Source: a virus (taxonomy: Duplodnaviria > Heunggongvirae > Uroviricota > Caudoviricetes). Taken from it: a stretch of 48,410 nt of DNA. Of the stretch, positions 1 through 48,410 are shown piece after piece. The notes below the pieces were generated by a model, which ran no database searches, had not been told where the DNA came from, and was given only the letters and a program-made list of their open reading frames with translations. Where the stretch lies: the IMG/VR virus record IMGVR_UViG_2531839667_000010, positions 1 through 48,410 of that record; one strand, written 5' to 3'. Each line of letters begins with the position of its first letter. Position 1 is the first letter of the stretch. Made by a program: the position numbers and the translations under genes.

Positions 1-8
1 AAGAAATT

Positions 9-38
9 GGGCTTCCACCTGGGAAGCCCTTTCTTTTA
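9..38 (+). terminator. Rho-independent terminator of an upstream host transcript
   Basis: Stem gggcttcc/ggaagccc (loop acctg) followed by tttctttta. Confidence 0.5.
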
Positions 39-164
39 TAGTTCGGCTGTATGTAGGGTACAGCTCGATGAATTTGTTTGACGCGCAATAGTGACAGATT
101 TGATTATCAATTCCTATTTTGTTCTAAGGATAAAACCTTAGGTTGTGATCATCCGCACAATCCC

Positions 165-407
165 TTAGTAACGCCAGCGGTCATAACGCTGATATTTCGG
201 CACTTTTGGTGCTTTAATCGCCCTGATCACCCACACCACCGCAACCGCCAACAGCAGCCACGGCAGCAACTTAATCATCAATGCCAGCATACCGCCGAGG
301 AACATAAAGGCCGTCGCCACAATCAGCGCGGCGATAATACCCAGCAACGAAACACCGGTGACCATCAGCATGACAAAAAAGCCAATTACAAAAAGTAGTT
401 CCAGCAT
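165..407 (-). CDS. pspG: Phage shock protein G (small inner-membrane protein)
   Basis: 80-aa hydrophobic product starting MLELLFVIGFFVML, matching my recollection of E. coli PspG, which neighbours dusA. The listed ORF 165..617 is an upstream over-extension. Confidence 0.85.
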   Translation of the reverse strand: MLELLFVIGFFVMLMVTGVSLLGIIAALIVATAFMFLGGMLALMIKLLPWLLLAVAVVWVIRAIKAPKVPKYQRYDRWRY

Positions 408-440
408 GATGCTCTCCCAAATATGAAATCTCTTACTGGC

Positions 441-458
441 ATTACAAGAATCATGCCA
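441..458 (-). promoter_or_regulatory. Putative sigma-54 (-24/-12) promoter of pspG
   Basis: Minus strand reads TGGCAT-N5-TTGTAAT about 35 nt upstream of the pspG ATG; psp promoters are sigma-54 dependent. Confidence 0.4.
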
Positions 459-480
459 AAAATAATCTATTGATTTAACA

Positions 481-510
481 GCAAAACGCCCTGCGACGGG
501 GCGCAGGGCG
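481..510 (-). terminator. Rho-independent terminator downstream of dusA
   Basis: Perfect 9-bp stem cgccctgcg/cgcagggcg with a 6-nt loop, followed on the minus strand by TTTTG. Confidence 0.55.
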
Positions 511-540
511 TGGTGAATTTGACTACTTTTTGGTGAAAAG

Positions 541-1578
541 TTAACGCTTATCCGCCACCAGTTTGAGCGCGTGTTCCAGCACATTAATGTCTGCACCCGC
601 TTTATGGGCATTTTCACTTAAATAACGCCGCCACTGCCGCGCGCCAGGAATACCCTGGAACAAGCCCAGCATATGCCGGGTAATATGGCCGAGATACGTA
701 CCCTGGCTGAGTTCACGCTCAATGTACGGATACATGGCGCGCACTACCGCCACCGGATCAGCATCAGTATCCGAGGAACCAAAAATCTCTCGGTCTACCG
801 CCGCCAGAATCCCCGGATTCTGATACGCTTCGCGCCCGACCATCACGCCATCCATATGTTGCAAATGCGCTTTAGCCTCTTCCAGCGACTTGATGCCACC
901 GTTAATCGACATCGTCAGATGCGGAAAGTCACGCTTCAGTTGATACACACGCGGATAATCGAGAGGCGGGATCTCACGGTTTTCTTTCGGACTTAACCCA
1001 GAAAGCCAGGCTTTACGTGCGTGGATGATGAACATCTCACACTCACCTTTGCCGGAAACGGTGTTGATGAAATCGCAGAGAAATTCATAGCTGTCCTGAT
1101 CATCGATGCCAATACGCGTCTTCACCGTCACCGGAATCGACACCACATCGCGCATCGCTTTCACGCAGTCGGCAACCAGCTGCGCATTACCCATCAGACA
1201 CGCACCAAACATGCCGTTCTGCACCCGGTCAGACGGGCAGCCGACATTCAGGTTGATCTCATCGTATCCACGCGCTTCTGCCAGCTTCGCACACTGTGCC
1301 AGCGCCGCCGGATCACTACCCCCGAGTTGCAACGCTACCGGATGTTCTTCTTCACTGTACGCCAGGTAATCACCTTTACCGTGAATAATCGCCCCTGTGG
1401 TCACCATTTCGGTATACAGCAACGTATTGCGGGAAAGCAGACGCAAGAAATAGCGGCAATGTCTGTCCGTCCAGTCGAGCATAGGAGCAATGCTAAACCG
1501 AGAATTCCAGTAAACACCAGTTTTTTCAGGCATCACGCTGGTTTGATTAATTTTTTGTGTTTCATGATTATCGTGCAT
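541..1578 (-). CDS. dusA: tRNA-dihydrouridine synthase A
   Basis: 345-aa ORF with the Dus/TIM-barrel flavoenzyme pattern ([19 protein letters not shown]); near-identical to my recollection of E. coli DusA except the first ~30 residues. Confidence 0.95.
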
Positions 1579-1666
1579 TTTTGAACATTTCAGGCTATTT
1601 TTCTCGCGTTAGGTTCCCGCACAGGTTCCCACGTTTTATGGGAACCCGAAATAACGAGGTCGTGTA

Positions 1667-2764
1667 ATGGCGTACTATAACATAGAGAAACGACTAAAAT
1701 CCGATGGCACACCACGCTATCGCTGTAATGTGATTATCAAAGAAAAAGGTGTTATCACTTACAGGGAAAGCAAAACATTCCCTAAACATGCTCATGCCAA
1801 AACATGGGGCACACAGAAAGTGATGGAATTAGATCTATATGGCATTCCATCATCAAATGCAGTTGACGGACTTACAGTCCGTGACTTACTACACAAATAT
1901 TTAAATGACCCAAATGCCGGAGGTAAAGCAGGCCGTACTAAAAGATATGTGCTGGAACTGCTTATGGATAGTGACATCTCCGCGATCAAACTATCTGAAC
2001 TGACAGAAAATGACGTAATTGAACATTGCAGGCTAAGAAACAACGCTGGTGCAGGTCCAGCTACAGTTAGCCACGATGTTAGTTATCTTGGCAGTGTTCT
2101 GGATGCTGCCAAACCTGTATATGGAATTAATTACACATCAAACCCAGCAAAAGCCGCTCGTCCATATCTACTTAAACTTGGTTTAATTGGTAAATCAAAC
2201 CGTCGTAATCGTAGACCAGCATCTGATGAACTGGACATGCTCATTGAAGGCCTTCAACAACGATCTACTCATAAATGCTCAAAAATTCCGTTCGTTGATA
2301 TCCTCAAATTTTCTGTGTGGTCCTGTATGCGAATCGGAGAAGTATGCCGGTTACGATGGGAAGATCTCGACCAGGAACAAAAATCTATACTCGTAAGAGA
2401 CAGGAAAGATCCACGCAAAAAGGAAGGCAACCACATGAAAGTAGCCTTGCTTGGGGAAGCCTGGGATATCGTCCAACGACAGCCCCAAAAATCGGAATTC
2501 ATTTTTCCATATAACAGCACTTCTGTTACTGCGGGATTTCAGAGGGTAAGAAGCAAATTAGGTATTAAGGATCTGCGATACCATGATTTGCGTAGAGAAG
2601 GGGCAAGTCGCTTATTTGAGGCTGGTTTTAGTATTGAGGAAGTAGCCCAGGTTACAGGGCATCGTTCATTAAACGTGCTATGGCAGGTATATACCGAACT
2701 GTATCCAAAATCTTTACATAATCGTTTTGAAGAGCTCCAAAGGAGCAGAAATAAGATCTCTTGA
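1667..2764 (+). CDS. int: Tyrosine-type phage integrase (dusA-associated arrangement)
   Basis: 365 aa; C-terminal catalytic region with LRYHDLRREGASRL (H-x-x-R) and GHRSLNVLWQVYTEL (Tyr nucleophile); divergent from and immediately beside the dusA 5' end. Confidence 0.9.
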   Translation: MAYYNIEKRLKSDGTPRYRCNVIIKEKGVITYRESKTFPKHAHAKTWGTQKVMELDLYGIPSSNAVDGLTVRDLLHKYLNDPNAGGKAGRTKRYVLELLMDSDISAIKLSELTENDVIEHCRLRNNAGAGPATVSHDVSYLGSVLDAAKPVYGINYTSNPAKAARPYLLKLGLIGKSNRRNRRPASDELDMLIEGLQQRSTHKCSKIPFVDILKFSVWSCMRIGEVCRLRWEDLDQEQKSILVRDRKDPRKKEGNHMKVALLGEAWDIVQRQPQKSEFIFPYNSTSVTAGFQRVRSKLGIKDLRYHDLRREGASRLFEAGFSIEEVAQVTGHRSLNVLWQVYTELYPKSLHNRFEELQRSRNKIS

Positions 2765-2812
2765 CACTGTTTATCCATACAGTTAAAAATAATACTGTAT
2801 ACAAACACAGTA
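2761..2812 (+). promoter_or_regulatory. SOS-regulated promoter with two LexA boxes
   Basis: TTGACA at 2761-2766 with TAAAAT about 17 nt downstream; two CTGT-N8-ACAG motifs (ctgtttatccatacag 2767-2782, ctgtatacaaacacag 2795-2810); AGAGGGA Shine-Dalgarno before the ATG at 2826. Confidence 0.6.
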
Positions 2813-2825
2813 TAGAGGGACTTTT

Positions 2826-3044
2826 ATGCGTATTGAAATCTGCATAGCCAAAGAAAAAATGACTAAAATGCCAACCGGTGCTGTGGATGCGTTAAAGGAA
2901 GAATTAACCCGACGCATCAGTAAACGTTATGACGATGTAGAGGTGATCGTAAAAGCCACCAGCAACGATGGCCTTTCTGTTACACGCACCGCAGATAAGG
3001 ATTCTGCAAAAACTTTTGGGGTATTCGGGATAAGTAGTTGTTGA
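2826..3044 (+). pseudogene. dinI: DinI-like protein, 5' portion, interrupted by an IS after codon 64
   Basis: [31 protein letters not shown] resembles the DinI N-terminus as I recall it; the frame runs into IS sequence at 3019 and ends with unrelated residues. Confidence 0.7.
3011..3018. repeat. Target-site duplication (left copy), AACTTTTG
   Basis: Identical 8-mer directly flanks the IS at 5679-5686. Confidence 0.65.
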
Positions 3045-3095
3045 AAACCTTTTGATAAGATCTGCAATTCATTTTTATAGACGGTGAAAGTTGTT

Positions 3096-3123
3096 GTTGA
3101 CCTCCTGATCGGATTCCTATACT
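3096..3123 (+). promoter_or_regulatory. Putative sigma-70 promoter inside the IS
   Basis: GTTGAC(C) then TATACT; spacer 15-16 nt, so sub-optimal. About 250 nt upstream of the ORF6N gene. Confidence 0.3.
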
Positions 3124-3369
3124 GTTTGTCTCACGAGGCGTAGAAACCTCTCCAAAAGCGGTCCGAACCAACCCCGATAGTGTTGGATTTTTTATGCCTG
3201 TTATTCAGTGATTGCACTGTATGCGGTCACACCCCGATCAATGTCGGGAGGGCGACGAATACAACACCCAGCGATGGGGAATAAGTTCGCGGTATCTTTT
3301 GGGCCGTTTCTAACCTCCCGACACCCACTTATGTGGATTTCCGTAGAAAGAAACCAAAAGAGGTCAGTC

Positions 3370-4262
3370 ATGACTAACCATTCTCCAGTAGAAAGCCTGC
3401 CAGTTGTTACCTATAACAGCCTCCCGGTGATCACCACCGAACTGCTGGCAAAACTCTACAATACCGAACCCAAATACATTCAAACCAACACGGCGCGTAA
3501 TGAATCACGTTTCGTTGCTGGAAAGCACTTCTTTAAACTGGAAGGCACTGAATAAAAGACTTTAAGAACAGACCATCTTCAAGAGGGTTAGTTGGTTCTC
3601 GCGCTCGTAGCCTTGTTCTCTGGACGGAGCGCGGTGCCGCTCGCCACGCCAAAATGCTCGAAACCGATCAGGCGTGGGAAGTGTTCGAAAAGCTGGAAGA
3701 CTTCTATTTTAGCCAGAAGGAAAAGGCCGAGCAGATTCGTAAGAATCGCCAGTGTACAGCTACCCAGCTTATCCCGCTGCGCCAAACGGCAGAACGGTTA
3801 ATCACGACAGGCCTCGGCAAAATCTATCCCGACATATGGAAGCTGGTTCATCAGCGCTTCGATGTTGAGCATATCCACCAGTTGCAGCCTGAGCAGGTCG
3901 GTGAAGCCATCGAGTATCTGAACGTGCTGGAAGGTGAGTACCTGGGGCGCGAGACGCTTCCGGCAACCCCATCAGTGCATTTCACCAACGAGGAGCTTTG
4001 CGCTCTCTGCTGGGTATGGAATGCCGCCGAATACATGCGGGAGAAGATAGAGCTGGCCTATCCCGCAATGAAAACTCTCAAGTCTGAATACGCACCGAGC
4101 TTCTACTCAATGGCATTTGAGTATCAGCGAACACTGGAAGCCGGTAGAAAGGTTCTCGAACGGGAAACAAAACACATCGTTCCGCATCCTCACAGCGTGT
4201 CAGATGAAAACTGGCGGCGAGTCCTGCCTCGTCTGCGCCAAAATAGCTTACCTCGCGGATAA
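3370..4262 (+). pseudogene. ORF6N-domain (antirepressor-type) protein gene with a frameshift near 3550
   Basis: N-terminal frame (ATG 3370, GAGG Shine-Dalgarno) ends FFKLEGTE at TAA 3553-3555; a second frame continues ...SLVLWTERGAARHAKMLETDQAWEVFEKLEDFYF to 4262, matching my recollection of the ORF6N family; consistent with loss of one T at ctgaa-t-aaaag. Confidence 0.55.
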
Positions 4263-4276
4263 TAAGGGACAAAACG

Positions 4277-5599
4277 ATGAGCGAGATTGCACCAACGAGC
4301 CTGTTACACCCTCTGAAAGCTACCGTTCTGGATTTTCAGGAGGATGAGCACGACTATCAGTTCAAGGTTGAATACCCGGAGCCGACCTGCTGCCATGCCT
4401 GCGGTGCAGTGTCTGACATCATCCGCTTTAACAAAAAGCTGGTGAAGTACCGGGATGTTCCCATGCACGGGAAGCGCGTCACGCTCTGGGTCGTAACACG
4501 CCGTTATCAGTGCAAATCATGCAAAGGCACATTCACCCCGGCCATCCCCGAGATGGCCGAAGCCCACCGCATGACAAAGCGCTGCTATCAGTACATCATT
4601 AAACGTGCGCTGACCGGCACTAACGCCAGCGTCGCGCAAGATGTTGGCTTTGATGAGTCCGTCACCCGTGGGGTCATCAAGTCCTACTGCGAGCAAAAGG
4701 CGAAGACCTATAAGCCTGTGCTGCCGCGAGTGCTGGGCATTGATGAGCTGTACCTGAACAAAACCTTCCGCTGTGTCCTGACCAACATCGAGCAGGGAAC
4801 CATTATTGACATACTGGAATCCCGGCAAAGTAACGTCATCTACAACCGTCTGGCGCATATGGAAGGCCGTGAGAACGTGCAGATCGTCTGTCAGGATATG
4901 TGGAAGCCATACCGTGACGTTGCCAGCCAGCTATTCCCTAAAGCCAGCATCGTCGTTGACCGCTTCCATATCCAGCGCATGGCTAACGAGGCGATGGAAA
5001 TGCTGCGTAAGTCGCTCAAAAAGGATCTGACAGTACACCACCGACGGCAGCTTAAAGGCGACCGTAAGATGATGTTGATGCGTAAGCGTGACCTTAACCC
5101 TATGCAGCAGATGATTATCGAAACGTGGCTGGATCACTATCCTGAGTTGGGTCTGGCCTATCAGCTCAAGGAAGAGTTCTTTGATATCTGGCTGGCACAG
5201 ACTGAACCTGAGGCCAGAATGCGCTATCAGAACTGGCTGGCAAAGATACCCGAGCATCATAAAAAGCACTGGAAGCCGCTGATAACATCCATGACGAACT
5301 GGGAGAAAGAGATATTCGCCTACTTCGGCCCGGCCCAGCGGAAGACCAACGCCTTTACGGAATCCATCAACCGCAAGATGCGCGATCTGAACCGTGATTC
5401 GCGCGGAATGTCCTTTGAGATGTTCAGGGCTAAAACACTGTTCACTCTCAAGCATAAGTTCAGCAAGCCTAAACCAGTGAAAGAATCACCGTTCACGGTT
5501 GGCTATGTCACCGCTGGTTCGTGGGATCTGGATGATGAAATCCGGGACGATTACGGCGTATCTATCGACGCTATTCTGGAATCCAAAATCGGCGAATAA
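4277..5599 (+). CDS. ISL3-family transposase
   Basis: 440 aa; N-terminal zinc-finger/HTH pattern (CCHACG ... [10 protein letters not shown]) typical of ISL3 transposases; sits between ISL3-like terminal repeats with an 8-bp duplication. Confidence 0.75.
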
Positions 5600-5678
5600 A
5601 TAGCCGCCAACAACACACCCATCATTTTCCATTTAACGGGGTTCGGGATGTCCTAACAACAGGATTTCCCGAATACCC

Positions 5679-5686
5679 AACTTTTG
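5679..5686. repeat. Target-site duplication (right copy), AACTTTTG
   Basis: Identical to 3011-3018. Confidence 0.65.
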
Positions 5687-5742
5687 TTCAGGAGACTCTG
5701 AAAGATACCTGGGAATCTGCTGACGAGTGGTTTGTTCACTAA
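5687..5742 (+). pseudogene. dinI: DinI-like protein, displaced 3' end
   Basis: Joining 3018 to 5687 gives ...[23 protein letters not shown]-stop, resembling the conserved DinI C-terminus. Confidence 0.6.
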
Positions 5743-5885
5743 TTAACACGTAAAATCGGTAACGGCTGGAAATCATTCAATACTCGCACTATCGAAAGTT
5801 CGCCAGCCAGCCGCAGCACGTTCTTGCATACGACGTGGCTGCGGCTTCCAACATTAGACAAATAACTCTTTAAATTGCTTTTAAA

Positions 5886-6449
5886 TTATTTCGTTTGAAT
5901 GCCAGTAACAGGAAATCGTTTATATAGGGTTGATAGCCCAACGTTATAGATACGTGCAACATAACGCCGTGATTTCCCTGCCGCTATGAGCGCTCCCATC
6001 TGTTGCCACTGCTCGTCGCTAAACTTCGGTCTACGCCCACCAATCCGGCCTTTGGATCTGGCAATAGCCAAACCAGCTAAAGTTCGCTCGCTATTCAAAT
6101 CAGATTCATACTGCGCAGCAGAAAGAATATTACGGAAATTATAGCGACCACTTGCTGTTTTCAGGTCTACGCCATCTGTAATACTGCGGAAGTTGATACC
6201 CTTTTCCTGTAACTGCTGGAACATCAACAGCGCATGCAGAACGTTGCGGCCTATCCTGTCCAGCTTCCAGACCACCAGTTCATCCCCCGGCTGCATAGTG
6301 GCGATCAGCCGTTTTAGAACCGGCCGATTCGATTTCCTCCCGCTGGCATGCTCTTCAAAAATTTTCTCACAACCCGCTGACTTGAGCGCCGTTAGTTGCA
6401 ATTCAGTGTCCTGGTGGTTTGTTGATACTCGGGCATAACCGTAAATCAT
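5886..6449 (-). CDS. Serine recombinase / DNA invertase (Pin/Gin/Hin family)
   Basis: 187 aa from MIYGYARVSTNHQDTELQ (catalytic Ser region) with a C-terminal HTH; AGGAG Shine-Dalgarno. The listed 278-aa ORF is an upstream over-extension. Confidence 0.85.
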   Translation of the reverse strand: MIYGYARVSTNHQDTELQLTALKSAGCEKIFEEHASGRKSNRPVLKRLIATMQPGDELVVWKLDRIGRNVLHALLMFQQLQEKGINFRSITDGVDLKTASGRYNFRNILSAAQYESDLNSERTLAGLAIARSKGRIGGRRPKFSDEQWQQMGALIAAGKSRRYVARIYNVGLSTLYKRFPVTGIQTK

Positions 6450-6501
6450 GGGATTTCTCCTGTTATGAAAACAGGAGAAACGGCGAAGCATCACCAGATT
6501 T

Positions 6502-6972
6502 TTGATGGTTATAAAAAAGGTTGGTTTGGGAGAAGGCTCTGCATTACCTGTTGGTGTCCCTGTTCCGTGGCCTTCAGCTACGCCGCCAACAGGCTGGCTG
6601 AAATGCAATGGCGCTGCCTTTGATAAGGTTAAATATCCCCGTCTTGCTACAGCATATCCATCAGGGAAACTACCTGATCTCCGCGGTGAGTTTATTCGTG
6701 GCTGGGATGATGGGCGCAGCATTGATACAGGGCGTGCTTTATTGAGTATTCAGAGTGATGAAGTCAGAAAGCTCGCATTAAAATACTGGGGACCAGCTTC
6801 AAACAGTTCACCATCAAAAACATTTGCACTCAGCGACAGTGCCGGTGGCGGGTTGTACACGGATGGAATAAGTCAGGCAAGCGGTGGGATTATCAACGCT
6901 TTTCAGCTCCCTGGCGGTAACGAAACCCGCCCACGAAATGTTGCATTTAACTATATCGTGAGGGCTGCATAA
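6502..6972 (+). CDS. Alternative tail-fibre C-terminal cassette, currently in the silent orientation
   Basis: No ATG (the frame opens after TGA 6466-6468); carries the conserved tail-fibre C-terminal motif PWPSATPPTGWLKCNGAAF...DLRGEFIRGWDDGR; preceded by a crossover site that shares reading phase with the expressed fibre. Confidence 0.6.
   Translation: MMVIKKVGLGEGSALPVGVPVPWPSATPPTGWLKCNGAAFDKVKYPRLATAYPSGKLPDLRGEFIRGWDDGRSIDTGRALLSIQSDEVRKLALKYWGPASNSSPSKTFALSDSAGGGLYTDGISQASGGIINAFQLPGGNETRPRNVAFNYIVRAA
6509..6534. other. Invertase crossover site (hix/gix-like), left
   Basis: TTATAAAAAAGGTTGGTTTGGGAGAA; its reverse complement TTCTCCCAAACCAACCTTTTTTATAA resembles hix and shares 14 bp with the right site. 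Confidence 0.6.
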
Positions 6973-7574
6973 TGGATAATGCTGTATTAAATAGCGAGTT
7001 TATTGCCACGAAGGCGGGGAGTATTACCGTCTATAACTATGATAGTGAAACACGGGAATATATTTCCACGTCAACTGAATATCTTGCTGTGGGTGTCGGT
7101 ATTCCGGCATGTTCCTGTCTTGATGCACCTGGCATACATAAGGTTGGTTATGCAATCTGTCGTTCTGTGAATTTAAATTCATGGGAATATGTGCCAGACC
7201 ATCGCGGTGAAATCGTCTATAGCACCGAAACAGGAGAATCAAAAGAAATCACAGCTCCGGGTGATTACCCTGAAAATACAACCACTATCGCCCCTTTATC
7301 TCCATACGATAAATGGGATGGTGAGAAATGGGTGACCGATACTGAGGCACAGCATAGCGCCGCAGTAGACGCGGCAGAAGCACAGCGCCAGTCACTGATT
7401 GATGCTGCTATGGCTTCCATCAGTCTGATTCAACTGAAATTGCAGGCCGGACGGAAACTGACGCAGGCAGAAACAACCCGACTTAACGCCGTGCTGGATT
7501 ACACTGACGCGGTGACGGCAACAGATACCAGCACCGCGCCGGATGTCATCTGGCCTGAACTGCCGGCGGCGTAG
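6972..7574 (+). CDS. Tail fibre assembly protein (partner of the silent cassette)
   Basis: 200 aa; C-terminal ...LNAVLDYTDAVTATDTSTAPDVIWPELPAA pattern typical of Tfa chaperones; immediately follows the alternative fibre cassette. Confidence 0.7.
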   Translation: MDNAVLNSEFIATKAGSITVYNYDSETREYISTSTEYLAVGVGIPACSCLDAPGIHKVGYAICRSVNLNSWEYVPDHRGEIVYSTETGESKEITAPGDYPENTTTIAPLSPYDKWDGEKWVTDTEAQHSAAVDAAEAQRQSLIDAAMASISLIQLKLQAGRKLTQAETTRLNAVLDYTDAVTATDTSTAPDVIWPELPAA

Positions 7575-7998
7575 GCCATTTAATATCTGGCGCACCGGAA
7601 GTATCGACCAGTTCCAGTGCGTCCAGATAATCCAGCCACAGATTATATTGCGCCAGTTCCTCGCCTTTCAGACGACCAATAGCCGCTTTACCAGGCCATT
7701 GTTTACTGTTCATATAATCGTTGGCCTGATTAATTAGTAGCTGTCTTTCTGATTCAGTAATTTCAATAAGTTCTTCATGCGTAGGGGCAGGAATATCCGC
7801 CCACGCGGGCAGCCCATCACCTCCGGCAATACGGATTTTTCCTTGTGGCGGTTCAGCCATAAATTCACTGATAATATTTTGACTCACCTCCTTAGCATCT
7901 GATAAATCCCATCCCTCTGATTTATATTTATCAATCATATCCACAGGGAAAAAAGCATTATGCCTTGCGCTATAAACATATTCGTTCATATAAATCAT
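7546..7998 (-). CDS. Tail fibre assembly protein (expressed orientation)
   Basis: 150 aa; C-terminal ...LDYLDALELVDTSGAPDIKWPTPPAV Tfa motif; convergent with the other tfa, as in invertible G/C-segment systems. Confidence 0.7.
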   Translation of the reverse strand: MIYMNEYVYSARHNAFFPVDMIDKYKSEGWDLSDAKEVSQNIISEFMAEPPQGKIRIAGGDGLPAWADIPAPTHEELIEITESERQLLINQANDYMNSKQWPGKAAIGRLKGEELAQYNLWLDYLDALELVDTSGAPDIKWPTPPAVQAR

Positions 7999-8009
7999 CC
8001 TGAATAAAA

Positions 8010-8858
8010 TTATTCACCAACAGCCCACCAACTGTAAATCATTGACACCTTGTCGCTGGTTGATGCAGTTCTGTAAGCAGAATTAAAGCCGGTTAATGTT
8101 GGGCCTTCTACGGACATAACGAATCCACGCCCTGCACCAAAAGGCGCACCGCCATCGCCAGAATGGGTAAGAATGGCGATATCCGCTTTTTTAGGGAAAG
8201 GGATAGGAAATGTAATCCTCATTGTTTGCGTCGATAATTTCGGCATAGCCTCACCTCGACCATATTGCAGGATTTTCCCGTTGGGTAATTTCATCCATCC
8301 ATCACCACTGGCAAACGAGGCCATGTCCGGTATCTGATTTTCCCCTGTCCCCACATTCCGTTTTGCCGCTTCTCCCAAACCAAGGTTTGTGCGAGCGTCT
8401 GCGGCATTCGTTGCGCCGGTTCCGCCGTCTGCGACAGTAACCGCACCGTTGCTCCCTTTCTGCGCAAGTTTACCGATGCCAGGGATGGTTACGGTGGTCC
8501 CGTTGATGGTAACTGTGATGCTTTGGTTTGCTGAGGTAGTGGCGAACGTCTCCCACGCGCCAATGTTCTCGTCATACTCTTTGATGAGCTGCGACATTGC
8601 CTGGGCCAGTCCGTCCACGGAGATAATGTCTGACACCAGAATGGCGTATTTCTGGCCGCTCAGCGCCGGGGAAGCGGCAGGCGTAACCGTCATTGACGTG
8701 GCGCTGTTCACGGATGAAATCTGGAACAGTTGCACCGGGTTAGACATCACGATAATTGTCTGCCCAGCGCGAACCTGGCTGGCGGGAGCTGTCCAGTTTG
8801 TGCCGGAGCCGGTTGCGGTATTTCCTTTAATAGAGATAGTTCCGGTGCTATAAATCAT
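8010..8858 (-). CDS. Side tail fibre protein (constant N-terminal part fused to the currently selected variable C-terminus)
   Basis: 282 aa; a crossover site lies in-frame at 8370-8395 (encoding ...TNLGLGE...). Confidence 0.8.
8370..8395. other. Invertase crossover site (hix/gix-like), right, inside the tail fibre gene
   Basis: TTCTCCCAAACCAAGGTTTGTGCGAG; inverted relative to the left site; same codon phase (GLGE) in both contexts. Confidence 0.6.
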
Positions 8859-8935
8859 AACAACTCCTAAATTTAGACAACATGAAGCCCGGAGAGGTAT
8901 ATAACCATCACCAGAAATAATTTCTGAATTGGTTT

Positions 8936-9238
8936 TTAATACATGTTGGGCAACGCCAGTGTTGGCATAGCTATAGTTGTATCAAATGCCATTGACCACC
9001 CACCCCAATAATAATTGCCGACTACTTTATTCCTTTCCGCTATGACATTCCCACCTGTCATTACAATTCCTTTATACCTAATATTTCCGTAACCACCAAC
9101 GTGTCGACAGTTAGCCCCGGTATAAACAATCTGGCAAAATTCATCACCAATATTCAGGTTCGCATTGTCGATATTTATTGTCCCATCAAAAATGAATGGC
9201 TTCGTGCAAGTAAGAAGACGTTTGCGTTGACGATTGGT
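8936..9238 (-). pseudogene. Start-less remnant of a tail-fibre/tailspike-like gene
   Basis: About 100 open codons with no start codon between stops, encoding ...GTINIDNANLNIGDEF...GGNVIAERNKVVGNYYWGGW..., a repetitive beta-rich pattern. Confidence 0.3.
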
Positions 9239-9363
9239 TTATTCAATCCATCAACTAAAATACCATGTAAACGAATTGCCATAACATTTCCCACTTTATT
9301 TTACTTACTCAACACAACAAGTATATTAAAATTGAACCTTGTCAACAACACAAAGGAGTCCCA

Positions 9364-9597
9364 ATGAAACTCGCTCTAATTATGCTGCCATTATGTCTGT
9401 CCCTCACTGCATGTGGTAATGGTTTAAATACCGGTAAACCAAATTCCGGTGTCATTCCAAAACCTTTGGATCGAGATGGTAACGGTTCTTTAATTTATGA
9501 TACCGAAAACCTTCCAATGACGGGGCAGTGGTGTCACGAGATTGATCACGAATACCGACGAATCGGTAGCCCTTCTAACTGTGTTATAGACTACTAA
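9364..9597 (+). CDS. Small lipoprotein, Cor-like superinfection-exclusion candidate
   Basis: 77 aa with signal peptide and lipobox LTAC; strong AAGGAG Shine-Dalgarno; antisense to the tail operon just downstream of J, where cor sits in phi80/N15/HK022-type phages as I recall. Confidence 0.5.
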   Translation: MKLALIMLPLCLSLTACGNGLNTGKPNSGVIPKPLDRDGNGSLIYDTENLPMTGQWCHEIDHEYRRIGSPSNCVIDY

Positions 9598-9600
9598 ATA

Positions 9601-9630
9601 TTAACCCCTCAAAAGAGGGGTTAATATTTT
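9601..9630. terminator. Bidirectional rho-independent terminator between cor and J
   Basis: Perfect 10-bp stem ttaacccctc/gaggggttaa, loop aaaa, T/A runs on both sides. Confidence 0.55.
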
Positions 9631-12600
9631 AACCTGTGAATGAACCAGATCCGTGTGATACTATGACAGTAGGCGAATAAATGGACGCGCCCCTGTTATT
9701 TTGAGCGGACACTTTAATACGTACTGTTACGTTTGGACCTGTTACAACAGCAGAATGCATAATAAGTCTCTCCACGTCTTGCACAGATGAACCACTCTCA
9801 TTGCCGTTAATATTGATTAGTCCTGCACCATTACCTTTAACGTTTGCTATAACACAGACGTGTCTTGCGTGCCCAGAACTGGATGAATCCTTATAAGTTA
9901 TTACCTTTTCTAAAAGGCCGTCACTAGACCGACTAACGTCAGTTCCGGTGTGCATATTTGCAATGTCCCCGATAAAACTTTGGGCTTCCACAGTCCCTTT
10001 GAATTTACCGCTTGTTGCTTGTATCTCACCAGTAAATCTACCGCCACTAGCATATACTACACCTCTGACGGTCACATTGTTGAATTCAGCATCTCCAGCT
10101 TTATTCAACTTCCAACCAGCAGAACCAGCTGCATAGTTGTTGGACTGGATATAGTTGCCGATTTTTGCGTTCTCAATGGTGCCGTCCTGGATGAAGCTGG
10201 CCCGGATGAATGTCTGTCCATTCTGGATCACAAACGGCAAAGCCACGCTATTTCCGGCTGCCGTGGTGACGGCGAAGCGATCAGCCAGGAAGATAACCTG
10301 CGACTGCATGCCGGATGGCGTATTCTCCACGCCGATACCCATCCCCGCGGCGTAATACTGACCGTTGCTGGAAACGCCAACCTTGATGTTGTACATCGCG
10401 CTGAGGTCGCCATTAACGTTTGCTATCGCCTGAGCGTTAGTGGTGATGGCGGAGGTATGCCCGTTCACGGTCGCCGTAATGCCGTTTATCTGCGTGGCCG
10501 TAGCCTGCTGATAGTCGGAGAACGTCTGATTCAGGCTGTTTATGGATGCCTTGTTGCCGTTGACATCCGTCTGCAGGCTCAGCAGAGAACGCGCCGTTGC
10601 CTCCTTCTCGTTAACGATTACCTCATCAATACGATCCAGCTGCGCACTGTTCCCTGCGACCGAAGCTGACAACGATTTACGCGTAGCCACTTGTGCCAGC
10701 CCGTTCTGGATAATTGCGATAGCAGAGTTCTTCACCCCGCCCGTCATGCCGTCCATAGACACGCTGATGCTGTCGATTCGCTGGCCCAGTGCGGTATCAG
10801 CAGTCGCAACAGTCTGCTCAAGATCTGAGAGAGAAGACGACACATCACCGACCGTGCTAGAAAGCTCATTAACGCTGGTCTGAACCTGCCCGATGTCCTG
10901 CGCGTTTTTTGCGATTTCCTGCGCCTGGAGTTCAAGTTCATCGTTGGCCTGTTTGATGTCGTCAGCCATGCCAGCAATTTTTTCATTGCTGTCCACAGCG
11001 TTCTCGATCAGGTCTTTGAACGTCTCAGACCCTTTGATGTCTTCAAGGATCACATCTGTGATGTCAGAAACATCGATACTGGCCTGCCCACGAACCCAGC
11101 TGGTATAACCTGACTCGTTACCGCTGCGGTCAACCAGCTGCGCGCGGTACCAGAAAATCTGCCCCGCTTTAAGGCCCATCTGCTGATATTTGCGCTGCGG
11201 GTAAGGCACATCGGCCAGCAGCATGGCATCGTCTTCAGTACCGGTCAGGCTGTACTGAATTTCCGTCTTCAGCGTGTCGTCGGTATTCGCCTGGAATCCC
11301 CAGTTCAGCTCGATACCGAACACCACGTTTTCAGAGGCGATAAAGCCAACCGGCTTCGGTGGATTGCCCACTTTACCCGTCAGCGTTTTCTCTTCTGAAT
11401 AGCCCCATCCGGATGAAATTTCTGCGGCATTGATTGCGCGCACCCGCACCAGGTAGCGCCCGGCATAAATCCCCGGGACGTCGAATGACGTGGTGGAGGT
11501 GCGCGGCACGTTAACCCAGTTCCCGTCGTTGCGGCGCCATTGCGCTTCATAGGCGATAGCGTTCTGCGCCTGGTCCCAGCTCACGCGCATTGTTTCGACG
11601 CTGATATTTTGCTGAACCACGGAAAACGAGCTGATCACGATATTCGCAGGCGGCGACTGGTTGCCCGGCGGGATCACGCTCACCGGCCGTTGGTCAATGA
11701 TGGCACCGGTATCGATACGCGCATATTTATCCGGATCGTGCAAAGCGCCAGCAATCGAATACGTTCCGTCATTATTATCCGTAACGCTGATAACGCGATA
11801 TTGCTGCGCGTAAAGCTCTTCAGACTCGACAATCCACACCGATTCCACTGCAGGTGTTTCGCTGTATGCCGTTGTCACAGTGACGGCCCGCCCGTTTACG
11901 CTCTGTATCGTCCTGCTCTGCGATGCGCCGGACGGAAGGTTAACCATCAGACGGCTTCCGGGAGCGGCTGCCGAATCACGATCAAGCGTGATAACGCGAC
12001 CGTTAACCGCGCTGATGCGCCCTCCCATCACTTTTCCGGAAAGCAGCTCATCGGCAACCGCGATGATATAACCAGGCTGTGGGATCTTACCGTCAAGACC
12101 AACATCGAACGACACGATGCGATCCTTGTTATTGGTCAGGATACCCCAACGTCCTTTGCGGTTTGCCTCTGACTGCCGGGTACAACCAATGGCTGTCATT
12201 TCGAGCTGATTTGTGCCAAAGCGAGCAACGAGATCCTGCTCAAATACAGGCTCCATCGCATCCGCGTAGGCATTACCCGGATCGGACCAGGAAACCAGTG
12301 CCGTGGTATAGCGGGTTTTGGTGGTGCTGCCCGAATAGGTAAAGCGCCCATTAACCACGTTTGCACGCGTGTAGCTGTAATCCACATCGCGGGGCATATC
12401 CGCCAGCGCAACGATTTGATCGCCACCCCAGTACGTCATGCCCCGGAATATCGCCGCAAAATCACGTAACACGGTATAGGCGTCATTCCTCTCCTGCACG
12501 TACACGTTACAGGTATAGCGAGGCTCAGTGCCGCTACCGCCTTTACCATCAGGAACCGGCTGATCGCAATATTGCGCGACCTGATAAAGCGTCCATTTAT

Positions 12601-13519
12601 CAATATTGGCCGCCGTCAGGCGATTGCCCAGCCCAAAGCGGTCGCTCACCACCAGATCGTAAAAAATCCAGGCTGGATTATCCGTCCACGCCCACTTAAA
12701 CGCCCCTGTCCATGTGCCGCTGTAGGTGCGGGTCTCCGGGTCATACGTATCCGGAACGCGGATTACACGCCCTCGCGGTTCGCAGGATATTTGCGGGATA
12801 GAGCCGTTAAACTGGCTTGAGTCGAATTCGATGTACAGCAGCGCGGTATTTGGATAACGCAGTTTGGCGTCAATAACCTCTGTGTAGCTCTGCAGCGTCA
12901 TCGTGTCGCCAATTTTCGCGCTGTTGGCATCCGCCGTAAGCTTACGCAGGCGCACCGTCCATGTACTGCCTGCCTGTGGTAAATCGATACGATGGCTGCG
13001 TTCGTAGCCGGAAGTTGTCTTGCCGGTTACGCTGGTATTAAGTACCGTCTGCCAGGTGCCGCCATCGGTCTGCAGATCAATAGCGTAGTTAATTGAATAG
13101 CCAACCAGATCGCCATCATCCTCCTGTTTAAAAAGCGATGGCCACTTGAGGCGCAGGCGAACGGCTGACAGTTGCGTGTTGGTAAAGGTATGTGTCCAGC
13201 CGGTGGTGCTTGACACTTCGGTGCCCACGCTGATTTCATTTTCTGTGCCGGGGATACCCTGAATATATTTTTGTGCCTGAGTCCCCGGACGAAATTCCCA
13301 CGCCACGCCACTGAAGTTTTGCGATCCGTCTGCATTCTCCAGTGGCGTGCCATCGAGATAGATATCCTTCGCCGTCAACTGCCCTGCAAATTCGCCCTCT
13401 CCCAGTGCAACAAGAATTTTGGCTTTCGCTACGGACTGGAGATCGTCTGGTTGTTCAGTCGGGGTGCGTGAACTGGAGCTGCCGCCCTTGCGGCCTCTAA
13501 TCGGAGTAGATGTAGCCAT
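9629..13519 (-). CDS. J: Tail tip / host-specificity protein J
   Basis: 1296 aa; recalled lambda J motifs (YCDQPVPDG...TEPRYTCNVY); position after tail assembly protein I. Confidence 0.9.
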   Translation of the reverse strand: MATSTPIRGRKGGSSSSRTPTEQPDDLQSVAKAKILVALGEGEFAGQLTAKDIYLDGTPLENADGSQNFSGVAWEFRPGTQAQKYIQGIPGTENEISVGTEVSSTTGWTHTFTNTQLSAVRLRLKWPSLFKQEDDGDLVGYSINYAIDLQTDGGTWQTVLNTSVTGKTTSGYERSHRIDLPQAGSTWTVRLRKLTADANSAKIGDTMTLQSYTEVIDAKLRYPNTALLYIEFDSSQFNGSIPQISCEPRGRVIRVPDTYDPETRTYSGTWTGAFKWAWTDNPAWIFYDLVVSDRFGLGNRLTAANIDKWTLYQVAQYCDQPVPDGKGGSGTEPRYTCNVYVQERNDAYTVLRDFAAIFRGMTYWGGDQIVALADMPRDVDYSYTRANVVNGRFTYSGSTTKTRYTTALVSWSDPGNAYADAMEPVFEQDLVARFGTNQLEMTAIGCTRQSEANRKGRWGILTNNKDRIVSFDVGLDGKIPQPGYIIAVADELLSGKVMGGRISAVNGRVITLDRDSAAAPGSRLMVNLPSGASQSRTIQSVNGRAVTVTTAYSETPAVESVWIVESEELYAQQYRVISVTDNNDGTYSIAGALHDPDKYARIDTGAIIDQRPVSVIPPGNQSPPANIVISSFSVVQQNISVETMRVSWDQAQNAIAYEAQWRRNDGNWVNVPRTSTTSFDVPGIYAGRYLVRVRAINAAEISSGWGYSEEKTLTGKVGNPPKPVGFIASENVVFGIELNWGFQANTDDTLKTEIQYSLTGTEDDAMLLADVPYPQRKYQQMGLKAGQIFWYRAQLVDRSGNESGYTSWVRGQASIDVSDITDVILEDIKGSETFKDLIENAVDSNEKIAGMADDIKQANDELELQAQEIAKNAQDIGQVQTSVNELSSTVGDVSSSLSDLEQTVATADTALGQRIDSISVSMDGMTGGVKNSAIAIIQNGLAQVATRKSLSASVAGNSAQLDRIDEVIVNEKEATARSLLSLQTDVNGNKASINSLNQTFSDYQQATATQINGITATVNGHTSAITTNAQAIANVNGDLSAMYNIKVGVSSNGQYYAAGMGIGVENTPSGMQSQVIFLADRFAVTTAAGNSVALPFVIQNGQTFIRASFIQDGTIENAKIGNYIQSNNYAAGSAGWKLNKAGDAEFNNVTVRGVVYASGGRFTGEIQATSGKFKGTVEAQSFIGDIANMHTGTDVSRSSDGLLEKVITYKDSSSSGHARHVCVIANVKGNGAGLININGNESGSSVQDVERLIMHSAVVTGPNVTVRIKVSAQNNRGASIYSPTVIVSHGSGSFTG

Positions 13520-13529
13520 ATTGCGCCCA

Positions 13530-13555
13530 TAAAAAAGGCCACCCTGAGGTGGCCT
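13530..13555 (-). terminator. Terminator-like hairpin between I and J
   Basis: Stem aggccacc/ggtggcct with loop ctga, followed on the minus strand by a U6 run, 10 nt before the J start. Confidence 0.35.
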
Positions 13556-13571
13556 GAAAGGAGGTTTTTAT

Positions 13572-14162
13572 TTATTGCTGGTCTTCGACATAAATCCCGG
13601 CAGAAATAATCGCACCGCCGATTTGCCGACGACCATAAAGAAGCGGTACCGGATAGCCCTGCGCGGCGGTGTTGGTGACTCCACCGAACGCGTATGAGGC
13701 GCGGTTATCTGAACTCTGTTTGCTGGCCAGCCCCGCTGGTTGAGGGGAAAGCATCTGAACAACCCCGCCAATCATCATTGCGGCACCGAATTTGTATAAG
13801 AATGGTGATGCCGCAGCCCAGGGTGTGAAATTAAGCACCGCCCCAACGGCAACCAGAACTGCACCAAGTATTGTCTGGAGTAATCCGGCCTTTTTGCTCC
13901 CGATAATCACCGGGACAATGCGAATGACATCGCCGGTGACCGGGTAACCCAGGTCATCAACACCAATATTCTTTTTCCCTTTGAATACTGAATAAGTGAG
14001 ACCACGGCGTTGGCTGGAAATCATAAACTGCTCAAAGCCCGGTATAGTCTTTGCCAGCGCAACACTCGCTTCGTTCACGCGGGAAATCAGGCGATGGTGA
14101 ACTTTACCGAATGTTTTCCCGAGCACGCCGCCAAGCTCAATGCGGGTCATTACTTCCTGCAT
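13572..14162 (-). CDS. I: Tail assembly protein I
   Basis: 196 aa; lambda-type gene order I-J; hydrophobic central segment. Confidence 0.8.
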   Translation of the reverse strand: MQEVMTRIELGGVLGKTFGKVHHRLISRVNEASVALAKTIPGFEQFMISSQRRGLTYSVFKGKKNIGVDDLGYPVTGDVIRIVPVIIGSKKAGLLQTILGAVLVAVGAVLNFTPWAAASPFLYKFGAAMMIGGVVQMLSPQPAGLASKQSSDNRASYAFGGVTNTAAQGYPVPLLYGRRQIGGAIISAGIYVEDQQ

Positions 14163-14920
14163 GTTTCACCTGCCATTACATCTTTATAGCGAACGATCTT
14201 CATTGTGCGCTCCTGCCAGTATCCGCCATAAGGAACACGTTGACTCAGATGCCCGTAAAGATGGTGCAGCAGCATGTTACCCTCCAGTAAAATCCCGGCA
14301 TGATTCCACTTATCGGCCTGCACCTGCATGATGACGAGGTCCCCTTCCTGAGGCGGACCATCAAACTCCCTGAATCCGCACTCGTACCAGCACTCCTGAT
14401 AGAAATTGTCCGGGTAGTCGTTTTCCCACCAGGGATAATCCACCCGGTAATCGTGGAGCTCGATACAGTGGGTCTGCCGGAAATAGCTCATTACCAGACC
14501 CCAGCAATCGAAGTGGCCAAGCACGAACGGACGCTCCAGCAATGGCAGCTCCCCGCGTGGCTGAATGGTACGTAAATCCCCCTCTGGCCAGCTCACAATA
14601 TGCCAGGGCAGCAGCGTTGCATCACACTGCGCCTTATCCAGCTCGCTGGCCTGCGTCGTCGCATCAGGATGGCTGTGAACAATGGCCACCACCGTCCCCC
14701 AGTCTTCTGCCGCTGCGTAATCTTCGGGGGACAGGTGAAAATGTTCAGTCGGCTCTGCTGCGAGATTACGACAGGGAAAATAGCGCTCAACCCGGCTTTT
14801 CTGTGCCACCACGCCGCAGCACTCTCGCGGATATTCCGCTGCAGCGTGTGCCATGATGGCATCAATGGTTTTCTGGCGCATATCAGCTCCTGATAAGAGA
14901 TGTACCGGGGAAACCGCCAA
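14150..14920 (-). CDS. K: Tail assembly protein K (MPN/JAB plus NlpC/P60-like)
   Basis: 256 aa with HSHP metal-binding motif; overlaps I and L as in lambda. Confidence 0.85.
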   Translation of the reverse strand: MAVSPVHLLSGADMRQKTIDAIMAHAAAEYPRECCGVVAQKSRVERYFPCRNLAAEPTEHFHLSPEDYAAAEDWGTVVAIVHSHPDATTQASELDKAQCDATLLPWHIVSWPEGDLRTIQPRGELPLLERPFVLGHFDCWGLVMSYFRQTHCIELHDYRVDYPWWENDYPDNFYQECWYECGFREFDGPPQEGDLVIMQVQADKWNHAGILLEGNMLLHHLYGHLSQRVPYGGYWQERTMKIVRYKDVMAGETCRK

Positions 14921-15638
14921 ACGGCAGCTCGTTGCTGTCTCCGTGCCGGAGCTTGCAGGCCGTCAGCGTGCCGTTGCAGACATCCAGCGATGGATCGTCA
15001 ACCGGATTATTGTTTTTGTCGAAATAGCGCGTTCCGGCATAGTCGCAGCCGTCGCCGGTCCGGTACTTGTTCCGGATGCACCAGCTGCATAACGAATGCA
15101 GCTGCCGCGTGGGTATCATCTGGCCCTGTAAATCCATCGGACTGGAAAGCGTAAATTCAACAGATTCATCCGTCTCGGTGCTTCTGGCATCGATATAAAA
15201 GACCTTCAGCTTTTCCTGTGACGGGTCTGCAGTGGGATTGCCCTGCGGAAAATTTCTGGCGTCCAGATACTGTGCCAGCGTGTCGTGGATACTCACTTTC
15301 GCCTGCAGCAGATCGTCATACGCCAGACAGAGCGCTGAGATCGAGCTGTCCAGGTTCGCCACACTCAGTTTTGGCTGTGGACTGGTACCGTCCGTAGTCG
15401 CTTCAATACCCTCAACCTGACATGGCCAGGCTTTATACTCCTCCCCCTGCCACCAGATGGACTTCGCCGGAAGTTTATTCTCATCCCCGCCTGCAGCCTC
15501 AATCTCTTCCGGGGTATGCGCGATATTATGTGCGTGGAAGCGGAGTACATCTGACATACCGAACGCTGTGCCATCGACAGAAAAAAGCCGGACTTCATTG
15601 CCCGGCTCGAGTTTTTGATAATCAGCATTAAGACTCAT
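14883..15638 (-). CDS. L: Minor tail protein L
   Basis: 251 aa, cysteine-rich C-terminus; lambda gene order. Confidence 0.85.
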   Translation of the reverse strand: MSLNADYQKLEPGNEVRLFSVDGTAFGMSDVLRFHAHNIAHTPEEIEAAGGDENKLPAKSIWWQGEEYKAWPCQVEGIEATTDGTSPQPKLSVANLDSSISALCLAYDDLLQAKVSIHDTLAQYLDARNFPQGNPTADPSQEKLKVFYIDARSTETDESVEFTLSSPMDLQGQMIPTRQLHSLCSWCIRNKYRTGDGCDYAGTRYFDKNNNPVDDPSLDVCNGTLTACKLRHGDSNELPFGGFPGTSLIRS

Positions 15639-15982
15639 GGTGCAAATGCCTGTTCAAACGTTGCGGTTACGGTTATCACTTTTACGTTTTTAACCACCTT
15701 TTTGAGCGTGTCAGCCTCGACACGCCACAGCGCGGTATCGCCGAAAGGCGGTGTGAAAATAAACGACTTCACTTTATGCCGCCGAAGGAAAGCGTGAATT
15801 TCATTCGCTGTAGTCGGATCCCCTGAAAAGGAATATTCATAGGTACGAATCTCATCATTCAGGCCGGAGCCGCTCACCTGTGCGTACCCGTCGCCGAACT
15901 GGACCTTCCTGACTGTGTCTTTGCTTCCCTCGGTGGGCTGGCTGGAAACCTTAATGCCCCAGGGGAATGTTTCTATCGTCAT
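15635..15982 (-). CDS. M: Minor tail protein M
   Basis: 115 aa; stop overlaps the L start. Confidence 0.8.
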   Translation of the reverse strand: MTIETFPWGIKVSSQPTEGSKDTVRKVQFGDGYAQVSGSGLNDEIRTYEYSFSGDPTTANEIHAFLRRHKVKSFIFTPPFGDTALWRVEADTLKKVVKNVKVITVTATFEQAFAP

Positions 15983-15987
15983 AACTG

Positions 15988-18504
15988 TTACCTGCGATTG
16001 GTCGCATTCCAGATAAGCCCACCGGGCTGGATTGCCCTGGCGATACCATCGTTGACAGATTTGTTAATCACCTGCTGATACGCCTTACCTAGCCTGTCTC
16101 CGTCGTTTTGCTGCTGTGCGTTACCGGAAGCATTCTCGACCGTCACCGGGGCATATACACTGACACCGAAAGGTGCTGCAGCCGGGCCTGTACCACCGCC
16201 CCCGACATACCCACCCGTGGCATACCCTTTCATCATCCGGTAAAGATTGCCGACGCCGATCCGGCTGGTAGCCTCTTTGGTGAAAACAAATTCACCACGG
16301 TGAACGACACCTGCAGGTTCATATTTCCCGCCTGAACCGGTATAACCGCCACCTGCAAATCCCAGCGCGGTTGTCGCTGAATCCACCAGGCCTACCATCG
16401 CCTGTTTCAGCAGGATCTGTGTCAGCATGGAGAGCGTGGAGCGGGTGAAGTCAGCCCAGTCAGCCTTTCCGCGCGTCAGCATGTCAGCCATATTTTGCCC
16501 GATGCCATCAAACGCACTGGTGGCAGCCGACTTCATCTGGCCATAAGCATCTGAAGCAGAATCAACATAATCTGCCCATGCGGATTTGGCTCCGGACTGC
16601 CAGTCGTCCCGCAGCTTATCCTGCTCGGCGTAATACGCCTGCAGCGCCTGCAGCTCATTCTGATAACCAGCATCGTTCTCCGAACCACCACCATTTTTCC
16701 AGCCCTGAAGAAGCTGGGCCTCTTCATTGCGACGTTGTGCTGCACGACTGCTCATACCAGCACTTTCCGCAAGGGCTCGGGTTTTCTCGCCGATCTGCGT
16801 GACGTATTTTTGGGACGTATCCTGCAGGCGATTAAGCCGCTCCTGCGCCACTATCTGATCGCCGAGCTTCGCATTCAGCTCCGCACGGGAAAGCACCTCA
16901 CTTTTACTGGCCAGCAGGGATTTTTCCTCAGCAGAAAGCGTTCGGGTCTTCGCGGCCTCTTCCAGAACCGTAAAGCGGGACTGCTGACGCCACAGCTCCT
17001 GACGCTGCTGGCTGATGGTGTCATTGATGCTCTTATGCTCCTGCAGGGTGCGCAGCTGTGTCTGTAGCTCCAGCGTCTGGGCACTGGCCGTATCGGTGGC
17101 ACGGGCACCTGCGGGGGTTCTGATTGCCGGGGTCTTCTTCGGCTTTTTAAGGGTGTCTTCGTACTCTTTTTTCGCGGCGGCCAGGTTGATGTTGTAGTCA
17201 GCCTGGAGGATCCGCCCCTCTTTCAGAGCCTTATTGAGCTCGCTCTGCCTGGCCGTGTATTTCTCAAGGGCAGTTTGGGTTTTGGCATAGTTGGCCTGAG
17301 CCTGCGCGGCATATTTCTGACGATCGGACTCTGCGACCGCTTCACGGGAAGCATTCTCTTCGTTCGCTTTGGCAATACCAGCCTGCTGCTGCGCCATATC
17401 CAGCGCAAGCCTGGCCGTTTCACGATCATTCCAGAACCGGGCGCGGGCCTCATCATTCACATAATGATCGCCTTTACGCAGATTCCAGATTTCATCAGCC
17501 TTTTTAAACGCGGCCTGGGCTTTTGCCACCATCTCCTGGGCGGTGTCAGGTCTGCCAATATCAAGTGCAGCATCCCACATCGACTTGAAGGCACGCTTCA
17601 GGGAATCCGCTGAAGACTCAATCGTCCCCATATTGTCGCGGATGGCCTTGGTCTGATCGTTGAATCCGGCAGTAGCAGCCTGATTAGCCGCCTGCAGTGC
17701 GCCAGCCTCATCACCGGCACGCTGCAGCTGTGCCACATGGGCAATCTGTTCGGCCGTAACGTTGTGGAACTGCTGAGCCATCGCGATCAGGCCTGATGTA
17801 GGGTCAGTAGTGAGCTTGCCGTATGCGGCTGCGACTTTTTCCACCGGCACGCCGGAGGCATCAGTAAATCGCGCCACCGCCTGGCTCATTTCATCAAAGC
17901 GCGAACTCGCGCCCACCCCCGCGTTGATAAGCTCGCTCAGGGCTTCGCTGGTCTGATTGAACGTCAGCCCCGCTGCCTGGCCGTTTCGTGCCAGCGCCAA
18001 CATACGATCGGCAGTCAATCCGGCCGTGTTCCCCGACAGTACCAGCGTTTTGTTGAAGTCAGATAGTGTGGATGAGCCCTGGTACCAGGCATAGAACAGC
18101 GCACCCGTTGCGGCGGACAGCGCACCGATGCCGACCATCAACGGTGAGATCGTACCCAGTAAGGCCCGGAATGTTGGTATTATCCCGCCAAAGGAGTCCT
18201 TAACCTGACCGCCCTGCTGAAGCAGAATCAGCCATGGGTTCTGCCCGCCCGCTAGCTGCGTAGCTATATCGGTAAACTGCGCCGGAAGCATACGCATTGC
18301 TGCGTTATACTGGCCTATTGAAATACCCGCCTTGCGCGCGGCGTTCTCCTGGCGGCTAAAGGACTGCTGGATCCGTAGCGCTTCGTCGTTCGCCGCGCTG
18401 CCAGTCTGCTTTAATTCTTTTTTGACGTAGTTAAGCTGCTCGTTAAATTTCGTCGAGTTAACGTCAAGGTTAACGACCAGATCACCCACTGCCGTCTGGG
18501 CCAT
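15988..18504 (-). CDS. H: Tail tape measure protein H
   Basis: 838 aa, Ala/Gln-rich coiled-coil middle region; follows G/T. Confidence 0.9.
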   Translation of the reverse strand: MAQTAVGDLVVNLDVNSTKFNEQLNYVKKELKQTGSAANDEALRIQQSFSRQENAARKAGISIGQYNAAMRMLPAQFTDIATQLAGGQNPWLILLQQGGQVKDSFGGIIPTFRALLGTISPLMVGIGALSAATGALFYAWYQGSSTLSDFNKTLVLSGNTAGLTADRMLALARNGQAAGLTFNQTSEALSELINAGVGASSRFDEMSQAVARFTDASGVPVEKVAAAYGKLTTDPTSGLIAMAQQFHNVTAEQIAHVAQLQRAGDEAGALQAANQAATAGFNDQTKAIRDNMGTIESSADSLKRAFKSMWDAALDIGRPDTAQEMVAKAQAAFKKADEIWNLRKGDHYVNDEARARFWNDRETARLALDMAQQQAGIAKANEENASREAVAESDRQKYAAQAQANYAKTQTALEKYTARQSELNKALKEGRILQADYNINLAAAKKEYEDTLKKPKKTPAIRTPAGARATDTASAQTLELQTQLRTLQEHKSINDTISQQRQELWRQQSRFTVLEEAAKTRTLSAEEKSLLASKSEVLSRAELNAKLGDQIVAQERLNRLQDTSQKYVTQIGEKTRALAESAGMSSRAAQRRNEEAQLLQGWKNGGGSENDAGYQNELQALQAYYAEQDKLRDDWQSGAKSAWADYVDSASDAYGQMKSAATSAFDGIGQNMADMLTRGKADWADFTRSTLSMLTQILLKQAMVGLVDSATTALGFAGGGYTGSGGKYEPAGVVHRGEFVFTKEATSRIGVGNLYRMMKGYATGGYVGGGGTGPAAAPFGVSVYAPVTVENASGNAQQQNDGDRLGKAYQQVINKSVNDGIARAIQPGGLIWNATNRR

Positions 18505-18802
18505 AGCGCACGCCTCCTGAAATACCTGCAGCCTTCGCCATCAGCGTATCGTCATCCGGCTCATCAACGTCGATGCTTTCCGATACAGGGGAAAGGATGC
18601 TGAAACTGTCCGGTGTTAATTCCGGATCAGCAAAAAACAGGGTTGAGATGGTGTAGAGCAAACCGGAGAAATGAGCATCCAGCTGCGCATCATGAAAGTA
18701 ATTGTCCTGGTAGAAGATTTTCCAGTCGCCGTATTCCGTTGAGGACATGCCAGCAAGCATGGCACGCCAGTCCGGGCGACCGAACTCACGCGCCAGTTTC
18801 AT
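18482..18802 (-). CDS. T: Tail assembly protein T (probably made as a G-T fusion by -1 frameshift)
   Basis: ORF in the -1 frame relative to G; the T frame is open for only about 9 codons upstream of the G stop, so the shift must lie within 18814-18840. Confidence 0.7.
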   Translation of the reverse strand: MKLAREFGRPDWRAMLAGMSSTEYGDWKIFYQDNYFHDAQLDAHFSGLLYTISTLFFADPELTPDSFSILSPVSESIDVDEPDDDTLMAKAAGISGGVRYGPDGSG

Positions 18803-18810
18803 GGCAAACT

Positions 18811-19233
18811 TCAGCTCACTGGCGAGGGCTTTTCCGCAGTAACAGGTTCAGCGGGTTCATTACGTTCTTCACCGGGCTCAGCCTGGTCATCAGTGACCGG
18901 CGCAATCATCCCGGACAGGAGTTTCACCTTATATTCGGCTTCGGCAACAAGTTCGGTCGGCCATGTCTGCATGACCTCATCCTGAATCTGCTCCACTTCC
19001 GCCGCCGCGTTTTCTCCCTGCGATCCTTTAAGCGCGTGGCCATGCCAGAGTGACATTGCCACCAGATATGCTCCACTCTTCACGGTAAGGGTAATGGCAG
19101 CCTGAAAATCACCAGCTTCAACCGCCTCAAGTTGTTTCAGGTATTCGAGGTATTCAATACGCTGCAGCGCCGACAGCTGGAACAATGTGACGCTGCTGCC
19201 GTTACTTTCAAGCAGCTCGCTCTTTAGAAACAT
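18811..19233 (-). CDS. G: Tail assembly chaperone G
   Basis: 140 aa, acidic; positioned between V and T. Confidence 0.75.
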   Translation of the reverse strand: MFLKSELLESNGSSVTLFQLSALQRIEYLEYLKQLEAVEAGDFQAAITLTVKSGAYLVAMSLWHGHALKGSQGENAAAEVEQIQDEVMQTWPTELVAEAEYKVKLLSGMIAPVTDDQAEPGEERNEPAEPVTAEKPSPVS

Positions 19234-19269
19234 AATTACTCCGGGGGAACGGGGCTTTCGCCCCGGTTA

Positions 19270-20007
19270 TCAGGAAACAGTGACTTTGCAGATCGCCACA
19301 AAGTTACCGTCATTGCTCATTACGATGATCTCGACGGTGCCTGCCGCCACGCCGGTAACAGTCAGGGTATTGCCGCTGACGGTGACCGTTGCTTTTGACG
19401 GATCAGAACTGGCTACGTGGAAAGACTTATCTGAAGCACTTGCTGGCAGGACAGAAACAACCAGTTGCGTCGTGGCCGCGACAGCCACAGCCGCCGTGGA
19501 TTTATCCAGGCTGATCCCCGTAACGGCAATCGGCGCGGTACCACTGTCTTCGGCCAGCGATGGTTTGCCATTGTTGGTGATTTTTGCCGTGCGGGTCATG
19601 ACCTCTTTAGACGAGATGGTCTTGCCGAGACTGCTCACCCAGCCCTTAAAGACATCGACAACACCATTCGGATATTTGATTTTATACCCCTTCACGGTGC
19701 CTTCATCGAACCAGTTCACCAGGTCCTGCTGACCGGAATCCTCCGGCATCCATGCGAGCGTCAGGTTTGTTTCACCGGCTGATTTCTGCCCCTGCATCGT
19801 TGATGTCCAGTCGGCATTCTCATCATCGATGTAGGTGTCATCTTCCGATTCAGCTGTCAGTTCTCCGGGCTGCAGGTCTTTAATCTTTGCCAGGCGCAGC
19901 CAGTCAACGTCTGAAAGCGGATTGGCGTATGGATCACCAGTTCCGGTGTAAACCCAGAGGGTGGTACCAGCACCTTTTGTTGGTGCCAGCGGGTTTGGTG
20001 TGGCCAT
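19270..20007 (-). CDS. V: Major tail protein V with C-terminal Ig-like domain
   Basis: 245 aa; C-terminal ...[31 protein letters not shown]... Big_2-type pattern. Confidence 0.85.
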
Positions 20008-20014
20008 AGGGTCC

Positions 20015-20413
20015 TCACATGTCGTAAGTAATGGAATATTTCAGGTCGGCAGAACTCCACAGCGCCATATCGTCATCGCGCTGGTAGTCATAGCCCTGCT
20101 GAACCATTGTGGTGATAAGAGATTCAAGCCCCGGAACCTCTGCGAGAACCGGATACACTCTCGTCTCCATCCAGTCATCCAGATCAGAATCAGGTACCTG
20201 AGCCTCAAGAAAGACTTCGATATGCAGAATGGCCTGCCAGCTATCGGCGTCCAGTTCTTCCCCTGTGTATTCCGCATCTGTCAGGTAGACGGCAACAGCG
20301 GGAAAATCACCCTCTTCGAGCACTGCAGGTCTGCCGTCAAAATAAATGACATCAGTACCAATCGCGCTTTCCAGCGCGTCAATAATCACCTTGCGAATAT
20401 CGCTGTGTTTCAT
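20015..20413 (-). CDS. U: Tail terminator protein U
   Basis: 132 aa; lambda gene order. Confidence 0.75.
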
Positions 20414-20964
20414 CGTGTCAGAATTAACCTGAGTTGGTTGGTAAGGGATGCCCGGAGCTCTTTGGGCATATCTGACTCCATGAGCTTCGGCAGTTCTTCT
20501 TTAAATGCCGTAGTTAATGGAGCTGCCAGCGGGATGCTGACCACTTCAATGGGGTAACGAGGTTTTGAAGTCCGCCTCATGACATGCCAGCGACCATTTT
20601 TAAGTTGCTGGATAAAGCCGCCCGGAAAACGAAATGGCCCTATGCGCAGAACGCTGTTGGCCCCTTTCTTGTCCCGTTTTCTGCGGGAAAGTCGCACGCT
20701 TGCGGTACCGAGTTTAATGGCCGGTAAATTTCCCCGGTTTACCCGGATAAGTGCACGAGGTCTATTGACCGTCGCACGCTTCACCCTGGCGCGTTGCTTT
20801 ACCAGTTTTCGCGGTACGCGCGTATCTTTTGATACGACTGCCACGCTGCGGCTGACGGCCCGGTTTGCCACGCGGTTAACGGCCTGCGCCGATGCCCGCG
20901 GAACAGCCGTTTTGCTGATGCTGTTAAGGTTTTCTATGGCCTGTTCAAGGCCTTTTATGGACAT
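20410..20964 (-). CDS. Z: Tail completion protein Z
   Basis: 184 aa; overlaps the U start by 4 nt. Confidence 0.75.
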   Translation of the reverse strand: MSIKGLEQAIENLNSISKTAVPRASAQAVNRVANRAVSRSVAVVSKDTRVPRKLVKQRARVKRATVNRPRALIRVNRGNLPAIKLGTASVRLSRRKRDKKGANSVLRIGPFRFPGGFIQQLKNGRWHVMRRTSKPRYPIEVVSIPLAAPLTTAFKEELPKLMESDMPKELRASLTNQLRLILTR

Positions 20965-20973
20965 ATGCGCTCC

Positions 20974-21327
20974 TTAACGGCGACGCGAAGATGCAGGTGG
21001 AGAGCCGTTACCCAGACAGATATGACAGGAGCCACAGTCATCCGGACCAATACGTTCAACCCAGAATTGCCGACCGTTAATCGTCAGCGTGTCCATACGC
21101 TGCAGCTGCCTGACAGTGGCGGTTTCCACAAACAGGGTCGGGCTGGTTCCTTCAACACGAATCCCGGCACCGGCATATCCGATATTTTCTGGATCATCGA
21201 ATACACCGACCAGGGTGGCACCTGACAAAGCGCCTGACATCACCTTTGCCTCTGTGCCCATCACACCACGGATAGCGCTATCAGCTCGCGACATGGCCTC
21301 GTCAAAGAGATTATCGAAATCAGCCAT
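20974..21327 (-). CDS. FII: Head-tail joining protein FII
   Basis: 117 aa; lambda gene order. Confidence 0.75.
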   Translation of the reverse strand: MADFDNLFDEAMSRADSAIRGVMGTEAKVMSGALSGATLVGVFDDPENIGYAGAGIRVEGTSPTLFVETATVRQLQRMDTLTINGRQFWVERIGPDDCGSCHICLGNGSPPASSRRR

Positions 21328-21337
21328 GTGGCCCCCT

Positions 21338-21754
21338 TCAGACTTCGAAAGCCAGCCCCTTTGCGATCAAGTCGTCGGCATCCTGTTCAGATACGCGGAT
21401 AATCACACCAGGCTCTACGATAGATACCGGCTCGTTACGCGTGGCATGCAGAGCGTCAATATGCAGGGTGGCCAGCGTTTCTACTGATACCAGGTCACCC
21501 GTTGTGGCCGATTCCGTTTTTACTTTTGCCACGTTAGCAACATTGTTGTCGGTGCTGTCGGTGCTGTCGGTGCTGTCGGAAGCATTCTGCACGCCGTTTT
21601 CACCGTCAACTGACCCGGCATTGCCATCCAGTTCCTCTTCAAGCTCAGCAATACGCATCGTCAGTTCCTGAATGGTGCCGCTGGTACTGACCTCGCGGTT
21701 AAGCTGGGTCCCAAGTTCATTCAGGCGGGCGACCAGCTTTTCTTTTTCTGTCAT
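21338..21754 (-). CDS. FI: DNA packaging protein FI
   Basis: Starts MTEKEKLVARLNELGTQLNREV, close to my recollection of lambda FI; the listed ORF extends 12 codons further upstream. Confidence 0.7.
   Translation of the reverse strand: MTEKEKLVARLNELGTQLNREVSTSGTIQELTMRIAELEEELDGNAGSVDGENGVQNASDSTDSTDSTDNNVANVAKVKTESATTGDLVSVETLATLHIDALHATRNEPVSIVEPGVIIRVSEQDADDLIAKGLAFEV
21548..21579. repeat. In-frame 9-bp tandem repeat (3.5 copies) inside FI
   Basis: (gtcggtgct)x3 + gtcgg, encoding (STD)3 in FI. Confidence 0.6.
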
Positions 21755-21799
21755 GGGAAATACTCCAGAAAGGTGGCCCGACAGGGCCACTGGGGGAAG

Positions 21800-22825
21800 T
21801 TATGCCAGTTTGACGGAGACGAATGCGTCAGGGTCTGGCAGCAGCATCAGCGGAGCTGACTGAATCATGGTGAATTCGCGCGCCGGATCCCCCGACTGCA
21901 CCCAGTTTTTCGGGTAGCGTGTCGAGGCATTGATACCTTCGCGCTGGGCATCAGCATCAAGAATGCAGCCATAGGTACGCAGGCCACGAGCCTGGGTATT
22001 CCCCAGCACCATTGTCAGGTCCGGCAGATAATTCTTTTTGACGTCGTTTTCGACGTACTGGCCGGAGTACACCACGATGGCCACATCGCCAAACATCCCC
22101 TTGTATGAAACAGCCATACCCAGGTCTTTCACGGCAGTTTCCAGCTCAGAGTTAGAACCACGACGCGTATCCAGCTTCTTCTCAACAGCCTTGAAGGAAC
22201 GGAACAGCGCCCAGCCTTTCGGATCGAACACAATGATGTTGACCACACCGCTGGCGTTGAGCGCGTAGGCTTCAATGTCATCGGTCGGGTCATACGTTTC
22301 TTTGTCGCGGGTTGACCATGCAGCCGCACCGGCCTGGACAATGTTGTTACCAGCGCTGCGGCCCATATCGACTTCAACAGGCTCGAACGCTTCCCCGGTC
22401 ATGGTGTATTTACCGCTGAGCACCGCCGAAACAGCCTGTTTCTCTTCGACCTGAGCAATCGCCAGCTCTTCATCCTTCATGTTCTGAAGGATAATGCGGC
22501 GACGGCGATAGACCGGGTCAGCGAGATTCTGCGGATCCTCATCCGGCAGGCGGCGGAGAGTCATCAGTGGGTTAACTTCGTGTTTCGGCTTCACATAACC
22601 CGGCGTGAATTCAGACGTGCTGCCGCCACGGGAGCGGATCACTTTGCCGGAGACAATCGGCGAGACGTAAAGCGCCATATTGACCAGGCCAGGAATTTGC
22701 GACAGGTAAACCTTCTCTGTACTGAAGGGATAGGTTTCGCGGAAAAAGATACGCAGGAAAAGCGGATCGAATTTGAATTTCTTCTCATTGACCGCCAGCA
22801 GTTGGGCAGTGGTGTAAACGGACAT
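21800..22825 (-). CDS. E: Major capsid protein E
   Basis: 341 aa, same length as lambda E as I recall; lambda gene order. Confidence 0.9.
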   Translation of the reverse strand: MSVYTTAQLLAVNEKKFKFDPLFLRIFFRETYPFSTEKVYLSQIPGLVNMALYVSPIVSGKVIRSRGGSTSEFTPGYVKPKHEVNPLMTLRRLPDEDPQNLADPVYRRRRIILQNMKDEELAIAQVEEKQAVSAVLSGKYTMTGEAFEPVEVDMGRSAGNNIVQAGAAAWSTRDKETYDPTDDIEAYALNASGVVNIIVFDPKGWALFRSFKAVEKKLDTRRGSNSELETAVKDLGMAVSYKGMFGDVAIVVYSGQYVENDVKKNYLPDLTMVLGNTQARGLRTYGCILDADAQREGINASTRYPKNWVQSGDPAREFTMIQSAPLMLLPDPDAFVSVKLA

Positions 22826-22892
22826 AGATTTTTCCCGTAAAAAAAGCCGCGCAAGCGGCTTTTATGAATGATGATGGTTGTAGAAATGCGGA

Positions 22893-23225
22893 TTAAACGA
22901 TGCTGATTGCAGTACCGGCGAACGCGTTACGTTTAATGTTGTCGTCGGTGACGGCAGATGGCCAGAGGACATCTTCAATACGGAAAGAGCCAGATTTGTA
23001 ATATGCCAGTTCCGCGCTGTTCTGGTCTGCGGTTACAGCCAGGATGCCCATTGCCGCGCCAGCATGAGCACCATCCCAGACGGTCAGCTTGCCAGAAGTG
23101 GCATCCAGCATGAGCGGCGTCATGGCTGGAGTGGAAGCCGTCAGTTCGCCAGGACCATACGCAGTGTGCGCCGGGTCGCTGTTACCGAGCGGCTGGTTAT
23201 GTGTGAAAACTTCAGTAATTGCCAT
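22893..23225 (-). CDS. D: Head decoration protein D
   Basis: 110 aa; directly upstream of E. Confidence 0.85.
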
Positions 23226-23234
23226 GATAGCCTC

Positions 23235-24578
23235 TTAAACGGGGGTGTTTAACAAATCGTCAGCGGCATCAGAAGATGCGCTACCTGCTGGGAGTGCACC
23301 GGGTGCTATTTCCATCAAACGATCCAGCGCCGTATCGGTACGCGCCTGGGCACTTTGCGGTGCAGCAGCCAGAATGCGCTGTGCGCTCTCTACCGTCATA
23401 CCCGGCGTTTCGGCCAGTGCTCGCGCCTGTGACTCACGCCCTTTAGCCTCATCGCAGTTCAGGATGCCCATGATGCGGCTATTCTCTGCAGCTACTGCTG
23501 CAGTAACCTGCGCACTGACATCTACAGGGGCCGCTACGGAAGCAATGGTCGTGTCAACGGTAGTGACCTGTTCAGCTGAGGCAGTTGTCTGAGTTGCTGC
23601 CTGGTCAACTGGCTTAGTGGTCACAGCTGAAGCAGAAGGTGATGGCATAGTTCCTCCAAGGGTTGTTTTTTTGCGTCTGTCGAGTGCTTCGCGCATCACG
23701 CCGAGCGCATCGGTATTGTTAACAAGTTCATCCGCCAGTCCGTTATCCAAAGACTCCTGGCCGGAGAATACTGCCGCTTCGGTGTCCAGCACGTCCTGAA
23801 CAGACATGCCGGTATAAGCGGAAACCTTTTCGGCAAACATCTGACGAGTGGCATCGATACGCGTCTGGAAATCAGCACGCACATCTTTCGGAAGCTTTTC
23901 GTAAGGGTTGCCGTCGACCTTGCGATCGCCGCTGTAAATCAGCGTGACCTCAACGCCGTTAGTTTTGAGCGCAGCGCCATAGTTGCTGTGCGCCATCATG
24001 ACCCCAATGGAGCCGGTTCTGGCCGTTTGTGTGACCAGCCGTCGCGATGCCGAACTGGCTATAAGCTGCCCTGCACTGCAGTTCATGTCATTGGCCAGCG
24101 CCCAGATGGGTTTGATATCGCGCATACGGGCTATAATGTCGGCGCAGTCAAACGCCCCGGACACCATTCCACCCGGCGTATCCATATCCAGAAGAATGCC
24201 GTCAACGCCGGGGTCACTGATTGCCTGCTGCAGGCGAGCAATGATCCCGTTGTAACCCGTCATGCCGGAATAAGGCTGAAGCGCACGGGTTTTACTGACC
24301 AGCGTGCCGGAAACCGGCAAGACCGCGATACCATTTGCCACCTGATAGCTGCGTGATGGACGGGGATCCATGTCATCATCCTCACCAAACAGCGCCAGCG
24401 GTTCGGCTATTTGTCCGGCATCAAGCGTGATGCCAGAGACGGTATCTGTCAGCCGGGTGATGCCCAACTGGCCAGCCAGCGCGCAAAAGAAAACCCGCGC
24501 ATAGGCGGGTTCAAGCATCAGCGGCTCATTAAAGGCCATACTGGCAATATGCGGAAGATTACGCAGCTCGTGCGCCAT
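23235..24578 (-). CDS. C: Head maturation protease C (S49/ClpP-like)
   Basis: 447 aa; a scaffold (Nu3) is expected nested in the 3' portion as in lambda. Confidence 0.85.
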   Translation of the reverse strand: MAHELRNLPHIASMAFNEPLMLEPAYARVFFCALAGQLGITRLTDTVSGITLDAGQIAEPLALFGEDDDMDPRPSRSYQVANGIAVLPVSGTLVSKTRALQPYSGMTGYNGIIARLQQAISDPGVDGILLDMDTPGGMVSGAFDCADIIARMRDIKPIWALANDMNCSAGQLIASSASRRLVTQTARTGSIGVMMAHSNYGAALKTNGVEVTLIYSGDRKVDGNPYEKLPKDVRADFQTRIDATRQMFAEKVSAYTGMSVQDVLDTEAAVFSGQESLDNGLADELVNNTDALGVMREALDRRKKTTLGGTMPSPSASAVTTKPVDQAATQTTASAEQVTTVDTTIASVAAPVDVSAQVTAAVAAENSRIMGILNCDEAKGRESQARALAETPGMTVESAQRILAAAPQSAQARTDTALDRLMEIAPGALPAGSASSDAADDLLNTPV

Positions 24579-26151
24579 CTTGCTCCTCCTCGTTTGATTT
24601 TTTCACTCCGGCCTCAAAAGCTGCAGCGGCCCATGCCGGTGGTTTCAGACCCGCAGCACGACGCTCCATGGTTTCCCGGACCTGCTGGGCAAAAATCTCC
24701 TGATAATCATCACCGCGTTTGGCGCACTCTTTTTCATACGTGCTGAGACCTGCCTCAATGAGCATGACGGCCTCCTGTACCTCTTTCAGCCCGTCAATTG
24801 CCATTCGACCAGAGCCAATCCAGTTGGCATTCCCCCAGGCTGTTCTCGCCTCCTGGAAACTGAACCGGGCTTTCGAAGGAAGCGTGACCACGCGGCGGAC
24901 AATCGCCTCTTCAAGCCAGCAAAGAAACATCTGACAGGCCTGTCGGGATGCCACAAACTTGCGACGCCCCATAAAGTACGCCCAGGACTCGTTAGCACTT
25001 GCGCGTGCGGTCGAGTAGCTCATCTGCGAATAGTTTCGCGAAAGCTGCTCATACGACACACCAAGCCCAGCGGCAATATAACGCAGCAGGGACTGTTCAA
25101 AAGTCGAGTAGCCGTTATCGGTATCCTGCGCCGACTGAAGGTTGAGAGAATCACCCGGCAACAGGTGTGGAACCCTTGCCCCACCCAGGCGAACAGGCGC
25201 AGCTGAGTAATAGGACGCCATTTCACCGAGCCAGCCCGTAAGTTTGCTCTGCTGCTCTTTATTATCCGCGCCGAGAATAAAGTCCATCGCCGATTGGGTA
25301 TCCAGTTCACTCTCGATGGTAGCGGCATACATAGCCTTCACTATCGCGCTCTGGAGCTGGGTATTTTGCAGGGTATCGAGCATTTTCATCTGCTCCATCA
25401 CGCTGTAAAACGCATTGGCCCCACGGGTCTGTCCATCCTCCATCGGTTCGAATACATGGATAAATGAAGGTCGACCGCCGGGTAGTTCGCGAGGAATGTA
25501 GGTCCAGTTCTGCGCCATCCAGCCGGGATAACCATCGTCGCTGACGTAATATCCCAGCGCAGCACCGCTATCATTTATTTTCACACCGGCGCGACAGTTC
25601 CGGGTATCACCGATATTATTCGGATTGCTGACGCGCTTCGGACTGACCATTTTGAACTGAGTACGGAAAAGACGCGTTGAATCGCTGTCCCAGGTCGCCT
25701 GCGTGCATAATTCACCGTTAAACGCGTGCATGGCCACACCTTCTCGGATCATCATCGTAAACGTTCGCTTACGCTCGGCATCAATCCCGCAAAAGTCGTC
25801 CTCGGCATACTCATTCCATGCAGCTTCCACATCCCGCGAGAATGCCCGTGAATCCTCCTCATTTATTCCCAGATAACGCCAGCTTGGTCGATAACTGAGT
25901 CTGAAAAATGACCCGACGATGTGGTCCTGGTGGAGCTGCACGGCGTTTGCCGCGTAGCCATTATTTCGCACCAGATCGTCAGCGCGGGCATTTCCGCGAG
26001 AATAGTTGGGTAGGAGTGCGGCATCTGCACTTTCACTCGGCGGATTCCAGCCTCGCAGCTGCCCACCAAACCCGCCTCCACCGCCATGATATCCTGCGTA
26101 TTCCCGAAGGGATGTTTTCCCGTCAGGTCCCACCAAAGATGGTATTTTCAT
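24559..26151 (-). CDS. B: Portal protein B
   Basis: 530 aa; near-identical over long stretches to my recollection of lambda gpB ([12 protein letters not shown]...FGGQLR..., ...[38 protein letters not shown]...). Confidence 0.95.
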
Positions 26152-26354
26152 ACGTAAAACCCTGCTGGCCCCCGGCGTCGTGATGTGGTGCCAACCTGAG
26201 ATTCAAGGTCAGCAATATATTTTTTGAGATCGCTGACTGAAGTGGCTGTAAATTCCACTCTTCGACCGTCTTTCTGTACCGTCGCCACGCGCTTTCCCAT
26301 CATCAGGTCATGTAACGCAGCGCGCGCGGCATCCAGTTCAGTCTGTGTTGCCAT
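26148..26354 (-). CDS. W: Head-tail joining protein W
   Basis: 68 aa between the terminase large subunit and portal; overlapping stop/start codons. Confidence 0.7.
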
Positions 26355-28276
26355 TATTCATCTCCAGATAATGCCCGCGCGTAATCCGCCAGGGTCTTGT
26401 TATTGTTACGGCTGCCTTCTTCCTCCAGCAGGCTGGCCAGAAGTGAATCAAGATTTAGCTGCCAGCGGGATATGCTTATACGCAGCGCCGCCAGTGCATA
26501 AACAAAGCAATCGAGCGCCTCATTTCGTCGTTTTTTGCTGTCCCAGACGATCTTTTTCTTTCCGTCTACCCATTTTTCCACCTGCTCTTCAGCTGTTAGT
26601 TGTTGGGCCTCTGTTAGATCGTAGATTTCTGGGTTATTCGGGAAATGAACCGCTCCCGCCAGCGGCTCGTCTCTTTGCGCCACCAGCGTGAAACGGTTAT
26701 AAATCTGCTCTTTTGCGGTGTCTGTTCCTACCTCTGTGAGGTAAACACCATTCTTGTTACGCTTGCGTGGCATGTTCGCCACTGGCTTTCCATAAACCGA
26801 CGCCCCCTTTATAGGGATCACACGAAACAGACCGTGTTTTTTTGAGCGGTTGTAGACGATGGTGGGATCAATGCCGCCAATATCCCAGCAAGTGCGGGAT
26901 ATAACCATTTCGAGACCGTTCTGGCGCTTATACGTCCTGTTGATCGCTTCATCAACTCGAGCGAGAGTCGACTCATCATCATGACGACCCATAATGATAA
27001 TTTTGTCGATAAGCCAGCTTTCCTCTCCCGGCCCCCATCCCCAAACACGCATTTCGTAACGGTCAAGCTGGGAGTCAATACCCGCTGTCAGATATGCCAC
27101 TCGCTCCGGCACAGACGCTTCAAAGTGCTCTTTTCGTTCCGCTAAAACTTCAGCATCGGGTCGTTCACCTATTTTCGGTTCCCACGTTTCGCCCAGGGTC
27201 GTGTTAACGAAAGTTTTTCGCTTACCCGTATCACCTTTTGTTTTTATCCAGTCCTTGACGATCTGCACCCAGGTTGTGAACGGGCTATATGCGGTCCAGA
27301 TGTGGAATGTAACGCTGTCAGGAGGTTCAATTTCGGTACCGGATGAAGAAAACCAGTTAAGGCCGTCTCGTGTCCAGATACCTGTTTCATCACAAATATA
27401 CCTGGCCTCCAGAAATTCCAGCTCCTGTTGTTTAATCACACAGGCATTGTGTTCACAGAGGTAGTAAACGCTGGCAGGTTCTCCCGGAGACCATTTGAAG
27501 CCAAATGGTGTCTCTTTATCACCGAATTTCAGATACTGCTCTTCCCCACAGTGTGGGCATGGAACATGGAACCGAAGAAAATGTTCAGACTCCTTAGCAG
27601 CTCTTTCTATCTGGCACGTACCTTTGACTTTCGGTGTAGATCCGCGAATGGATTTCGGCCATACAGAACCCTCAATACGCTTATCACCCAGAAAGGTGGG
27701 AGAACCTTCTTTCTCGATGTCATCATCGAAAGCGGCGAGCTCGTCGTAGCCAGCCACATCAACTGATTTTTCACGGTAGTTTTTTGCAGCCTTACCGCCC
27801 AGGCACCAGAAACCACGACCATTCGAGAAACGCTTCATGCTCAGCGTATTGTCCCGGTGTTTTTTACCGTACCAGGGAGCAAGCGCCAGCAACGTCGGAA
27901 TATCACGAATGGTCGGTTCTACATGAGACTTCATGAAGTTTTCAGCATCACCGTCGGTTGGTAACCATATTAGGGAGTTACGCTGTTTATGTTGGATGAA
28001 ATATGCGTAAACGCCGAGCAACATTTTTGAGTAGCCGACACGAGCCGATTTAACGACATTCACCTCGCGAATATAGTCATTACCCATCGCATTCATAATT
28101 GCACACTGAAATGGCAGTGTTTCCCAGCGCCCTTCCTGGTAGGCAGACTCTTTCGGGAGATAATAATTCTCATCTGCCCATTCAACTGCTGTTTGCGGTT
28201 GCGGCCGGTACAGCGAACGTAACCCCGCCCGCGCAGAGTGCTGCAGCCCCTTAACCTGACTGTTCGATATATTCAC
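26354..28276 (-). CDS. A: Terminase large subunit A
   Basis: 640 aa (lambda gpA is 641 as I recall); follows Nu1 with an overlap. Confidence 0.95.
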
Positions 28277-28796
28277 TCAGCAACCCCGGTATCATTTCAT
28301 CCAGCGCAGCTGCCTTGTTCATGGCCTTAATGATGTCCTTCTTGAGGAAATCAATATGTCGGTTCTCCAGCTCCGGGAAGCGCCGCTGAACCGACAGAGG
28401 TATTCCATCGAGAATGCTGGCGATTTCTCCGGCTACCCGCGACAGCACGAACGTGCAGAATGCGGTCTCCACCACTTCAGCGGACTCTTTTGCATTTTTT
28501 AATTCCTGAGCGTCAGCCTGAGCTCGCGTAAGTCGGTGTCGCTCATATTCAATCGTGCCAGGTTGAAGATCGGACTCAGAAGCGATACGGAGATCTTCAA
28601 CTTCCTTCCGCAACTTTTCATTTTCTATAGCTGCATCGCGCGCACTGTACCATTCGATTGCAGCAGCAGATTCAAAGAGAACCTCATTACCTTTGCCACC
28701 ACCGCGGACAACCGGCATACCTTGCTCCTGCCAGTTCTGAATCGTTCGGACGCTTACCCCGAAAATTTCGGATAAGCGTTTTTTGTTAACCTCCAT
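28251..28796 (-). CDS. Nu1: Terminase small subunit Nu1
   Basis: 181 aa; begins MEVNKK and has a wHTH N-terminus, as I recall for lambda Nu1. Confidence 0.9.
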   Translation of the reverse strand: MEVNKKRLSEIFGVSVRTIQNWQEQGMPVVRGGGKGNEVLFESAAAIEWYSARDAAIENEKLRKEVEDLRIASESDLQPGTIEYERHRLTRAQADAQELKNAKESAEVVETAFCTFVLSRVAGEIASILDGIPLSVQRRFPELENRHIDFLKKDIIKAMNKAAALDEMIPGLLSEYIEQSG

Positions 28797-28959
28797 GGCT
28801 TACTCCTGGCAAAAAACAGAGAAAGGAAACAATCAACGGTAAACTTCCGTTTTCCTTGCTCAGCATTTCCTTTCTGGAGAGAGGACGTTTTTAACAAAAA
28901 CAATGAGTAAACAAGAAGAAGAACGGAAATGGCATAAACCAGAAAATTTTCATAAATAG

Positions 28960-28992
28960 CGAGAATCTGCGCGGACGCCGCCCCGTAACAGG
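28960..28992 (-). other. cos site (cosN region) of the lambda-like packaging system
   Basis: Minus strand reads ...TTACGGGGCGGCGTCCGCGCAGATTCTCGCTATTTATGAAAATTTTC..., closely matching my recollection of the lambda cohesive end GGGCGGCGACCT and following sequence; about 170 bp upstream of Nu1. Confidence 0.6.
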
Positions 28993-29044
28993 CCGGATCG
29001 CCGGAAAGGACCCGCAAACGATATTAATTATCATTTGCATATCA

Positions 29045-29773
29045 TCATCGACGGCACTGCCACCAGATAACACCACCGGGTAAACATTCCATCATGATGG
29101 CCGTGCGGACATAGGAAGCCAGTTCATCCATCGCTTTCTTGTCTGCTGCCACTTGCTTTGCGACATCCAGCGCTGCACATTCAGCAGCGTTTTTCAGCAC
29201 GTTTTCAAGCAACGCTTCAATGTTGGTATCAACACCAGGTTTAACTTCGAACTTATCGGCACTGACGGTTACCTTGTTCTGCGCTGGCTCATCACGCTGG
29301 ATACCAAGGCTGATGTTGTAGATATTGGTCACCGACTGAGGTGTTTCGAGTGCCGCTGCGTGAATAGCACCATTTGCAATAGTGGCGTCCTTGATGAATG
29401 GCACTCCATTGCGAATAGGCTCGAAGGAGACGGTGTCACGAATACGCTGGTCCAGCTCGTCGATTGCCTTCTGTGCAACTGAGGTATTAATCTCAACGCC
29501 AAGCGTCATCGAAGCGCAATATTGCTGCTTACCAAAACGCGTATTGACCAGGTGTTCAATGGCAAATTTCTGCCCTTCTGATGTCAGAAAGGTAAAGTGA
29601 TTTTCTTTCTGGTATTCAGTTGCTGTGTGTCTGGTTTCAGCAAAACCCAGCTCGCGCAATTCGGCTGTACCAGATTTAGAAGGCAGGTCACCAGACAGCA
29701 ACGCGCCGCGGAAAAACAGCGCATAGAGCACGTCAGTAGCAGCGCCAGATAGCGTAATAATTTTCTCAGCCAT
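29045..29773 (-). CDS. Hypothetical protein (cos-proximal accessory gene)
   Basis: 242-aa ORF with no family I recognise; start 4 nt after the stop of the upstream 61-aa ORF. Confidence 0.55.
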   Translation of the reverse strand: MAEKIITLSGAATDVLYALFFRGALLSGDLPSKSGTAELRELGFAETRHTATEYQKENHFTFLTSEGQKFAIEHLVNTRFGKQQYCASMTLGVEINTSVAQKAIDELDQRIRDTVSFEPIRNGVPFIKDATIANGAIHAAALETPQSVTNIYNISLGIQRDEPAQNKVTVSADKFEVKPGVDTNIEALLENVLKNAAECAALDVAKQVAADKKAMDELASYVRTAIMMECLPGGVIWWQCRR

Positions 29774-29776
29774 TAT

Positions 29777-29962
29777 TCACTCCTTTTTAAGCCCGGCTAA
29801 CTGGTTGAAGGTAGAAGGACGACCACTGCGTAAGACATGTTTATCATTACCGAGTACACCGATAACAATGCGTGCTTTTCCCTTTTTATCGCTGATGAGC
29901 ATCGTTCCGTCATTACGAATAAACGCCCTCAACCCTGACTTTGGTTTTTTGCCGAATTGCAT
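29777..29962 (-). CDS. Hypothetical small basic protein
   Basis: 61 aa, lysine/arginine rich; tightly linked upstream of the 242-aa ORF. Confidence 0.45.
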   Translation of the reverse strand: MQFGKKPKSGLRAFIRNDGTMLISDKKGKARIVIGVLGNDKHVLRSGRPSTFNQLAGLKKE

Positions 29963-30119
29963 AGCTATTTCCTTTTAGACGTGAGCCTGTCGCACGGCAA
30001 AGCCGCCGAAAGTTTACGGTTTGCCCAGGCTCATAGCTGAAAGACTTTCTTTGATGTGCGCGTGCGATGCGCATAAAAAAGCCCCGCTTACGCGAGGCCG
30101 GACTGTCAGAGGGGGTTAC

Positions 30120-30329
30120 TTACATGCCATAGACGAAATCGTCACTATCGAGTCGGTGAGAGCCGTAGTGAGCTTCATAATCCGCACCGAGAGTAGCTGC
30201 TTTTGTTTCAGCAACGTCTTTGGTGGCGTAAACACCGGCTAAATGCCAGGGGGCATTACGAACAACACCCCACCCTTTAACCCATCCTTTATTATCAAGA
30301 TCGGGCTTTAAACCTTCCGCAACAAACAT
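30120..30329 (-). CDS. Hypothetical protein
   Basis: 69 aa from the internal ATG with a strong AAGGAG Shine-Dalgarno 7 nt upstream; the listed ORF extends to 30380. Confidence 0.5.
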   Translation of the reverse strand: MFVAEGLKPDLDNKGWVKGWGVVRNAPWHLAGVYATKDVAETKAATLGADYEAHYGSHRLDSDDFVYGM

Positions 30330-30388
30330 AGTTATCTCCTTTGGGTACCCGGAGATCATGCTATTCAATTGCGGAAACAAAACAAATA

Positions 30389-30634
30389 TTATTCAACAAG
30401 CTCTGCGGTAATCGTTAACCATGTCAAATCAGGGCGGTTATGCGTAACGTTAATAGCATCATCACTGGCGTTAACATCATACATTTTCGAGAATGGATGC
30501 GTCGCCTTACCAGATAGTGAGTCTTCAGCCAGCACACGTCTATTCTGAATTACCTGGAAATTAACTGTCGCGCCTTGAATAACTTCATCACAGTATTCCT
30601 CAAGGTGAGCAATCGTAACTTTTAACTTTTTCAT
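30389..30634 (-). CDS. Hypothetical protein
   Basis: About 81 aa from MKKLKV (GGGGG Shine-Dalgarno-like); the listed ORF extends to 30667. Confidence 0.45.
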   Translation of the reverse strand: MKKLKVTIAHLEEYCDEVIQGATVNFQVIQNRRVLAEDSLSGKATHPFSKMYDVNASDDAINVTHNRPDLTWLTITAELVE

Positions 30635-30698
30635 CATTTCCCCCATGCATTGCATTATCGCAGACACTCAGTGAATGCCTGCTGTAGTGCCTGACAGA

Positions 30699-30929
30699 TT
30701 AAGAGAAGGAGACGCCTAAATTAACCAGTACGGCTCTTTTTTCCTCAATACGACGGTCAAGCTCAGCCACAGCATGTGGGCGTATAGCATCCAAAAAGGC
30801 ATTATCCTGATAGGTAGATTGGATTGTTACCCCAAGCCCTGCACCACTCTCCAGAATGTTTTTCTGTCGCTGTAGTTCTTTTATCTCGTTATTGAGGTAA
30901 TACGCTTCACTTAGGTTTTCTGCGTTCAT
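30699..30929 (-). CDS. Hypothetical protein, translationally coupled to Rz
   Basis: 76 aa; start overlaps the Rz stop. Confidence 0.5.
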
Positions 30930-31450
30930 CGTGTAACCCTGTTGTTATTCGACTGTCTCACCGAGTCGTAAATCCGCTCACACGTCATTCCGGCGCGGTA
31001 GCGTTCGTCAGCGATTCCAGCATAACGTTTAGCTTCTGCTGCAATATCTCCGAGCATGTCGGCGAGCATTCTGGCGTCGGCTCCGGCTGTTTTGCTTCGG
31101 ACGGCAGCGGCAAGATCTGCGGTGTGCTTTGCGGCGTCCAGGCTGGTAGCGAGTTTTTTGGCTTGTTGCTGCAGCTTGCTAACAGTGGCAGACAGGCCAG
31201 CAGCAGTGGCAGCAGATTTAGCGGCTTGTGCTTGTGCATCTTTTACAGCCTCATCACGGGCAATAATTCGCCCTTGTTCAATCATGCGGGCGGCGGTCTG
31301 CGCGTTCGCTGTTTGCGATGATTCCGCGCTGTCACGTTCCGCCCACTTTTTTTCCCAACCTCGGTTACTCCAGACGCTTCCGGCAATAAACGCACAGCCC
31401 ACCAGCAGAAACACAGCAAAGGTTTTACTCACTGGTCTATCCCCCAGCAC
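30926..31450 (-). CDS. Rz: Rz-type i-spanin
   Basis: N-terminal transmembrane segment then Ala/Gln-rich coiled coil; contains the embedded Rz1 ORF. Confidence 0.75.
30985..31239 (-). CDS. Rz1: Rz1-type o-spanin lipoprotein, embedded in Rz in another frame
   Basis: Signal peptide with lipobox LASC followed by a proline-rich sequence; lies wholly inside Rz. Confidence 0.6.
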
Positions 31451-31968
31451 GTCAACGCGCTTTCCTGGTCCCGTCGCTCAACCTGACCATAGCAGCCATT
31501 CTTCTGGCCTTTGGTTAGACGACAATCACGGCCACCGTCTTTAATCCACCAGCGGATTGCCTCGCATGCACCGATGCGGTCACCTGCGTTGATGCGCTTA
31601 TAGAAGGTCGATGGGAAGCATTTACCGGGGCCGATGTTATACGGGCAGAAGGATGCGATACCCACCTTCTGAGGCTCTGTCAGAGGCACTTTGATATTGC
31701 GATCAACCCAGGCTAATGCCTTATCGCGTTCAATAGCGTTAACCTTCCGGCATTGTTCCTCAGTGGCCGTCATGCCCTTAACAACACGCCTGCCATCGAT
31801 AACGGTCACGCCGTGACATAAAGACCAGACCCCACCCGGATCAACAACGGCCACCAGCGCATTGCCTTCTTTCTCGCTGATGAATTGGTCGAAAATGAGT
31901 GGAGCAGATGCCCCTGACGCGATTAGCGCCAGCACTGCTGCGCTGAGCTTTGCTTTGTTCGACATCAT
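31429..31968 (-). CDS. R: SAR-type endolysin (lysozyme)
   Basis: 179 aa; hydrophobic Ala/Gly-rich N-terminal segment (signal-arrest-release type) then a lysozyme-like domain; follows a 71-aa holin. Confidence 0.8.
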
Positions 31969-32180
31969 TCACCCCGCGCAGCTTTGCGGCGATCCGCTTT
32001 GATTTGGAAGTACAGACTCGTTAACCACGTCAGCAAACCAAACATGAGGCTACCGAGCACACCAATGGCCGCCCATTGAGATGGGGAGACTTTATCGAGG
32101 AGCTGAAGCAACCAGTATCCGGTCCCCCCTCCCGATGCGCCGTATGCTATACCCGTCGTGATTTTTTCCATTCGATACAT
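31965..32180 (-). CDS. S: Class II holin (pinholin, S21-like)
   Basis: 71 aa, two transmembrane segments, possible dual start (MYRMEK); resembles my recollection of phage 21 S. Confidence 0.8.
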
Positions 32181-32250
32181 GCTCTCACCTCGCTACGTTG
32201 CGGGTGTCCAGTTGAGGTAATAAAAAGGGCCGCGATAGCGACCCAAGCTT

Positions 32251-33303
32251 TTATTCCCCTGCCAGCTGCCTTACCTCACTTACCGTCTGGTTGAAACGTT
32301 CCTCTTCCAGTTCTACGCCGATAGCCTGGCGGCCCAGTTCAATGGCTGCTTTAACAGTTGATCCCGAGCCCATAAAGAAATCAGCTACCACATCGCCGGG
32401 CCTGCTGCTGGCGTTGATGATTTGCCGCAACATATCAGCGGGCTTTTCGCACGGGTGTTTGCCTGGATAGAACTGGACGGGTTTATGTGTCCAGACGTCT
32501 GTATAGGGCACGGCTACTGTCACAGAGAAATGCCGCCGAAGAGATTTGTACTCTTCCAGCAGATCAAGGTATTTCCGGTTCAACGAATGCCATGTGGCCA
32601 CCAGCTGGTGATGCGGTGCTTTGAGTTCAGAGGCGCGGTGCTTCTCAATGGCGATCTGAGTGAACAATTCCTGCAGCTTTTCGTAATCCTGCTCGTTTGG
32701 TAGTTGCCACTGACTGGTACCGAACCAGTGAGACGCCATATTTTTCTTTCCGGTAGCGTCAGCTATTTGCCTGGACGTGACCCCCAGTTCGGCTCGTGCA
32801 TCACGAAAGTAGGTGATTAACGGAGCCATGACGTGCTGTTTGACCTCGTTGCTTTTCTCAGCAAATCCGTCGCTTTTCGGCTTATATGGCCCCTGATAAT
32901 GCTCAGCGAAAAGGATGCGTTCCGTCGCGGGGAAGTAAGAGCGCAGGCTTTCTTTATTACAACCGTTCCAACGCCCTGATGGCTTCGCCCAGATAATGTG
33001 GTTCATGACGTTGAAGCGTTCACGCATCATGATCTCAATATCAGATGCCAGGCGATGCCCACAGAACAGGTAAAGGCTTCCGGCAGGTTTCAACACCCGC
33101 CAGAACTGGGCCAGACAGAGGTCCAGCCACTTAAGGTAATCTTCGTCCCCTTTCCACTGATTGTCCCAACCGTTAGGTTTCACCTTGAAGTAAGGCGGAT
33201 CGGTAACAATCAGGTCAATGGAATCATCAGGCAGGGACTGAATAAAATGCAGGCAATCAGCGTTGATTAAATCAACACTGTTTATTTTTACAGTATTTTT
33301 CAT
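32251..33303 (-). CDS. DNA methyltransferase (N6-adenine/N4-cytosine family, DPPY motif), orphan
   Basis: 350 aa with IVTDPPYF catalytic motif; no adjacent restriction endonuclease gene seen. Confidence 0.85.
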   Translation of the reverse strand: MKNTVKINSVDLINADCLHFIQSLPDDSIDLIVTDPPYFKVKPNGWDNQWKGDEDYLKWLDLCLAQFWRVLKPAGSLYLFCGHRLASDIEIMMRERFNVMNHIIWAKPSGRWNGCNKESLRSYFPATERILFAEHYQGPYKPKSDGFAEKSNEVKQHVMAPLITYFRDARAELGVTSRQIADATGKKNMASHWFGTSQWQLPNEQDYEKLQELFTQIAIEKHRASELKAPHHQLVATWHSLNRKYLDLLEEYKSLRRHFSVTVAVPYTDVWTHKPVQFYPGKHPCEKPADMLRQIINASSRPGDVVADFFMGSGSTVKAAIELGRQAIGVELEEERFNQTVSEVRQLAGE

Positions 33304-33453
33304 GGATCAGTAAGCGTAACTCTGGTAGGCTCACTCTGCTTTTGCGCTAAAGCAGTGGGCCGTGGTTCGCTTGTGACCAGTAAGCATGAGCGAATGGCTG
33401 GCAGGTGCTACCAACACCCACCAGCCGCCCATTTTCACAGCAGGAAACCGCCA

Positions 33454-33681
33454 TTACTGGCAGCGTCTGAATTTATTCCCGTACCCGCCGTTATCCTTCG
33501 CCAGACCCGCCAGAACTAACTGAGTCAGTATTAACTGGCACCGGGCTTCGCTTACTCCGGTAGTTCTCGTCATCATGCGTGGCGTTACCCACTTGTCAGC
33601 AGGTAAGAAATGAAGGACTGCTGCGGCGGTTTCTGTCATATCTTGCTGTTTTAGCATGTCTTTTTCCCTTCTGGTTAACAT
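33454..33681 (-). CDS. Hypothetical small protein, possible wHTH
   Basis: 75-aa ORF between the late terminator region and the methyltransferase. Confidence 0.35.
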   Translation of the reverse strand: MLTRREKDMLKQQDMTETAAAVLHFLPADKWVTPRMMTRTTGVSEARCQLILTQLVLAGLAKDNGGYGNKFRRCQ

Positions 33682-33759
33682 GACATACCAATAACTCTTG
33701 TCTAAAAAGCCAGCAAGATAAAAAGTCAGTATTCACGACTACCAGCGTGTTTACTGTAC

Positions 33760-33909
33760 TGCTCCAGGTTTACAGGTACAAAAAAACCGCTCAGTGGCGG
33801 GTTCTTAAATCTTATCAACGGTAGACATACAAAGCCCATCGTTGGGAAAATCTTATCCATATTTTTTGAAAAATGCAAGCATCATGTCGCCATCTTCGGC
33901 GAAAATCAT
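33760..33909 (-). promoter_or_regulatory. Late promoter region (pR'/qut analogue) with a short terminated leader
   Basis: Region immediately downstream of Q; weak hairpin followed by a U7 run on the minus strand (plus-strand aaaaaaaccgctcagtggcggg). Position-based inference. Confidence 0.35.
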
Positions 33910-34662
33910 TTATCTTGTCACTTTTCTCAATTGTGTCTCTGCATATGCTTCTTCCTGCCAGCACTTTGTAACCAGTTTATCAATGACATCTGCATATCCT
34001 TTGTACCACTGATAATCCGTCAGATCCGGTACCAGCTTCTGGACATGATGCCGCGCCAGTGTGGTTGGTAAACGGCTAAACCGGTTTCCATTGCAACGCC
34101 CACAAATCTTATAAACAGGCGTGCCATGAAGCCGGGTCCTTTTTTCATCCAGGACAATACCTTTACCCTTACACCCTCTGCACGCTGTGCTGACTTCTCC
34201 CTTACCATGACAATGCTGACATAGTTCCTTCACCCACTCTTCCTTGATAACAGATTCCCCGCTTCTGGAGTGTTTCACCACTTCGCGCAATACATTATGA
34301 AATCCAGTACCAGCACAATGCTCACAGCGAGCCTTACTTGCCGCAGACCTGGAATAATCAGCAAAGGCAAAATTCACAAGGTAAGGGATGATCTGTAACC
34401 GGGTTTCTTCACTCAATTTGTTCAATGTCGGGTTATCCAGTGCCATCGCGTAATTGAGCAGACCTTCAATCGCAAATTGAGGATCCTGAACACCAACTTT
34501 TGCCAGGAATAAGGCAAACCCAAGCGGTGCTTTCGACTGCACCATCCCCTGCGCAGCCATCACATCCGTAATCGTTAAACCACCTGAGCCTGTCGCCGGT
34601 GCGTCATCGCTCAATTTTGGAGATTTTGGGGAGTAATATTTTGGTAAGGCTTCAAGGTTCAT
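33910..34662 (-). CDS. Q: Late antiterminator Q (zinc-binding type)
   Basis: About 250 aa from MNLEALPKYY (GGAG Shine-Dalgarno); several CxxC pairs; the listed ORF extends 14 codons upstream. Confidence 0.8.
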   Translation of the reverse strand: MNLEALPKYYSPKSPKLSDDAPATGSGGLTITDVMAAQGMVQSKAPLGFALFLAKVGVQDPQFAIEGLLNYAMALDNPTLNKLSEETRLQIIPYLVNFAFADYSRSAASKARCEHCAGTGFHNVLREVVKHSRSGESVIKEEWVKELCQHCHGKGEVSTACRGCKGKGIVLDEKRTRLHGTPVYKICGRCNGNRFSRLPTTLARHHVQKLVPDLTDYQWYKGYADVIDKLVTKCWQEEAYAETQLRKVTR

Positions 34663-34675
34663 GCTCGTTCTCCAC

Positions 34676-35671
34676 TTACGCCAATACGCCAATTGCCAGC
34701 GCACGATCGATAAAACGAAATATCAGCTCCAGCTGAGAGCCATACTTCTCTTCAAATGCCACGGTATCCGCATGCAGCTCGTCGTGATGCTTTCTGCACA
34801 AAGGCAACACAAAGAGGTCATGCGCTTTTGTACCCATTCCACCCTGACCGTGGCCTATCAGGTGGTGGGGATCATCAGCAGGCTTTCCACAACATGCACA
34901 CGGCTGTGTCTTAACCCAGCGCGTGTACTTTTCATTAACCCAGCGGCGGCGTTTTGGGCGTAACATAAAAGACTCCGGCGACTCCGGATCCACTTTCAGC
35001 GCCAGCACCTTTTTCGCCTTATCCTGGATGATGCTGGTGGCAGGAACCGAAGGCACAAGGTCACTTTCCCGGGTGACAGACGGCACAACAGGCTTCGGTA
35101 ATCTCAGTGCCTTACGGGCTGCACTTTCCGGTAAGGCATCCGCCAGGTCATTACGAATCAGCCACCAGCACAGTTCCGGCATTGTCACGGCATGGTTATC
35201 ATCAAAACCGAGATCCAGACGGACTACAGACAACACCCAGCGGGCACAGTTATCCGTTGCCATTGATTCCAGCCGTTCCGTGAACTGATCGCGCAGCTGG
35301 TTATCGCAGTGCCAGCACAGACGGATTGCGCCCGGAGCGTGTCGCATTGTGGTCATGTTCTCGCTGTGCCAGTCGGAATGAGGCCACTGGCAGCCTTTTT
35401 CACGAAGTAACCAGCTTTCAAGACATTCCACGCCACCAGCACGACGGATCACTGCCTCATTGCGGAACACGGCCCTAACGGCAGGATCATCCGCCAGCGG
35501 TTGTGATGCCGCCGGAACGGCACCACTGGCGAAAGATGAATAACGTTCCGGCTCAGGCTCCAGCAGGACACGCCCCTGCATAAACAGGGGCATCAGCTCT
35601 GAACCTGGTCTGAACAATACAATCCCCATACGCGGGGCTATTTCAGGGGTCAGTAGTGCTCTCACGGTCAC
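34676..35671 (-). CDS. nin-region protein with C-terminal HNH/zinc-finger-like motif (DUF968/NinG-like)
   Basis: 331 aa; C-terminal ...CACCGKPADDPHHLIGHGQGGMGTKAHD...PLCRKHHDELH... Confidence 0.5.
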   Translation of the reverse strand: MTVRALLTPEIAPRMGIVLFRPGSELMPLFMQGRVLLEPEPERYSSFASGAVPAASQPLADDPAVRAVFRNEAVIRRAGGVECLESWLLREKGCQWPHSDWHSENMTTMRHAPGAIRLCWHCDNQLRDQFTERLESMATDNCARWVLSVVRLDLGFDDNHAVTMPELCWWLIRNDLADALPESAARKALRLPKPVVPSVTRESDLVPSVPATSIIQDKAKKVLALKVDPESPESFMLRPKRRRWVNEKYTRWVKTQPCACCGKPADDPHHLIGHGQGGMGTKAHDLFVLPLCRKHHDELHADTVAFEEKYGSQLELIFRFIDRALAIGVLA

Positions 35672-35672
35672 C

Positions 35673-36482
35673 TCAATGAACGGTATCGAGCAGCTTTAAC
35701 AGCTCAGGGAATCGGGATTCGAAGAAATGCGGCTGCGTCTCACGCGGATTTGCGGGACTGGTGATGTTCTTGCCGAACATGCAGCCTTTCGCCGTCAGCG
35801 ACCAGAATTTTTTGATGTTGTTAATCCCGGTACGGCTGTATCGTTCGCGCTGCTCGACGATCCCCAGCTTCACCATCTGGTGATATGCCTGATTAGCCGT
35901 CAGGCGGATACCATACTGCTTCAGCAGTGCACTCAGCGACAGCGTCGGGCGGCTTGAGCCATCAGGCGCGTCAGCAGGTGCATCAATGGCATAGCGCGGT
36001 GCCAGATTCGGTAAGCCAACAGCCTCCTGGAGTTTCTGACAGGCCCCAAGCACAGATGAGTTAGACAGATTTAACTCCCGGCGCATAAAGTCCAGCAGAA
36101 TCACGCCAGCCTGCATCTTGTCAGCAGCCTGTCCGGATAATTTTTCCGGTGCGCTGGTTACCATATCGAAAGTACGGATCACCTTCAGATGGAATGACGG
36201 GCTGATCCACATTGCATAGGCATACACCAGTTCCTTACAGACATACGTTCCCCGTTCATTTCCCCCATGAATCACACTCACCGGGTCAACACCCAAATTC
36301 TGGGTGTTGGTCAATTCATGAACAAGCTCAACAGTCTGTTGGCTGGAAAGAAACTTTCCTGGCTCCTTGGTTCTGGCATTTGCACCAGATGCTACTGCTG
36401 CGCGATGCAGATCGTTCAGGCTGTAACGCCCATAAGCATCACGACGAACTTCAATACCATCAATAACCATCAGATTATTCAT
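35673..36482 (-). CDS. KilA-N domain protein (antirepressor-like)
   Basis: 269 aa; N-terminal MNNLMVIDGIEVRRDAYGRYSLNDLHRAA... fits the KilA-N pattern. Confidence 0.6.
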   Translation of the reverse strand: MNNLMVIDGIEVRRDAYGRYSLNDLHRAAVASGANARTKEPGKFLSSQQTVELVHELTNTQNLGVDPVSVIHGGNERGTYVCKELVYAYAMWISPSFHLKVIRTFDMVTSAPEKLSGQAADKMQAGVILLDFMRRELNLSNSSVLGACQKLQEAVGLPNLAPRYAIDAPADAPDGSSRPTLSLSALLKQYGIRLTANQAYHQMVKLGIVEQRERYSRTGINNIKKFWSLTAKGCMFGKNITSPANPRETQPHFFESRFPELLKLLDTVH

Positions 36483-36501
36483 ACTTCGTTTCTCCTCTTA
36501 A

Positions 36502-36891
36502 TCAGGCGGCTGCACCCGCCGTTTTCTCGTACTTACTGATAGTGATTTCGACCTTCCCTTCCGGGATAACCGGCCCCCACTCCACCAGCATTCTTTTCAC
36601 CTGGCTGTCGTCCACCCACACACCCGCGTGGGTCAGGGCGTCAAACAGCGCCTTGTTATAGTTGTCCAGATCGCGAAGCCGGTTATCCGGAGGAAACAAC
36701 ACGATCTCCACTGAAGCTGGTGCCGACGTTGGTTTCGGCAGACGACGTAACTGCTCAATGATGGCTGCACACGCTGCGCTCTGGAATTTTCGCCCCGCCG
36801 CGCTTATCAGGCTCTTACCTGCAAGCGCCCCTTTGTTGGGGTGTCGCCAGTACGTGTTCACGCTGGGCGGAAAAGGCAGTATTAGCTTCAT
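36502..36891 (-). CDS. rusA: Holliday-junction resolvase RusA
   Basis: 129 aa; MKLILPFPPSVNTYW... with RusA catalytic Asp residues. Confidence 0.9.
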   Translation of the reverse strand: MKLILPFPPSVNTYWRHPNKGALAGKSLISAAGRKFQSAACAAIIEQLRRLPKPTSAPASVEIVLFPPDNRLRDLDNYNKALFDALTHAGVWVDDSQVKRMLVEWGPVIPEGKVEITISKYEKTAGAAA

Positions 36892-37214
36892 ACTTTCAGG
36901 CCCCTCTCATGTAACCAGTGGGCTGCACGCAGCCTGGCGTTTGCCTCACCGGCAAGCAGTGCGCGGATAATCCCGACCGCCTCGCTGTCGTCGTCCTTCA
37001 CCGCGGTATGAAGCGTGATGCCCCGGGCCACGCCACGCTTTATCGTGATGACGCCTTTTTTCTCCAGTGCGCGAAGATGCTCCACCGCTGCATTCACTGA
37101 ACGGTATCCCAGCATGGTTGCCACCTCCTGATTGGTTGGCGGGAAGCCACGTTCTTTCTGATAAGAAATCAGCATATCCAGCACCTGCTGCTGGCATTGA
37201 GTTAACGTCGTCAT
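36888..37214 (-). CDS. LexA-type winged-helix DNA-binding protein (no protease domain)
   Basis: 108 aa; ...NQEVATMLGYRSVNAAVEHLRALEKKGVI... resembles the LexA N-terminal domain. Confidence 0.55.
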   Translation of the reverse strand: MTTLTQCQQQVLDMLISYQKERGFPPTNQEVATMLGYRSVNAAVEHLRALEKKGVITIKRGVARGITLHTAVKDDDSEAVGIIRALLAGEANARLRAAHWLHERGLKV

Positions 37215-37864
37215 GCCGCCATCTCCCTGACCAGTTTTTCTGCCTGCTGGCGAACCTGCGCCAGAAAGGCCTCACCACATGCCTCAAGTTCATCGCGCCC
37301 GATGTAGCTGATTGCCGGTCCCTTCCAGGTCTTGTCGAAAACAGCAATAGCACCAGCGAAGAAAGCGCCTGTCGGCACCTGCTTCTCATCCTTCGGGATA
37401 AACCAGGCAGGCAGTTCAAAACCAATACGCCCGCGAATAAAAGCAATATGATCTGCATCTTCCGGCCACCACACTTCGCTGGTGGCAGCTTTGATCAGGA
37501 AAACATAGCGCCCGCCTTTATCACGCATGGCACTGGCATGCTTCATGATGTAACGCATGCCGGTGATGTATTGCCCCTCATGCTGACTGGCGCGGCTGTA
37601 TGGGGGATTACCAAAGGCAGCACCTTTAAGCTCCGCAAGGCGTTCTGACCAGTCATGCGCCAGCGCGTTGTCTTCCGCCGTGTAATACGCAGCACATTTG
37701 GCGTTATCACCGTCAGTGAACAGATCCAGAACAAACGGGCCAAACAGGGTGTTAATTCCCCAGAAAATGTTGTCCGGCGTGCGCCACTGATCGCCCACTT
37801 CCTTCAGTTCATGGGCTGGTTTGTTCCGCAGTTCCGCCAGCGCCTGGCAATATTTATTACTCAT
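37211..37864 (-). CDS. Phage Dam-type N6-adenine DNA methyltransferase, orphan
   Basis: NPPY motif (GAAFGNPPYS); ATG 37862-37864 overlaps the upstream stop (TAATG); the listed ORF starts at a GTG at 37897. Confidence 0.8.
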   Translation of the reverse strand: MSNKYCQALAELRNKPAHELKEVGDQWRTPDNIFWGINTLFGPFVLDLFTDGDNAKCAAYYTAEDNALAHDWSERLAELKGAAFGNPPYSRASQHEGQYITGMRYIMKHASAMRDKGGRYVFLIKAATSEVWWPEDADHIAFIRGRIGFELPAWFIPKDEKQVPTGAFFAGAIAVFDKTWKGPAISYIGRDELEACGEAFLAQVRQQAEKLVREMAA

Positions 37865-38358
37865 TAAGCCCCCACGTAATTCCCTGAGAGATACCACTCT
37901 TCACCTGATGCAGCCCGCTTACTGCTTTTCCGTAAACACCGTTCACGACGCGCCAGAAAATTGTTTCGTTCTGGCTGGGAGTGGCTTTCACGGAATGCCG
38001 CCATCCACACCGTTGCAGCACGACGGTATAAGCCCCTCGACTCCAGTTCTTCCGCCTGGCGGGTCAGGCACAAAATCACCCGCGGGTCGTTAGTGCCGAC
38101 ATAGAAATTGCGCACAGGTCTGGTTTCACGAACTGGTTGTGGTTCCGGATCCTGCGCTCTCTCAGTCAGGCGCTGGAAATGTCTGTGTGTATCTCCTTCA
38201 CAACGGTGAGCCACACGCCCACTCTGACGTAACTTGCTTGCTGACTGCAGAACGCGCTGCCGTGAGTAACCTGCAAAAGCATCCGCAATGTCTCCGGAAG
38301 TACACCCCGGATGGGCTTCAATGAATTTCTGAACTTCATTCAAAAGACTCATGATCAC
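37864..38358 (-). CDS. Hypothetical regulator (PerC/ANR-like C-terminal region)
   Basis: 164 aa; motif ...LESRGLYRRAATVWMAAF... resembles PerC/ANR regulators as I recall; coupled to the O-like gene (ATGA overlap). Confidence 0.4.
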   Translation of the reverse strand: MIMSLLNEVQKFIEAHPGCTSGDIADAFAGYSRQRVLQSASKLRQSGRVAHRCEGDTHRHFQRLTERAQDPEPQPVRETRPVRNFYVGTNDPRVILCLTRQAEELESRGLYRRAATVWMAAFRESHSQPERNNFLARRERCLRKSSKRAASGEEWYLSGNYVGA

Positions 38359-39347
38359 CCCCTGAATCCTGCCGGGATCTGGCTGTAGTCCACATTGTCG
38401 TAACTGGCTTTGAAGTACGGGTCTTCGCGTTTTTCTGTGTACGTGCTGACGGACGGCGATAAGCGCAGGGAAAGCTCATCCCATTTTTCCCGCAGCTTCG
38501 ACGGGCTGAGCACGTTACGGCACCAGAACGGATCGCGGCTGACGCGGCTGTACATCTCGCAGATTTGTTTGTGAGTACGCCCATCCTGTACACACATCAG
38601 GCGAATTTCGTTTGCCCAGGCTGTCCAGTTCGGTTCTTTAGGACGTACCACTTCGCCGTCACATTCGGCGGCCTGCTCGTACAGAGCGATGATTTTTTTC
38701 CAGAGCCACTGTGCGCAGGTCAAATCATCCTGCGTTCCCCACTGGCGCTTTTTAGGGCTGAATACAACCGCATCAGGATGGCGAGTTAAAAAATCCTGTT
38801 CAGCCATCTGCGTGTCCGGTTGCGAAGCGTCCGGACGAGAAGAGGTTTTATTCTCTGTAGTAATCTCTGTTGTATTCTCTGTAAGATCATTGGGCCATTT
38901 TGACCCGATGACAGCGTGTCGTTTTGAACCAATGGATCGTGTCATTTTGCGCTCATCCATCAGGTCACTTTGACCCGATGGAGAGGTGCATTTTGACCTG
39001 ATGGATTCGTTCACTTTGACCTCTTCTAAAAGCTCACTTTCATAGTTGATCGTGTAGAAGTTGGTCATGTCACGCTTCGATTTATTGAGTTGCTCGCGAC
39101 GCAAAACCCCAAGTGATTTCAGGCTTGCAAATGTGCGTTTCAGAGTGGACTCTGACCAGAACGGAAACTGCTCCAGCCACTGTTCTGTCGTGTTATAAAC
39201 CCAGCGAATTCCGCCATGCTCAGTGCCTGAATTCGTTTCATTCAGCCAGTAATGAAGCTGCTGCAACACAATTGCCTCATTCAGACCAATACGGCATGCA
39301 AGATCACGATTTATCACAATGGGCTGGGATGTCATTAACAGGCTCAT
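38355..39347 (-). CDS. Replication initiator (lambda O-like) containing the origin iterons
   Basis: 330 aa with wHTH-like N-terminus; the gene body carries six 23-bp-spaced iterons, as lambda ori lies within O. Confidence 0.7.
   Translation of the reverse strand: MSLLMTSQPIVINRDLACRIGLNEAIVLQQLHYWLNETNSGTEHGGIRWVYNTTEQWLEQFPFWSESTLKRTFASLKSLGVLRREQLNKSKRDMTNFYTINYESELLEEVKVNESIRSKCTSPSGQSDLMDERKMTRSIGSKRHAVIGSKWPNDLTENTTEITTENKTSSRPDASQPDTQMAEQDFLTRHPDAVVFSPKKRQWGTQDDLTCAQWLWKKIIALYEQAAECDGEVVRPKEPNWTAWANEIRLMCVQDGRTHKQICEMYSRVSRDPFWCRNVLSPSKLREKWDELSLRLSPSVSTYTEKREDPYFKASYDNVDYSQIPAGFRG
38893..39030. repeat. Origin of replication iterons
   Basis: Six copies of about YTTTGACCYGATGGA starting at 38899, 38922, 38945, 38968, 38991, 39014 (constant 23-bp phase), followed by a moderately AT-rich stretch. 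Confidence 0.65.
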
Positions 39348-39568
39348 GCCGCACCTCCGAGATGCTTCATGTTTTTTCCGGAGCGAAAGGCTATAAGCGG
39401 CATACTGACGCGGTAATTACGGCCCAGCGGTTCACAAATCACCTTCTGGCATTCACGGTCAACCAGGCTAACACGTAGAACATGCCCTGCAGGCGTGGTG
39501 TACCACTGACCGGGGCGAGGACAACGGAAAGTCTGATTGGTAAATCGTTTGAAAATATTCCGGATCAT
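39344..39568 (-). CDS. Hypothetical small protein
   Basis: 74 aa; ATGA overlaps with both neighbours. Confidence 0.45.
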   Translation of the reverse strand: MIRNIFKRFTNQTFRCPRPGQWYTTPAGHVLRVSLVDRECQKVICEPLGRNYRVSMPLIAFRSGKNMKHLGGAA

Positions 39569-40725
39569 TTGCGCCCCCTTACCTCTGAAGAGTTCAGCGA
39601 CGAATGAATAAGACGGGCAAGAAATGCCGCATCGTTAATTCGGTCATACAGACTTACAGCCAGCGGTGATTCAGCTTTTTCCAGCATGGGATAAAGCTGC
39701 TGCAACCAGACCTGATGAATTGATGAAATGTAGGAATAGAGAACGCTGGCGTTATGTGCAACGTCGCTCAGTACAGAGGGATTTGAAAGCTGTTTCTCCA
39801 TCTGGTTAAAGGCATTGATGTATGCCTCTTTGAACCGGGCAGCACGTTTACCAGTGAAGCCCATAGCAAGGAACGCGAAGCCATCGCGGGTTATTTGATA
39901 GCAAGGTAGTTTGCGAGTACCGCCGTTGGGCTGGCGTACCAAAATTGATGTCTCCGCAAAATTGCGGGCACAAAACTCTGGAGAACAATCCAAAATGCGA
40001 ATCTTTTTCAGAACATCGTCATGACGTTTAGAGAAGAAGTCAGCAACAGCCAAAGAAGATGTAACAGCCTGACCATCAACGATGGCAATTTCAGGTTGAG
40101 AGAGGGTTGGGACAGTAGCCATGATGGCAGCCTCCGTATGCAATGGATAACTTCCACCACCGGAAACGCCAATTTCGCTGGTGGTGAACTGAGCAGGGTT
40201 GGCGTAACCGGCGCATACGGAAACCGGCGCACCTTTCGGTGCCCCCACCCAGCCCACCATAATTTGGGTATAGCTGAGTTGTAGCAACAAAAAAGACGCT
40301 AACGCGCCAATTGTCGCCGTATGCAATTCCAGGACGCCAATCCCGGCACCCGCTTTATAAGGTGCCTGAACAGTGTAACGTCCCGGAATGGCAGAATCAA
40401 TGTGCTGGTGGTCCTTCACACTCAACAAAATCACGCCTGAATTTCCACAAAGGACTAAAGCACTCATGCGGGTAGTCTTTGCGAAGATAGATAACGCGCT
40501 GTGTTTCTGGCTCCCAACGAATAACATGGACATAAAGCCCTCTTCCGTCACGAAACCAGCGGTTAAGTTCCTGCACAACTCGCCCCCCACAGTCAGGTAA
40601 AGTTCTCTGTGGTTACTTACAGCCAGGTGATTTGGTAATCTGCATTCATGCCGTAACAACAGGTGTTCAGCGACGCTGACCACCAGCTGTTGCGACAAAC
40701 GGTTATTTGCCGTTAAACTGTTCAT
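39565..40725 (-). CDS. Rha-domain phage regulatory protein (start uncertain)
   Basis: Rha-type domain (...IVDGQAVTSSLAVADFFSKRHDDVLKKI...) in residues about 205-300. The longest ORF starts at 40725, coupled to the upstream stop; an internal ATG at 40121-40123 with a GGAGG Shine-Dalgarno would give a 186-aa Rha protein. Confidence 0.55.
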   Translation of the reverse strand: MNSLTANNRLSQQLVVSVAEHLLLRHECRLPNHLAVSNHRELYLTVGGELCRNLTAGFVTEEGFMSMLFVGSQKHSALSIFAKTTRMSALVLCGNSGVILLSVKDHQHIDSAIPGRYTVQAPYKAGAGIGVLELHTATIGALASFLLLQLSYTQIMVGWVGAPKGAPVSVCAGYANPAQFTTSEIGVSGGGSYPLHTEAAIMATVPTLSQPEIAIVDGQAVTSSLAVADFFSKRHDDVLKKIRILDCSPEFCARNFAETSILVRQPNGGTRKLPCYQITRDGFAFLAMGFTGKRAARFKEAYINAFNQMEKQLSNPSVLSDVAHNASVLYSYISSIHQVWLQQLYPMLEKAESPLAVSLYDRINDAAFLARLIHSSLNSSEVRGRK

Positions 40726-41291
40726 GCGTTAGTTTCTCCACAACCAGAAGCAATCGACGCCACGACGCCCGGAGCTGCACACTCGCGGGCGTTACTCTTT
40801 TCCGGCGCACAAAAAACACGAAATAACAGTGTTAAATGCTCCTGCCACTTCGCCATTACTTGGTAGCTGTTCTCTTCGATTTGCTCACGCTCAGCCTGGT
40901 CAATAACTCCATCAGCAGTTGCCTTGCGTAAGTACTGGGAATGCTTGCCAATCCATTCTATTGACTCCATCAGCCGCTGATTAATGTCACCAATGACCAC
41001 CAGCGGCACAAACACCCCATTACTACGACGGGCTATTGCATCTGTTACATGCCTGGTACCACTGGCATCCTGTAAAACCATGGCCCACTCAAGTGGAAAA
41101 ATTTGATCCCCACCGCTACGCAGTCTGTTATGCAATTGATCTTTTGCTGGGGTGATATCATCAGATTTATACAAACCAAGAATTTCTGCTGCTTCCTCAT
41201 AGCCATGAGGTAAATCAGCAATCGTTCTTCGTATTGCTGCCACCAGCCATGCTGGTTGTTTATCAACTTTCCATTCAGGTTCTTTACCCAC
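40722..41291 (-). CDS. Putative CII-like early regulator
   Basis: 189-aa ORF immediately after cro in the rightward operon; family assignment is positional and from a weak recollection of the CP76-type CII family. Confidence 0.4.
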   Translation of the reverse strand: MGKEPEWKVDKQPAWLVAAIRRTIADLPHGYEEAAEILGLYKSDDITPAKDQLHNRLRSGGDQIFPLEWAMVLQDASGTRHVTDAIARRSNGVFVPLVVIGDINQRLMESIEWIGKHSQYLRKATADGVIDQAEREQIEENSYQVMAKWQEHLTLLFRVFCAPEKSNARECAAPGVVASIASGCGETNA

Positions 41292-41318
41292 GGTTAATTC
41301 CTCATTTCTGTGGTGTTT

Positions 41319-41516
41319 TTATGCCGCAGCACTGTTAGTCTTTTGATATAAAGACACGTCAACTTTCAGTTTCCCGTTAGTAATTTTTTCTAACTGGTAC
41401 GCTCGGCCTTCAGGAATAATCTCAGGCCACTCTGAAACAGACGGATGCTTAATACCTAGGGCTTCGGCGGTTTTACAAACTCCGCCGAAATAATTAATCA
41501 CGTCGGATTTCCGCAT
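41319..41516 (-). CDS. cro: Cro-like repressor
   Basis: 65-aa HTH protein divergent from cI across an operator-rich 95-bp spacer. Confidence 0.75.
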   Translation of the reverse strand: MRKSDVINYFGGVCKTAEALGIKHPSVSEWPEIIPEGRAYQLEKITNGKLKVDVSLYQKTNSAAA

Positions 41517-41548
41517 TTCTGTCTCCCGTTAAATTACGTTAAGCAGAA

Positions 41549-41611
41549 ATGTAGGATATCCAACATACCAATGTCAAGAATCCTACATGGGCATGTGGTA
41601 GGATTGCCTAC
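41549..41611. promoter_or_regulatory. OR operator cluster with divergent pR/pRM
   Basis: 18-bp palindrome ATGTAGGATATCCAACAT (41549-41566) plus degenerate copies at 41571-41588 and 41593-41610. Confidence 0.6.
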
Positions 41612-42265
41612 ATGATGAACATGAGTGATCGTATTCGCCAAAGGCGAAAAGAACTGAACCTGACACAACAAGCACTGGCTGATTTGACTGGTGTGAACCG
41701 TGTCACGGTTACTGGATGGGAAAAGGACGACTACCAACCAAATGGAGCCAACCTTCAAGCCCTAGCCAACGCACTTAAATGCGATCCTCTGTGGCTTGTT
41801 AGCGGAAAAGGCTCGCCTGAACCAAAGATAAATCTAAAACCTGAAATATTCGCAGTTAAAAAAGTCCCCCTCATCTCGTGGGTTCAGGCGGGTTCATGGA
41901 CAATGACGGAGCCTGGTGTCAGGAAAGAAGATGCTGAAGAGTGGGTTTATACTACCGCCATTGTATCAGAAATGGCATTTGCACTACGGGTCCGTGGTGA
42001 TTCAATGACCAATCCCCTCGGCTCACCATCGATACCAGAAGGTTCTATCGTTATCGTAGAGCCAGATATTATTGATACAGAGTGTATTAACGGAAAAATC
42101 GTTGTTGCCCATATCAATGGTGGGCAAGAAGCGACACTCAAAAAATTTGTTGAGGACTGGCCGAACAGGTATCTCGTCCCACTAAATCCTAACTATAAAA
42201 CTATTGAATGCGGTGAGAACTGCAGAATAGTTGGTCTTGTCAAACAAGTAATAATGGATTTTTGA
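41612..42265 (+). CDS. cI: CI-type prophage repressor (HTH plus S24 LexA-like autopeptidase)
   Basis: 217 aa; N-terminal HTH (LTQQALADLTGV), C-terminal RVRGDSM Ser nucleophile and downstream Lys. Confidence 0.9.
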   Translation: MMNMSDRIRQRRKELNLTQQALADLTGVNRVTVTGWEKDDYQPNGANLQALANALKCDPLWLVSGKGSPEPKINLKPEIFAVKKVPLISWVQAGSWTMTEPGVRKEDAEEWVYTTAIVSEMAFALRVRGDSMTNPLGSPSIPEGSIVIVEPDIIDTECINGKIVVAHINGGQEATLKKFVEDWPNRYLVPLNPNYKTIECGENCRIVGLVKQVIMDF

Positions 42266-42286
42266 CACATCTTCCTCACTATCGCA

Positions 42287-42311
42287 AAACCGGGGTATCC
42301 CCGGTTTTTTT
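42287..42311 (+). terminator. Rho-independent terminator after cI
   Basis: Stem ccggggtatccccgg followed by T7. Confidence 0.7.
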
Positions 42312-42327
42312 ATGAGCCTATCTTTTT

Positions 42328-42385
42328 ATGTAGGATAACCAACATAAACTCTTGACACTCACATGTTGGATATCCTACATTTGTT
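42328..42385 (+). promoter_or_regulatory. OL operators and pL promoter
   Basis: Two copies of the 18-bp operator (ATGTAGGATAACCAACAT 42328-42345; ATGTTGGATATCCTACAT 42363-42380) flank TTGACA (42352-42357); the second operator overlaps the -10 region. Confidence 0.6.
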
Positions 42386-42445
42386 TTTAGAGTAGCCGCC
42401 GGTGGCGTATGAATGACCGGATGATTCGCTGACAGAAAACTTAGG

Positions 42446-42829
42446 TTGGGGGTAGAGGTTTACATGAATCATTTATTCACATGCTCATTTTGCGGAGCAA
42501 CCGAACTGGGAGCGATAAAGATCGTCGCAAAAGGTGGTAAGGACGAACCTGCCATCTGTTCGGAATGCGTAGTCACATGTGTAGAAAAAATGATCCTGAC
42601 TAAAAAATCAGAGGCTGAAAAACCAACCTCTGATAACGAAATAATATCAGTCGATAAAAAACTATTTAAAGAGCTTCTTCAGCTTGTCCTCAACCATCCT
42701 GATTTCGGAAGTAAGCTGGCTGCTGTTGACATTGATAGTAGCTCCACATCGACAAGTGAAACTTTTGTTCGACTTGAGCCAAGCGATTTTCTTCTTCGTC
42801 TTAGTGCCGCACTTAGGGCATGCGGGTAA
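42446..42829 (+). CDS. ClpX-type C4 zinc-finger protein, first gene of the pL operon
   Basis: 127 aa; N-terminus FTCSFCGATELGAIKIVAKGGKDEPAICSECVVTC resembles the ClpX zinc-binding domain (CSFCG...ICxEC) as I recall; GAGG Shine-Dalgarno 6 nt before the ATG; no AAA+ domain. Confidence 0.55.
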   Translation: MGVEVYMNHLFTCSFCGATELGAIKIVAKGGKDEPAICSECVVTCVEKMILTKKSEAEKPTSDNEIISVDKKLFKELLQLVLNHPDFGSKLAAVDIDSSSTSTSETFVRLEPSDFLLRLSAALRACG

Positions 42830-42942
42830 CGTAATTTCCTGGTTATCAAAAGCGCCCATAAACATCCCTCTTGGTTGTGTGAGAACACCAAGATACCACC
42901 GCGCCTGATGTGGTTAAAAGCAGGCTAAAGCAATAACAAGTA

Positions 42943-43003
42943 ACTCCCTGTTCTGGCGGCCCGGTGTTTTCCCGTGTATTTCCGGTAACCGCCAGCCTTT
43001 TTC
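42943..43003 (+). terminator. Terminator-like hairpin after the first pL gene (tL1-like position)
   Basis: Stem ctggcgg/ccgccag around a 29-nt loop, followed by CCTTTTTC. Confidence 0.3.
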
Positions 43004-43171
43004 AGGGCACAACAGAAAAGGGCATCACCGGGCGACGGGCTCATAACCCAATCCACCCGGGCAAAAAGAAAGCGGTCTCTGCAAGCCGCCGACCAATGCA
43101 GGTGCCCTTCTCTGTTGTGTATGGAGAAACTAACTTTTTAGCGCCGGTGCAGAGGCGTTGAGGAACCGAGA

Positions 43172-44089
43172 ATGAACAATCCGTTTTTCAAAAATATGTT
43201 GGTGTATCGCATTAGTCGCGATTTCACCATCAACCAGGAAGAGCTGGAACAGCAGCTTGAACTATTTCGCTTCACTCCATGCGGTAGCCAGGATATGGCA
43301 AAAACCGGTTGGGTATCACCACTTGGTCAGCTGTCAGATCGCTTGCATCACACTGTCAATAATCAAGTGTTGTTGGTTATTCGCCGGGAAGAAAAAATAC
43401 TGCCATCTCCTGTCATTGCTGAAGAACTGCGCAAGCGTGTGTCGCGTCTGGAATCCGATCAGGGGCGTCGCCTCAAAAAAACTGAGAAAGATTCGCTGCG
43501 TGATGAAGTGTTGCACTCCCTGCTTCCTCGGGCGTTCTCCAAAAACTCGACTGTTAGTTTGTGGATCAACGTCACCGACGGTCTGATCATGGTTGATGCA
43601 GCCAGCGCTAAACGTGCCGAAGACTCACTGGCCCTGCTTCGTAAAACTCTCGGTTCTCTCCCGGTGGTACCGCTGACTATGGAAACGCCGATCTAACTAA
43701 CTATGACCGAATGGGTTCGTTCCGGTAGTGCGCCTGCTGGCTTTGGCCTGGGTGATGAAGCCGAACTGAAAGCTATTCTTGAAGATGGCGGTATTGGACG
43801 CTTTAAAAAACAGACTCTGGTCAGTGACGAAATTCATGTGCATCTGGAAGCTGGCAAAGTAGTTACAAAGCTGTCTATCGACTGGCAACAGCGCATTCAG
43901 TTCGTTCTTTGCGATGACGGCAGCATCAAACGCCTTAAGTTCTCTAATGAGATTACAGAACAAAACGACGATATCGACCGTGAGGATGCGGCTCAGCGGT
44001 TCGACGCTGACTTTGTTCTGATGACCGGCGAGCTTATCTCTCTCATTAACGGATTAACAACCTCTCTCGGCGGCGAAGCCAAGCGATAA
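43172..44089 (+). pseudogene. rdgC: RdgC-like recombination-associated protein, interrupted by one in-frame TAA
   Basis: Listed ORFs 43172..43696 and 43703..44089 are in the same frame, separated only by TAA at 43694-43696; together they resemble full-length RdgC as I recall ([11 protein letters not shown]..., ...[19 protein letters not shown]...). Confidence 0.75.
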
Positions 44090-44170
44090 ACACCAGGCAA
44101 CAATTACCCCCATAAGCATGGGTTGGGTTGCTGCACGCTAAATTCAGCAATTCATTAATTTAATGGCGCG

Positions 44171-44737
44171 GTGCAGCGCGCCAATATGGAGAAAACCATG
44201 AGCTACATTCAGACATTATCCGGCAAACATTTTAATTACCTCGATATCCAACAGGACGATATCGTGATCGAGGATATTGCTACCGCGTTGTCTCATATCT
44301 GCCGCTTTGCAGGGCATCTTCCTGAGTTTTACAGTGTCGGCCAGCATAGCGTTTTAACCAGCCACCTCGTTCCGCAGGAGTTTGCATTAGAAGCACTGCT
44401 TCATGATGCTGCTGAAGCCTACCTGCAGGACATCCCCTCCCCACTTAAGCGCCTGCTTCCGGATTACCAGGCAATCGAAGCTCGTGTGGACGCAGCCATT
44501 CGGCAGAAGTTCGGTCTACCAACTGAGCAACACCCAACCGTGAAATATGCCGACCTGGTGATGCTCGCCAGCGAACGCCGCGATTTTGAGATTGACGAAG
44601 GTTCCATTTGGCCATGCCTCGAGGGAGTTGTCCCAACGGATTTATTCATTATCAACCCAGTTCGTCCTGGCCAGTCATACGGCATGTTCATCAATCGCTT
44701 TAACGAGTTGATGGAGCAGCGCCAATGCGCCGCATGA
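44171..44737 (+). CDS. HD-domain phosphohydrolase
   Basis: His and His-Asp motifs (SVGQHSVL..., ALLHDAAEAY); likely true start at ATG 44198 (GGAG Shine-Dalgarno). Confidence 0.7.
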   Translation: MQRANMEKTMSYIQTLSGKHFNYLDIQQDDIVIEDIATALSHICRFAGHLPEFYSVGQHSVLTSHLVPQEFALEALLHDAAEAYLQDIPSPLKRLLPDYQAIEARVDAAIRQKFGLPTEQHPTVKYADLVMLASERRDFEIDEGSIWPCLEGVVPTDLFIINPVRPGQSYGMFINRFNELMEQRQCAA

Positions 44738-44901
44738 AGGTAAAAGAACTCGTAGCGGAGGCGTTTGCCTCCGTTGCTGAATTGCCACCAAAGCATGCGC
44801 CGCTTATGCGCGAAGTCGCCACCAGACTGGACGCTACGTTCGCAGCATTAAAAGAGTCTCTGGTGCAACTGGAACAGGAACGTAAAGATAAAACGCCATG
44901 A
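44734..44901 (+). CDS. Small protein (55 aa), not in the ORF track, coupled on both sides
   Basis: ATG overlaps the HD gene stop (ATGA) and its stop overlaps the next start (ATGA); product MKVKELVAEAFASVAELPPKHAPLMREVATRLDATFAALKESLVQLEQERKDKTP. Confidence 0.4.
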   Translation: MKVKELVAEAFASVAELPPKHAPLMREVATRLDATFAALKESLVQLEQERKDKTP

Positions 44902-45152
44902 CCGTATTTGAATATCTCCAGGCTCATCCGAATACCACCAGCGGTGAAATCGCCAAAGGTATGAACAAAAAGACCCCAGCGGTCGCCGGAGCATTATCTC
45001 AGCTCTATGGCACCGGTCGGATCGTGAAGTCTGGTGTTCGCAAGGGTATTCCAACATACCGCATTAACGATATGCCGTTTGGTTGCAGTAACAGCCTAAC
45101 CATGATGTTTAACCAGCTCTTGAGCAGAGCCAGACAAGGAGCAGCCCAATGA
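44898..45152 (+). CDS. Hypothetical small protein, possible winged-helix
   Basis: 84 aa; ATGA-coupled within the pL operon. Confidence 0.5.
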   Translation: MTVFEYLQAHPNTTSGEIAKGMNKKTPAVAGALSQLYGTGRIVKSGVRKGIPTYRINDMPFGCSNSLTMMFNQLLSRARQGAAQ

Positions 45153-45496
45153 CAGCACTCAACAAACAGGCGCTGCGTGAAGAATTCCAGTTCATGCAGG
45201 ACAACTATAGCGACCCGGCAGACCACGATCGGCAGGTGATTTACATCGAGGCGGAGGCGCTGCTGGATGAGTTGGAAGCCAAAGACTCAACGATAGCAGC
45301 ACAACAACATGAGATCCGTATGTTGCTGAATGCGCTTGAGGAAAAACCATGCCCGAAATGCAACGACACAGGAATGACTGATAGTGGCGGCACGCAGCCA
45401 TGGGGCGAGCCGATTGAGATTGAATGCGACTGCCGACAGCAGGATGCCAACACCGCAGAACTTGTAGCCGCTGGCATTGGCGTGAAGGGGGAGTGA
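45149..45496 (+). CDS. Hypothetical protein with C-terminal CxxC...CxC zinc-ribbon motif
   Basis: 115 aa; CPKCNDTG...ECDC. Confidence 0.5.
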   Translation: MTALNKQALREEFQFMQDNYSDPADHDRQVIYIEAEALLDELEAKDSTIAAQQHEIRMLLNALEEKPCPKCNDTGMTDSGGTQPWGEPIEIECDCRQQDANTAELVAAGIGVKGE

Positions 45497-45497
45497 G

Positions 45498-45806
45498 ATG
45501 GATAAATTAATCAAACCTACCGCCAAAGGTAAATATGACGGTTCATGTGATTATCTTTGCTCGGAAGATGCGCGATTCATCGTTATGCGCGGCGATTATA
45601 CGGAAGCGGAAATAATTCAGGCTTCTGTGTCCCAAGATGTAATCGACTCGGATGGTGCGGCTGATTTTGCAAGTAGCGCCCGCTATTATCAGTGCTGGTA
45701 CAAAGTTAGCCCAATAGGTGGTCAGGATGGCTATTCAGGCTGGCATCATCCTCGTGATTCGCCGTGTCGCGGTGCATATTTCGCATCAGTTTTGCAATGG
45801 GATTAA
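45498..45806 (+). CDS. Hypothetical protein
   Basis: 102-aa ORF in the operon. Confidence 0.45.
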   Translation: MDKLIKPTAKGKYDGSCDYLCSEDARFIVMRGDYTEAEIIQASVSQDVIDSDGAADFASSARYYQCWYKVSPIGGQDGYSGWHHPRDSPCRGAYFASVLQWD

Positions 45807-45819
45807 GGAGGACTAACCC

Positions 45820-46287
45820 ATGACAACTAACAACCACCCGGCGCACGGTCCTGTATCACTCGATCGCCTGCACCAGATACGCGAACACCTGCTGCATGAT
45901 ACCCAATACTCAAACGGCGGGAACAGAGCCTACATTCTCGCTGATGTATTGAAGGTGATTGATGGGGCTATTGCCCGCGAGCTGGTACGCCGTGAGCATG
46001 CAGCGTGGTCACAGGCTACTTTCGGCGATGTCGGTCCAGTTGGTCCGCTGAAGCACCTTTCCAAAGAAGCGCTCGAGGCTGCTGCTGAACCAGGCGACCT
46101 TAGCGAATGGGCTGACATGCAATTCCTGTTATGGGATGCGCAACGTCGTGCCGGTATCAGTGATGAGCAGATTACCCAGGCAATGATAAAAAAGCTGGCT
46201 ATAAATAAGGTTCGCCAATGGCCTGAGCCGAAAGACGGGGAACCTCGATTGCATATCAAAGAACAGTCAGAGCAGGAGAAAAAATAA
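45820..46287 (+). CDS. Putative nucleotide pyrophosphohydrolase-like protein (MazG/DUF550-type)
   Basis: 155 aa; assignment from weak recollection of prophage dATP/dGTP pyrophosphohydrolase-like proteins. Confidence 0.35.
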   Translation: MTTNNHPAHGPVSLDRLHQIREHLLHDTQYSNGGNRAYILADVLKVIDGAIARELVRREHAAWSQATFGDVGPVGPLKHLSKEALEAAAEPGDLSEWADMQFLLWDAQRRAGISDEQITQAMIKKLAINKVRQWPEPKDGEPRLHIKEQSEQEKK

Positions 46288-46289
46288 GA

Positions 46290-46544
46290 ATGTTTAGCCT
46301 GATTCGGCGCGGTCAAATCTACACGGACAGTAGCAACTGGCCCGTAATTATCCATAGCTGTAGTGATCACTCGGTCCGAATTAAACGCAATGATGGCGAG
46401 CTGAGAACGATTAGCATCAAACGCTTTAACGAAGATTTTGAACGAGTGGAGCATGATGAGTATCGCAAAATATGTGCCGAAATAGAGCAGGAAACAAACC
46501 TGAAAAACCTACGTGCGATGCGTCGCGGCAAGATTACTGAATAG
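46290..46544 (+). CDS. Hypothetical small protein
   Basis: 84-aa ORF in the operon. Confidence 0.45.
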   Translation: MFSLIRRGQIYTDSSNWPVIIHSCSDHSVRIKRNDGELRTISIKRFNEDFERVEHDEYRKICAEIEQETNLKNLRAMRRGKITE

Positions 46545-46565
46545 CCAAACAGGAGAATATTTAAC

Positions 46566-47138
46566 GTGAACAACTTAATGATCGACCTTGAGTCCATGGG
46601 CAAAAAACCGAATGCCCCTATTGTCTCCATTGGTGCCGTATTCTTCGATCCGCAAAGCGGTGAACTGGGTCAGGAGTTTTACACCGCTGTTAATCTTGAA
46701 AGCGCTATGGAGCAGGGAGCGGTGCCGGATGGTGACACTATTCTGTGGTGGTTAAGACAAAGCTCAGAAGCACGATCAGCAATCTGTGTTGATGATGCGA
46801 TGCCGATATCATCTGCCCTATCTGAACTGAGCCATTTCATTAATCAGCATGCAGACAATACAAAATATTTAAAAGTCTGGGGTAACGGGGCCACCTTCGA
46901 CAACGTAATTTTACGTGGAGCTTACGAGCGAGCAGGACAAATCTGCCCGTGGGCGTACTGGAATGACCACGATGTACGCACGATCGTTACGCTTGGGCGT
47001 TCCATCGGATTCGCCCCCAAAATGGACATGCCTTTCGATGGCGAACGGCACAACGCCCTGGCCGATGCCCGTCATCAGGCAAAATATGTTTCCGCTATCT
47101 GGCAGAAATTAATTCCTGCCACCAGCACAGAATTATGA
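46566..47138 (+). CDS. DEDD-family 3'-5' exonuclease (DnaQ-like)
   Basis: N-terminal IDLES (Exo I D-x-E) and C-terminal HNALADARH (Exo III) motifs; AGGAGA Shine-Dalgarno. Confidence 0.75.
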   Translation: MNNLMIDLESMGKKPNAPIVSIGAVFFDPQSGELGQEFYTAVNLESAMEQGAVPDGDTILWWLRQSSEARSAICVDDAMPISSALSELSHFINQHADNTKYLKVWGNGATFDNVILRGAYERAGQICPWAYWNDHDVRTIVTLGRSIGFAPKMDMPFDGERHNALADARHQAKYVSAIWQKLIPATSTEL

Positions 47139-47147
47139 TTTTCCCGG

Positions 47148-47456
47148 GTGCAGCCGGTTTTGATGGAGAAAATTATGAACACCTTGTTTTTACTGATGGC
47201 TGAATTCAATACCCCTAACATTGAACTCTCAGCAGTTAGCCAAAAGTACTTTGGCATGAGTCCAGCCACGGCAGAAGCAAAAGCAAACGCTTGTAAGTTG
47301 CCCGTTCCAACATATCGCATCGGCACATCACAAAAAGCAAAACGTTGCATCAATATTCAGGATCTTGCGGAATACATAGACAAAAGACGAGAAGAAGGAC
47401 GTATCGAGTGGGAACAGGTCAGAACAGGCAAACAGAAGGGCAAAGAACATCACTAA
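47148..47456 (+). CDS. PrtN/AlpA-like small DNA-binding protein, possible excisionase
   Basis: Likely start at ATG 47175 (GGAG Shine-Dalgarno), about 93 aa; resembles excisionase-like PrtN-family regulators as I recall; last gene of the pL operon. Confidence 0.5.
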   Translation: MQPVLMEKIMNTLFLLMAEFNTPNIELSAVSQKYFGMSPATAEAKANACKLPVPTYRIGTSQKAKRCINIQDLAEYIDKRREEGRIEWEQVRTGKQKGKEHH

Positions 47457-47486
47457 AGAAAAAACCCGCCTAAAGGCGGGTTTTCA
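47457..47486. terminator. Bidirectional rho-independent terminator
   Basis: A-run, stem cccgcc/ggcggg (loop taaa), T-run. Confidence 0.7.
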
Positions 47487-47503
47487 AAAAGCACCAGCTA
47501 TGA

Positions 47504-47677
47504 TCATGCTGCTTTGCGACGACGAAGCTTACCCTGCTGCTCTTTACCAGAGACAGTAGCGTGAGTGAACGCATTAGGAGCAGCCTTCATCAGAACTTCA
47601 ACAGCAGCACCCATACCTGCGAATGCTTTCATTGTGTCGAACTTAACCTGTGGCTTGGTTGCTTTTTGATCTTTCAT
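47504..47677 (-). CDS. Small basic protein (57 aa), not in the ORF track
   Basis: ATG at 47675-47677 preceded by GGGAG; product MKDQKATKPQVKFDTMKAFAGMGAAVEVLMKAAPNAFTHATVSGKEQQGKLRRRKAA; ends at the bidirectional terminator. Confidence 0.35.
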   Translation of the reverse strand: MKDQKATKPQVKFDTMKAFAGMGAAVEVLMKAAPNAFTHATVSGKEQQGKLRRRKAA

Positions 47678-47737
47678 AGAAAACTCCCGAGACAGTAAAG
47701 GCGTCTCTAACCCTCTCTTTAAAGCTAGCTTGTTTCG

Positions 47738-47758
47738 CTAACTTATGCCAATCGATCA
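47738..47758. repeat. Perfect palindrome CCAATCGA-tcatg-TCGATTGG
   Basis: 8-bp inverted repeat with 5-bp spacer in the intergenic region between the two minus-strand genes. Confidence 0.4.
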
Positions 47759-47873
47759 TGTCGATTGGTGACATCGTTTCTTAGTAGTTTAAGCACAAAA
47801 CGACTGCCATAGATGTACCTTTAAGGTAATCTGGACGGGTATCCTACAATTTGTAGACCCTTCTCGTCTATAC

Positions 47874-48410
47874 CTACTGAGCAAATTTAAGAAAGATATC
47901 CTGCAGCTCATCAATGACTGCAGACATCACATAACCGCACTGTTCCATGCGGAAACCAAAAGACTCGTAATACTGCACCAGTTCTGGTACTGGCTCTACA
48001 ATGTGGACAACTTTACATTCAACAGCTTTACAAAATATAAAAGCACTCATAAGAGTGAGTAAAACCATGCGCCCTTTCAATGGGTGAGATTCATCTTCTC
48101 TAGAAAACCTTTCGATCATATGGATACGAAAGATGTTTTCTTCAACCCCATAAACACAAATTGCTGCTCCTGATGGTATTCCCTGAACCCGACCTTGCTG
48201 AACAAGTTTTATGCAGAACTCATACTTTTCTCTGGAGTTGCCATAGGTGCTTAACGCATAGTCCCATTCAAGCTCACCATAGCCACCACACAGAATCTTG
48301 TAATCATCATCACTGAGCGGACCAACAGCAAGAGGTAAGCCGACATGATCAATAATCAACTGGATATTGTTACGTACAGATTGACCTATCTCGTCTAGGG
48401 TAAGCATCAT
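47874..48410 (-). CDS. Hypothetical protein, possibly GNAT-like acyltransferase fold
   Basis: 178 aa; C-terminal ...PLKGRMVLLTL...VVHIVEPVPELVQYYESFGF loosely resembles GNAT motifs; start coincides with the window edge. Confidence 0.4.
   Translation of the reverse strand: MMLTLDEIGQSVRNNIQLIIDHVGLPLAVGPLSDDDYKILCGGYGELEWDYALSTYGNSREKYEFCIKLVQQGRVQGIPSGAAICVYGVEENIFRIHMIERFSREDESHPLKGRMVLLTLMSAFIFCKAVECKVVHIVEPVPELVQYYESFGFRMEQCGYVMSAVIDELQDIFLKFAQ

Follow-up and report, generated by a model that had tools for sequence, protein, structure and literature searches.

Two solitary adenine methyltransferases in an E. coli lambdoid prophage: an M.EcoGII-type gene behind a conserved structured leader RNA, and a Dam-family gene in the nin region

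Why would a single prophage carry two DNA methyltransferases, and how might each of them be expressed? This question is raised by a dusA-integrated lambdoid prophage whose left junction (dusA and the integrase gene) lies inside the window, that is, the whole stretch of 48,410 nucleotides analyzed here. An earlier note on this DNA had listed a 350-aa DPPY methyltransferase between Q and the holin gene, a 75-aa open reading frame (ORF) upstream of it, and a Dam-type NPPY methyltransferase in the nin region. All three ORFs are where that note had placed them, in the following setting:

31965..32180, minus strand: P21-type class II holin, the first lysis gene (Pfam, E 3e-31)
32251..33303, minus strand: 350-aa beta-class N6-adenine DNA methyltransferase of the M.EcoGII family (PF01555 and identity to M.EcoGII)
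33454..33681, minus strand: small winged-helix ORF, phrog_331 (75 aa as listed; PHROG E 3.1e-26)
33910..34704, minus strand: late antiterminator Q with a DnaJ-type zinc-finger stretch (PF03589; Pfam E 1.3e-53)
36888..37214, minus strand: LexA-DNA-binding-domain protein of the nin operon, its start overlapping the Dam stop (Pfam)
37211..37897, minus strand: phage Dam-family N6-adenine methyltransferase, NPPY (PF05869, TIGR01712)
37864..38358, minus strand: PerC-like regulator of the nin operon, directly upstream of Dam (Pfam)

In the direction of transcription, the 350-aa methylase gene comes after Q, a terminator and the small winged-helix ORF, and it is followed in turn by a second terminator and the holin gene; no tRNAs were found in this Q-to-holin gap. 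The same order is present in phages Ayreon, mEp460, SfV and cdtI, and in Salmonella. The Dam-type gene is flanked by the PerC-like gene and the LexA-DNA-binding-domain gene. The two methylases belong to separate transcription units, the Q-dependent late operon and the early-right (nin) operon, which agrees with the previous suggestion that they are expressed at different stages. Both are solitary adenine methyltransferases of known phage families and are ordinary for E. coli prophages.

The 350-aa protein matches PF01555 across residues 29-340 (E 8.8e-45), and its motifs, DPPY at residues 35-38 and FMGSG at 310-314, follow the beta-class order. When aligned over its full length with M.EcoGII, an adenine methyltransferase characterized as non-specific, for which we used the reference sequence in Table S1 of PMC11551740, it is identical at 272 of 348 residues (78%), with just two one-residue gaps, even though the alignment spans the recognition domain and the charged interdomain linker. 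Identity to each of the reconstructed ancestors Anc291 and Anc289 is higher, at 85%. Moreover, the gene resembles M.EcoGII and M.EcoGI of E. coli O104:H4 C227-11 (Murray et al. 2018, PMC5778455) in its motif order, in the length of the product (349-350 aa), in residing within a lambdoid prophage, in belonging to the same large E. coli prophage gene family, and in being solitary. On the basis of this full-length similarity, the 350-aa gene is a further prophage copy of the M.EcoGII family. Matches to it are found in 1317 of 5426 complete E. coli genomes, about a quarter. Each of the reconstructed ancestors was active on DNA as well as RNA, and methylation by M.EcoGII, Anc291 and SUPREM showed no sequence motif (PMC11551740). 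By homology, the most likely activity of the enzyme described here is adenine methylation with almost no dependence on sequence context.

The second methylase scores 155.7 bits against PF05869 (E 1.2e-45; cut-off 28.1) and 255.3 bits against the TIGR01712 equivalog model (cut-off 97.05), and it carries the (D/N)PPY motif as GNPPYS at residues 96-101 of the 228-aa translation. That translation opens at 37897; the probable start is the ATG at 37864, which gives 217 aa and is supported by the PADLOC model, whose alignment begins at residue 12. The protein therefore shares with the phage Dam family its family models, its NPPY motif and its solitary state. T1 Dam and HP1 Dam, two members of this family, are GATC enzymes, and from such family precedent we would guess that the target is probably GATC-like. 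The characterized M.EcoVT2Dam of VT2-Sakai (orf32), which is GATC-specific, is likewise encoded in a lambdoid nin region, but it has only 31% identity to the Dam-type enzyme of the window, too little for its specificity to be carried over; the window's enzyme is about 40 residues longer. Versions that are 98-99.6% identical occur in phages 1720a-02 and 720R4. Both methylases together are already present in these sequenced phages: 720R4 carries an M.EcoGII-type gene as well, and 1720a-02 has a very similar M.EcoGII-type methylase according to Murray et al. (PMC5778455). Among related viral contigs, a Dam gene is located at most 4 kb upstream in 30 of 80. In some database records, this Dam subfamily is fused to a PAPS-reductase-like domain (phrog_33262).

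Neither methylase has the adjacent cognate endonuclease that characterizes a Type II restriction-modification system. Pfam and PADLOC revealed no restriction endonuclease domain in any accessory ORF of the window, and the annotation of strain 97.3 lists none for its closely related prophage; in this sense, the two methyltransferases stand without a cognate endonuclease in the prophage, as the earlier note had maintained. A DUF968/HNHc_6 gene adjoins neither of them, and such a gene also occurs next to Q in prophages that lack this methylase. The anti-restriction reading proposed for the pair is the accepted rationale for solitary phage methylases, and we infer that it applies here.

The small ORF upstream of the 350-aa gene probably starts at the ATG at 33657, giving 67 aa, because PGAP calls this start in a relative with 99.7% identity and the majority of homologues share it. 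Classification with HMMs assigns it to phrog_331, with no Pfam or NCBIfam match. Its AF2 model (pLDDT 84.2) consists of three helices and a beta wing, and Foldseek searches with this model returned generic winged-helix matches only. The homologues contain an invariant helix, RCQLILTQLxxAG, and bear DprA_WH matches or TrmB-family names. As judged from this model, the protein is a winged helix and not an Xre-type controller protein: it has no Xre/HTH_3 domain, and there is no endonuclease gene for a controller (C) protein to control. The ORF is tightly linked to the methylase gene in E. coli and Salmonella. It is missing from 27 of 80 M.EcoGII-family methylase loci (about a third), and thus it cannot be essential. 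The earlier interpretation was sound regarding the solitary pair, the separate units and the winged helix, found no support regarding a controller-like regulator, and missed both the membership in the M.EcoGII family and the leader RNA described below.

Three terminators or terminator-like hairpins surround the methylase gene:

33780..33801, minus strand: tR'-like intrinsic terminator downstream of Q, CCCGCCACTGAGCGG then T7 (read from the sequence)
33447..33464, minus strand: hairpin P0 (GCUGCC-AGUAAU-GGCGGU) followed by a U-rich run, terminator-like in sequence
32227..32244, minus strand: intrinsic terminator between methylase and holin (scan: 7-bp stem with 6 GC pairs, then a T run)

The counterparts of the first and the last of these sites are annotated as terminators in Ayreon. 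The tR'-like stem of the window is one pair shorter than that of Ayreon and failed the 5-pair rule of our scan. As for P0, its loop holds the UAA stop of the small ORF. Of 61 distinct relatives, 52 have a perfect hairpin at this fixed position, which in 39 cases is followed by at least four U within 8 nt.

Between P0 and the methylase start codon we found a structured leader RNA, delineated with alignments A2, A4 and A7, whose elements are as follows:

33304..33431, minus strand: structured leader RNA of about 130 nt, abutting the methylase start
33431-33427/33360-33356, minus strand: helix P1 (covariation-supported fold)
33426-33415/33407-33396, minus strand: helix P2 (covariation-supported fold)
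33394-33385/33375-33366, minus strand: helix P3 (covariation-supported fold)
33353-33349/33342-33338, minus strand: helix P4 (covariation-supported fold)
33413-33408/33328-33323, minus strand: tentative pseudoknot (78% paired, double changes in 2 of 6 pairs)

The architecture is that of a three-way junction and a hairpin, with a pseudoknot that is tentative and weakly supported. RNAalifold reported compensatory changes in 13 of 23 leader pairs. Moreover, 23 of 38 pairs were changed on both sides, as compared to 9.8 +/- 1.9 in shuffled alignments (none of 500 shuffles reached 23), and 88.9% of the cells were paired versus 27-51% when the partners were slid. The minimum free energy fold of the single sequence (z = -2.7) differs from this structure and was discarded in favor of covariation. 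A covariance model matches the window at 33298-33445 with 151 bits. Of 79 species-level loci that could be evaluated, 60 contain a single match to this model, in every case directly next to the methylase start; with this model the leader is not detectable in the other 19, which comprise the Xenorhabdus loci plus two more. The converse search, starting from the RNA, yielded 120 loci, 113 of them with the methylase downstream. Six of the remaining seven are ended by the contig end, and the seventh, L251, was rejected as a leader without a methylase, being a chance match to a 21-nt pattern. The linkage between the leader and the methylase gene is therefore strict. In nucleotide identity, the leader is on a par with the coding sequence next to it or surpasses it, and in this prophage the leader matches the common allele at 100% identity, whereas the 3' half of the methylase gene has diverged. 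The methylase start codon has no canonical Shine-Dalgarno sequence. One idea is that a conserved UGAUC before the AUG pairs either with GRUCA in the loop of P3 or with the 3' end of 16S rRNA; UGAUC and GRUCA are both too invariant to leave any covariation signal.

The leader is apparently without earlier description. Searches of Rfam with cmscan gave no match in the window region at E <= 1, nor any over the leader in six divergent loci. We also rejected its identification with a known prophage sRNA, since AgvB, AsxR and the Pas sRNAs are located elsewhere and are shorter; the anti-sRNAs AgvB and AsxR measure 51-60 nt and lie 3' of moron coding sequence. In the literature searched, two motif strings of the leader had no literal match and no link of M.EcoGII to a leader or riboswitch was found, and the M.EcoGII papers searched make no mention of the small ORF and leader upstream of that gene.

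Lambdoid phages are mosaics, and the stretch of about 130 nt lies at a mosaic boundary, so one could regard it as a recombination-promoting DNA "linker" between phage modules. Alternatively, it could be a small protein-coding gene, as a conserved AUG opens an ORF of 33 codons in the window. Such explanations appear quite unlikely to us, given that compensatory double changes are far above both the shuffled and the slid controls, that the G-U pairs fit the sense strand only, and that the stretch is conserved into Yersinia, Hafnia and Serratia with unrelated flanks. A coding function was rejected because in 24 of 61 sequences the ORF is cut short after 7 codons, and because the reading frames vary; a leader peptide, MGGWWVL, was likewise discarded, as its tandem Trp codons fall within the covarying helix P2 and are lost in divergent sequences. 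The structured leader thus remains our reading of this stretch. A further alternative concerns the substrate of the enzyme, which could physiologically be RNA (host rRNA or phage mRNA), the small winged-helix protein acting as a specificity subunit. M.EcoGII methylates RNA in vitro (PMC5778455; PMC11551740), the small ORF shows the tight linkage mentioned above, and there is a precedent in M.EcoPA8orf6770P of Stx phages, which acts on 16S rRNA and whose substrate choice is modulated by PNB-2, a small winged-helix protein encoded upstream and co-transcribed (Gong et al. 2023, PMC10810198). However, the activity of M.EcoGII alone on DNA greatly exceeds its activity on RNA (Table S3, PMC11551740), and a third of the loci dispense with the small ORF. 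In addition, M.EcoPA8orf6770P is encoded near the left end of the Stx phages and needs its partner, unlike M.EcoGII, which is active alone; it is of the MT-A70 type, has the motif DPPW and hence belongs to a different family, for which reason we also rejected its equation with the 350-aa enzyme. We regard an RNA substrate as very improbable and retain DNA as the likely one.

Even with DNA as its substrate, the 350-aa enzyme might have become sequence-specific through a diverged recognition domain and protect against one or a few restriction systems. Its recognition domain and C-terminal half differ from those of M.EcoGII in being a diverged mosaic segment, with 60-80% nucleotide identity to the common E. 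coli allele and, within the recognition domain, 69% amino acid identity to M.EcoGII. Furthermore, the allele is rare, found at 99% identity or more in only 4 of 1323 E. coli records. Altered specificity is therefore possible, and non-specificity stands as a prediction for this allele. Nevertheless, we deem a specific enzyme unlikely, since only two one-residue gaps separate it from M.EcoGII across the recognition domain and linker, it is closer to the tested Anc291 and Anc289 than M.EcoGII is to some ancestors, and M.PflMI, the nearest site-specific relative, is just 27% identical to M.EcoGII. It is hardly credible, on the other hand, that one or both methylases represent the modification half of a system with its endonuclease elsewhere in the genome. 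PADLOC assigns both to Type II methyltransferase models and the window represents no more than 48 kb of the genome, but the prophage contains no endonuclease anywhere, solitary phage enzymes are known from both families (PMC5778455; PMC6602927), and a non-specific methylase has no meaningful cognate endonuclease.

The explanation that we favor, with a probability of about 0.75, combines a late, insulated M.EcoGII-type methylase with an earlier-acting Dam-family enzyme of the nin operon. The M.EcoGII gene is prophage-borne, silent in the lysogen and harmful under constitutive expression (PMC5778455), and homologues are silent in ST131 (PMC4659465) and O111 strains (PMC6602927). An anti-restriction role was called likely by the authors of M.EcoGII. 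Being the first large gene of the Q-dependent late operon, the 350-aa methylase would be made only during lytic growth. It may then hyper-methylate progeny DNA before packaging, and DNA modified in this way would blunt m6A-sensitive restriction in the next host. An enzyme of this type harms the cell, and its gene seems to be insulated at several levels, by the tR'-like terminator, then by P0 and then by the folded leader, which could set or gate translation of the methylase. This arrangement suggests that the silencing of this toxic late gene is layered. As an optional accessory, the 67-aa winged-helix protein could bind the leader or DNA, or its translation could melt P0. The Dam-family enzyme, presumably translationally coupled within the early-right operon, would act earlier, on replicating phage DNA. 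That the leader constitutes a new cis-regulatory RNA class, composed of a three-way junction, a hairpin and a pseudoknot and gating the translation of a methylase that is toxic and non-specific, is a narrower proposal to which we give slightly less than even odds; such an RNA might sense a signal, for instance SAM/SAH, the methylase or the winged-helix protein encoded upstream.

A comparable arrangement is reportedly found in the com-mom operon of phage Mu (work of Hattman, and of Wulczyn and Kahmann), where a toxic adenine-modifying enzyme is said to be expressed late, with a small protein gene immediately upstream and a structured mRNA leader that occludes or controls the mom start codon. 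Mom is reportedly not a methyltransferase, and Com is said to be a zinc-finger protein. The module of small ORF, leader and methylase may work like com-mom, by analogy only: the two share no sequence relation, the small protein is a winged helix here, and the small ORF is often absent. The enzymes Hia5, Hin1523 and M.HaeV are phage-borne too, with little or no specificity and a presumed broad anti-restriction role (Drozdz et al. 2012, as cited in PMC5778455). In the account of Murray et al. (PMC5778455), they differ from the M.EcoGII type in being alpha-class enzymes with the reverse motif order. They are also unrelated in sequence and are located at the mom position of Mu-like prophages.

M.EcoGII is a widely used tool enzyme that is still described as having no known role or regulation in nature. 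The conserved module of terminator hairpin, structured leader and methylase, often with a small winged-helix ORF, provides a testable handle on how a genome-wide methylase stays off in lysogens and comes on late. In this module, the leader is a candidate new RNA motif. If the proposed gating is true, the leader, together with the hairpin P0 that holds a stop codon in its loop, would explain the silence of such enzymes in lysogens.

The two methyltransferases lie in a lambdoid prophage that extends from about 1.6 kb to the right end of the window, reads on the minus strand and has its integration site adjoining dusA.

Genes of the prophage and its integration site that bear on the two methyltransferases
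541-1578: Dus
1667-2764: integrase
38355-39347, minus strand: replication gene
37864-38358, minus strand: PerC-like regulator
37211-37897, minus strand: Dam-family methyltransferase (NPPY)
36888-37214, minus strand: LexA-DNA-binding-domain protein
Between the LexA-DNA-binding-domain gene and Q, minus strand: RusA, a KilA-N protein and a DUF968/HNHc_6 protein
33910-34704, minus strand: antiterminator Q
33454-33681, minus strand: small ORF, 75 aa
32251-33303, minus strand: PF01555 methyltransferase, 350 aa (DPPY)
31965-32180, minus strand: P21-type holin, followed by lysozyme and Rz/Rz1

Both enzymes named in the earlier note carry their expected motif: DPPY for the 350-aa enzyme, NPPY for the Dam-type one. 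The description of both as orphans also stands. Pfam and PADLOC scans of the accessory ORFs of the whole window detected no restriction endonuclease-like gene, PADLOC recognised only the two methyltransferases, and no restriction endonuclease is annotated in the closely related prophage of E. coli O68:H12 strain 97.3. The 264-aa Q protein (33910-34704, minus strand) has two Antiterm profile matches and a DnaJ-type CXXCXGXG zinc-finger stretch; strain 97.3 carries a different, shorter Q at the same place, and hence the Q module has been exchanged between otherwise near-identical prophages. An ISL3-family transposase gene (DDE_Tnp_ISL3 and zinc ribbon; 4277-5599, plus strand), inserted in the left arm beside antirepressor-like ORFs, is absent from the strain 97.3 prophage, consistent with a left-end coordinate offset of about 1.5 kb. 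Two ORFs, 43172-43696 and 43703-44089 (plus strand), align with the RdgC profile in its N-terminal (2-168) and C-terminal (174-298) parts, respectively, and are probably a nonsense or frameshift pseudogene; rdgC is a single intact 918-nt gene in the relative. Finally, a serine invertase (Resolvase and HTH_7; 5886-6722, minus strand) lies beside two tail-fibre assembly genes in opposite orientations (6972-7574, plus; 7546-7998, minus), which looks like a Gin/Cin-type invertible host-range switch.

The 350-aa protein is 78% identical to M.EcoGII (272/348, full length, two single-residue gaps), the sequence of which was machine-read, with a few obvious reading errors, from Supplementary Table S1 of Ochiai et al. 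2024 (PMC11551740). Identity to the reconstructed ancestors Anc291 and Anc289 reaches 85%. M.EcoGII itself shares only 27% identity with M.PflMI, its nearest relative of defined site specificity. These values place the predicted enzyme well inside the non-specific clade, with the caveat that its recognition domain is only 69% identical to that of M.EcoGII at the amino-acid level. M.EcoGII is a characterised prophage enzyme of E. coli O104:H4 that methylates adenine without sequence specificity; it is silent in the lysogen, and its constitutive expression yields slow-growing, unstable clones (PMC5778455). M.EcoGII, Anc291 and SUPREM showed no sequence motif, and every ancestor tested methylated both DNA and RNA (PMC11551740).

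Judged by nucleotide identity, the methylase allele is a mosaic. Up to about nt 300 the gene hardly differs from the common E. coli allele, and the same holds for the leader and the small ORF; the remainder, encoding the recognition domain and the C-terminal part, is only 60-80% identical. The allele is rare, with at least 99% identity in 4 of 1323 matching E. coli records. Within the methylase coding sequence, 20-48 nt from its beginning (33255-33283, minus-strand coding), a 14-nt near-palindrome, AAACAGTGTTGATT / AATCAACGCTGATT, could fold into a hairpin near the start codon. The region itself is common: 1317 of 5426 complete E. coli genomes match 32200-33750 at the DNA level, Q, small ORF, methylase and holin follow one another in this order in phages Ayreon, mEp460, SfV, cdtI and vB_EcoM-720R4, and unannotated records of Stx2c phages match most of it. 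Moreover, M.EcoGI/GII homologues were already given as silent prophage genes in the ST131 (PMC4659465) and O111 (PMC6602927) methylome papers.

The Dam-type protein scores 255 bits (cut-off, 97) against the NCBIfam equivalog 'phage N-6-adenine-methyltransferase' and also matches PF05869. Its translation most likely begins with the ATG at 37864, in agreement with the earlier note, since the PADLOC model alignment begins at residue 12, and both ends of the gene overlap its neighbours within the nin operon. The characterised M.EcoVT2Dam (VT2-Sakai orf32) also belongs to PF05869 but is only 31% identical, so that GATC specificity would be a guess from family precedent. Proteins 98-99.6% identical occur in phages vB_EcoM-720R4, which has an M.EcoGII-type gene as well, and 1720a-02, for which Murray et al. 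(PMC5778455) mention a very similar methylase. A Dam gene also lies within the 4-kb upstream flank in 30 of 80 related viral contigs. By these occurrences, two solitary methylases in one lambdoid phage are a recurring arrangement. The two methylases as first described are ordinary, already known prophage cargo and further members of known families.

The small ORF most likely starts at 33657 and encodes 67 aa, because this start is used in homologues and in the PGAP annotation of a 99.7% identical relative. It belongs to phrog_331, a PHROG of unknown function, and has no match in Pfam, NCBIfam or PADLOC. Its homologues are confined to enterobacterial prophages, and their third helix, RCQLILTQLxxAG, stays unchanged even where overall identity falls to 50%. 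The earlier guess of a winged helix is borne out by weak DprA_WH matches or 'TrmB family' names among these homologues and by an AlphaFold model built on their alignment (mean pLDDT 84), with the helix-helix-helix-wing order. Foldseek searches of the PDB with this model returned nothing beyond generic winged-helix matches (Z-alpha, IclR, MarR, TrmB), all with E of 2.5e-3 or more. The suggested controller-like role does not hold: the model is not that of an Xre-type controller protein, and the prophage has no endonuclease to control. An M.EcoGII-family gene lies ~150 nt downstream in all 80 IMG/VR loci collected via the small ORF, and likewise behind a Salmonella homologue of 53% identity. When loci were collected via the methylase (80 GTDB species), the small ORF was present in only 53. 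It is therefore an accessory, not a requirement.

Between the two genes lies a structured leader RNA (33304-33431, minus strand) that covaries strongly and is strictly linked to M.EcoGII-family genes. In an alignment of the window with Salmonella and Erwinia loci, the 150-nt spacer shows higher conservation than the small-ORF coding sequence, with compensatory changes visible by eye; in comparisons with distant relatives, the leader is at least as similar in nucleotide sequence as the coding sequence next to it. RNAalifold on 42 sequences from different species gave a junction, in which P1 encloses P2 and P3, followed by hairpin P4, with compensatory changes at 13 of 23 pairs. Among 61 distinct sequences, 88.9% of cells were paired, vs 27-51% with partners slid by 1-3 columns, and 23 of 38 pairs showed changes on both sides (9.8 +/- 1.9 in shuffles). 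No measure attained its observed value in any of 500 shuffles. A pseudoknot that joins the P2 loop (GUAG) to a CUAY tail behind P4, paired in 78%, is possible but weakly supported.

Two covariance models were built. The second matched the window, Salmonella and Erwinia loci and 60 of 79 evaluable species-level loci, exactly once per locus and with the match always reaching up to the methylase start; no match was obtained in most Xenorhabdus loci or in two further ones, and the leader has diverged in Photorhabdus. Starting from the RNA, a search of IMG/VR gave 120 loci, with the methylase directly next in 113, a contig end intervening in 6 and one chance match. Coding analysis of the conserved region ruled out a protein-coding stretch, and the element is not a short prophage anti-sRNA or Pas sRNA; over the leader, neither the window (E <= 1) nor six divergent loci matched Rfam. 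A degraded prophage remnant in Erwinia sp. P7711 (L085, 4211-4420), flanked by T6SS and toxin genes, retains the small ORF, the leader (130 bits) and apparent first methylase residues, with no methylase gene called downstream. The M.EcoGII-family gene of a Hafnia psychrotolerans prophage is closely followed by a Sib antitoxin RNA (RF00113, 105 bits; L143, 4282-4428).

P1 is preceded, at a distance of about 10 nt, by P0, a GC-rich, terminator-like hairpin (33464-33447) with a U-rich run behind it. Among relatives P0 keeps its position but not its sequence: 52 of the 61 distinct sequences have a perfect hairpin there, and in 39 of these at least four of the eight bases that follow are U. In loci that have the small ORF, the stop codon of this ORF sits within the P0 loop, so that a ribosome finishing the ORF would probably melt the hairpin. 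A tR'-like terminator, annotated as a terminator in Ayreon, lies upstream of the small ORF, and another terminator comes after the methylase. The methylase start has no canonical Shine-Dalgarno sequence; a nearly invariant UGAUCYAUG precedes it and could pair weakly with the GGAUCA contained in the 16S 3' end.

Alongside the observed family membership, gene order and absence of an endonuclease, we infer the following course. The Dam-type enzyme would be produced earlier, and the M.EcoGII-type enzyme would be transcribed only once Q lets RNA polymerase pass tR' and P0, its translation being set or gated by the folded leader. It may then broadly methylate progeny DNA before packaging, which would shield this DNA widely from m6A-sensitive restriction but expose it to m6A-dependent nucleases. 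The closest known functional analogy to this module, a resemblance only, is com-mom of phage Mu, in which a toxic late enzyme that modifies DNA comes with a structured leader and a small protein encoded upstream. The small winged-helix partner of a phage methyltransferase described by Gong et al. (PMC10810198) is a second precedent, from a different enzyme family. No mention of the leader element turned up in the papers searched. The leader RNA and its terminator-hairpin context appear undescribed, and they are the part of this locus worth following up.

Follow-up and report, generated by a model that had tools for sequence, protein, structure and literature searches.

The initiator gene of this phage, found in a stretch of 48,410 nucleotides that was analyzed as a whole (the window), very probably contains the replication origin at 38845-39021, in a layout like that of lambda ori. 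Six palindromic iterons and an adjoining block of AT-rich 12-mers make up the region, which we consider, from comparative sequence analysis, very probably a lambda-type origin. The lambda-type reading is based on constraint acting on the DNA, phased palindromes across 80 species, palindrome changes linked to the recognition helix, and fixed codons in the 12-mers. Iterons inside an initiator gene are textbook lambda biology and an ordinary design, so the finding of an origin here is itself unsurprising. Less ordinary is the variant, which is P-less and has an initiator that joins a C-domain of the lambda O type to a DnaT-type tail. The coordinates are listed in Table 1.

Table 1. Features of the initiator gene, the putative origin and the downstream gene, in window coordinates (iteron mismatches are counted against GGTCAYTTTGACC)
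Feature	Coordinates	Strand	Remarks
Initiator gene, 330 aa	38355-39347	-	ORF; phrog_391 'replication initiation O-like', 8e-102
N-terminal winged-helix DNA-binding domain, residues 1-105	39033-39347	-	AlphaFold pLDDT >90
Iteron 1	39009-39021		GTTCACTTTGACC; 1 mismatch
Iteron 2	38986-38998		GTGCATTTTGACC; 2 mismatches
Iteron 3	38963-38975		GGTCACTTTGACC; perfect palindrome, 0 mismatches
Iteron 4	38940-38952		TGTCATTTTGCGC; degenerate in this phage, 3 mismatches
Iteron 5	38917-38929		TGTCGTTTTGAAC; degenerate, 3 mismatches; in phase, 24 bp from iteron 6
Iteron 6 (gene order)	38893-38905		GGCCATTTTGACC; 1 mismatch
Predicted disordered linker, residues 114-173	38829-39008	-	Holds most iterons and the 12-mers
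Three 12-mers, candidate DNA-unwinding element	38849-38884		+ strand TATTCTCTGTAG / TAATCTCTGTTG / TATTCTCTGTAA
C-terminal helical domain, residues 181-299	38451-38807	-	Lambda O C-domain homologue; pLDDT >90
C-terminal tail, DnaT type	38358-38396	-	NVDYSQIPAGFRG
164-aa ORF downstream of the initiator	37864-38358	-	Pfam PerC, 7.6e-09; phrog_1324 'transcriptional activator', 6e-78

A sequence-only reading of this DNA had described six copies of a 15-mer at a constant 23-bp spacing. The periodicity is real: autocorrelation of 38893-39045 gave peaks at lags 23, 46 and 69 (0.577, 0.561 and 0.536), above the 0.46 reached at any lag in 2000 shuffles, and TRF reported periods of 23 and 69 in the repeat region. 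The spacing is not constant throughout, since copy 1 starts at 38898 and the first interval is 24 bp. Four direct copies of the 15-mer are good (perfect at 38969 and 38992, TTTGACCYGATGGA; two mismatches each at 38899 and 38923), those placed at 38945 (copy 3) and 39014 (copy 6) are poor, and one inverted copy lies at 38956-38969. The repeats are better described as units of a 13-bp palindrome, GGTCA-YTT-TGACC, or GGTCA-AAA-TGACC in gene sense. Six such units occupy 38893-39021, codons 109-152 of the initiator gene, at spacings of 24, 23, 23, 23 and 23 bp, about two helical turns. When up to two mismatches were allowed, GGTCAYTTTGACC was found at four sites in the whole window, all four inside the cluster; the 15-mer gave seven matches at the same threshold, five of them in the cluster. 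The flanks of iteron 3 extend its symmetry to 38955-38982 as the inverted repeat ATCCATCAGGTCA / TGACCTGATGGAT. The degeneracy of two of the six units in this phage speaks against the origin reading; iteron 5 is kept in relatives, and the iteron 4 position holds an intact GAGGTCAAAATGA in them.

The reading had also placed the repeats inside the initiator gene, and they do lie there, in a gene on the minus strand. Because a 23-bp period is not divisible by 3, the reading frame shifts from one copy to the next, and the iteron core is translated in three frames (SKC, GQS/N and VKM). Among 69 unique relatives, the third-codon entropy in codons 105-180 is 0.0-0.38 versus 0.5-1.1 in the flanks, and the amino-acid entropy there is no lower than elsewhere. 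Third-codon positions in the iteron region are conserved as strongly as first and second positions, unlike those in the remainder of the gene. Recent recombination is an unlikely cause of the low third-codon diversity, because first and second codon positions vary as much as elsewhere and because distant genera also show fixed ACA/GAG codons and the 23-bp phasing.

The AT-rich stretch said to follow the repeats is present, with a GC content of 0.30 at 38848-38887, the most AT-rich stretch, versus 0.50 for the whole initiator gene. It lies on the low-coordinate side of the iterons, which is downstream in the sense of a minus-strand gene. The 12-mer block reads ACAGAGAWTAMW in gene sense, and the number of 12-mer matches expected by chance is 0. 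The ACAGAG core codons are fixed in 53 of 81 genes and constant across genera; the Thr codons are ACA in 161 of 162 cases (27% elsewhere in the same genes) and the Glu codons GAG in 159 of 162 (46% elsewhere in the same genes). The 12-mers may form a specific unwinding element, recognised in single-stranded form by a surface conserved among the N-domains of this family; a parallel would be the 13-mers of the DUE to which plasmid Rep proteins bind.

The initiator is a chimera of a winged-helix N-domain that is not of the lambda O type, a C-domain homologous to that of lambda O, and a DnaT-type tail. No Pfam or NCBIfam family passes for the protein and a phmmer search of PDB sequences gave no match, while matches at 1e-35 were obtained to PHROG families that carry the label 'DnaD-like helicase loader'. 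The description of the initiator as O-like holds for the C-domain, with 34% identity to lambda O over 148 aa by BLASTP (E 2e-27), and not for the N-domain, which has no match to Pfam Phage_rep_O (PF04492) even at E up to 10 (lambda O scores 5.7e-36) and an hhalign probability of 0.2%. The AlphaFold model of the N-domain has a helix-strand-helix-helix-wing layout. Its Foldseek matches are wHTH proteins, including the plasmid Rep N-domains 5kbj and 4pql, at weak E-values of 0.045-0.08, and a profile search of the PDB gave only weak wHTH matches, including the DnaD N-domain 2vn2 (E 0.48). The C-domain carries the O-type motif WAN-IRLM...FW..N-LSP-KLR-KW; Foldseek found no PDB match for it better than E = 2, and its matches in BFVD are phage replication proteins only. 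Assignment of the C-domain as a DnaT or DnaD C-terminal domain was rejected, given that Foldseek found no PDB match and that hhalign to DnaT aligned the tail only; by BLASTP it is of the lambda O type. Between the two domains, AlphaFold pLDDT falls below 50 at residues 114-165 and 167-173, and it is in this linker, between the parts encoding the DNA-binding N-domain and the C-domain, that the iterons sit. RepA_N-type staphylococcal initiators (pSK41 RepA; 4pql, 5kbj) and DnaD-like phage replisome organisers also have a winged-helix N-domain. In both groups, iterons lie centrally in the rep gene and the C-domain recruits host replication proteins. Their similarity to this initiator is weak (E ~0.05-0.5), and the C-domain here is of the lambda O type.

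Comparison with related phages suggests that the iterons and the N-domain travel as one module. The initiators of SfII, SfIV and mEp460 are 96-98% identical to that of this phage in the C-terminal half and have different N-domains; at the same gene position, SfII and SfIV carry their own repeats, GATTTTGACGGGTCA 15-mers, and mEp460 carries others at spacings of 24 and 42. Lambdoid phages likewise exchange the N-domain and iterons as a unit. Across 80 species, a 9-mer is repeated 3.9 times on average in the 340 nt after the N-domain, compared with 2.2-2.3 times in controls, and the repeats are mostly 23, 46 or 69 bp apart. The iteron units of the family are palindromes of the form GGNCA-WWW-TGNCC, and the variable base follows residue 67 of the recognition helix: T goes with Ser (35 of 35 cases), G with Asp (5 of 5) and A with Lys (3 of 3). 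These cases are not statistically independent, because the co-variation follows lineages. The palindrome of this phage is also present in a Staphylococcus prophage (L155) that lacks the regulators of this phage.

The claim that the origin is embedded in the gene as in lambda is thus supported by DNA-level constraint, position in the linker, apparent co-inheritance as a module and co-variation with the recognition helix. The likeness to lambda ori extends to palindromic iterons with an A-tract centre at a spacing of ~20-24 bp, to their place in the linker-coding part (lambda O codons ~117-145, here 109-152), and to an AT-rich, purine-biased stretch on the downstream side. The differences are six iterons instead of four, an N-domain from another winged-helix family, an AT-rich block built of three 12-mers in exact phase with a fixed ACAGAG core, and the lack of a P gene, as no P-type loader was found beside the initiator. 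Moreover, lambda O ends in ...TNTDWIYGVDL, where this initiator has the DnaT-type tail.

In the mechanism that we propose, winged-helix dimers of the N-domain would bind the six 13-bp palindromes and build an O-some-like nucleoprotein complex. This complex would destabilise the adjoining ACAGAG 12-mer block, aided by transcription through the gene from the early rightward promoter, and the lambda-O-type C-domain and the flexible tail would then bring in the host helicase. The DnaT-type tail could recruit host DnaB-DnaC either directly via DnaC or via the partner surface of DnaT. We infer binding by the N-domain, unwinding, firing at the site and the target of the tail from sequence comparisons, and a literature search returned no experimental binding, unwinding or initiation at this origin type for any family member. 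The literature searched likewise offered nothing relevant on the 12-mer sequence, on phage initiators that resemble DnaT or on how SfV replicates. The origin region has no DnaA box (the sole match in the window is at 42473), no sigma-70-like promoter and no Rfam family, so that an internal promoter, a small RNA or a DnaA-dependent origin is unsupported.

The repeats could instead simply reflect a protein linker of repetitive or low-complexity composition, without a role as DNA and with replication starting elsewhere, a scenario already named in the sequence-only reading. The region is translated, short peptide echoes are present (IRSK, IGSK, IGSK; TENTTEITTEN), and the 69-bp TRF period is in frame. 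However, the basic period of 23 bp distributes the copies over different frames, third-codon positions are frozen unlike those in the rest of the gene, the TE repeat uses essentially the same Thr and Glu codons from genus to genus, and the units are DNA palindromes in a segment predicted to be disordered. A tandem protein repeat, with a period that is a multiple of 3 and conservation at the amino-acid level, was not found. A repetitive protein motif is excluded by the three frames and the predicted disorder, and a linker with no DNA role is extremely improbable. It is also improbable that the palindromes are initiator sites mainly for control (autoregulation, titration/handcuffing, incompatibility or a transcription roadblock) and that initiation occurs at another site. 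Plasmid iterons can act in control. The inhibition phenotype of cloned lambda ori indicates that such sites can do so too (PMC3349717). Against this, the 48-kb window has no second motif cluster, the conserved AT-rich 12-mers directly adjoin the sites as in lambda ori, the origin region has no DnaA box, and control and origin roles can coexist. Finally, the linker DNA could mark a junction left by recombination, or serve as the target of a different phage regulator (Rha/Ash, CII-like or PerC-like), given a mosaic boundary with SfII-type phages at ~38857, beside the 12-mers, and several regulator genes nearby. Yet the palindrome sequence tracks the initiator N-domain and not the neighbouring genes, loci with identical iterons have widely different neighbours, and the L155 prophage carries the same palindrome with none of these regulators, which makes this explanation very hard to sustain.

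The reading had noted that no P-like or DnaC-like gene is evident and that helicase recruitment is unexplained. The first point is confirmed: the early regions contain no helicase, loader or primase gene, and tblastn of the whole window gave no DnaC, DnaB or P match. The 164-aa ORF downstream was considered as a helicase loader and rejected, as domain searches identified it as a PerC/ANR-type regulator. The second point no longer holds entirely, because the initiator has a DnaT-type C-terminal tail. E. coli DnaT (primosomal protein I) is the adaptor of PriA-PriB-DnaT restart and shares this C-terminal motif: SQIPAGFRG of the initiator and SQIPPGFRG of DnaT are identical at 8 of 9 positions, at the extreme C-terminus of each. 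The hhalign alignment of the two proteins covers the tail only (16 columns, E 4.5e-4, probability 33%). Across 107 DnaT orthologues the motif hardly varies, with the consensus (S)EPDxxIPxGFRG; DnaT ends in ...SEPDSQIPPGFRG and the 321-aa relatives of the initiator in ...SEPDTEIPPGFRG, variants ending in GFRGAK are found in both DnaT and initiators, and some database records label the initiator 'Primosomal protein I'. Outside the tail, DnaT and the initiator have no similarity. Pfam DnaT (PF17948) does not match the initiator, a Foldseek search of the PDB reveals no C-terminal domain of DnaT in it, and neither the three-helix-bundle ssDNA-binding C-domain nor the trimerising N-domain of DnaT was recognised. 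The link to DnaT thus rests on a motif of 9-13 residues, because the C-domain is not DnaT-like. DnaT reaches forks via PriA and PriB, whereas the initiator would be targeted by its own sequence-specific N-domain. The DnaT literature consulted assigns no function to its tail.

Recruitment of host DnaB-DnaC through the initiator tail has, in our judgement from sequence, a little less than an even chance of being correct. It is proposed because the phage lacks P, DnaC and DnaB and the tail copies the C-terminus of host DnaT. In such a scheme the initiator may act as a kind of DnaT that finds its own origin by sequence and delivers host DnaB-DnaC there. Among the downstream genes of 94 relatives with a GFRG-type tail, a P-like gene occurs in 0, DnaB in 0 and a DnaC paralogue in 17, while 49 loci with other tails have P in 4 and DnaB in 16. 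Phages that form plaques or can be induced, among them mEp460, SfII and SfIV, carry the P-less module. The tail alone is no substitute for a loader, because some relatives with the same tail encode a DnaC paralogue. A bolder pair of linked ideas, that IPxGFRG is the DnaB-DnaC contact of DnaT captured by phage initiators and that the ACAGAG 12-mers are an unwinding element read as ssDNA, is put forward tentatively and is rather doubtful as a whole. Such a capture may let phage initiators dispense with a P-type loader. Recent structural work calls the contact of DnaT with DnaB/DnaC unknown; of the DnaT domains, this 2026 study of the preprimosome considers the N-domain the more likely recruiter of DnaB/DnaC (PMC13377028).

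The site could also be an origin at which the DnaT-like tail does not recruit the helicase via DnaC, an alternative that we regard as unlikely but one to be taken seriously. In one form, direct contact with DnaB or DnaA is made by the O-type C-domain, and the tail has some other role, for instance in regulated proteolysis or in binding a partner as SSB does. ClpXP degrades lambda O, which is short-lived, and the D-x-x-I-P-x-G-F of the tail may loosely resemble the SSB tip DDDIPF; both points count for the alternative. In the other, the tail docks the initiator on PriA/PriB and the host restart primosome, including DnaT, loads DnaB onto unwound or R-loop DNA; DnaT does act inside a PriA-PriB-DnaT complex (PMC13377028; PMC5778457). 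Against both forms, where a partner gene accompanies a GFRG-tailed initiator it is always a DnaC paralogue and never P or DnaB, P or DnaB is found beside initiators whose tails differ, and in E. coli dnaT shares an operon with dnaC.

Among the closest known systems is the Eru6 type of replication region in Stx phages. This region, as in Stx2a_WGPS2, encodes a Rha/Ash protein and an HTH protein and has no helicase gene (PMC8951638). This phage shares with them the gene order cI, cro, cII-like, Rha/Ash, small ORF, initiator, PerC-like and Dam, the flanks in the window are 97% identical to Stx2a_WGPS2 and Stx2a_1447, and neither has a helicase or loader gene. The difference lies in the initiator: those of Eru6 and mEp460 have an HTH_36-type N-domain and other repeats, whereas the N-domain here is of the mEp460_4F5 type. 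The Eru papers give gene content, with no mention of iterons, an origin or DnaT. If the tail recruits DnaB-DnaC, it would explain the replication of P-less lambdoid phages, including the Eru6-type Stx phages, and would show which part of DnaT touches the helicase-loader complex.

The initiator family is widespread, occurring in E. coli, Shigella and Stx-converting phages, with related prophage initiators in Pseudomonas, Staphylococcus and Bacillus. Strict 23-bp phasing of the iterons and an invariant ACAGAG 12-mer block are traits of the family, and in one of its branches the P-binding end of lambda O is replaced by the DnaT tail, with no encoded loader. The ACAGAG 12-mers are retained from Enterobacterales to Bacillus while the iteron sequences change.

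The segment 38893-39045 has a sharp autocorrelation peak at 23 bp, with base identities of 0.577, 0.561 and 0.536 at lags of 23, 46 and 69 bp, all above the maximum of 0.46 at any lag over 2000 shuffles, and Tandem Repeats Finder called periods of 23 and 69 across the repeat region. The sequence-only reading had proposed six copies at a constant 23 bp; the periodicity holds, but the first spacing is 24 bp, with copy 1 offset by one base. The 15-mer proposed as the unit is perfect at 38969 and 38992, where it reads TTTGACCYGATGGA, has two mismatches at 38899 and at 38923 and occurs inverted at 38956-38969, but fits copies 3 and 6 poorly. Five of its seven matches with at most two mismatches in the whole window fall in the repeat cluster. 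Judged by comparison with relatives, the real repeat unit is a 13-bp palindrome, GGTCA-YTT-TGACC, and relatives carry an intact GAGGTCAAAATGA in place of the third, degenerate copy. All four palindrome sites with at most two mismatches in the window belong to the 38893-39021 cluster, and no second cluster of the motif was found in the 48-kb window.

Coordinates of the origin region and other features of the window
Feature	Position	Strand	Remark
Palindrome copy 1	38893		1 mismatch
Palindrome copy 2	38917		3 mismatches
Palindrome copy 3	38940		3 mismatches, degenerate in the window phage
Palindrome copy 4	38963		0 mismatches
Palindrome copy 5	38986		2 mismatches
Palindrome copy 6	39009		1 mismatch
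Three 12-mers	38849-38884		downstream of iterons in gene sense: ACAGAGAATACA, ACAGAGATTACT, ACAGAGAATAAA
GATC sites	38885-38888, 38935-38938, 39048-39051
Initiator, 330-aa ORF	38355-39347	-	phrog_391 'replication initiation O-like', 8e-102
Initiator tail SQIPAGFRG	38358-38396	-	compared with E. coli dnaT, L005:3979-4518
LexA-domain protein, 108 aa	36888-37214	-
Dam methylase	37211-37897
Rha + Ash ORF	39565-40725	-	listed as 386 aa
cI	41612-42265	+	first gene listed of the early region
RdgC homologue, two ORFs	43172-43696, 43703-44089	+	Pfam RdgC 2-168 and 174-298 of 298
YfbR/YfdR-like ORF	44171-44737	+	E 1.8e-4
9-bp tandem repeat	21547-21579		TGTCGGTGC x 3.7

The alternative that the repeats encode a repetitive protein motif had been raised in the same reading; four independent results show instead that the constraint on the repeats acts on DNA, and each speaks against that alternative. 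Because 23 does not divide by 3, the reading frame shifts between successive copies of the core GGTCAAAATG, which are translated as (R/G)SKC, GQ(S/N)D and (E)VK(M/V). Across 69 distinct relatives (68-100% identical) aligned by codon, the third positions are frozen over codons 105-180, with an entropy of 0.0-0.38 compared with 0.5-1.1 in both flanks, while variability at the other two codon positions and in the protein sequence is as high there as elsewhere. In the AlphaFold2 model, obtained with 47 aligned sequences, the winged-helix N-domain (residues 1-105, pLDDT above 90) and the helical C-domain (residues 181-299) are both confident, and the linker (residues 114-173, pLDDT below 50) is predicted to be unstructured; the iterons, at codons 109-152, and the AT-rich 12-mers, at codons 156-167, code for this linker. 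Finally, the units are palindromic, as is typical of DNA sites that dimers bind.

Phages SfII, SfIV and mEp460 are 96-98% identical to the window in the C-terminal half of the initiator and the downstream genes, up to about 38857, and their N-domains differ from that of the window, being of the HTH_36 type. Where the window has iterons, SfII and SfIV have five 15-bp units GATTTTGACGGGTCA, and mEp460 has GTGAATCTCCTGCACTACCCCC-type units. Relative to SfII- and Kati-type phages, the mosaic joint lies at about 38857, immediately after the 12-mers, so the N-domain, iterons and 12-mers form one moving cassette and the O-type C-domain another. A family scan using the N-domain profile and one genome per species gave 80 loci, from Citrobacter, Xenorhabdus, Proteus, Pantoea, Yersinia, Pseudomonas, Comamonas, Janthinobacterium, Staphylococcus, Bacillus and several MAGs. 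Over the 340 nt that follow the N-domain, the best 9-mer occurs 3.9 times on average, overwhelmingly spaced 23, 46 or 69 bp, compared with 2.2-2.3 times in two control regions, and the family units fit the palindromic pattern GGNCA-WWW-TGNCC. The base that varies in this pattern tracks the residue at the position of Ser67, where the predicted recognition helix begins (T with Ser in 35/35, G with Asp in 5/5, A with Lys in 3/3); these cases follow lineages, and the co-variation may reflect direct readout, with which it is consistent without proving it. A Staphylococcus caprae prophage (L155, ~2760-3000) has an initiator of the same N-domain family, the same palindrome, GGTCAAAATGACC, repeated every 22-23 bp, and a recognition helix beginning SESTIKR, like that of the E. 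coli phage.

Lambda has four annotated iterons starting at 39034, 39054, 39078 and 39101 (spacings 20, 24 and 23) at O codons ~117-145, followed by an AT-rich, purine-rich stretch, and the repeat region described above has the same layout. The label 'O-like' suits the C-domain, which is clearly homologous to that of lambda O (34% identity over 148 residues, E 2e-27, with the signature WAN-IRLM...FW..NVLSP.KLR.KW), but not the N-domain, which had no Pfam match to Phage_rep_O even at E up to 10 (lambda O itself, 5.7e-36) and an hhalign probability of 0.2%. As modelled, the N-domain looks like a generic winged-helix protein, and its best PDB matches include, weakly, 5kbj and 4pql, both N-domains of plasmid Rep proteins. 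For the C-domain, no solved-structure relative was matched, and its structural neighbours in BFVD are phage replication proteins only. The DNA constraint, the modules, the co-variation and the lambda layout thus argue strongly, on comparative grounds, that the 38.9-kb repeats are a lambda-type origin within the initiator gene, as first proposed. This is a known kind of element, and three features set the version in the window apart: a winged-helix N-domain other than that of O, accompanied by palindromes phased strictly at 23 bp; an invariant ACAGAG 12-mer block common to several phyla; and a P-less layout, in which a lambda-O-type C-domain bears a DnaT-type tail.

The 12-mers form an AT-rich block, with a GC content of 0.30 compared with 0.50 for the gene and a purine-rich sense strand. 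They translate to T-E-x-T repeats, which were found in 53 of the 81 initiator genes with this N-domain family, in many genera from Enterobacterales to Bacillus (L092-L171). Within these repeats, Thr is ACA in 161/162 and Glu is GAG in 159/162 cases, compared with 27% and 46% outside the repeats in these genes; this near-invariant codon choice means that the hexamer ACAGAG is fixed as DNA. Position and composition make the block a candidate unwinding element, and our literature search found no published mention of the 12-mer sequence in a relevant context. The ACAGAG block stays constant, just after the iterons, between lineages while the iteron sequence changes. Three GATC sites, an apparent slight enrichment, lie within ~170 bp of the origin, one of them between the iterons and the 12-mers, and the window phage codes its own Dam methylase.

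The initiator, for which no Pfam or NCBIfam family was matched, lies in an early-right operon of lambdoid type transcribed towards lower coordinates. It is preceded by cI, cro, a CII-like gene, the Rha/Ash gene and a 74-aa ORF and followed by a PerC/ANR-like 164-aa ORF, Dam, the LexA-DBD protein, RusA, a KilA-N protein and a DUF968 protein, with Q, lysis genes and the Nu1/A terminase beyond. Among the nearest records, mEp460_4F5 is 98% identical along the entire initiator; the others are SfII, SfIV, mEp460 and Stx phages including Stx2a_1447 and Stx2a_WGPS2, the type phage of the replication region 'Eru6', which is described as coding for Rha and HTH proteins without a helicase (PMC8951638). 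No sigma-70-like promoter was found in 38300-39700, no Rfam family in the region and no DnaA box near the repeats. The earlier statement that no P-like or DnaC-like gene lies downstream was borne out: the 164-aa ORF codes for a PerC/ANR-type regulator, whose N-terminus has a small HTH-like part, and not for a loader, Pfam scans of the remaining early-region ORFs revealed no helicase, loader or primase, and E. coli DnaC, E. coli DnaB and lambda P had no tblastn match in the window.

Helicase recruitment had been called unexplained, and the loader is indeed missing, but the initiator tail offers a candidate route. It ends in ...NVDYSQIPAGFRG, which shares 8/9 positions with the very end of E. 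coli DnaT, ...SEPDSQIPPGFRG, and the 321-aa relatives end in ...SEPDTEIPPGFRG. This likeness is confined to the tail, which alone aligns when a profile of the C-terminal half is compared with DnaT (E 4.5e-4). IPxGFRG hardly varies among 107 DnaT orthologues, and the minority DnaT form ...IPxGFRGAK has a phage-initiator counterpart. Partner genes were counted at 143 distinct loci, each of which extends 1.5 kb or more downstream. The 94 loci with a GFRG-type tail had no P-like or DnaB-like gene; 17 had only a DnaC paralogue, ~50% identical to E. coli DnaC, and in 77 none was detected. The 49 loci with other tails had a P-like gene in 4, a DnaB-like gene in 16 (7 also with DnaC), DnaC only in 2 and none detected in 27. 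The tail ...HWNSPEAWENTL accompanies a P-like gene, ...GFSEQDYG...NW accompanies DnaC plus DnaB, and ...EEDF.LDD accompanies DnaB. Since different tails pair with different partner genes, the extreme C-terminus looks like a partner-specific recruiting peptide, and initiators bearing the DnaT-type tail appear to depend on DnaC, supplied by the host or as a phage copy.

Once the origin has opened, the tail may bring in the DnaB-DnaC of the host, a tentative proposal to which we give slightly less than an even chance; alternatively, the tail may dock the initiator onto PriA/PriB. In the DnaT literature searched (PMC13377028, PMC4132743, PMC5778457), no function is assigned to the DnaT tail and the way DnaT recruits DnaB/DnaC is stated to be unknown, while a 2026 structure paper suggested the DnaT N-domain for this recruitment (PMC13377028). 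Recruitment by the tail is the part of this analysis with possible significance beyond the window phage. At L008:4973-5719 and 18 more viral loci (e.g. L040, L042), a DnaC paralogue ~50% identical to E. coli DnaC directly follows a 321-aa initiator with the same N-domain and iterons as the window and the tail EPDTEIPPGFRG; other carriers of this initiator are without the paralogue.

Several other features of the window were observed. The best PHROG family for the Rha + Ash ORF spans only residues 61-386, and its true start probably lies further downstream than listed. The 108-aa protein consists of a LexA DNA-binding domain without the peptidase domain and is kept in the same position in SfII, mEp460 and Citrobacter prophages. 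The RdgC homologue is split between two adjacent ORFs, probably by a frameshift or stop that reflects either a pseudogene or an error in sequencing. The YfbR/YfdR-like match is weak, under the Pfam cutoff; its mEp460_4F5 counterpart is annotated yfdR, and YfdR of prophage CPS-53 has been described as binding DnaA and affecting host initiation (PMC4776307). The perfect 9-bp tandem repeat, with a period of 9, is in frame and presumably sits in a structural gene.

Follow-up and report, generated by a model that had tools for sequence, protein, structure and literature searches.

The locus described here lies within the window, the whole 48,410-nucleotide stretch of viral DNA (IMGVR_UViG_2531839667_000010) that was analysed, and its features are collected in Table 1. 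In the order of transcription they are a pR-like promoter, cro, a cII-like gene, a stretch of 149 nt, a DUF4222 gene, a promoter-like site, an IsrK-like leader with its terminator, a C4 RNA, the C4 targets, Rha, a small ORF whose ATG overlaps the Rha stop, and an O-like gene. The first 201 codons of the long ORF pass over the DUF4222 gene (out of frame), the promoter-like site, the IsrK-like RNA, the C4 RNA and the targets, after which the long frame runs in frame into Rha.

Table 1. Features of the locus; positions are counted from the first letter of the window.
Feature	Position	Strand	Basis or remark
O-like replication gene	38355-39347		after the 74-aa ORF
Small downstream ORF, 74 aa	39344-39568	minus	phrog_1153, weakly DUF4222-like
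Long 'eta-like' ORF, 386 codons	39565-40725	minus	longest ORF of the locus
Rha-family gene proper, 185 aa	39565-40122	minus	Pfam Phage_pRha, E 1e-26
C4 target region on the Rha mRNA	40130-40172	minus	b2 TTGGCGT (40172-40166), a2 TGCATACGGAGGC (40142-40130)
C4 / P4 CI-type antisense RNA	40177-40264	minus	Rfam RF01695, 80.7 bits (gathering 45), full length
IsrK / P4 seqA-like leader RNA	40289-40365	minus	Rfam RF01394, 61.2 bits (gathering 50), full length
Candidate internal sigma-70 promoter	40372-40400	minus	TTGATT (40400-40395), 17 nt spacer, TACACT (40377-40372)
DUF4222 small gene, 59 aa, GTG start	40397-40576	minus, other frame than the long ORF	Pfam PF13973, phrog_1343
Upstream cII/YmfL-like gene	40722-41291	minus	Phage_CP76; phrog_101, CII-like
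pR-like early promoter, upstream of cro	41548-41577	minus	promoter scan; TTGACA-18-TACATT
Divergent cI-like gene	41612-42265	plus	ORF call

A first-pass annotation, made from the sequence of the window, had placed the recognisable Rha domain in the C-terminal half of the longest ORF only, and the match to Phage_pRha (Pfam PF09669; 93.6 bits, for a cut-off of 29.9) is indeed confined to residues 222-311 of the 386. It was equally right that the ATG of this ORF (40725-40723) overlaps the TGA of the upstream cII/YmfL-like gene (40724-40722), the two reading ATGA. The sole Shine-Dalgarno-like element at this ATG is a distant GGAG, 10 nt away, which is weak compared to that of the internal ATG, so that initiation at 40725 would depend on coupling. 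As for the internal ATG preceded by a GGAGG, it exists and starts Rha proper, at 40122-40120 and not at 40121-40123 as had been given; its Shine-Dalgarno sequence (40135-40131) is found 8 nt upstream.

To compare the locus with its relatives, 80 related loci were gathered from viral contigs, in addition to annotated phages, and 58 distinct upstream sequences were compared. Four comparisons locate the beginning of Rha proper at 40122. In many loci, homology to the window sets in only 12-16 nt before this ATG or at the ATG itself, which puts a mosaic boundary at the Shine-Dalgarno/ATG. In 278-aa 'ash family proteins' of the SfV orf37 type, an extension identical to that of the window is joined, five codons past ATG 40122, to a 77-aa tail that is unrelated. 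From its residue 1 onwards, the 185-aa Rha aligns with homologues in Citrobacter, Edwardsiella, Serratia, Pantoea and other genera. Finally, when the window is compared to ST64B-type sequences, the synonymous excess in the long frame starts at this very ATG. Judging by annotation, Rha may be an antirepressor.

The 600 bp upstream of Rha had been described as translating into low-information sequence. This description does not hold, as the DUF4222 gene, a Phage_ASH match and the Rfam C4 and isrK RNAs were all found there. The DUF4222 product is recognised by PF13973 (E 9.5e-14, 51.1 bits for a cut-off of 27) and by phrog_1343 (E 1e-36), and the gene is intact in 52 of the 58 relatives. Its stop codon sits within the -35 hexamer of the candidate internal promoter. 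Changed codons were counted as synonymous:non-synonymous between the window and ST64B-type sequences, with a second comparison to Citrobacter braakii. In the DUF4222 region, the ST64B comparison gave 13:5 in the gene's own frame versus 0:17 in the long frame. This gene is annotated by PGAP in some genomes. The idea that a separate small gene is hidden in the extension was therefore correct for DUF4222, on the same strand and in another frame; it does not apply to the plus-strand ORF that had been singled out. The latter is present, at 40388-40600 (70 aa, with a 44-aa version starting around 40466) rather than at 40457-40591, and was rejected as a gene: it has no Pfam hit and is antisense to DUF4222.

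Downstream from DUF4222, the candidate internal promoter is placed such that transcription would start at G 40365, which matches the spacing to the 5′ end of the Rfam isrK. With a score of 8/12 it is below the threshold of the scan tool, which did not call it, and it is retained as a candidate only because of its conservation: the promoter-like site is kept in 58 relatives out of 58, including those with unrelated upstream DNA, and a single nucleotide among the 31 at 40366-40396 differs from ST64B. The IsrK-like leader is made of two hairpins, and ends in an intrinsic terminator (40308-40295, plus the U-tract). The loop of hairpin 2 carries the site b1, TTGGCGT (40340-40334), and the site a1, GCATACGG, is at 40324-40317. 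Covariation was found in the hairpins, with 5 pairs changed on both sides, a count that excludes the terminator, for which two registers align inconsistently. The C4 RNA has the long closing stem, the two hairpins and the single-stranded linker of its family. Its a′ loop is at 40223-40212 (CCGTATGC at 40220-40213), and its b′ linker, ACGCCAA, at 40205-40199. In ten variants, P4 CI included, all 27 pairs of the C4 fold are kept (100% of cells paired), 11 of them with compensatory changes, and none of 500 shuffles did as well. These two structured RNA genes and their target sites, the main content of the region, had been missed by the first-pass annotation.

The relation between these RNAs and Rha is apparent from their variation. 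Site a2 covers the Shine-Dalgarno sequence of Rha. The 300 nt upstream from the Rha ATG sort into several types, and in each of them the 12-nt a′ loop of C4 is complementary both to the leader site a1 and to the site a2, which ends at the Shine-Dalgarno; likewise, the b′ linker matches b1, in the loop of IsrK hairpin 2, and b2, located after C4. The a1/a′/a2 sites change together in at least 7 types, and b1/b′/b2 in at least 4. For the window, the cognate a′-a2 duplex (13 bp) has a predicted energy of -20.5 kcal/mol, versus -6 to -12 for non-cognate types, and in the cross-type matrix the cognate duplex is the strongest in every row. The predicted fold of the full leader has a′ on a2 and b′ on b2 in cis (z = -4.5). 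We conclude, on these comparative grounds, that the RNA elements are real and have the Rha start as their predicted target.

We then examined whether the amino acid sequence of the extension is constrained. Compared to ST64B-type sequences, the long frame has a synonymous:non-synonymous count of 47:30 in the Rha part, versus 2:13 in the isrK segment, 2:18 in the C4 segment and 0:13 in the target segment. Over the whole RNA cassette, from isrK to the Rha ATG, the count is 5:50 (p = 7e-10 versus Rha), and over the whole extension outside the DUF4222 gene, 14:63. Neither of the two remaining frames does better in the cassette, and none of the three has a synonymous excess. The comparison with Citrobacter braakii gave the same picture (9:53 versus 44:50), the first 50 codons included. 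A conserved peptide in these first 50 codons (the segment 40725-40577, upstream of DUF4222) was considered and discarded, the long frame counting 8:13 there versus ST64B and 3:14 versus Citrobacter; clear coding constraint was seen in none of the frames of this segment. Based on the lack of synonymous excess, the extension is free of constraint at the amino acid level.

The frame nevertheless stays open. Chance would rarely leave 201 codons open, the probability of finding no stop being ∼0.001 in dinucleotide-preserving shuffles, and the long frame is open in 57 of the 58 distinct upstream sequences, over 100-233 codons back to an ATG, the exception being a single frameshifted relative (L057). 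It could be that only the 185-aa Rha and the RNAs are functional, and that the long frame is a by-product, namely a chance ancestral ORF that was frozen by the conservation of the RNAs and extended by gene callers. The absence of amino acid constraint would agree with this, as would the Shine-Dalgarno sequence being strong at the internal ATG and weak at 40725. Moreover, a 246-nt GC-rich stretch, the length of the cassette, is free of stops by chance with a probability of ∼0.065. Yet in 12 out of 12 divergent types the cassette has no stop in the long frame, while in the same variable segments the other two frames have 0-5 and 1-7 (about 2 and 4). The indels of the extension all preserve the frame, being multiples of 3 or compensated, as with the -1/-2 pair of L028. 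Junctions keep it as well: in the tandem duplication of L044, the ATG of the second long ORF overlaps the stop of the first gene, and ten codons of the downstream small ORF are fused in frame at the junction, and in L034 a frame of 499 codons persists through an inserted gene of opposite strand. Among 13 loci from other Enterobacterales, the whole cassette is crossed by the Rha frame in 10, versus 0 of 26 cases for the two remaining frames (p = 4e-7). Wherever the cassette is embedded, the ORF extends back as far as the upstream gene's stop codon, like eta of P4. Speaking for a by-product, some cassettes do lack the open frame: four stand-alone ones (VT2-Sakai, a Klebsiella phage, a Yersinia phage and phiv142-3) have stops in the corresponding frame, and all Marinomonas and Aeromonas cassettes, together with 3 of the 13 from Enterobacterales, are without it. 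This means that the open frame is not obligatory for the cassette. On balance we regard a by-product as unlikely, and the comparisons argue that the long frame is actively kept open, despite the absence of constraint on the amino acids.

Another possibility is that the extension is a folded N-terminal 'Ash' domain, making the long ORF a two-domain Ash-Rha regulator. Pfam PF10554, Phage_ASH, does match residues 117-211 of the long ORF (E 5e-17, 62.6 bits for a cut-off of 26), and PHROG families match the extension too. The ORF of the window is by its score a member of the 'ash family proteins', and identical extensions are so annotated in thousands of contigs. Numerous phages have the full-length ORF annotated and, for the Stx 'Eru' phages, Rha/Ash is presented as a protein with two domains whose function is unknown and whose gene neighbours those for replication (PMC8951638). 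However, the Phage_ASH match coincides with the segment encoding isrK, C4 and the targets, where no frame has a synonymous excess and where the changes keep RNA pairs and antisense complementarity; in addition, residues 50-110 overlap a gene constrained in another frame, DUF4222. A PDB sequence search gave nothing significant for the extension, nor for the Rha part. Given the pattern of codon changes, the 'Ash domain' is a shadow of the RNAs, and what the Pfam profile captures seems to be the seqA/CI RNA cassette translated in frame rather than a domain selected for its amino acids. We hold a folded Ash domain to be quite improbable, nor is the extension the novel N-terminal domain that had been envisaged. 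In orthologues, which the first-pass annotation had proposed to inspect, the ORF is indeed conserved at full length and bears a named Pfam 'domain', Ash, but this 'domain' is the translated RNA cassette. As for the suggestion of a decayed gene, with the upstream 600 bp as a pseudogene remnant joined to Rha, it is hardly credible in spite of the low-complexity look of the translation and of a poor AlphaFold2 model (full 386-aa ORF, mean pLDDT 34; a single-sequence model, the homologues at hand being 99-100% identical, and uninformative as the bona fide Rha domain came out equally poor): this is a structured, highly conserved region with two Rfam-level RNAs and an intact DUF4222 gene, it is free of stops and frameshifts, and its frame appears to be actively maintained.

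We consider it likely, instead, that the region is an antisense-RNA immunity cassette of the P4/P1 type, placed in the early rightward operon of a lambdoid prophage and overridden by translation of the long frame. The order of the elements, the co-variation of the a and b sites, and an extension frame that is unconstrained but open can all be read from the sequence. For promoter activity, C4 processing, repression of Rha and the effect of long-frame translation, we infer the course of events from P4, P1/P7, N15 and Gifsy-1. In the lysogen, the internal promoter would make a short IsrK-like RNA and read-through transcripts, and C4 would be processed out of the latter. Pairing of C4 with a2/b2 and a1/b1 would then block ribosome binding at the Rha start, and would favour premature termination ahead of the replication genes. 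Transcripts carrying the translated long frame presumably originate from the pR-like promoter. When this early promoter fires, ribosomes leaving the cII-like gene would start again at ATG 40725, which overlaps the stop of that gene, and would read the long frame across the leader, the terminator, C4 and the targets. Such translation would prevent both the RNA structures and termination, leaving the operon insensitive to RNA immunity, and would also yield a long isoform of Rha. By analogy, the purpose of the open frame is probably to let ribosomes override the antisense-RNA switch. That selection keeps the frame open while leaving its amino acids unconstrained lends indirect support to such an override.

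The extension is thus largely explained by a P4-type antisense-RNA switch together with a small overlapping gene, a combination widely mis-annotated as a 'Rha/Ash' protein. Among 5,426 complete E. coli genomes, 2,389 have matches to parts of the 1.5-kb region. The annotation of the module is inconsistent: it is found as a 'Rha family' protein of 387 or 296 aa (two PGAP records inspected), as an 'antirepressor', or as an 'ash family protein' when the tail is different, and the RNAs were annotated in none of the records inspected. Recognising a P4-type RNA switch resolves this widespread annotation problem and bears on the biology of Stx and other lambdoid phages. It predicts that lambdoid and Stx prophages fall into RNA-based classes of heteroimmunity, that the expression of Rha and of the replication genes is controlled at this point, and that the ORF is an example of selection for being translated and not for the product. 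A generalisation can be offered tentatively, as one that we would expect to fail slightly more often than to hold. In a large group of lambdoid prophages, Stx-converting ones included, Rha and the replication genes would be gated by a translation-versus-antisense switch. A combinatorial RNA immunity (at least 7 a-types and at least 4 b-types) would silence the transcripts of the internal promoter, and ribosomes coming from the early promoter along a 'spacer ORF' would erase the RNA structures. The protein family Ash would in that case owe its definition to RNA genes, and this second, RNA-based layer of heteroimmunity would affect induction, hence toxin production.

Similar switches operate in several known elements. 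In the immI region of P1 and P7 (c4-icd-ant1/2), and in N15, the a′/b′ sites of C4 pair with a2/b2 over a ribosome-binding site, a1/b1 being located upstream, and antirepressor synthesis is thereby controlled. Specificity variants confer heteroimmunity, as between P1 and P7. The direct target of C4 in P1 is the ribosome-binding site of icd, to which ant is coupled, whereas the target predicted here is the Shine-Dalgarno sequence of the Rha gene itself. We know of no description of a long ORF running through c4 in P1.

The immunity region of the satellite phage P4, made up of the PLE promoter, seqA, the CI RNA, seqC and the nested genes eta and kil, has the same order of elements and gives the same Rfam hits, isrK for seqA and C4 for CI. 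There too, the C4 and isrK matches lie inside an ORF, eta, which hits Pfam Phage_ASH, whose ATG overlaps the stop of the upstream gene, and which crosses the RNAs in frame with a short gene. This short gene, kil, has the same SD-ATG context (GGAGGCTGCCATCATGGCTAC) as Rha, and its first ∼11 codons are similar. According to the summary of Forti et al. (1999) given in PMC10111431, P4 transcripts from the internal promoter terminate through CI/seqA interactions, and eta is coupled to the upstream gene, its translation preventing termination. CI/seqA are located inside a Bro-network gene (PMC10111431). The two loci differ in that the short gene of P4 encodes the 65-aa Kil, versus a 185-aa Rha-domain protein here, and in that seqA and CI are further apart in P4, by roughly 85 nt. 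Moreover, the element studied here is a lambdoid prophage with cI/cro/cII-like genes, the cassette is inserted between the cII-like and the replication genes, and a DUF4222 gene overlaps the long frame.

IsrK-C4 systems have been found in lambdoid prophages (PMC3632133). In the isrK-orf45-anrP locus of the Salmonella prophage Gifsy-1, a processed RNA of ∼80 nt lies at the position of C4, and translation of an antirepressor-like protein is gated by RNA (PMC4825925). Gifsy-1 and the window have in common an IsrK leader with its own promoter (a candidate in our case) and terminator, an RNA at the C4 position (STnc1160 in Gifsy-1), and a downstream antirepressor-like gene, the translation of which is gated by RNA pairing in Gifsy-1 (PMC4825925). 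The candidate internal promoter would be the analogue of PisrK, as well as of PLE in P4. The AUG of orf45 corresponds to the in-frame ATG 40260-40258 of the window, before which no Shine-Dalgarno sequence is evident. The Gifsy-1 locus is a stand-alone one, with orf45 terminating where anrP begins (AUGA), whereas in the window the frame equivalent to orf45 is fused to Rha and reaches upstream to the cII-like gene.

The long ORF that is in frame with Rha opens with ~40 nt (window 40725-40686, minus strand; ATGAACAGTTTAACGGCAAATAACCGTTTGTCGCAACAG) in which Citrobacter braakii shows no difference from the E. coli window, although the next 100 nt diverge by ~20%. The identical stretch holds a short hairpin, AACGG...CCGTT; it could serve as a recombination linker or act as a regulatory site. 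Downstream, the phrog_1153 gene is translationally coupled to the stop of Rha; its product is weakly similar to that of the DUF4222 gene (E 0.008).

Some prophages carry two tandem modules, each a cassette (IsrK-like leader and C4-type antisense RNA) plus Rha, with differing C4 specificities (L044, 1032-3058; also L028, L043, L045 and L046), and there every long ORF begins at the stop of the preceding gene. In another related locus, L034, an open frame of 499 codons (1559-3058) runs from the cII-like stop to the cassette and Rha, crossing before the cassette a remnant of a Rha C-terminus and an inserted opposite-strand gene of 133 aa (1829-2230). The sole exception to the open frame is L057, where 1 nt is deleted at ~2480-2500, in the a2/Shine-Dalgarno site (CACCAAAGAGG to CACC-AAGAGG); the prophage could be defective, or a homopolymer could have been misread in sequencing. 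In Yersinia phage vB_YpM_41, a ryfA RNA (Rfam, 134.6 bits; L090, 149-447) is found ~1 kb from an IsrK-C4 cassette.

The window holds a second cassette, separate from that of Rha, in an integrase-bearing element (1667-5599, plus strand; core 3141-3370). It contains sRNA-Xcc1, whose hairpin-2 loop, CTTTTGG, is matched by two copies of its complement CCAAAAG, an upstream copy at 3152 and a second at the Shine-Dalgarno (CCAAAAGAGG, 3354) of an antirepressor-like gene. This gene is interrupted by a stop (3553-3555) ahead of its P22_AR_C part, and an ISL3 transposase follows it.

Features of the two window regions and of the loci from other genera
Feature	Sequence	Coordinates	Strand	Remark
DUF4222 gene	window	40397-40576	-	59 aa; flanks cassette/Rha
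phrog_1153 gene	window	39344-39568	-	74 aa; flanks cassette/Rha
Integrase	window	1667-2764	+	element
sRNA-Xcc1	window	3243-3330	+	Rfam, 62.6 bits (gathering 53); no clan
Antirepressor-like gene	window	from ATG 3370	+	downstream of sRNA-Xcc1
P22_AR_C part	window	3654-4262	+	of the broken antirepressor-like gene
sRNA-Xcc1	L102, Providencia	2367-2453		upstream of Rha homologue
sRNA-Xcc1	L107, Ca. Phlomobacter	2362-2452		upstream of Rha homologue

Upstream of the Rha homologues in L102 and L107, sRNA-Xcc1 takes exactly the position of C4, and the three-way complementarity recurs with other sequences (CTCGTAG with CTACGAG twice; CTATCTG with CAGATAG twice). sRNA-Xcc1 stands outside the C4 clan in Rfam, and an APSE-phage paper, which found it upstream of an ORF6N gene, did not read it as a C4-type antisense RNA. 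Judged from its sequence, with a loop complementary to both an upstream site and the Shine-Dalgarno, sRNA-Xcc1 behaves like a C4-type antisense RNA.

Follow-up and report, generated by a model that had tools for sequence, protein, structure and literature searches.

The window analyzed here, a 48,410-nucleotide stretch of DNA carrying an Escherichia coli prophage, contains repeated 18-bp palindromes that are very probably the operators of a P22-type (immC-like) lysis/lysogeny switch. Judged from its sequence and surroundings, the palindrome is almost certainly the binding site of both the repressor (CI) and the Cro protein of the prophage, and these sites can soundly be predicted to set its immunity specificity. 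The mechanism of the switch is ordinary; its operator specificity class is new, within the known P22-type switch. We have filed it as a new specificity because the literature search returned neither the operator sequence nor a description of the operators of phage mEp390: full-text searches with 13-nt operator substrings gave no match, and searches on mEp390, SfV, and YeP1 found no operator description. The features of the region are listed in Table 1.

Table 1. Positions and properties of the operators, promoters, genes, and other features of the switch region, in window coordinates
Feature	Position	Strand	Description
OR1	41549-41566	none	ATGTAGGATATCCAACAT; 0 mismatches to consensus; covers the spacer and -10 of pR
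OR2	41571-41588	none	ATGTCAAGAATCCTACAT; weak, 5 mismatches; right half-site perfect, pR -35 (+ strand TGTCAA) in place of the left half
OR3	41596-41613	none	TGGTAGGATTGCCTACAT; 4 mismatches; lies over the first ATG of cI (41612) and holds the predicted pRM -10
OL2	42328-42345	none	ATGTAGGATAACCAACAT; 1 mismatch; 6 bp upstream of the pL -35
OL1	42363-42380	none	ATGTTGGATATCCTACAT; 0 mismatches, orientation opposite to OR1; covers the spacer and -10 of pL
pR	41548-41577	-	TTGACA 41577..41572, 18-bp spacer, TACATT 41553..41548; drives cro and the cII-like gene
pL	42352-42381	+	TTGACA, 18-bp spacer, TACATT; drives the ClpX-zinc-finger-like gene, rdgC, and later genes
pRM (predicted)	41576-41604	+	-35 AAGAAT 41576-41581, 17-bp spacer, -10 TAGGAT 41599-41604
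cI intrinsic terminator	42286-42311	+	10-bp stem AAAACCGGGG/CCCCGGUUUU, then a U run
Putative immunity cassette	40975-42393	none	5' part of the cII/YmfL-like gene, cro, OR, cI, terminator, OL/pL
cI	41612-42265	+	217 aa; HTH_3 and Peptidase_S24
cro	41319-41516	-	65 aa; P22_Cro PF14549, E 7.6e-22, 77.3 bits against a cut-off of 30.2
cII-like/YmfL-family regulator	40722-41291	-	Second gene of the pR operon; Phage_CP76, E 7e-6
Ash/Rha-type regulator	39565-40725		pR operon, after the cII-like gene; 386 aa, Ash and Rha
ClpX-zinc-finger-like gene	42464-42829		First gene after pL

Operators, promoters, and repressor

A preliminary description of this region had proposed that one 18-bp palindrome is shared by the cro/cI spacer and the pL region, and scanning of the window bore this out, with exact copies starting at 41549 and 42363 and a copy with one mismatch at 42328. 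When the 18-mer ATGTAGGATATCCAACAT was searched for with up to three mismatches, six strand matches were obtained in the window versus 0.05 expected, a count that was reached by none of 100 dinucleotide-preserving shuffles of the window. The half-site motif ATGTWGGAT, which had been put forward for a search of this kind, occurred seven times versus 0.80 expected (the largest value in the shuffles was 3), and six of the seven copies were located within 41549-41588 or 42328-42380. Only a single stray copy was found, at 27989, and the half-site is not similarly frequent throughout the window.

The window was also scanned with the symmetric consensus ATGTWGGATATCCWACAT. The sites are 18 bp long and two-fold symmetric, with conserved outer positions and an A/T-rich center, which is ATAT or ATAA in the strong sites. 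The sequence at 41596-41613 was the sole four-mismatch site in the window (0.4 sites with up to four mismatches expected per shuffle), and four five-mismatch sites were found in all, consisting of OR2 and three equally good chance sites elsewhere. By count alone OR2 has no significance, and its assignment is a weak one that rests on position and conservation. The two degenerate copies at 41571 and 41596 had been overlooked in the preliminary description; since they accompany the copy at 41549, we consider OR to consist of three sites rather than one, and the shared palindrome itself stands as proposed. No further operator copies with up to four mismatches were found elsewhere in the window by the consensus scan. 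The window scan also gave no match for a third OL site upstream of OL2, where the T-run of the cI terminator sits (42299-42316).

The pR and pL promoters each match the consensus hexamers at 10 of 12 positions (promoter consensus scan) and are mirror images of each other, and the pL hexamers are conserved in related loci. Read in the direction of transcription, both consist of an identical 30-bp module, TTGACA-N5-ATGTTGGATATCCTACAT-T, on opposite strands, and because the modules are identical, OR1 and OL1 cover the spacer and the -10 of their promoters in the same register. The second OL copy had correctly been described as overlapping the -10 of a TTGACA promoter, which reads TTGACA-N18-TACATT on the + strand; the matching overlap of OR1 with the pR -10 had gone unnoticed. 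The cI terminator hairpin (-16.6 kcal/mol, z = -4.25) separates cI from OL2, and a hairpin followed by a T-run was found at the equivalent place in most related loci. The location of the palindromes between the divergently transcribed cI and cro genes, and again past the cI terminator over a second TTGACA promoter, supports reading them as repressor operators. The predicted pRM would start transcription at or next to the cI AUG and thereby produce a leaderless or near-leaderless cI transcript. Both its -10 and this near-leaderless mRNA are predicted from a position-by-position correspondence with the annotated P22 PRM, in which the left half of OR3 holds the -10 and the c2 ATG comes 4 nt after the start of the RM transcript.

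The N-terminal helix-turn-helix of CI is similar to the N-terminal domain of P22 C2 (phmmer against the PDB; 1adr, 2r1j, and 3jxb, E 3e-15, gapless over residues 4-66), with residue i of the window protein corresponding to residue i+2 of P22 C2. Its recognition helix is GVNRVTVTGWE versus GVSNVAISQWE in P22 C2; in P22 numbering, Val33 and Asn46 are kept, and S31, N32, and Q37 are replaced by N, R, and G. The C-terminal S24 domain (PF00717, E 3e-25) is similar to the C-terminal domain of lambda cI (E 1e-22 to 1e-25; full-length 3bdn, E 1e-24). All 19 homologs examined keep the Ala-Gly cleavage site (A93-G94), Ser131, and Lys177/178 unchanged, and these residues align to the VQAG, (D/N)SM, and KK motifs of lambda. 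Because of this invariance, CI looks like a self-cleaving repressor of the LexA/lambda-cI type that is SOS-inducible.

Comparison with P22 and other known switches

The P22 repressor has six natural operators with the consensus ATTTAAGATATCTTAAAT (PMC5175364). In the P22 operator, the repressor contacts positions 2-7 and 12-17 and senses the center (8-11) indirectly, and altering position 3 reduces the affinity by a factor of 16 or more (PMC4267663). Contact of Q37 with the inner half-site is also noted in the P22 literature. Between the window consensus and that of P22, the only differences are at positions 3 and 6 and the positions symmetric to them, and the ATAT center is common to both. 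The same scan was applied to the window and to the P22 immC region as annotated in locus L065. The three OR sites start at 1420, 1443, and 1468 in the P22 locus and at 41549, 41571, and 41596 in the window, giving spacings of 23 and 25 bp in P22 versus 22 and 25 bp here, and OR2 is the weakest match in P22 as well. P22 OR3 ends 1 nt before the c2 ATG and the window OR3 overlaps the cI ATG. OL2 and OL1 are 35 bp apart in each (2204 and 2239 in P22, 42328 and 42363 in the window), with the pL module being TTGACC-N5-OL1 in P22 and TTGACA-N5-OL1 here. The layout of the sites is thus the same as that of P22 immC to within 1 to 2 bp. Further features in common with P22 are a Cro of the P22_Cro family, 18-bp symmetric operators with an ATAT-type A/T center, and a repressor gene followed directly by OL/pL, with no rex-like insert.

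Conversely, the half-site is ATTTAAG in P22 and ATGTWGG here, differing at positions 3 and 6, both of which are contacted in P22, and the recognition helix is SNVAISQ in P22 and NRVTVTG here. OL3, which is weak in P22, has no recognizable counterpart in the window because the T-run of the cI terminator occupies its place. In addition, the C-terminal domain of CI scores best against lambda cI, the gene adjoining pL is ClpX-zinc-finger-like with no homolog of N/gene 24 noticed there, and the virion genes in close relatives of the prophage are of the HK97-head and contractile-tail type. With up to three mismatches allowed over the contacted positions, the P22 operator consensus identified no site in the window except chance matches outside OR and OL. 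Because its operator differs at contacted positions 3 and 6, the prophage would be expected to be heteroimmune to P22.

The preliminary description had also called for a comparison with known lambdoid immunity types. The placement of repressor and operators held up in this comparison, but the model is P22 immC, not lambda itself, and there are only two OL sites. Lambda shares the divergent pR/pRM pair, the tripartite OR, the OL sites over pL, and a homologous CI C-terminal dimerization and self-cleavage domain in which the Ala-Gly, Ser, and Lys residues are conserved. It differs in having 17-bp operators of unrelated sequence, a Cro of a different fold family, three OL sites, and rexAB between cI and OL, and the CI N-terminal domain here is of the P22/434 type. 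The cryptic prophage e14 of E. coli K-12 (ymfK-ymfT-ymfL) has the same gene order of repressor, cro-like gene, and YmfL, its YmfL is 55% identical to the cII-like protein of the window, and its pL leader carries the same conserved RNA element described below. However, YmfK shares the S24 domain only (35% identity over 146 aa), and we rejected e14 as a member of the same immunity type, since the N-terminal domain of YmfK is different and the e14 repeats are of the TGTACC type.

The coliphage mEp390 (CI helix GVNRVTVTGWE) and the Yersinia phage YeP1 (CI helix GVSRVTVTGWE) have the same five-site layout and the same operator class as the prophage, and the OR3 of mEp390 is identical to that of the window. 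Differences were found in the CI N-terminal domains, which are 64% and 74% identical to that of the prophage and differ in helix 2, and in the outer positions of OR1 and OL1 (TAGTAGGATATCTTACAT, AAGTAAGATATCCTACAT).

Conservation of the sites and their co-variation with CI and Cro

A search for CI homologs produced a graded family with identities from 99% down to about 50%. An alignment of 19 homologs led to the retrieval of 63 genomic loci, and 22 loci (CI identity of 49 to 90%, about 110 kb) were scanned for operators. These were from Escherichia, Erwinia, Trabulsiella, Enterobacter, Pantoea, Rahnella, Atlantibacter, Kosakonia, Kluyvera, Sodalis, Tatumella, Proteus, and Morganella. Their CI helix is GVNRVTVTGWE, or GVSRVTVTGWE in L014 and L015. 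Relative to the cI start, sites with up to four mismatches were found near -64 and -16, together with a pair of sites 33 to 35 bp apart around a TTGAC -35 downstream of the cI terminator, and only one stray operator match was present in the approximately 110 kb. An OR1 equivalent at about -64 was kept in 21 related loci. OR3 was near-invariant at -16 in 20 of the 22 loci, the exception being L016, with three or fewer base changes in 19 and four in L014. The right half of OR2 (TCCTACAT/TCTTACAT) is conserved in related loci as well. Altogether, about 20 prophages from a dozen enterobacterial genera, as well as mEp390 and YeP1, have the same helix, the same operator class, and the sites in the same places, with the helix being GVSRVTVTGWE in three, including YeP1.

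In a per-column identity profile, OR was smeared out by register shifts of 1 bp from locus to locus, and the comparison draws instead on the printed alignments and the scans. The alignments show conserved operators and promoter hexamers, with variation in the spacers, in the cro leader, and in the distance to the cI stop. The conservation of OR could in part reflect shared ancestry of the whole intergenic region instead of selection on the sites, though the spacers diverge.

In a sister group of about 12 loci, the CI helix is GVSRVSVTKWE, and the same architecture occurs with the half-site AKGTAAC (for example, AGGTAACAAAAGGTACAT and ATGTAACATTGGTTACAT). We scanned the loci with the consensus of each class, allowing no more than one mismatch over 14 specified positions. 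The consensus of this class gave 37 matches in the OR/OL zones of its own class (17 loci), that of the sister class gave 22 in its own zones (9 loci), and that of P22 gave 3 in the P22 OR/OL zones, and none of the three matched anywhere else, including the other classes. The counts for the own class are circular in part, since the consensuses were derived from the same loci, but the exclusivity across classes and the confinement to OR/OL zones is independent evidence. The Cro proteins of all these loci are homologs of P22 Cro, and their recognition helices differ by class, being H(P/A)SVS(E/G)W with GRA(Y/F) in this class, HPAV(C/S)RW with KQA in the sister class, and DAAVSQW with KDAY in P22. 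Short of biochemistry, the strongest evidence that the sites would serve as operators of both proteins is this joint variation of CI, Cro, and operator across the classes.

The half-sites ATTTAAG of P22, ATGTWRG of this class, and AKGTAAC of the sister class might represent a finely graded specificity series within one repressor/Cro family, in which the architecture is base-pair-identical, a few helix changes retarget single positions, and Cro co-evolves. We put this forward tentatively and with a little less than even confidence. From the three-class comparison the following residue-to-base hypotheses can be framed in P22 numbering: N32R may go with the change of T3 to G, S31N with tolerance of G6, and Q37 to G/K with the change of G7 to C.

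Predicted operation of the switch and determinants of immunity

A dimer of CI (217-aa subunit) or of Cro (65-aa subunit) would read each symmetric site through its helix-turn-helix, contacting the outer positions ATGTWGG/CCWACAT and, as in P22, sensing the A/T-rich center indirectly. In the lysogen, CI at OR1 and OR2 would block pR by covering its -10 and -35, and CI at OL1 and OL2 would block pL. CI bound to OR2 would probably aid the weak pRM, the -10 of which is inside OR3, and occupancy of OR3 at high CI levels would shut pRM off. RecA-stimulated self-cleavage of CI at Ala93-Gly94 would lift repression, after which Cro would take the same sites and drive development in the lytic direction. 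Binding itself is inferred, as are the ranking of the sites by affinity, pRM together with its activation, any cooperativity or looping, and the immunity phenotypes; for pRM, cooperativity, and OR-OL looping the models are P22 and lambda. Cooperativity between adjacent dimers in the style of lambda is not obviously possible at OL, because there are only two sites and their centers are 35 bp (about 3.3 helical turns) apart.

Additional layers of immunity are possible because an Ash/Rha regulator and a leader RNA are nearby. The palindromes could then be true operators and yet not the sole or decisive determinant of immunity, with a second layer provided by the Ash/Rha regulator or by an RNA- or termination-based process on the pL leader. 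The 386-aa protein with Ash and Rha is encoded within the pR operon, the SfV record names the homologous neighborhood "immunity region," and a structured RNA is conserved in the pL leader of many relatives; half of this RNA is left in the window. For SfV, Roberts et al. reportedly described in 2007 a mechanism of this RNA- or termination-based kind at the pL leader. We nevertheless regard a decisive second layer as rather unlikely: the unit that is swapped between phages (see below) extends exactly over cII-like/cro/OR/cI/OL, with the Rha gene left outside, the window has a truncated copy of the leader RNA, and CI, Cro, and operator co-vary as the primary determinant of specificity should.

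The leader element itself is about 63 nt long (GCGAACAGGCAGGACGCCCACGAAGUAGCCGCCGGUGGCGUAUGAAUGACCGGAUGAUUCGC) and is located directly downstream of pL/OL1 in many loci of both operator classes. It was also found in e14, SfV, SfII, SfIV, ST64B, ZF40, phiNP, mEp460, mEp237, and YeP1. Folding with RNAalifold gave an outer helix around two hairpins, with three pairs of hairpin 2 showing compensatory changes in 7 to 8 of 18 sequences. The window retains only the 3' half of the element (42391-42435), and the break is at the right end of the immunity cassette. Rfam searches of window positions 40500-43500 and of a locus with the full element gave only sub-threshold chance matches. An nhmmer profile of the element was run against the fetched parts of HK022 (L066 and L067, which presumably span nun-pL-cI-cro), the P22 immC/nutL region, and the complete HK639 genome with its annotated putL-like RNA. 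It found no match in any of them, and on these grounds sequence homology of the element to known put or nut sites was rejected.

It is very unlikely that the sites are bound by CI only or by Cro only, or by another regulator such as the cII/YmfL-like protein, instead of by both CI and Cro, and no particular observation favors such a reading. Lambda CII and P22 C1 recognize direct repeats flanking a -35, and CII-type activators use such repeats around the -35, not 18-bp palindromes; moreover, the left end of the cassette splits the cII-like gene. The recognition helices of both CI and Cro shift with the operator class, and at the equivalent sites of P22 both C2 and Cro have been annotated and studied (PMC4267663). 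Finally, the chance that the repeats are non-regulatory, whether as chance palindromes, remnants of mobile-element inverted repeats, or a duplicated promoter segment, is negligible: although duplication could create the 30-bp module common to pR and pL, none of the 100 shuffles reached the observed count, the five sites keep their positions in over 20 loci of different genera with diverging flanks, P22 and the sister classes have this layout with other sequences, there is no transposase or target duplication in the vicinity, and the shuffles, the locus conservation, and the class-consensus scan effectively refute this explanation.

The operators, with the CI and Cro that are predicted to bind them, lie in a segment that is shared between phages. 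Positions 41200-42393 are common to vB_EcoM-720R4, SKA5, Lys8385Vzw, and three Stx2c-converting phages at an identity of at least 99.7%, and the identity with these phages stops at 42393, 12 bp past the pL -10. For vB_EcoM-720R4, colinear identity is present only from about 40975 to 42393, and this left end cuts through the cII-like gene. In phages of other immunity (SfV, mEp460, cdtI, and Stx2a phages), the replication/Rha side at 38000-40815 is common and is followed by a break. Based on these breakpoints against phages with differing flanks, the unit of exchange consists of the 5' part of the cII-like gene, cro, OR, cI, the terminator, and OL/pL. The segment from 40975 to 42393 thus looks as an immunity cassette should, and it appears to move between phages as one unit. 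Outside it, rdgC (43172-44089) has an in-frame stop at codon 175. The region was present in part in 512 of 5426 complete E. coli genomes (about 9%), and 140 contained at least 80% of it.

The understanding of such switches is unchanged by these results. What they provide are the exact cis-elements and the cassette limits for an immunity type found in about 9% of complete E. coli genomes. With these defined, and with the cassette also present in Stx2c-converting phages, prophages could be assigned to immunity groups by sequence, and predictions of cross-immunity with mEp390 and YeP1 would become possible and testable. The three-class comparison also yields testable residue-to-base assignments for the well-studied P22 repressor fold. 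If the graded specificity series is true, these prophages would constitute a previously undescribed immunity group that extends across many genera and includes mEp390 and YeP1, and they would offer a ready-made system for the study of repressor-operator co-evolution and cross-immunity.

The conserved RNA element downstream of pL

Directly 3' of the predicted promoter pL and the proposed operator OL1 that overlaps it, we observed a conserved structured RNA element of approximately 63 nt, which is found in many prophages of differing immunity types as well as in phages SfV, SfII, SfIV, ST64B, ZF40, phiNP, mEp460, mEp237, YeP1, and e14. Its outer helix is GCGAACA/UGAUUCGC and its first hairpin is GGC-AGGAC-GCC, while the second hairpin has three pairs with compensatory changes in 7 to 8 of 18 sequences. 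In the window, the break that leaves half of the element falls exactly on the boundary of the exchangeable immunity cassette at position 42393. The element carries no annotation and matched no family in Rfam, and comparison with the HK639 putL-like RNA, the P22 immC region, and the parts of HK022 that were fetched revealed no similarity. We regard it as a candidate leader or antiterminator RNA of the N-less SfV-like phages.

Features of the window and of the compared loci
Feature	Location	Strand	Detail
Ash + Rha ORF	window 39565-40725	-	386 aa
RNA element, window copy	42391-42435		3' half only
RNA element, complete copies (examples)	L010:3261-3345; L008; L039; L071; L073		L071, YeP1; L073, e14 of K-12
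121-aa protein gene	window 42464-42829		first after pL
rdgC	window 43172-44089		gene 2 of pL operon
L042 palindrome			AAGTAAGAATGCTTACTA
L051 palindrome, upstream			TGTTTAATTCTTTAAACA
L051 palindrome, downstream			AGTTTAATTATTCAAACT

Genes flanking the immunity cassette

The position held by N or gene 24 in lambda and P22 is occupied in the window by the gene for a 121-aa protein with an N terminus similar to the C4 zinc finger of ClpX (PF06689; E value, 7.6e-6, slightly under the Pfam cutoff). This protein could act as a decoy or modulator for substrate recognition by ClpX. Codon 175 of the window rdgC gene is an in-frame stop (43694-43696). E. coli AH04 carries a close relative in which rdgC is intact at 918 bp. 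On the other side of the cassette, Ash and Rha domains are joined in a single ORF, whereas AH04 has a shorter Rha-family gene and a DUF4222 gene at the corresponding place. In the SfV record, orf37, a gene in the homologous neighborhood, bears the label "immunity region."

Proposed operators, probable excised forms, and possible specificity classes

The EcoRV site GATATC forms the center of both proposed operators OR1 (41555-41560) and OL1 (42369-42374), and the center of OL2 is GATAAC. These sites are probably incidental; they are handy for operator mapping or mutation. Two separate replicon records, NZ_CP081704.1 (43,680 bp) from E. coli AH02 and NZ_CP081794.1 (43,671 bp) from CT01, share their immunity region with the chromosome of their own strain. 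They are probably assembled circles of excised phage, an indication that prophages of this type are active. Among the fetched loci, the CI homologs encoded by L042, L051, and L043/L060 are more distant and differ in their recognition helices; these loci have yet other palindromes at the same positions, suggesting that one scaffold carries many specificity classes.

Follow-up and report, generated by a model that had tools for sequence, protein, structure and literature searches.

Two reading frames overlap on opposite strands directly 3' of the pL promoter of a lambdoid E. coli prophage of the SfV/mEp460 type, which raises the question of which of them is a gene and what the other one then represents. 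The prophage is carried by the stretch of 48,410 nucleotides analysed here, which we call the window. On the plus strand of the window a reading frame extends from TTG 42446 to the stop codon at 42827–42829, and a minus-strand ORF of 67 aa with CPKC and CRCG motifs (42662–42865) overlaps the 3' end of this frame by 168 nt, as described in the initial annotation. That annotation had read the plus-strand ORF as a free ClpX-type zinc-binding domain (ZBD) in the position of lambda N and had suspected that one of the two ORFs may be spurious.

The plus-strand gene and its setting

The early region around the two ORFs contains the following features.

41319–41516, opposite in direction to the repressor: P22-type Cro
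41549–41566 and 41596–41613: two ATGTWGG-N4-CCWACAT palindromes in the cro-cI gap (pR/pRM)
41612–42265, plus strand: S24/HTH repressor
42328–42345 and 42363–42380: two OL operators, exact copies of ATGTWGG-N4-CCWACAT, overlapping or flanking pL
42352–42381, plus strand: pL promoter, TTGACA-18-TACATT (promoter scan, 10/12)
42391–42429, plus strand: conserved first ~40 nt of the pL transcript (el_i)
42430–42893, no strand: 464-bp insertion relative to Flotzy and Eeyore, bearing both ORFs (alignment)
42464–42829, plus strand: 121-aa early protein (Pfam zf-C4_ClpX, PGAP name, PHROGs, Shine-Dalgarno sequence)
42464–42598, plus strand: its ClpX-like ZBD, aa 1–45, followed by a linker
42644–42826, plus strand: its tail, aa 61–121, antisense to the minus-strand gene
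42953–43003, plus strand: terminator-like hairpin with U-run, 3' of the plus-strand ORF (fold −24.3 kcal/mol, z = −2.1)

The operator pattern has four matches in the window, a number reached in 0 of 100 shuffles. Since copies of it overlap the promoter and two more lie between cro and cI, pL is evidently controlled by the repressor, and the placement of the plus-strand gene as the first gene after pL is borne out by both the promoter scan and the operators. A YmfL/CII-like gene runs in the same direction as Cro, opposite to the repressor, and pL itself lies beyond the terminator of the repressor gene. Just 3' of the repressor gene, a CCGGGG-TAT-CCCCGG sequence between an A-run and a T-run (42290–42316) resembles a bidirectional terminator and could also end transcripts of the minus-strand gene; it is absent from the terminator-scan list.

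The beginning of the pL transcript (el_i) is 92–100% identical across loci with different first pL genes, and also in Flotzy and Eeyore, which have no such gene and in which just 8 nt separate the conserved leader blocks in place of 42430–42893. An Rfam search of positions 41000–44500 at E≤1 gave one chance-level match and none for the leader blocks. We considered whether these blocks could be HK022 put and rejected this, as they show no similarity to the HK022 early region.

Within the SfV/mEp460-like group, the slot from pL to the hairpin varies in content. It is essentially empty in Flotzy and Eeyore; SfV has orf33 there and mEp460 has minus-strand genes, and in other prophages the slot is taken up by genes of the AlpA-like, P22_Y8K6-like or coiled-coil kind. 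The plus-strand protein has no arginine-rich stretch, a point on which we agree with the initial annotation (3 Arg in 121 aa, without a cluster), and Pfam gave no match to an N or Nun family. We see no sign of a conserved antiterminator at this site and do not retain its description as the N position.

The terminator-like hairpin noted earlier behind the first gene is present, with its stem at 42953–42995, and was not listed by a strict terminator scan. In Flotzy the sequence of the stem differs and the pairing is kept. We found no link between the ZBD protein and read-through of the hairpin at 42953–43003. Beyond it, just 5' of rdgC, lies a long-stem structured RNA candidate (43005–43120; −52 kcal/mol, z = −3.9), the 55-nt core of which (43008–43062) recurs with ~91% identity in over 60 phage records (SfV, SfII, SfIV, mEp460, Stx2c phages); the candidate has no Rfam family match and no similarity to HK022 put. 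The rdgC gene itself (43172–44089) is identical to that of E. coli AH04 except for a nonsense change at 43694 (GAA to TAA, Glu175 to stop), because of which it appears as two ORFs in the window.

The plus-strand gene likely starts at ATG 42464, which is preceded at a distance of five nt by a Shine-Dalgarno sequence (SD; AGAGG, 42454–42458). The resulting CDS of 121 aa is the one annotated by RefSeq/PGAP in E. coli AH04, Nissle 1917 and others, with the product name “ClpX C4-type zinc finger protein”. Its N-terminal ~45 residues do fit a ClpX-type C4 domain. The cysteines C7, C10, C32 and C35 (counted from ATG 42464) form a CxxC...CxxC pattern of zinc ligands that aligns with the cysteines of ClpX, and the Pfam family zf-C4_ClpX (PF06689) matches with E=7.6e-6 and 26.2 bits, missing the gathering threshold of 27 by 0.8 bit. 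All six matches with E<1 in a PDB sequence search are ClpX N-termini, and the sole NCBIfam match is the ClpX equivalog, at the N-terminal positions 6–74 of its 418. Three relatives (P0001, P0009, P0010) bear a precomputed PF06689 assignment. Searches of Pfam and NCBIfam yielded no match to an AAA+ module, in line with the description of a ZBD without its ATPase. In PHROGs, phrog_20296 covers the protein over its full length and phrog_5259 its N-terminus. An AF2 model computed with a 9-sequence alignment had low confidence in the ZBD, and a pLDDT below 57 in the tail.

The module is present in 39 of 5426 complete E. coli genomes. A phage-resistance gene called pr has been described from prophage 3 of Nissle 1917 (PMC5987069); we rejected its identification with our locus, since the primers for pr have no match in the window or at the Nissle locus.

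The antisense zinc-ribbon gene

Comparison with relatives places the real start of the minus-strand gene, which we call ZR, at the second ATG of the ORF, at 42859. The gene and the elements around it are listed below.

42597–42634, minus strand: intrinsic terminator of ZR, a 12-bp stem at 42607–42634 with a T-run, inside the linker of the plus-strand ORF (terminator scan)
42662–42859, minus strand: ZR, 65-aa zinc-ribbon protein with a C-terminal helix and cysteines C14/C17/C36/C38 (conservation, dNN/dSN, AF2)
42866–42925, minus strand: conserved region upstream of ZR (alignment of 15 variants)
42866–42872, minus strand: SD of ZR, AAGAGGG
42869–42875 and 42887–42893: inverted repeat upstream of ZR
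42890–42898, minus strand: TGGTATCTT, a possible extended −10 upstream of ZR
42896–42925: CCAC..GTGG and GCCTG..CAGGC repeats, interleaved and pseudoknot-like

To avoid ascertainment via the plus-strand protein, we sought homologues in DNA collections with ZR itself as the query. This search returned 33 viral loci and four genomes (Shimwellia, Ewingella and two Photorhabdus), with 21 distinct DNA variants from prophages of Escherichia, Kluyvera, Serratia, Ewingella, Shimwellia and Photorhabdus. All of them are exactly 65 codons long and 61–100% identical in amino acid sequence to the ZR of the window. C14, C17 and C38 are invariant in 21 of 21, and C36 is changed in a single variant (C36Y in L038, 3001–3195). 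A 22nd sequence, which is not among the 21, is frameshifted by a one-base deletion (L042, 3001–3194). These two damaged copies belong to near-identical E. coli-type variants, and because they are carried, ZR appears to be dispensable for carriage; the plus frame is open in both and longer in L042.

For the analysis of selection we used OLGenie-style counts on the 54 codons that are exactly antisense to each other, with each change classed in both frames. Across the 21 variants, dNN/dSN of ZR was 0.18–0.19 (bootstrap 0.11–0.30). Over the same codons, ZR is better conserved than the plus frame in 198 of 210 pairs, with an identity of 76% versus 65% and 23 versus 10 invariant columns. Judged by these sequence comparisons, ZR is a strongly selected gene and the best-supported one of the locus. 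The choice between a real and a spurious ORF, as it had been posed, is therefore misplaced: of the two, the antisense ORF is better conserved, and the plus frame is kept open, so that neither is spurious.

ZR comes with signals of its own. An SD of the form AAGA(A/G)GG is found 6–7 nt 5' of the ATG in most variants, and the intrinsic terminator, 28 nt past the stop codon, folds with −22 kcal/mol (z = −5.1; equalled by 0 of 200 shuffles). A hairpin of different sequence occurs at the same offset in 15 of 15 variants folded. Upstream, ~60 nt are kept in most of the 15 aligned variants, including those from late regions, and become weaker or diverged in the most divergent ones (L047, Photorhabdus). 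A sigma-70 consensus scan called no promoter in this region, despite the wide conservation of TGGTATCTT; from the latter we infer that ZR probably has its own promoter. The interleaved-repeat element (42894–42925) immediately precedes ZR in most variants. At some loci a second copy lies ~1 kb away at another minus-strand insert (L011, 5509–5533; L037, 3957–3985), and the element is retained in Flotzy and Eeyore, both of which lack ZR.

At the protein level, a phmmer search of 1.84 billion representatives at E≤1e-3 gave 293 matches to ZR, mostly of 62–76 aa and aligned end to end, with the consensus FDxxxIxIPCPxCGxKTxKxIxWLKxNxxxxCxCGxxIxxDS followed by a helix. From the single sequence, AF2 predicted a zinc ribbon with a C-terminal helix at a pLDDT of 75; the plus-strand protein, modelled with the 9-sequence alignment, reached only 52. 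ZR is a basic protein and its C-terminal helix is amphipathic. Comparisons of ZR with Pfam, NCBIfam, PADLOC, PHROGs and the PDB sequence profile remained below cut-off or pointed to generic zinc ribbons, and the PADLOC models, which cover anti-phage defence, gave no match for either ZR or the plus-strand protein. The most recurrent weak match of the family is YnfU (NF038384; 17 bits for ZR and 24.9 for the best relative, cut-off 36), and the Lar restriction-alleviation family (PF14354) reached 17.3–17.5 bits against a gathering threshold of 28.6. In Pfam, then, the expected zf-C4_ClpX match of the plus-strand translation is found just under its threshold, and ZR falls below every curated cut-off. 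Foldseek searches of PDB and BFVD returned generic zinc ribbons and an uncharacterised phage protein (TM 0.74); the best viral match is to an uncharacterised protein of 78 aa. The ynfU gene itself, in the Qin prophage of E. coli K-12 (L059, 8806–8976), is oriented against the neighbouring phage lysis operon.

The gene itself is hardly ever annotated. A protein-database search with ZR gave only one entry, which is uninformative since gene callers favour the longer plus-strand ORF. A tblastn search of GenBank phages found only one record, in which the gene is unannotated, and ZR has been called in only one GenBank record. None of the RefSeq records inspected annotates it (0 of 30 among the E. 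coli records listed, of 41).

The main reading of the initial annotation, that the plus-strand ORF is the sole real gene, encoding a ClpX decoy or an antitermination factor, and that the antisense ORF arose by chance, can draw on the ZBD similarity, on the position as first gene after pL with a hairpin behind it, and on RefSeq, which annotates this strand only. We give it almost no credence in view of the conservation of ZR, the selection on it, its SD, its terminator and its 293-member family; the variability of the slot, which may even be empty, in related phages, and the lack of an arginine-rich motif and of any N or Nun family match, likewise speak against it.

The genomic contexts of more distant ZR relatives, which no called gene overlaps, bear on a second alternative. 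At three loci (L063, L066, L068) the relative is a lone gene next to the immunity region, where it faces the early operon; the one in L068 lies between cII-like and O-like genes. In L070 it stands at a divergence point, where it heads an operon diverging from the leftward early operon. ZR could thus be mainly a counter-transcript that damps read-through from pL (or from late transcription) by convergent transcription and RNA pairing, with the peptide of secondary importance. Such a role would fit the repeated orientation of ZR-family genes against the early operon, the position of one relative at the place of lambda oop, and the recurrence of the upstream element at other minus-strand inserts. 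It would not lead one to expect the strong purifying selection on the amino acids of ZR, its essentially invariant cysteines, or a protein family that reaches far beyond DNA similarity, and we consider its chances slim.

A tail shared by unrelated plus-strand proteins

The homologues of the plus-strand protein fall into two classes. The first has the ZBD only and consists of stand-alone prophage proteins of 66–82 aa from Salmonella and others (P0009, P0010); the Salmonella homologue occupies the same slot, as the first gene after the repressor. The second has the tail only (P0004–P0008), with the last ~65 residues in common and unrelated N-termini, which are an AlpA HTH, a Phage_P22_Y8K6 domain, a coiled coil, or almost nothing. 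The same tail is joined to at least seven unrelated N-termini in all, and each of the four N-terminal types that we scanned constitutes a complete stand-alone PHROG family (5259, 2790, 1273, 1744). Nearly all genes bearing the tail or the ZBD are the first gene 3' of an S24 repressor, and one type follows lysis genes. At every such locus the minus-strand ORF is intact, with the same stop and an ATG equivalent to 42859. As far as sequence comparison can tell, the plus-strand ORF is a chimera, formed by a ZBD fused to a tail of ~60 residues that is largely the antisense image of ZR.

Two simpler readings were tried and rejected. The plus-strand ORF is not wholly spurious, given its ZBD-only homologues, its SD and the Pfam signal. 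Nor is it the only real gene, as its “homologues” have only the ZR-overlapping part in common.

Pairs of ZR and an antisense ORF also occur in another phage context (L014, 583–861, and L045–L051). There the module lies 3' of lysis genes and 5' of HNH and terminase genes, and its plus-strand ORF of ~90 aa has its own ribosome-binding site.

When distant ZR relatives without an overlapping called gene are translated in antisense, the same tail motifs appear (“VVRLEPTDRLRRLAAALGAG”), and we take the apparent conservation of the tail to be a by-product of ZR for this reason. The plus-strand residues opposite the cysteines of ZR alternate between Ala and Thr (GCA/ACA) while ZR retains Cys.

The openness of the plus frame is a different matter. 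Our controls were antisense frames of real single-coding genes from the same loci, and only 1 of 114 such windows is stop-free in all sequences, compared to 0 antisense stops over ZR in 21 variants. The Leu and Ser codons of ZR vary among synonyms and are never TTA, CTA or TCA, against backgrounds of 15.6% and 13.1% (rough p~0.01). Every variant provides an SD and a start codon for the plus frame, which either belong to the ORF itself or come with the upstream domain fused to it. Since the frame stays open and always has a start codon, we conclude from the sequences that the tail is translated.

The amino acid sequence of the tail gives a weaker signal. The plus frame has a dNN/dNS of 0.48 over the 54 codons (bootstrap 0.31–0.77). 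Whole control genes range from 0.60 to 1.09, and 7.5% of 54-codon control windows have values of 0.48 or below (empirical p≈0.075); selection on the tail at the amino acid level would thus be at most weak, and it is not significant. The synonymous sites of ZR are not depressed (dSN 0.69). In late-region and Photorhabdus variants, the tail occurs almost alone, as an ORF of ~88–92 aa with its own SD and ATG. Five plus-strand codons beyond the stop of ZR, I-[STA]-[VI]-[DE]-K, show third-position variation, most clearly at Ile, Asp/Glu and Lys. The in-frame fusion has persisted through swaps of the N-terminal domain in which the linker stayed the same.

Under true dual coding, the tail would be a domain with a function of its own, such as an antidote to ZR, a partner of it or a shared tail for regulation or degradation, and selection would attach it to any upstream gene for that reason; the pair would then form a toggle between lysogeny and lytic growth at the level of both protein and RNA. 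This would account for the tail being found almost alone with its own start signals, for the plus frame being open in all variants, for the patch of third-position wobble outside ZR, for a dNN/dNS lower than in most controls, and for a fusion that has outlasted N-terminal swaps. However, the selection signal is weak, AF2 confidence for the tail is low, the antisense of ZR relatives without a plus-strand ORF yields the same motifs, and dSN shows no constraint on synonymous sites. On this evidence we regard dual coding as unlikely, though a serious contender. The narrower claim that the tail's sequence matters seems doubtful to us, with a chance that is nonetheless appreciable.

A reading in terms of an obligate sense/antisense protein pair, acting as a mutually exclusive switch, would also make the tail functional, for instance by neutralising pre-existing ZR. 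ZR would be supplied by the silent prophage, and the firing of pL or of late transcription would silence it by convergent transcription and at the same time make the tail. If true, this would account both for the open frame of the tail and for its attachment to any upstream gene; we rate it as improbable.

Proposed roles and comparison with known systems

The reading that we favour, with moderate confidence, is that of an antisense pair of translated genes, an autonomous and strongly selected ZR and a plus-strand gene encoding a ZBD chimera. The two conserved ORFs lie on complementary strands, each with translation signals, and are convergent with respect to pL. ZR would be a small autonomous gene directed against pL, equipped with a ribosome-binding site, an intrinsic terminator and probably a promoter of its own, and would account for most of the sequence conservation at the locus. 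Members of its family would typically stand alone, facing the early operon and adjoining the immunity region of temperate phages. The plus-strand gene would be the first gene of pL; its ZBD is probably homologous to the stand-alone prophage proteins of 66–82 aa, and its frame would continue through the antisense of ZR, such that the sequence of the ~60-residue tail is largely dictated by the latter. Because the genes are convergent and complementary, their expression is expected to be mutually exclusive: the repressed prophage would make ZR, and the ZBD protein would appear after the firing of pL.

ZR is most likely a nucleic-acid-binding protein that acts in the lysogenic state. For the ZBD part, the most likely role would be that of a ClpX N-domain mimic, titrating adaptors or substrates that depend on the N-domain. 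This idea builds on the finding that the isolated ZBD of ClpX dimerises and that, supplied free in trans, it inhibits adaptor-dependent degradation by ClpXP in vitro, namely the RssB-dependent degradation of sigma-S (PMC7226468). By this analogy, a role of the ZBD protein as a ClpX decoy, as suggested in the initial annotation, is plausible; a search of the literature for phage-encoded ClpX zinc fingers or ZBD-only proteins found nothing. The ZBD-only protein, which occurs in the probiotic strain Nissle 1917, would then be a candidate for a phage-encoded factor that modulates the traffic of ClpXP adaptors.

The annotation of the plus-strand gene was already known. What appears to be new is that the antisense gene is genuine and dominant, that the shared “domain” is its shadow, and that the shadow frame is open. 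The “C-terminal domain” of phrog_20296 would accordingly be largely an antisense image of ZR, and the same applies to proteins named “helix-turn-helix transcriptional regulator” or “ClpX C4-type zinc finger protein”. Zinc ribbons of the ZR type are widespread, and the contexts examined suggest a role in the lysis-lysogeny region of temperate phages that has so far gone unstudied. The locus also offers a clean natural test case for antisense overlap, with one frame strongly selected and the other open in 21 variants and at least seven N-terminal contexts.

Among known systems, the ZBD of ClpX (PF06689; PDB 1OVX, 2DS5) is the closest to the plus-strand protein, with which it has in common the CSFCG...ICxECVxxC pattern, four Cys ligands and matching spacing. 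The plus-strand protein differs in lacking the AAA+ module, in a 3-residue insertion between the knuckles, and in its score just under the Pfam cut-off. The likeness to lambda N and HK022 Nun is one of position only, as the first gene after pL: the protein has no arginine-rich motif or family match, the gene in this slot is missing in relatives, and the leader has no similarity to the put region of HK022.

ZR, for its part, resembles YnfU of the Qin prophage (NF038384, PF23499) in being a small prophage zinc ribbon directed against a neighbouring phage operon; it differs from it in length and in its C-terminal helix, and scores far below the cut-off (17 versus 36 bits). Phage morons, such as lambda bor, are small extra genes with which ZR has in common its own terminator, its orientation against the surrounding operon and its absence from the same site in related genomes, in the form of the 464-bp insertion relative to Flotzy and Eeyore. 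Unlike morons, ZR is embedded in antisense in the ORF of an upstream early gene instead of lying between genes, and its own promoter is only putative. Lambda oop and P22 sar are non-coding counter-transcripts of lambdoid early operons; transcription of ZR would likewise converge with the early operon near the immunity region, but ZR encodes a strongly conserved protein.

Antisense overlapping, or overprinted, protein genes have been tested with statistics of the OLGenie type. As in those cases, the codons are here exactly antisense-aligned, with one frame strongly selected and the other open. In contrast to them, the weaker frame is not a fixed second gene: at least seven unrelated upstream genes have taken it up as their C-terminal tail.

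Follow-up and report, generated by a model that had tools for sequence, protein, structure and literature searches.

What occupies the 342-bp gap that separates the first gene of the early left (pL) operon from rdgC in a lambdoid prophage of Escherichia coli? We addressed this question in a 48,410-nt stretch of viral DNA (IMGVR_UViG_2531839667_000010, hereafter the window), in which a preliminary description had remarked on a terminator-like hairpin followed by a long-range inverted repeat, and had offered a conditional terminator, a put- or nut-like antitermination RNA and a small RNA as possible identities. That reading survives in part: a selected, structured RNA of the pL transcript and a conserved terminator are found, whereas the conditional terminator, the put or nut element and the independent small RNA are not supported in the form in which they were proposed. 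Judged from sequence and by the tests available, the element represents, in the early left operon, a hitherto undescribed family of leader RNAs of temperate phages.

The early left operon and its gap

The window is a lambdoid prophage of E. coli (Table 1). A 346-bp query spanning the gap matches 306 genomes, 38 of which contain at least 80% of it; six E. coli records (strains O68:H12 97.3, AH02, AH04 and CT01) share it at 100% identity, and the Nissle 1917 prophage at 98.8%. Operator-like palindromic repeats flank the pL-like promoter, and the distance from the stop of the zinc-finger open reading frame (ORF) to the rdgC start codon agrees with the 342 bp given in the preliminary description. 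None of the ORFs found between pL and the element (the ClpX-type zinc-finger protein, SfV orf33 and similar ones) has an arginine-rich N terminus, and no N-like gene is present there.

Table 1 Features of the window around the leader element, and relatives of the element at other loci
Feature	Position	Strand	Remarks
cro	41319–41516	−	Divergent from cI
pR promoter	41577–41548	−	TTGACA-18-TACATT; hexamers and spacing the same as in the pL-like promoter
cI	41612–42265	+	Divergent from cro
pL-like promoter	42352–42381	+	TTGACA-18-TACATT; drives the transcript with the junction element
ORF, ClpX-type zinc-finger protein	42464–42829	+	Pfam E = 7.6e-6; pL reads into it
Predicted intrinsic terminator, hairpin and U run	42953–43002	+	Ends 4 nt 5′ of P1
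P1, 5′ arm	43007–43026	+	C/A-rich; compensatory changes at five P1 pairs among 50 variants (C-G/A-U, G-C/C-G, A-U/G-C)
P2 arm	43028–43060	+	Basal helix, asymmetric internal loop, apical hairpin
P3 arm, variable hairpin	43061–43099	+	Long form in the window, apical loop CUCUGCAA
P1, 3′ arm	43101–43120	+	G/U-rich; from inverted repeat, fold and alignment
Conserved single-stranded 13-mer UGGAGAAACUAAC	43122–43134	+	Directly 3′ of P1; Shine–Dalgarno-like GGAG
P4 hairpin	43135–43164	+	−14.2 kcal/mol; core GCGCC (43141–43145)/GGCGU (43154–43158), loop GGUGCAGA
rdgC	43172–44089	+	ATG at 43172; first gene 3′ of the gap
Late class (L150, L174–L187)	Between Q antiterminator (PF03589, E = 9e-45) and holin (PF16931)		About 55 nt past a tR′-like terminator
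L175	Terminator, then junction directly		P2 base CUACCUG/CGGGUAG
L180, L188	Junction 6 nt 3′ of a phage tRNA-Thr(UGU) gene		P2 base CCUGAUG/CAUCAGG
Pantoea L168	Terminator, long P1, second terminator about 115 nt downstream		P1 CACAAUACCAAAGGCG/CGCCUUUCAUAUUGUG; P2 base GUAUG/CAUGC

An RNA three-way junction under selection

The long-range inverted repeat is real. Its arms, 43008–43024 and 43103–43119, are each 17 nt long, complementary at 16 of 17 positions and 78 nt apart, the computed left arm being shifted by one base from that first given (43007–43023). As RNA, the repeat extends into a helix, P1, of 20 positions, with 19 pairs and one A·C mismatch. The enclosed segment gives two hairpins, P2 and P3, and the whole is a three-way junction in which hardly any base at the branch point is left unpaired. 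The base of P2 is a CCGGG/CCCGG helix (43028–43032/43056–43060) that covaries G-C/A-U at two pairs, and its tip is a GGG-CUCAUAA-CCC hairpin (43037–43049) with the loop at 43040–43046. P3 varies among homologues in both loop and length, and in several of them carries other anticodon-like 7-nt loops, such as CUCCUAA, CUGUCAA or CUGGUAA. The 127-nt element folds with z = −4.0, none of 200 shuffled sequences folds as well, and the pairing is kept by compensatory changes in 50 distinct homologues, which bears out the suspicion that the gap holds more structure than an ordinary spacer needs.

In BLAST comparisons, many phages with flanks that cannot be aligned have in common a core of 55 nt (43008–43062) at 90% identity or more, including SfV, SfII, SfIV, mEp460, Stx2a and Stx2c phages and phiNP. 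We assembled an alignment, A2, of fifty distinct variants of the element and carried out on it the folding and covariation analysis that had been proposed as a check. Unguided RNAalifold predicts P1, P2 and the base of P3 from this alignment, with eight pairs kept through two-sided changes. When the structure is specified, 92.4% of the cells are paired, as against 38–52% when the partners are slid by one to three columns. Double changes occur at seven pairs (58 cells), and the covariation score of 0.165 compares with 0.089 in shuffles, 0 of 500 of which reach it, a comparison to be read with the caveat that kinship alone lets related sequences beat shuffles without any structure. The double changes in P1 comprise C-G/A-U (12 sequences), G-C/C-G (20) and A-U/G-C (5 and 7), those in P2 are G-C/A-U (3 and 9 sequences), and the pairs at the base of P3 (alignment columns 59–62/94–97) show G-C/A-U and G-C/C-G changes. 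The slid-register control and the double changes of transversion type are hard to explain without real pairing.

The alignment also points to one strand. G·U cells number 39 when the element is read on the + strand, compared with 11 A·C cells, which would be G·U on the − strand, and six of these 11 fall at a single position where most variants have a mismatch in any case. A covariance model derived from A2 gives 99 bits on the + strand against 31 bits on the − strand. Because the G·U excess, the covariance score and the U run of the upstream terminator all lie on the + strand, the RNA belongs to the pL transcript. These results show that the element is an RNA-level structure of that transcript and is under selection. 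It is not coding, because insertions and deletions in P3 that are not multiples of three break every frame; the two overlapping ORFs, 42964–43161 (+) and 42925–43056 (−), are not conserved.

The junction follows a conserved terminator

The terminator-like hairpin of the preliminary description likewise stands as a predicted structure, with a G+C-rich stem (42953–42995) and a U5 run (42998–43002) on the + strand. The stem pairs CUGGCGG (42953–42959) with CCGCCAG (42989–42995) and has an additional inner CCGG/CCGG pairing; CC separates it from the U run. RNA folding gives −18.3 kcal/mol and z = −2.97, and a simple terminator scan missed the hairpin because its loop exceeds 8 nt. A hairpin (median −21.4 kcal/mol) followed by a run of four to seven T lies directly 5′ of P1 in 93 of 96 distinct early-left upstream contexts, supporting its prediction as a conserved intrinsic terminator. 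Since the element begins a few bases past the terminator U run in 97% of homologues, it would be transcribed only by polymerases that read through.

The three exceptions among the 96 contexts include a Mixta locus (L139) with the order cI, cI terminator, pL-like promoter (TTGATT-18-TATAGT), element, and then yfdP- and yfdQ-like genes; here the element begins about 25 nt past the predicted pL start site. The minimal layout is thus pL, junction, P4 and first gene, and in the few phages of this kind the predicted pL promoter is about 25 nt away from the element. The terminator arrives together with additional genes that separate pL from the junction, an arrangement seen in the window. Some leaders (LLS, L144 and L167) have an additional module 5′ of the element, in which the P1 sequence is almost unchanged and the interior is different. 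These long hairpins also come after terminators, and they fit a unit of terminator and closing helix that serves processing or stabilization.

Two of the identities first offered find no support here. For a conditional terminator, we looked for conserved pairing that would compete with the stem and found none, and the structured element lies 3′, not 5′, of the terminator; the sole upstream inverted repeat that touches the terminator stem is 73% complementary over 15 nt and lies in sequence that differs among homologues. For an independent small RNA, no promoter-like site was found on the + strand of 42830–43003; no U-run terminator was found 3′ of the junction in the window. Separately, a segment upstream of the terminator (Motif A, 42895–42925) was considered as an H-type pseudoknot and rejected: it occurs in only 35 of 131 leaders, shows no covariation and folds with z = −0.48.

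An invariant arm that resembles the initiator tRNA

Within the junction, the apical part of P2 stands out. It reads G-AC-GGG-CUCAUAA-CCC-AAUC-C, and alignment columns 32–42 and 44–53 never vary among the 50 variants. A GTDB scan that left the bases 5′ of GGG free returned GAC in every phage-type match. The segment CGGGCTCATAACCC (43036–43049), which every fold prediction renders as a stem of 3 bp capped by a 7-nt loop, matches the anticodon arm of E. coli tRNAfMet at all of its 14 nt in an alignment with K-12 metY. The shared nucleotides span three G-C pairs and the CUCAUAA loop, and three consecutive G-C pairs are what sets the initiator apart from elongator tRNAs. The chance of a 14-mer matching some tRNA is about 1e-3, as a rough estimate made for an identity with tRNAfMet that was noticed post hoc.

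Two features count against mimicry. The anticodon-like stem has three pairs before the internal loop, compared with five in tRNAfMet, and a subgroup comprising Salmonella F1055 and Klebsiella has the loop CUCAUUA, a U for A at loop position 37, a change that one would not expect in a strict mimic of a tRNA; the F1055 subgroup additionally has CCCC-AUCC. The element is not a tRNA gene: ARAGORN reports none in the window or at two of the related loci (L150 and L168), and the Rfam tRNA model has no match. The metY–nusA leader was rejected as a template, its match being limited to the anticodon arm.

Direct pairing by the CAU loop found little support. With the downstream start codon it would form 5–7 bp for YfdP-like genes, in which AUGAG encodes Met-Ser, and not for rdgC or other genes, so we regard the pairing as coincidental. 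Trans targets with UUAUGAG show no excess (four sites against 5.2 expected), and a 9-nt match of this type at 42310–42318 lies in the tail of the cI terminator and is absent from SfV.

A family of leader RNAs in temperate phages

Pattern scans place the element in more than 140 viral contigs, and in species representatives of Escherichia, Shigella, Citrobacter, Enterobacter, Kosakonia, Mixta, Buttiauxella, Leclercia, Phytobacter, Pseudescherichia, Pseudocitrobacter, Erwinia and Klebsiella; matches in a phage collection add one Klebsiella and one Salmonella phage. A closely related SfV-type module, consisting of terminator, junction and P4, is present in 2,495 of 5,426 complete E. coli genomes, in up to five copies each, and most of the SfV-type matches listed bear a ‘hypothetical protein’ feature. 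In K-12, prophage CPS-53, which carries yfdP–yfdQ, has the leader deleted, so that data sets from this strain are of no use for the element.

The family extends beyond the early left operon (Table 1). The apical module of P2 remains constant on basal helices that are swapped whole: CCGGG/CCCGG, CUGUCUG/CGGGCAG, CUACCUG/CGGGUAG, CCUGAUG/CAUCAGG and GUAUG/CAUGC. This exchange of the entire basal helix under a fixed apical module is the strongest evidence that the module is the functional end of the RNA. The junction architecture itself is kept in at least five such scaffolds across many genera.

Members of the late class have a short P1 (GGCCC/GGGCC), the second of these P2 bases and, as P3, a long hairpin with a UCCUAA loop. 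Loci L180 and L188 show the order NinG, Q (PF06323, E = 6e-87), tRNA, junction, terminator, holin, lysozyme and terminase, with the terminator about 70 nt 3′ of the junction. In the covariance-model search, which covered the fetched loci, the Pantoea locus gives a full-length match of 44.6 bits, and further forms occur in two metagenomic viral contigs (L190 and L203).

Searches for a known identity returned nothing at the element. At gathering thresholds, Rfam 15 finds only C4, isrK and sRNA-Xcc1 in the window, all of them elsewhere; a scan of 42300–43400 at E ≤ 10 yields a single 15-bit chance match to a miRNA; and at the late-class, tRNA-adjacent, Pantoea and L175 loci Rfam reports one tRNA and two sub-threshold matches, all away from the junction. 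The motif sequences of the element were not found in the literature searched, including the supplements of the EHEC Hfq-CRAC paper, and on prophage mimics of the initiator tRNA, or prophage leaders that resemble a tRNA, nothing relevant turned up there.

Sequences between the junction and the first gene

Downstream of P1, the first gene varies (rdgC-like, YfdP-like or other), and its Shine–Dalgarno sequence and start codon follow P4. Nearly all early-left homologues have a hairpin 3′ of the 13-mer with a (U/G)UGCAG or GGCAG loop on differing stems, and in the window the lower stem of P4 pairs with the rdgC Shine–Dalgarno sequence GAGGA (43160–43164). The 13-mer recurs in the pR operon (40740–40728, − strand) as the ribosome-binding site of an ORF starting at 40725. 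This copy, which comprises coding sequence and the ribosome-binding site of the next ORF, lies in an unstructured region (z = −0.68); with it, 90 further sites in the fetched loci have UGGAGAAACUAAC after a G/U-rich stretch.

Three local interactions were examined and rejected. Kissing of the P3 and P4 loops, possible in the window through CUGCA and UGCAG, is not kept in the abundant CAGUCA type and others; pairing of the P3 loop with the GGAG of the 13-mer is geometrically implausible with short forms of P3; and a mini-ORF after P1 conserves neither frame nor stop, the Klebsiella type having ACG.

A proposed leader module made after read-through

We tentatively favour a plausible account in which the element is a leader module that is made after terminator read-through, gives the operon mRNA a base-paired 5′ side and presents a mimic of the initiator tRNA to a factor that recognizes tRNAfMet. 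After read-through, the terminator hairpin and P1 would bracket a short U/A-rich linker. We infer a processing step, in which RNase E would cut the linker or RNase III would cut P1; either cut would part the operon mRNA from the leader ahead of it, and the 5′ side of that mRNA would stay fully base-paired and stabilizing. We likewise infer factor binding, in which the junction would display its anticodon-arm mimic to a conserved tRNAfMet-recognizing factor of the host or of another mobile element. Candidate partners are the 30S P site with IF3, methionyl-tRNA synthetase (MetRS) and an enteric VapC-type anticodon nuclease specific for tRNAfMet. Cleavage by RNase III cannot be a step common to the family, because P1 has only about 5 bp in the late-operon relatives; in short-P1 relatives beside tRNA genes, the junction might be released as a small, stable tRNA-like RNA. 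This account leaves the strong conservation of the 13-mer and of the P4 loop motif unaccounted for.

Each ingredient has a precedent. RNase III hairpins occur in the polycistronic mRNAs of phages, as at the R sites of T7 and in the leader hairpin of lambda N, and in the metY operon the initiator tRNA, together with terminators and a hairpin for processing, precedes the mRNA. The element shares with these hairpins and with the metY–nusA leader a long imperfect helix between leader and first cistron; unlike the RNase III hairpins, its helix encloses an invariant, sequence-specific arm, the short-P1 relatives could not be substrates and cleavage is putative. The thrS operator of E. coli, a mimic of the tRNAThr anticodon arm in an mRNA leader, controls the gene of its own binder, ThrRS. 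Here too a leader hairpin copies the anticodon arm of one specific tRNA and could be bound by a factor that recognizes that tRNA, whereas the genes downstream of the phage element are variable and unrelated to initiator tRNA. Phage tRNA genes commonly lie in the late leader between Q or tR′ and the lysis genes, as do ileZ–argN–argO of Stx phages. Late-class relatives of the junction occupy the same place, between Q and holin or directly after tRNA-Thr, contain an anticodon-loop sequence and would be made by antiterminated polymerase only; the element differs from phage tRNA genes in lacking a cloverleaf, with neither a D arm nor a T loop, and in its closing helix, which has 20 bp in the form present in the window. 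By the tests available, the combination of lambdoid leader RNA, thrS-type mimicry and a tRNA-gene position behind tR′ has no precedent.

The CACAACA in the 5′ arm of P1 suggested another comparison. AgvB and AsxR are prophage anti-sRNAs of EHEC (PMC4104026). The element shares with them a prophage origin, and its P1 5′ arm has a CACAACA resembling GcvB targets as well as ARN-type repeats; it differs in that this motif lies inside the 20-bp helix, that it has neither promoter nor terminator of its own and that the Rfam models do not match. The idea was rejected on the position of the motif and on the Rfam result.

Alternative explanations

An unlikely variant of mimicry is that the junction is a phage decoy of the initiator anticodon arm. 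It would titrate or misdirect a host factor for tRNAfMet, or fill the 30S P site; the most attractive target is a VapC-type nuclease, as enteric VapC cleaves tRNAfMet in its anticodon stem-loop (PMC4705866). The decoy would be made in bulk once transcription, early from pL or late from pR′, gets past its terminator, so that translation initiation would be protected or re-programmed during lytic growth, and the variable P3, with its anticodon-like loops, would be a second, fast-evolving decoy.

Similarly doubtful is processive antitermination of the kind known from put or from the EAR element of Bacillus, in which the nascent junction would bind RNA polymerase and make it resistant to downstream terminators and Rho, allowing long leftward early-operon expression in phages without an N gene. 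The put RNA of HK022 binds the β′ zinc-binding domain and suppresses pausing and termination. It is about 70 nt long with two stem-loops, and lies in both early operons 5′ of the terminators it suppresses (PMC9378689). The element resembles putL and putR in being a cis-encoded, structured RNA of an early leader, in a lambdoid phage without N and with no adjacent gene for a protein partner, and the Mixta copy follows pL as closely as putL does (PMC9378689). The absence of ORFs for N-like arginine-rich proteins between pL and the element favours this explanation, the invariance of one arm in many genera is consistent with its being bound by a conserved machine of the host, and the Pantoea L168 and the L188 loci have a terminator between the junction and the next gene. 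In other respects the element and put part company: it is a three-way junction of 100–130 nt, and in 93 of the 96 contexts it lies 3′, not 5′, of a strong leader terminator. The window has one copy, and its pR operon has no three-way junction. The 24,000–30,000 stretch of HK022, which should hold pL and putL, gives no covariance-model match and only 9–12-nt chance matches with blastn-short, and no strong intrinsic terminator is predicted on the + strand of 43130–48410. Antitermination is further weakened because relatives sit behind tR′-like terminators, in leaders under Q control, and the phages concerned have bona fide Q proteins, which belong to two Pfam families.

The suggestion of a nut-like RNA fares no better. 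Lambda-type boxA (CGCUCUUA/UGCUCUUU) is not kept as sequence in the element. For a boxA-like TGCTCTT stretch in the 3′ arm of P1, the window has TGCCCTT and the most frequent type of the element TGTTCTT, and its positions co-vary with the 5′ arm, preserving pairing rather than boxA. A boxB with a GNRA-like pentaloop was not found, the P4 loops being (U/G)UGCAG or GGCAG.

More doubtful still is a translational operator, in which the 13-mer, a possible AUG or GUG mini-ORF after P1, and P4 would tune translation of the first gene, here rdgC, with the junction as a docking platform for the ribosome or a regulator. The GGAG of the 13-mer, which is a real ribosome-binding site at its second position in the window, the pairing of the lower P4 stem with the rdgC Shine–Dalgarno sequence, the AUG or GUG after P1 in most variants and the placement of the element 40–90 nt 5′ of a start codon in several classes all speak for such a role. 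Against it, the downstream genes vary, holins among them, and P4 hides the Shine–Dalgarno sequence in some variants only; the mini-ORF conserves neither frame nor length, and has ACG for its start codon in the Klebsiella type. The copy next to tRNA-Thr precedes a terminator rather than a gene, and complementarity between the CAU loop and downstream start regions is inconsistent.

We consider it very improbable that selection acts on DNA, with the element serving as a linker at mosaic junctions that promotes exchange of early modules by homologous recombination, or as a folded-strand or att-like site. Anticodon arms are common integrase targets, and the ends of P1 (CACAAC...GTTGTG) resemble the integron attC core sites RYYYAAC/GTTRRRY at six of seven positions each. 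The 55-nt core keeps more than 90% identity among phages with no detectable similarity in their flanks, the immunity modules that precede it and the sets of genes that follow it are both variable, and the window matches the first LLS module in its 5′ arm and the second in its interior, the pattern expected of recombination inside P1. However, compensatory changes maintain the pairing of three helices, the G·U asymmetry indicates one transcribed strand, the interior arm is invariant, unlike the variable regions of attC, no integron-type integrase is encoded nearby and the element does not lie at prophage ends.

That the element is a neutral relic, the decaying fragment of a phage tRNA-Met gene without a function of its own, is hardly credible: many phage tRNA-Met genes contain exactly GACGGGCTCATAACCCG, one class of the family adjoins a tRNA gene and ARAGORN finds no tRNA, but the arm is invariant while its neighbouring helices change in compensatory fashion, the architecture is retained in at least five scaffolds and many genera, and a relic would not be held so in 46% of E. 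coli genomes.

Implications

If the element is the leader module that we propose, nearly half of the sequenced E. coli genomes and many other Enterobacterales would carry an unannotated, strongly selected prophage RNA, one that copies the part of the initiator tRNA that is recognized by the ribosome, by MetRS and by tRNAfMet-specific toxins. It would correct the overlapping ‘hypothetical protein’ calls, among them SfII_35, mEp460_036, F1055_0036 and most of the RefSeq E. coli matches listed. It would also be a third kind of leader RNA in lambdoid early operons, beside nut and put, and may represent a tRNA-arm decoy of temperate phages.

Composite leaders and annotation of the element

Several leaders carry two modules in tandem. 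The first consists of a terminator and a long hairpin, with a closing helix (CACAAC...GUUGUG) almost as in the canonical three-way junction, a different interior, and a conserved GUGGURAAUGCGGCU..GCGCACG after the hairpin; the second is a canonical terminator followed by the junction. Because the 5′ arm of the window's junction agrees with the first module and its interior with the second, sequence comparison suggests recombination inside the closing helix, P1. The CCCAATCC join of the phage element also recurs in a tRNAfMet-like gene of a metagenome-assembled genome. Lacking the variable loop and most of its T arm, this gene may represent an initiator tRNA that is hybrid or has suffered a deletion, perhaps an integration scar.

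Hypothetical-protein genes have been deposited, on either strand, across the terminator and junction of three phages, and likewise in RefSeq E. coli matches to the closely related module typified by Shigella phage SfV. Judging from indels and covariation in the RNA, these coding sequences look like mis-calls.

Features of the window and of homologous loci (L-numbers)
Feature	Location	Strand	Detail
pL-proximal motif	window 42391-42432; L003 (SfV) ~674-715	+	AGTAGCCGCC.GG.GGC.TATGAA....CCGGATGATTCG.TGA
ORF, ClpX-type zinc finger	42464-42829	+	PGAP call
Terminator of zinc-ribbon ORF	42634-42607	-	strong
ORF, zinc-ribbon protein	42859-42662	-	65 aa, CPxC...CxC
Putative pseudoknot motif	42895-42925	+	ACCAC-CGC-GCCUG-AU-GUGGU-UAAAAG-CAGGC, conserved
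13-mer, directly after element	43122-43134	+	TGGAGAAACTAAC
13-mer, second copy	40740-40728	-	TGGAGAAACTAAC, pR operon
rdgC	43172-44089		in-frame TAA at 43694 (E175*)
C4 antisense RNA	40177-40264	-	80.7 bits
isrK RNA	40289-40365	-	61.2 bits
sRNA-Xcc1 family match	3243-3330	+	62.6 bits (gathering threshold 53)
Tandem modules	L129 (phage LLS) 1560-1700 and 1845-2000; L144; L145; L167; L003 1265-1330		
SfII_35	L130 (SfII) 1614-1952		hypothetical protein
mEp460_036	L004 (mEp460) 1421-1564		hypothetical protein
F1055_0036	L127 (Salmonella F1055) 1076-1648		hypothetical protein
tRNAfMet-like gene	L162 (Gammaproteobacteria MAG DTU037) ~3650-3740		...GTCGGGCTCATAACCC-AATCC-TGCTCCCGCAACCA

Sequences flanking the element

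The 13-mer found directly after the element has a second copy in the pR operon, where a cII-like (YmfL-family) ORF ends, 2 nt ahead of the ATG at 40725. The fetched loci contain 128 copies beside the element and 90 at the pR-type second site, and the window's pR site matches the SfV-type element exactly over 16 nt. Possible readings of this repeat are a shared ribosome-binding-site cassette, a recombination linker and a nutL/nutR-like pair. Further downstream, rdgC is near-identical to that of the O68:H12 97.3 prophage (3 differences in 918 bp), relative to which a G-to-T change creates its premature stop; RdgC is intact, at 305 aa, in relatives.

Other RNAs and overlapping reading frames

The C4 and isrK RNAs both fall inside a mechanically called 386-aa ORF (39565-40725), whose N-terminal half is therefore probably non-coding. 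Their arrangement is that of a P1/Gifsy-type immI-like module, here placed in front of a Rha-like antirepressor. The sRNA-Xcc1 match lies far from the element.

Behind pL, the zinc-finger and zinc-ribbon ORFs overlap on opposite strands. The domain match in the former is confined to its first ~40 aa, and its C-terminal two thirds may be spurious; the latter has a weak Lar-like match and a good Shine-Dalgarno sequence, and comparable small minus-strand genes occupy the equivalent position in SfII (SfII_36) and SfV.

Further motifs in the pL leader

An H-type pseudoknot can be drawn from the conserved motif ahead of the leader terminator, and 35 of 131 leaders contain this motif. No other element precedes the first leader terminator in phage LLS, where the motif is situated ~10 nt from the predicted pL start. 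MFE folding of the window copy gave z = -0.48, and almost no sequence variation exists on which a covariation test could draw. The pL-proximal motif, common to the window prophage and SfV despite their unrelated first pL ORFs, may be what allows polymerase to get past the leader terminators.
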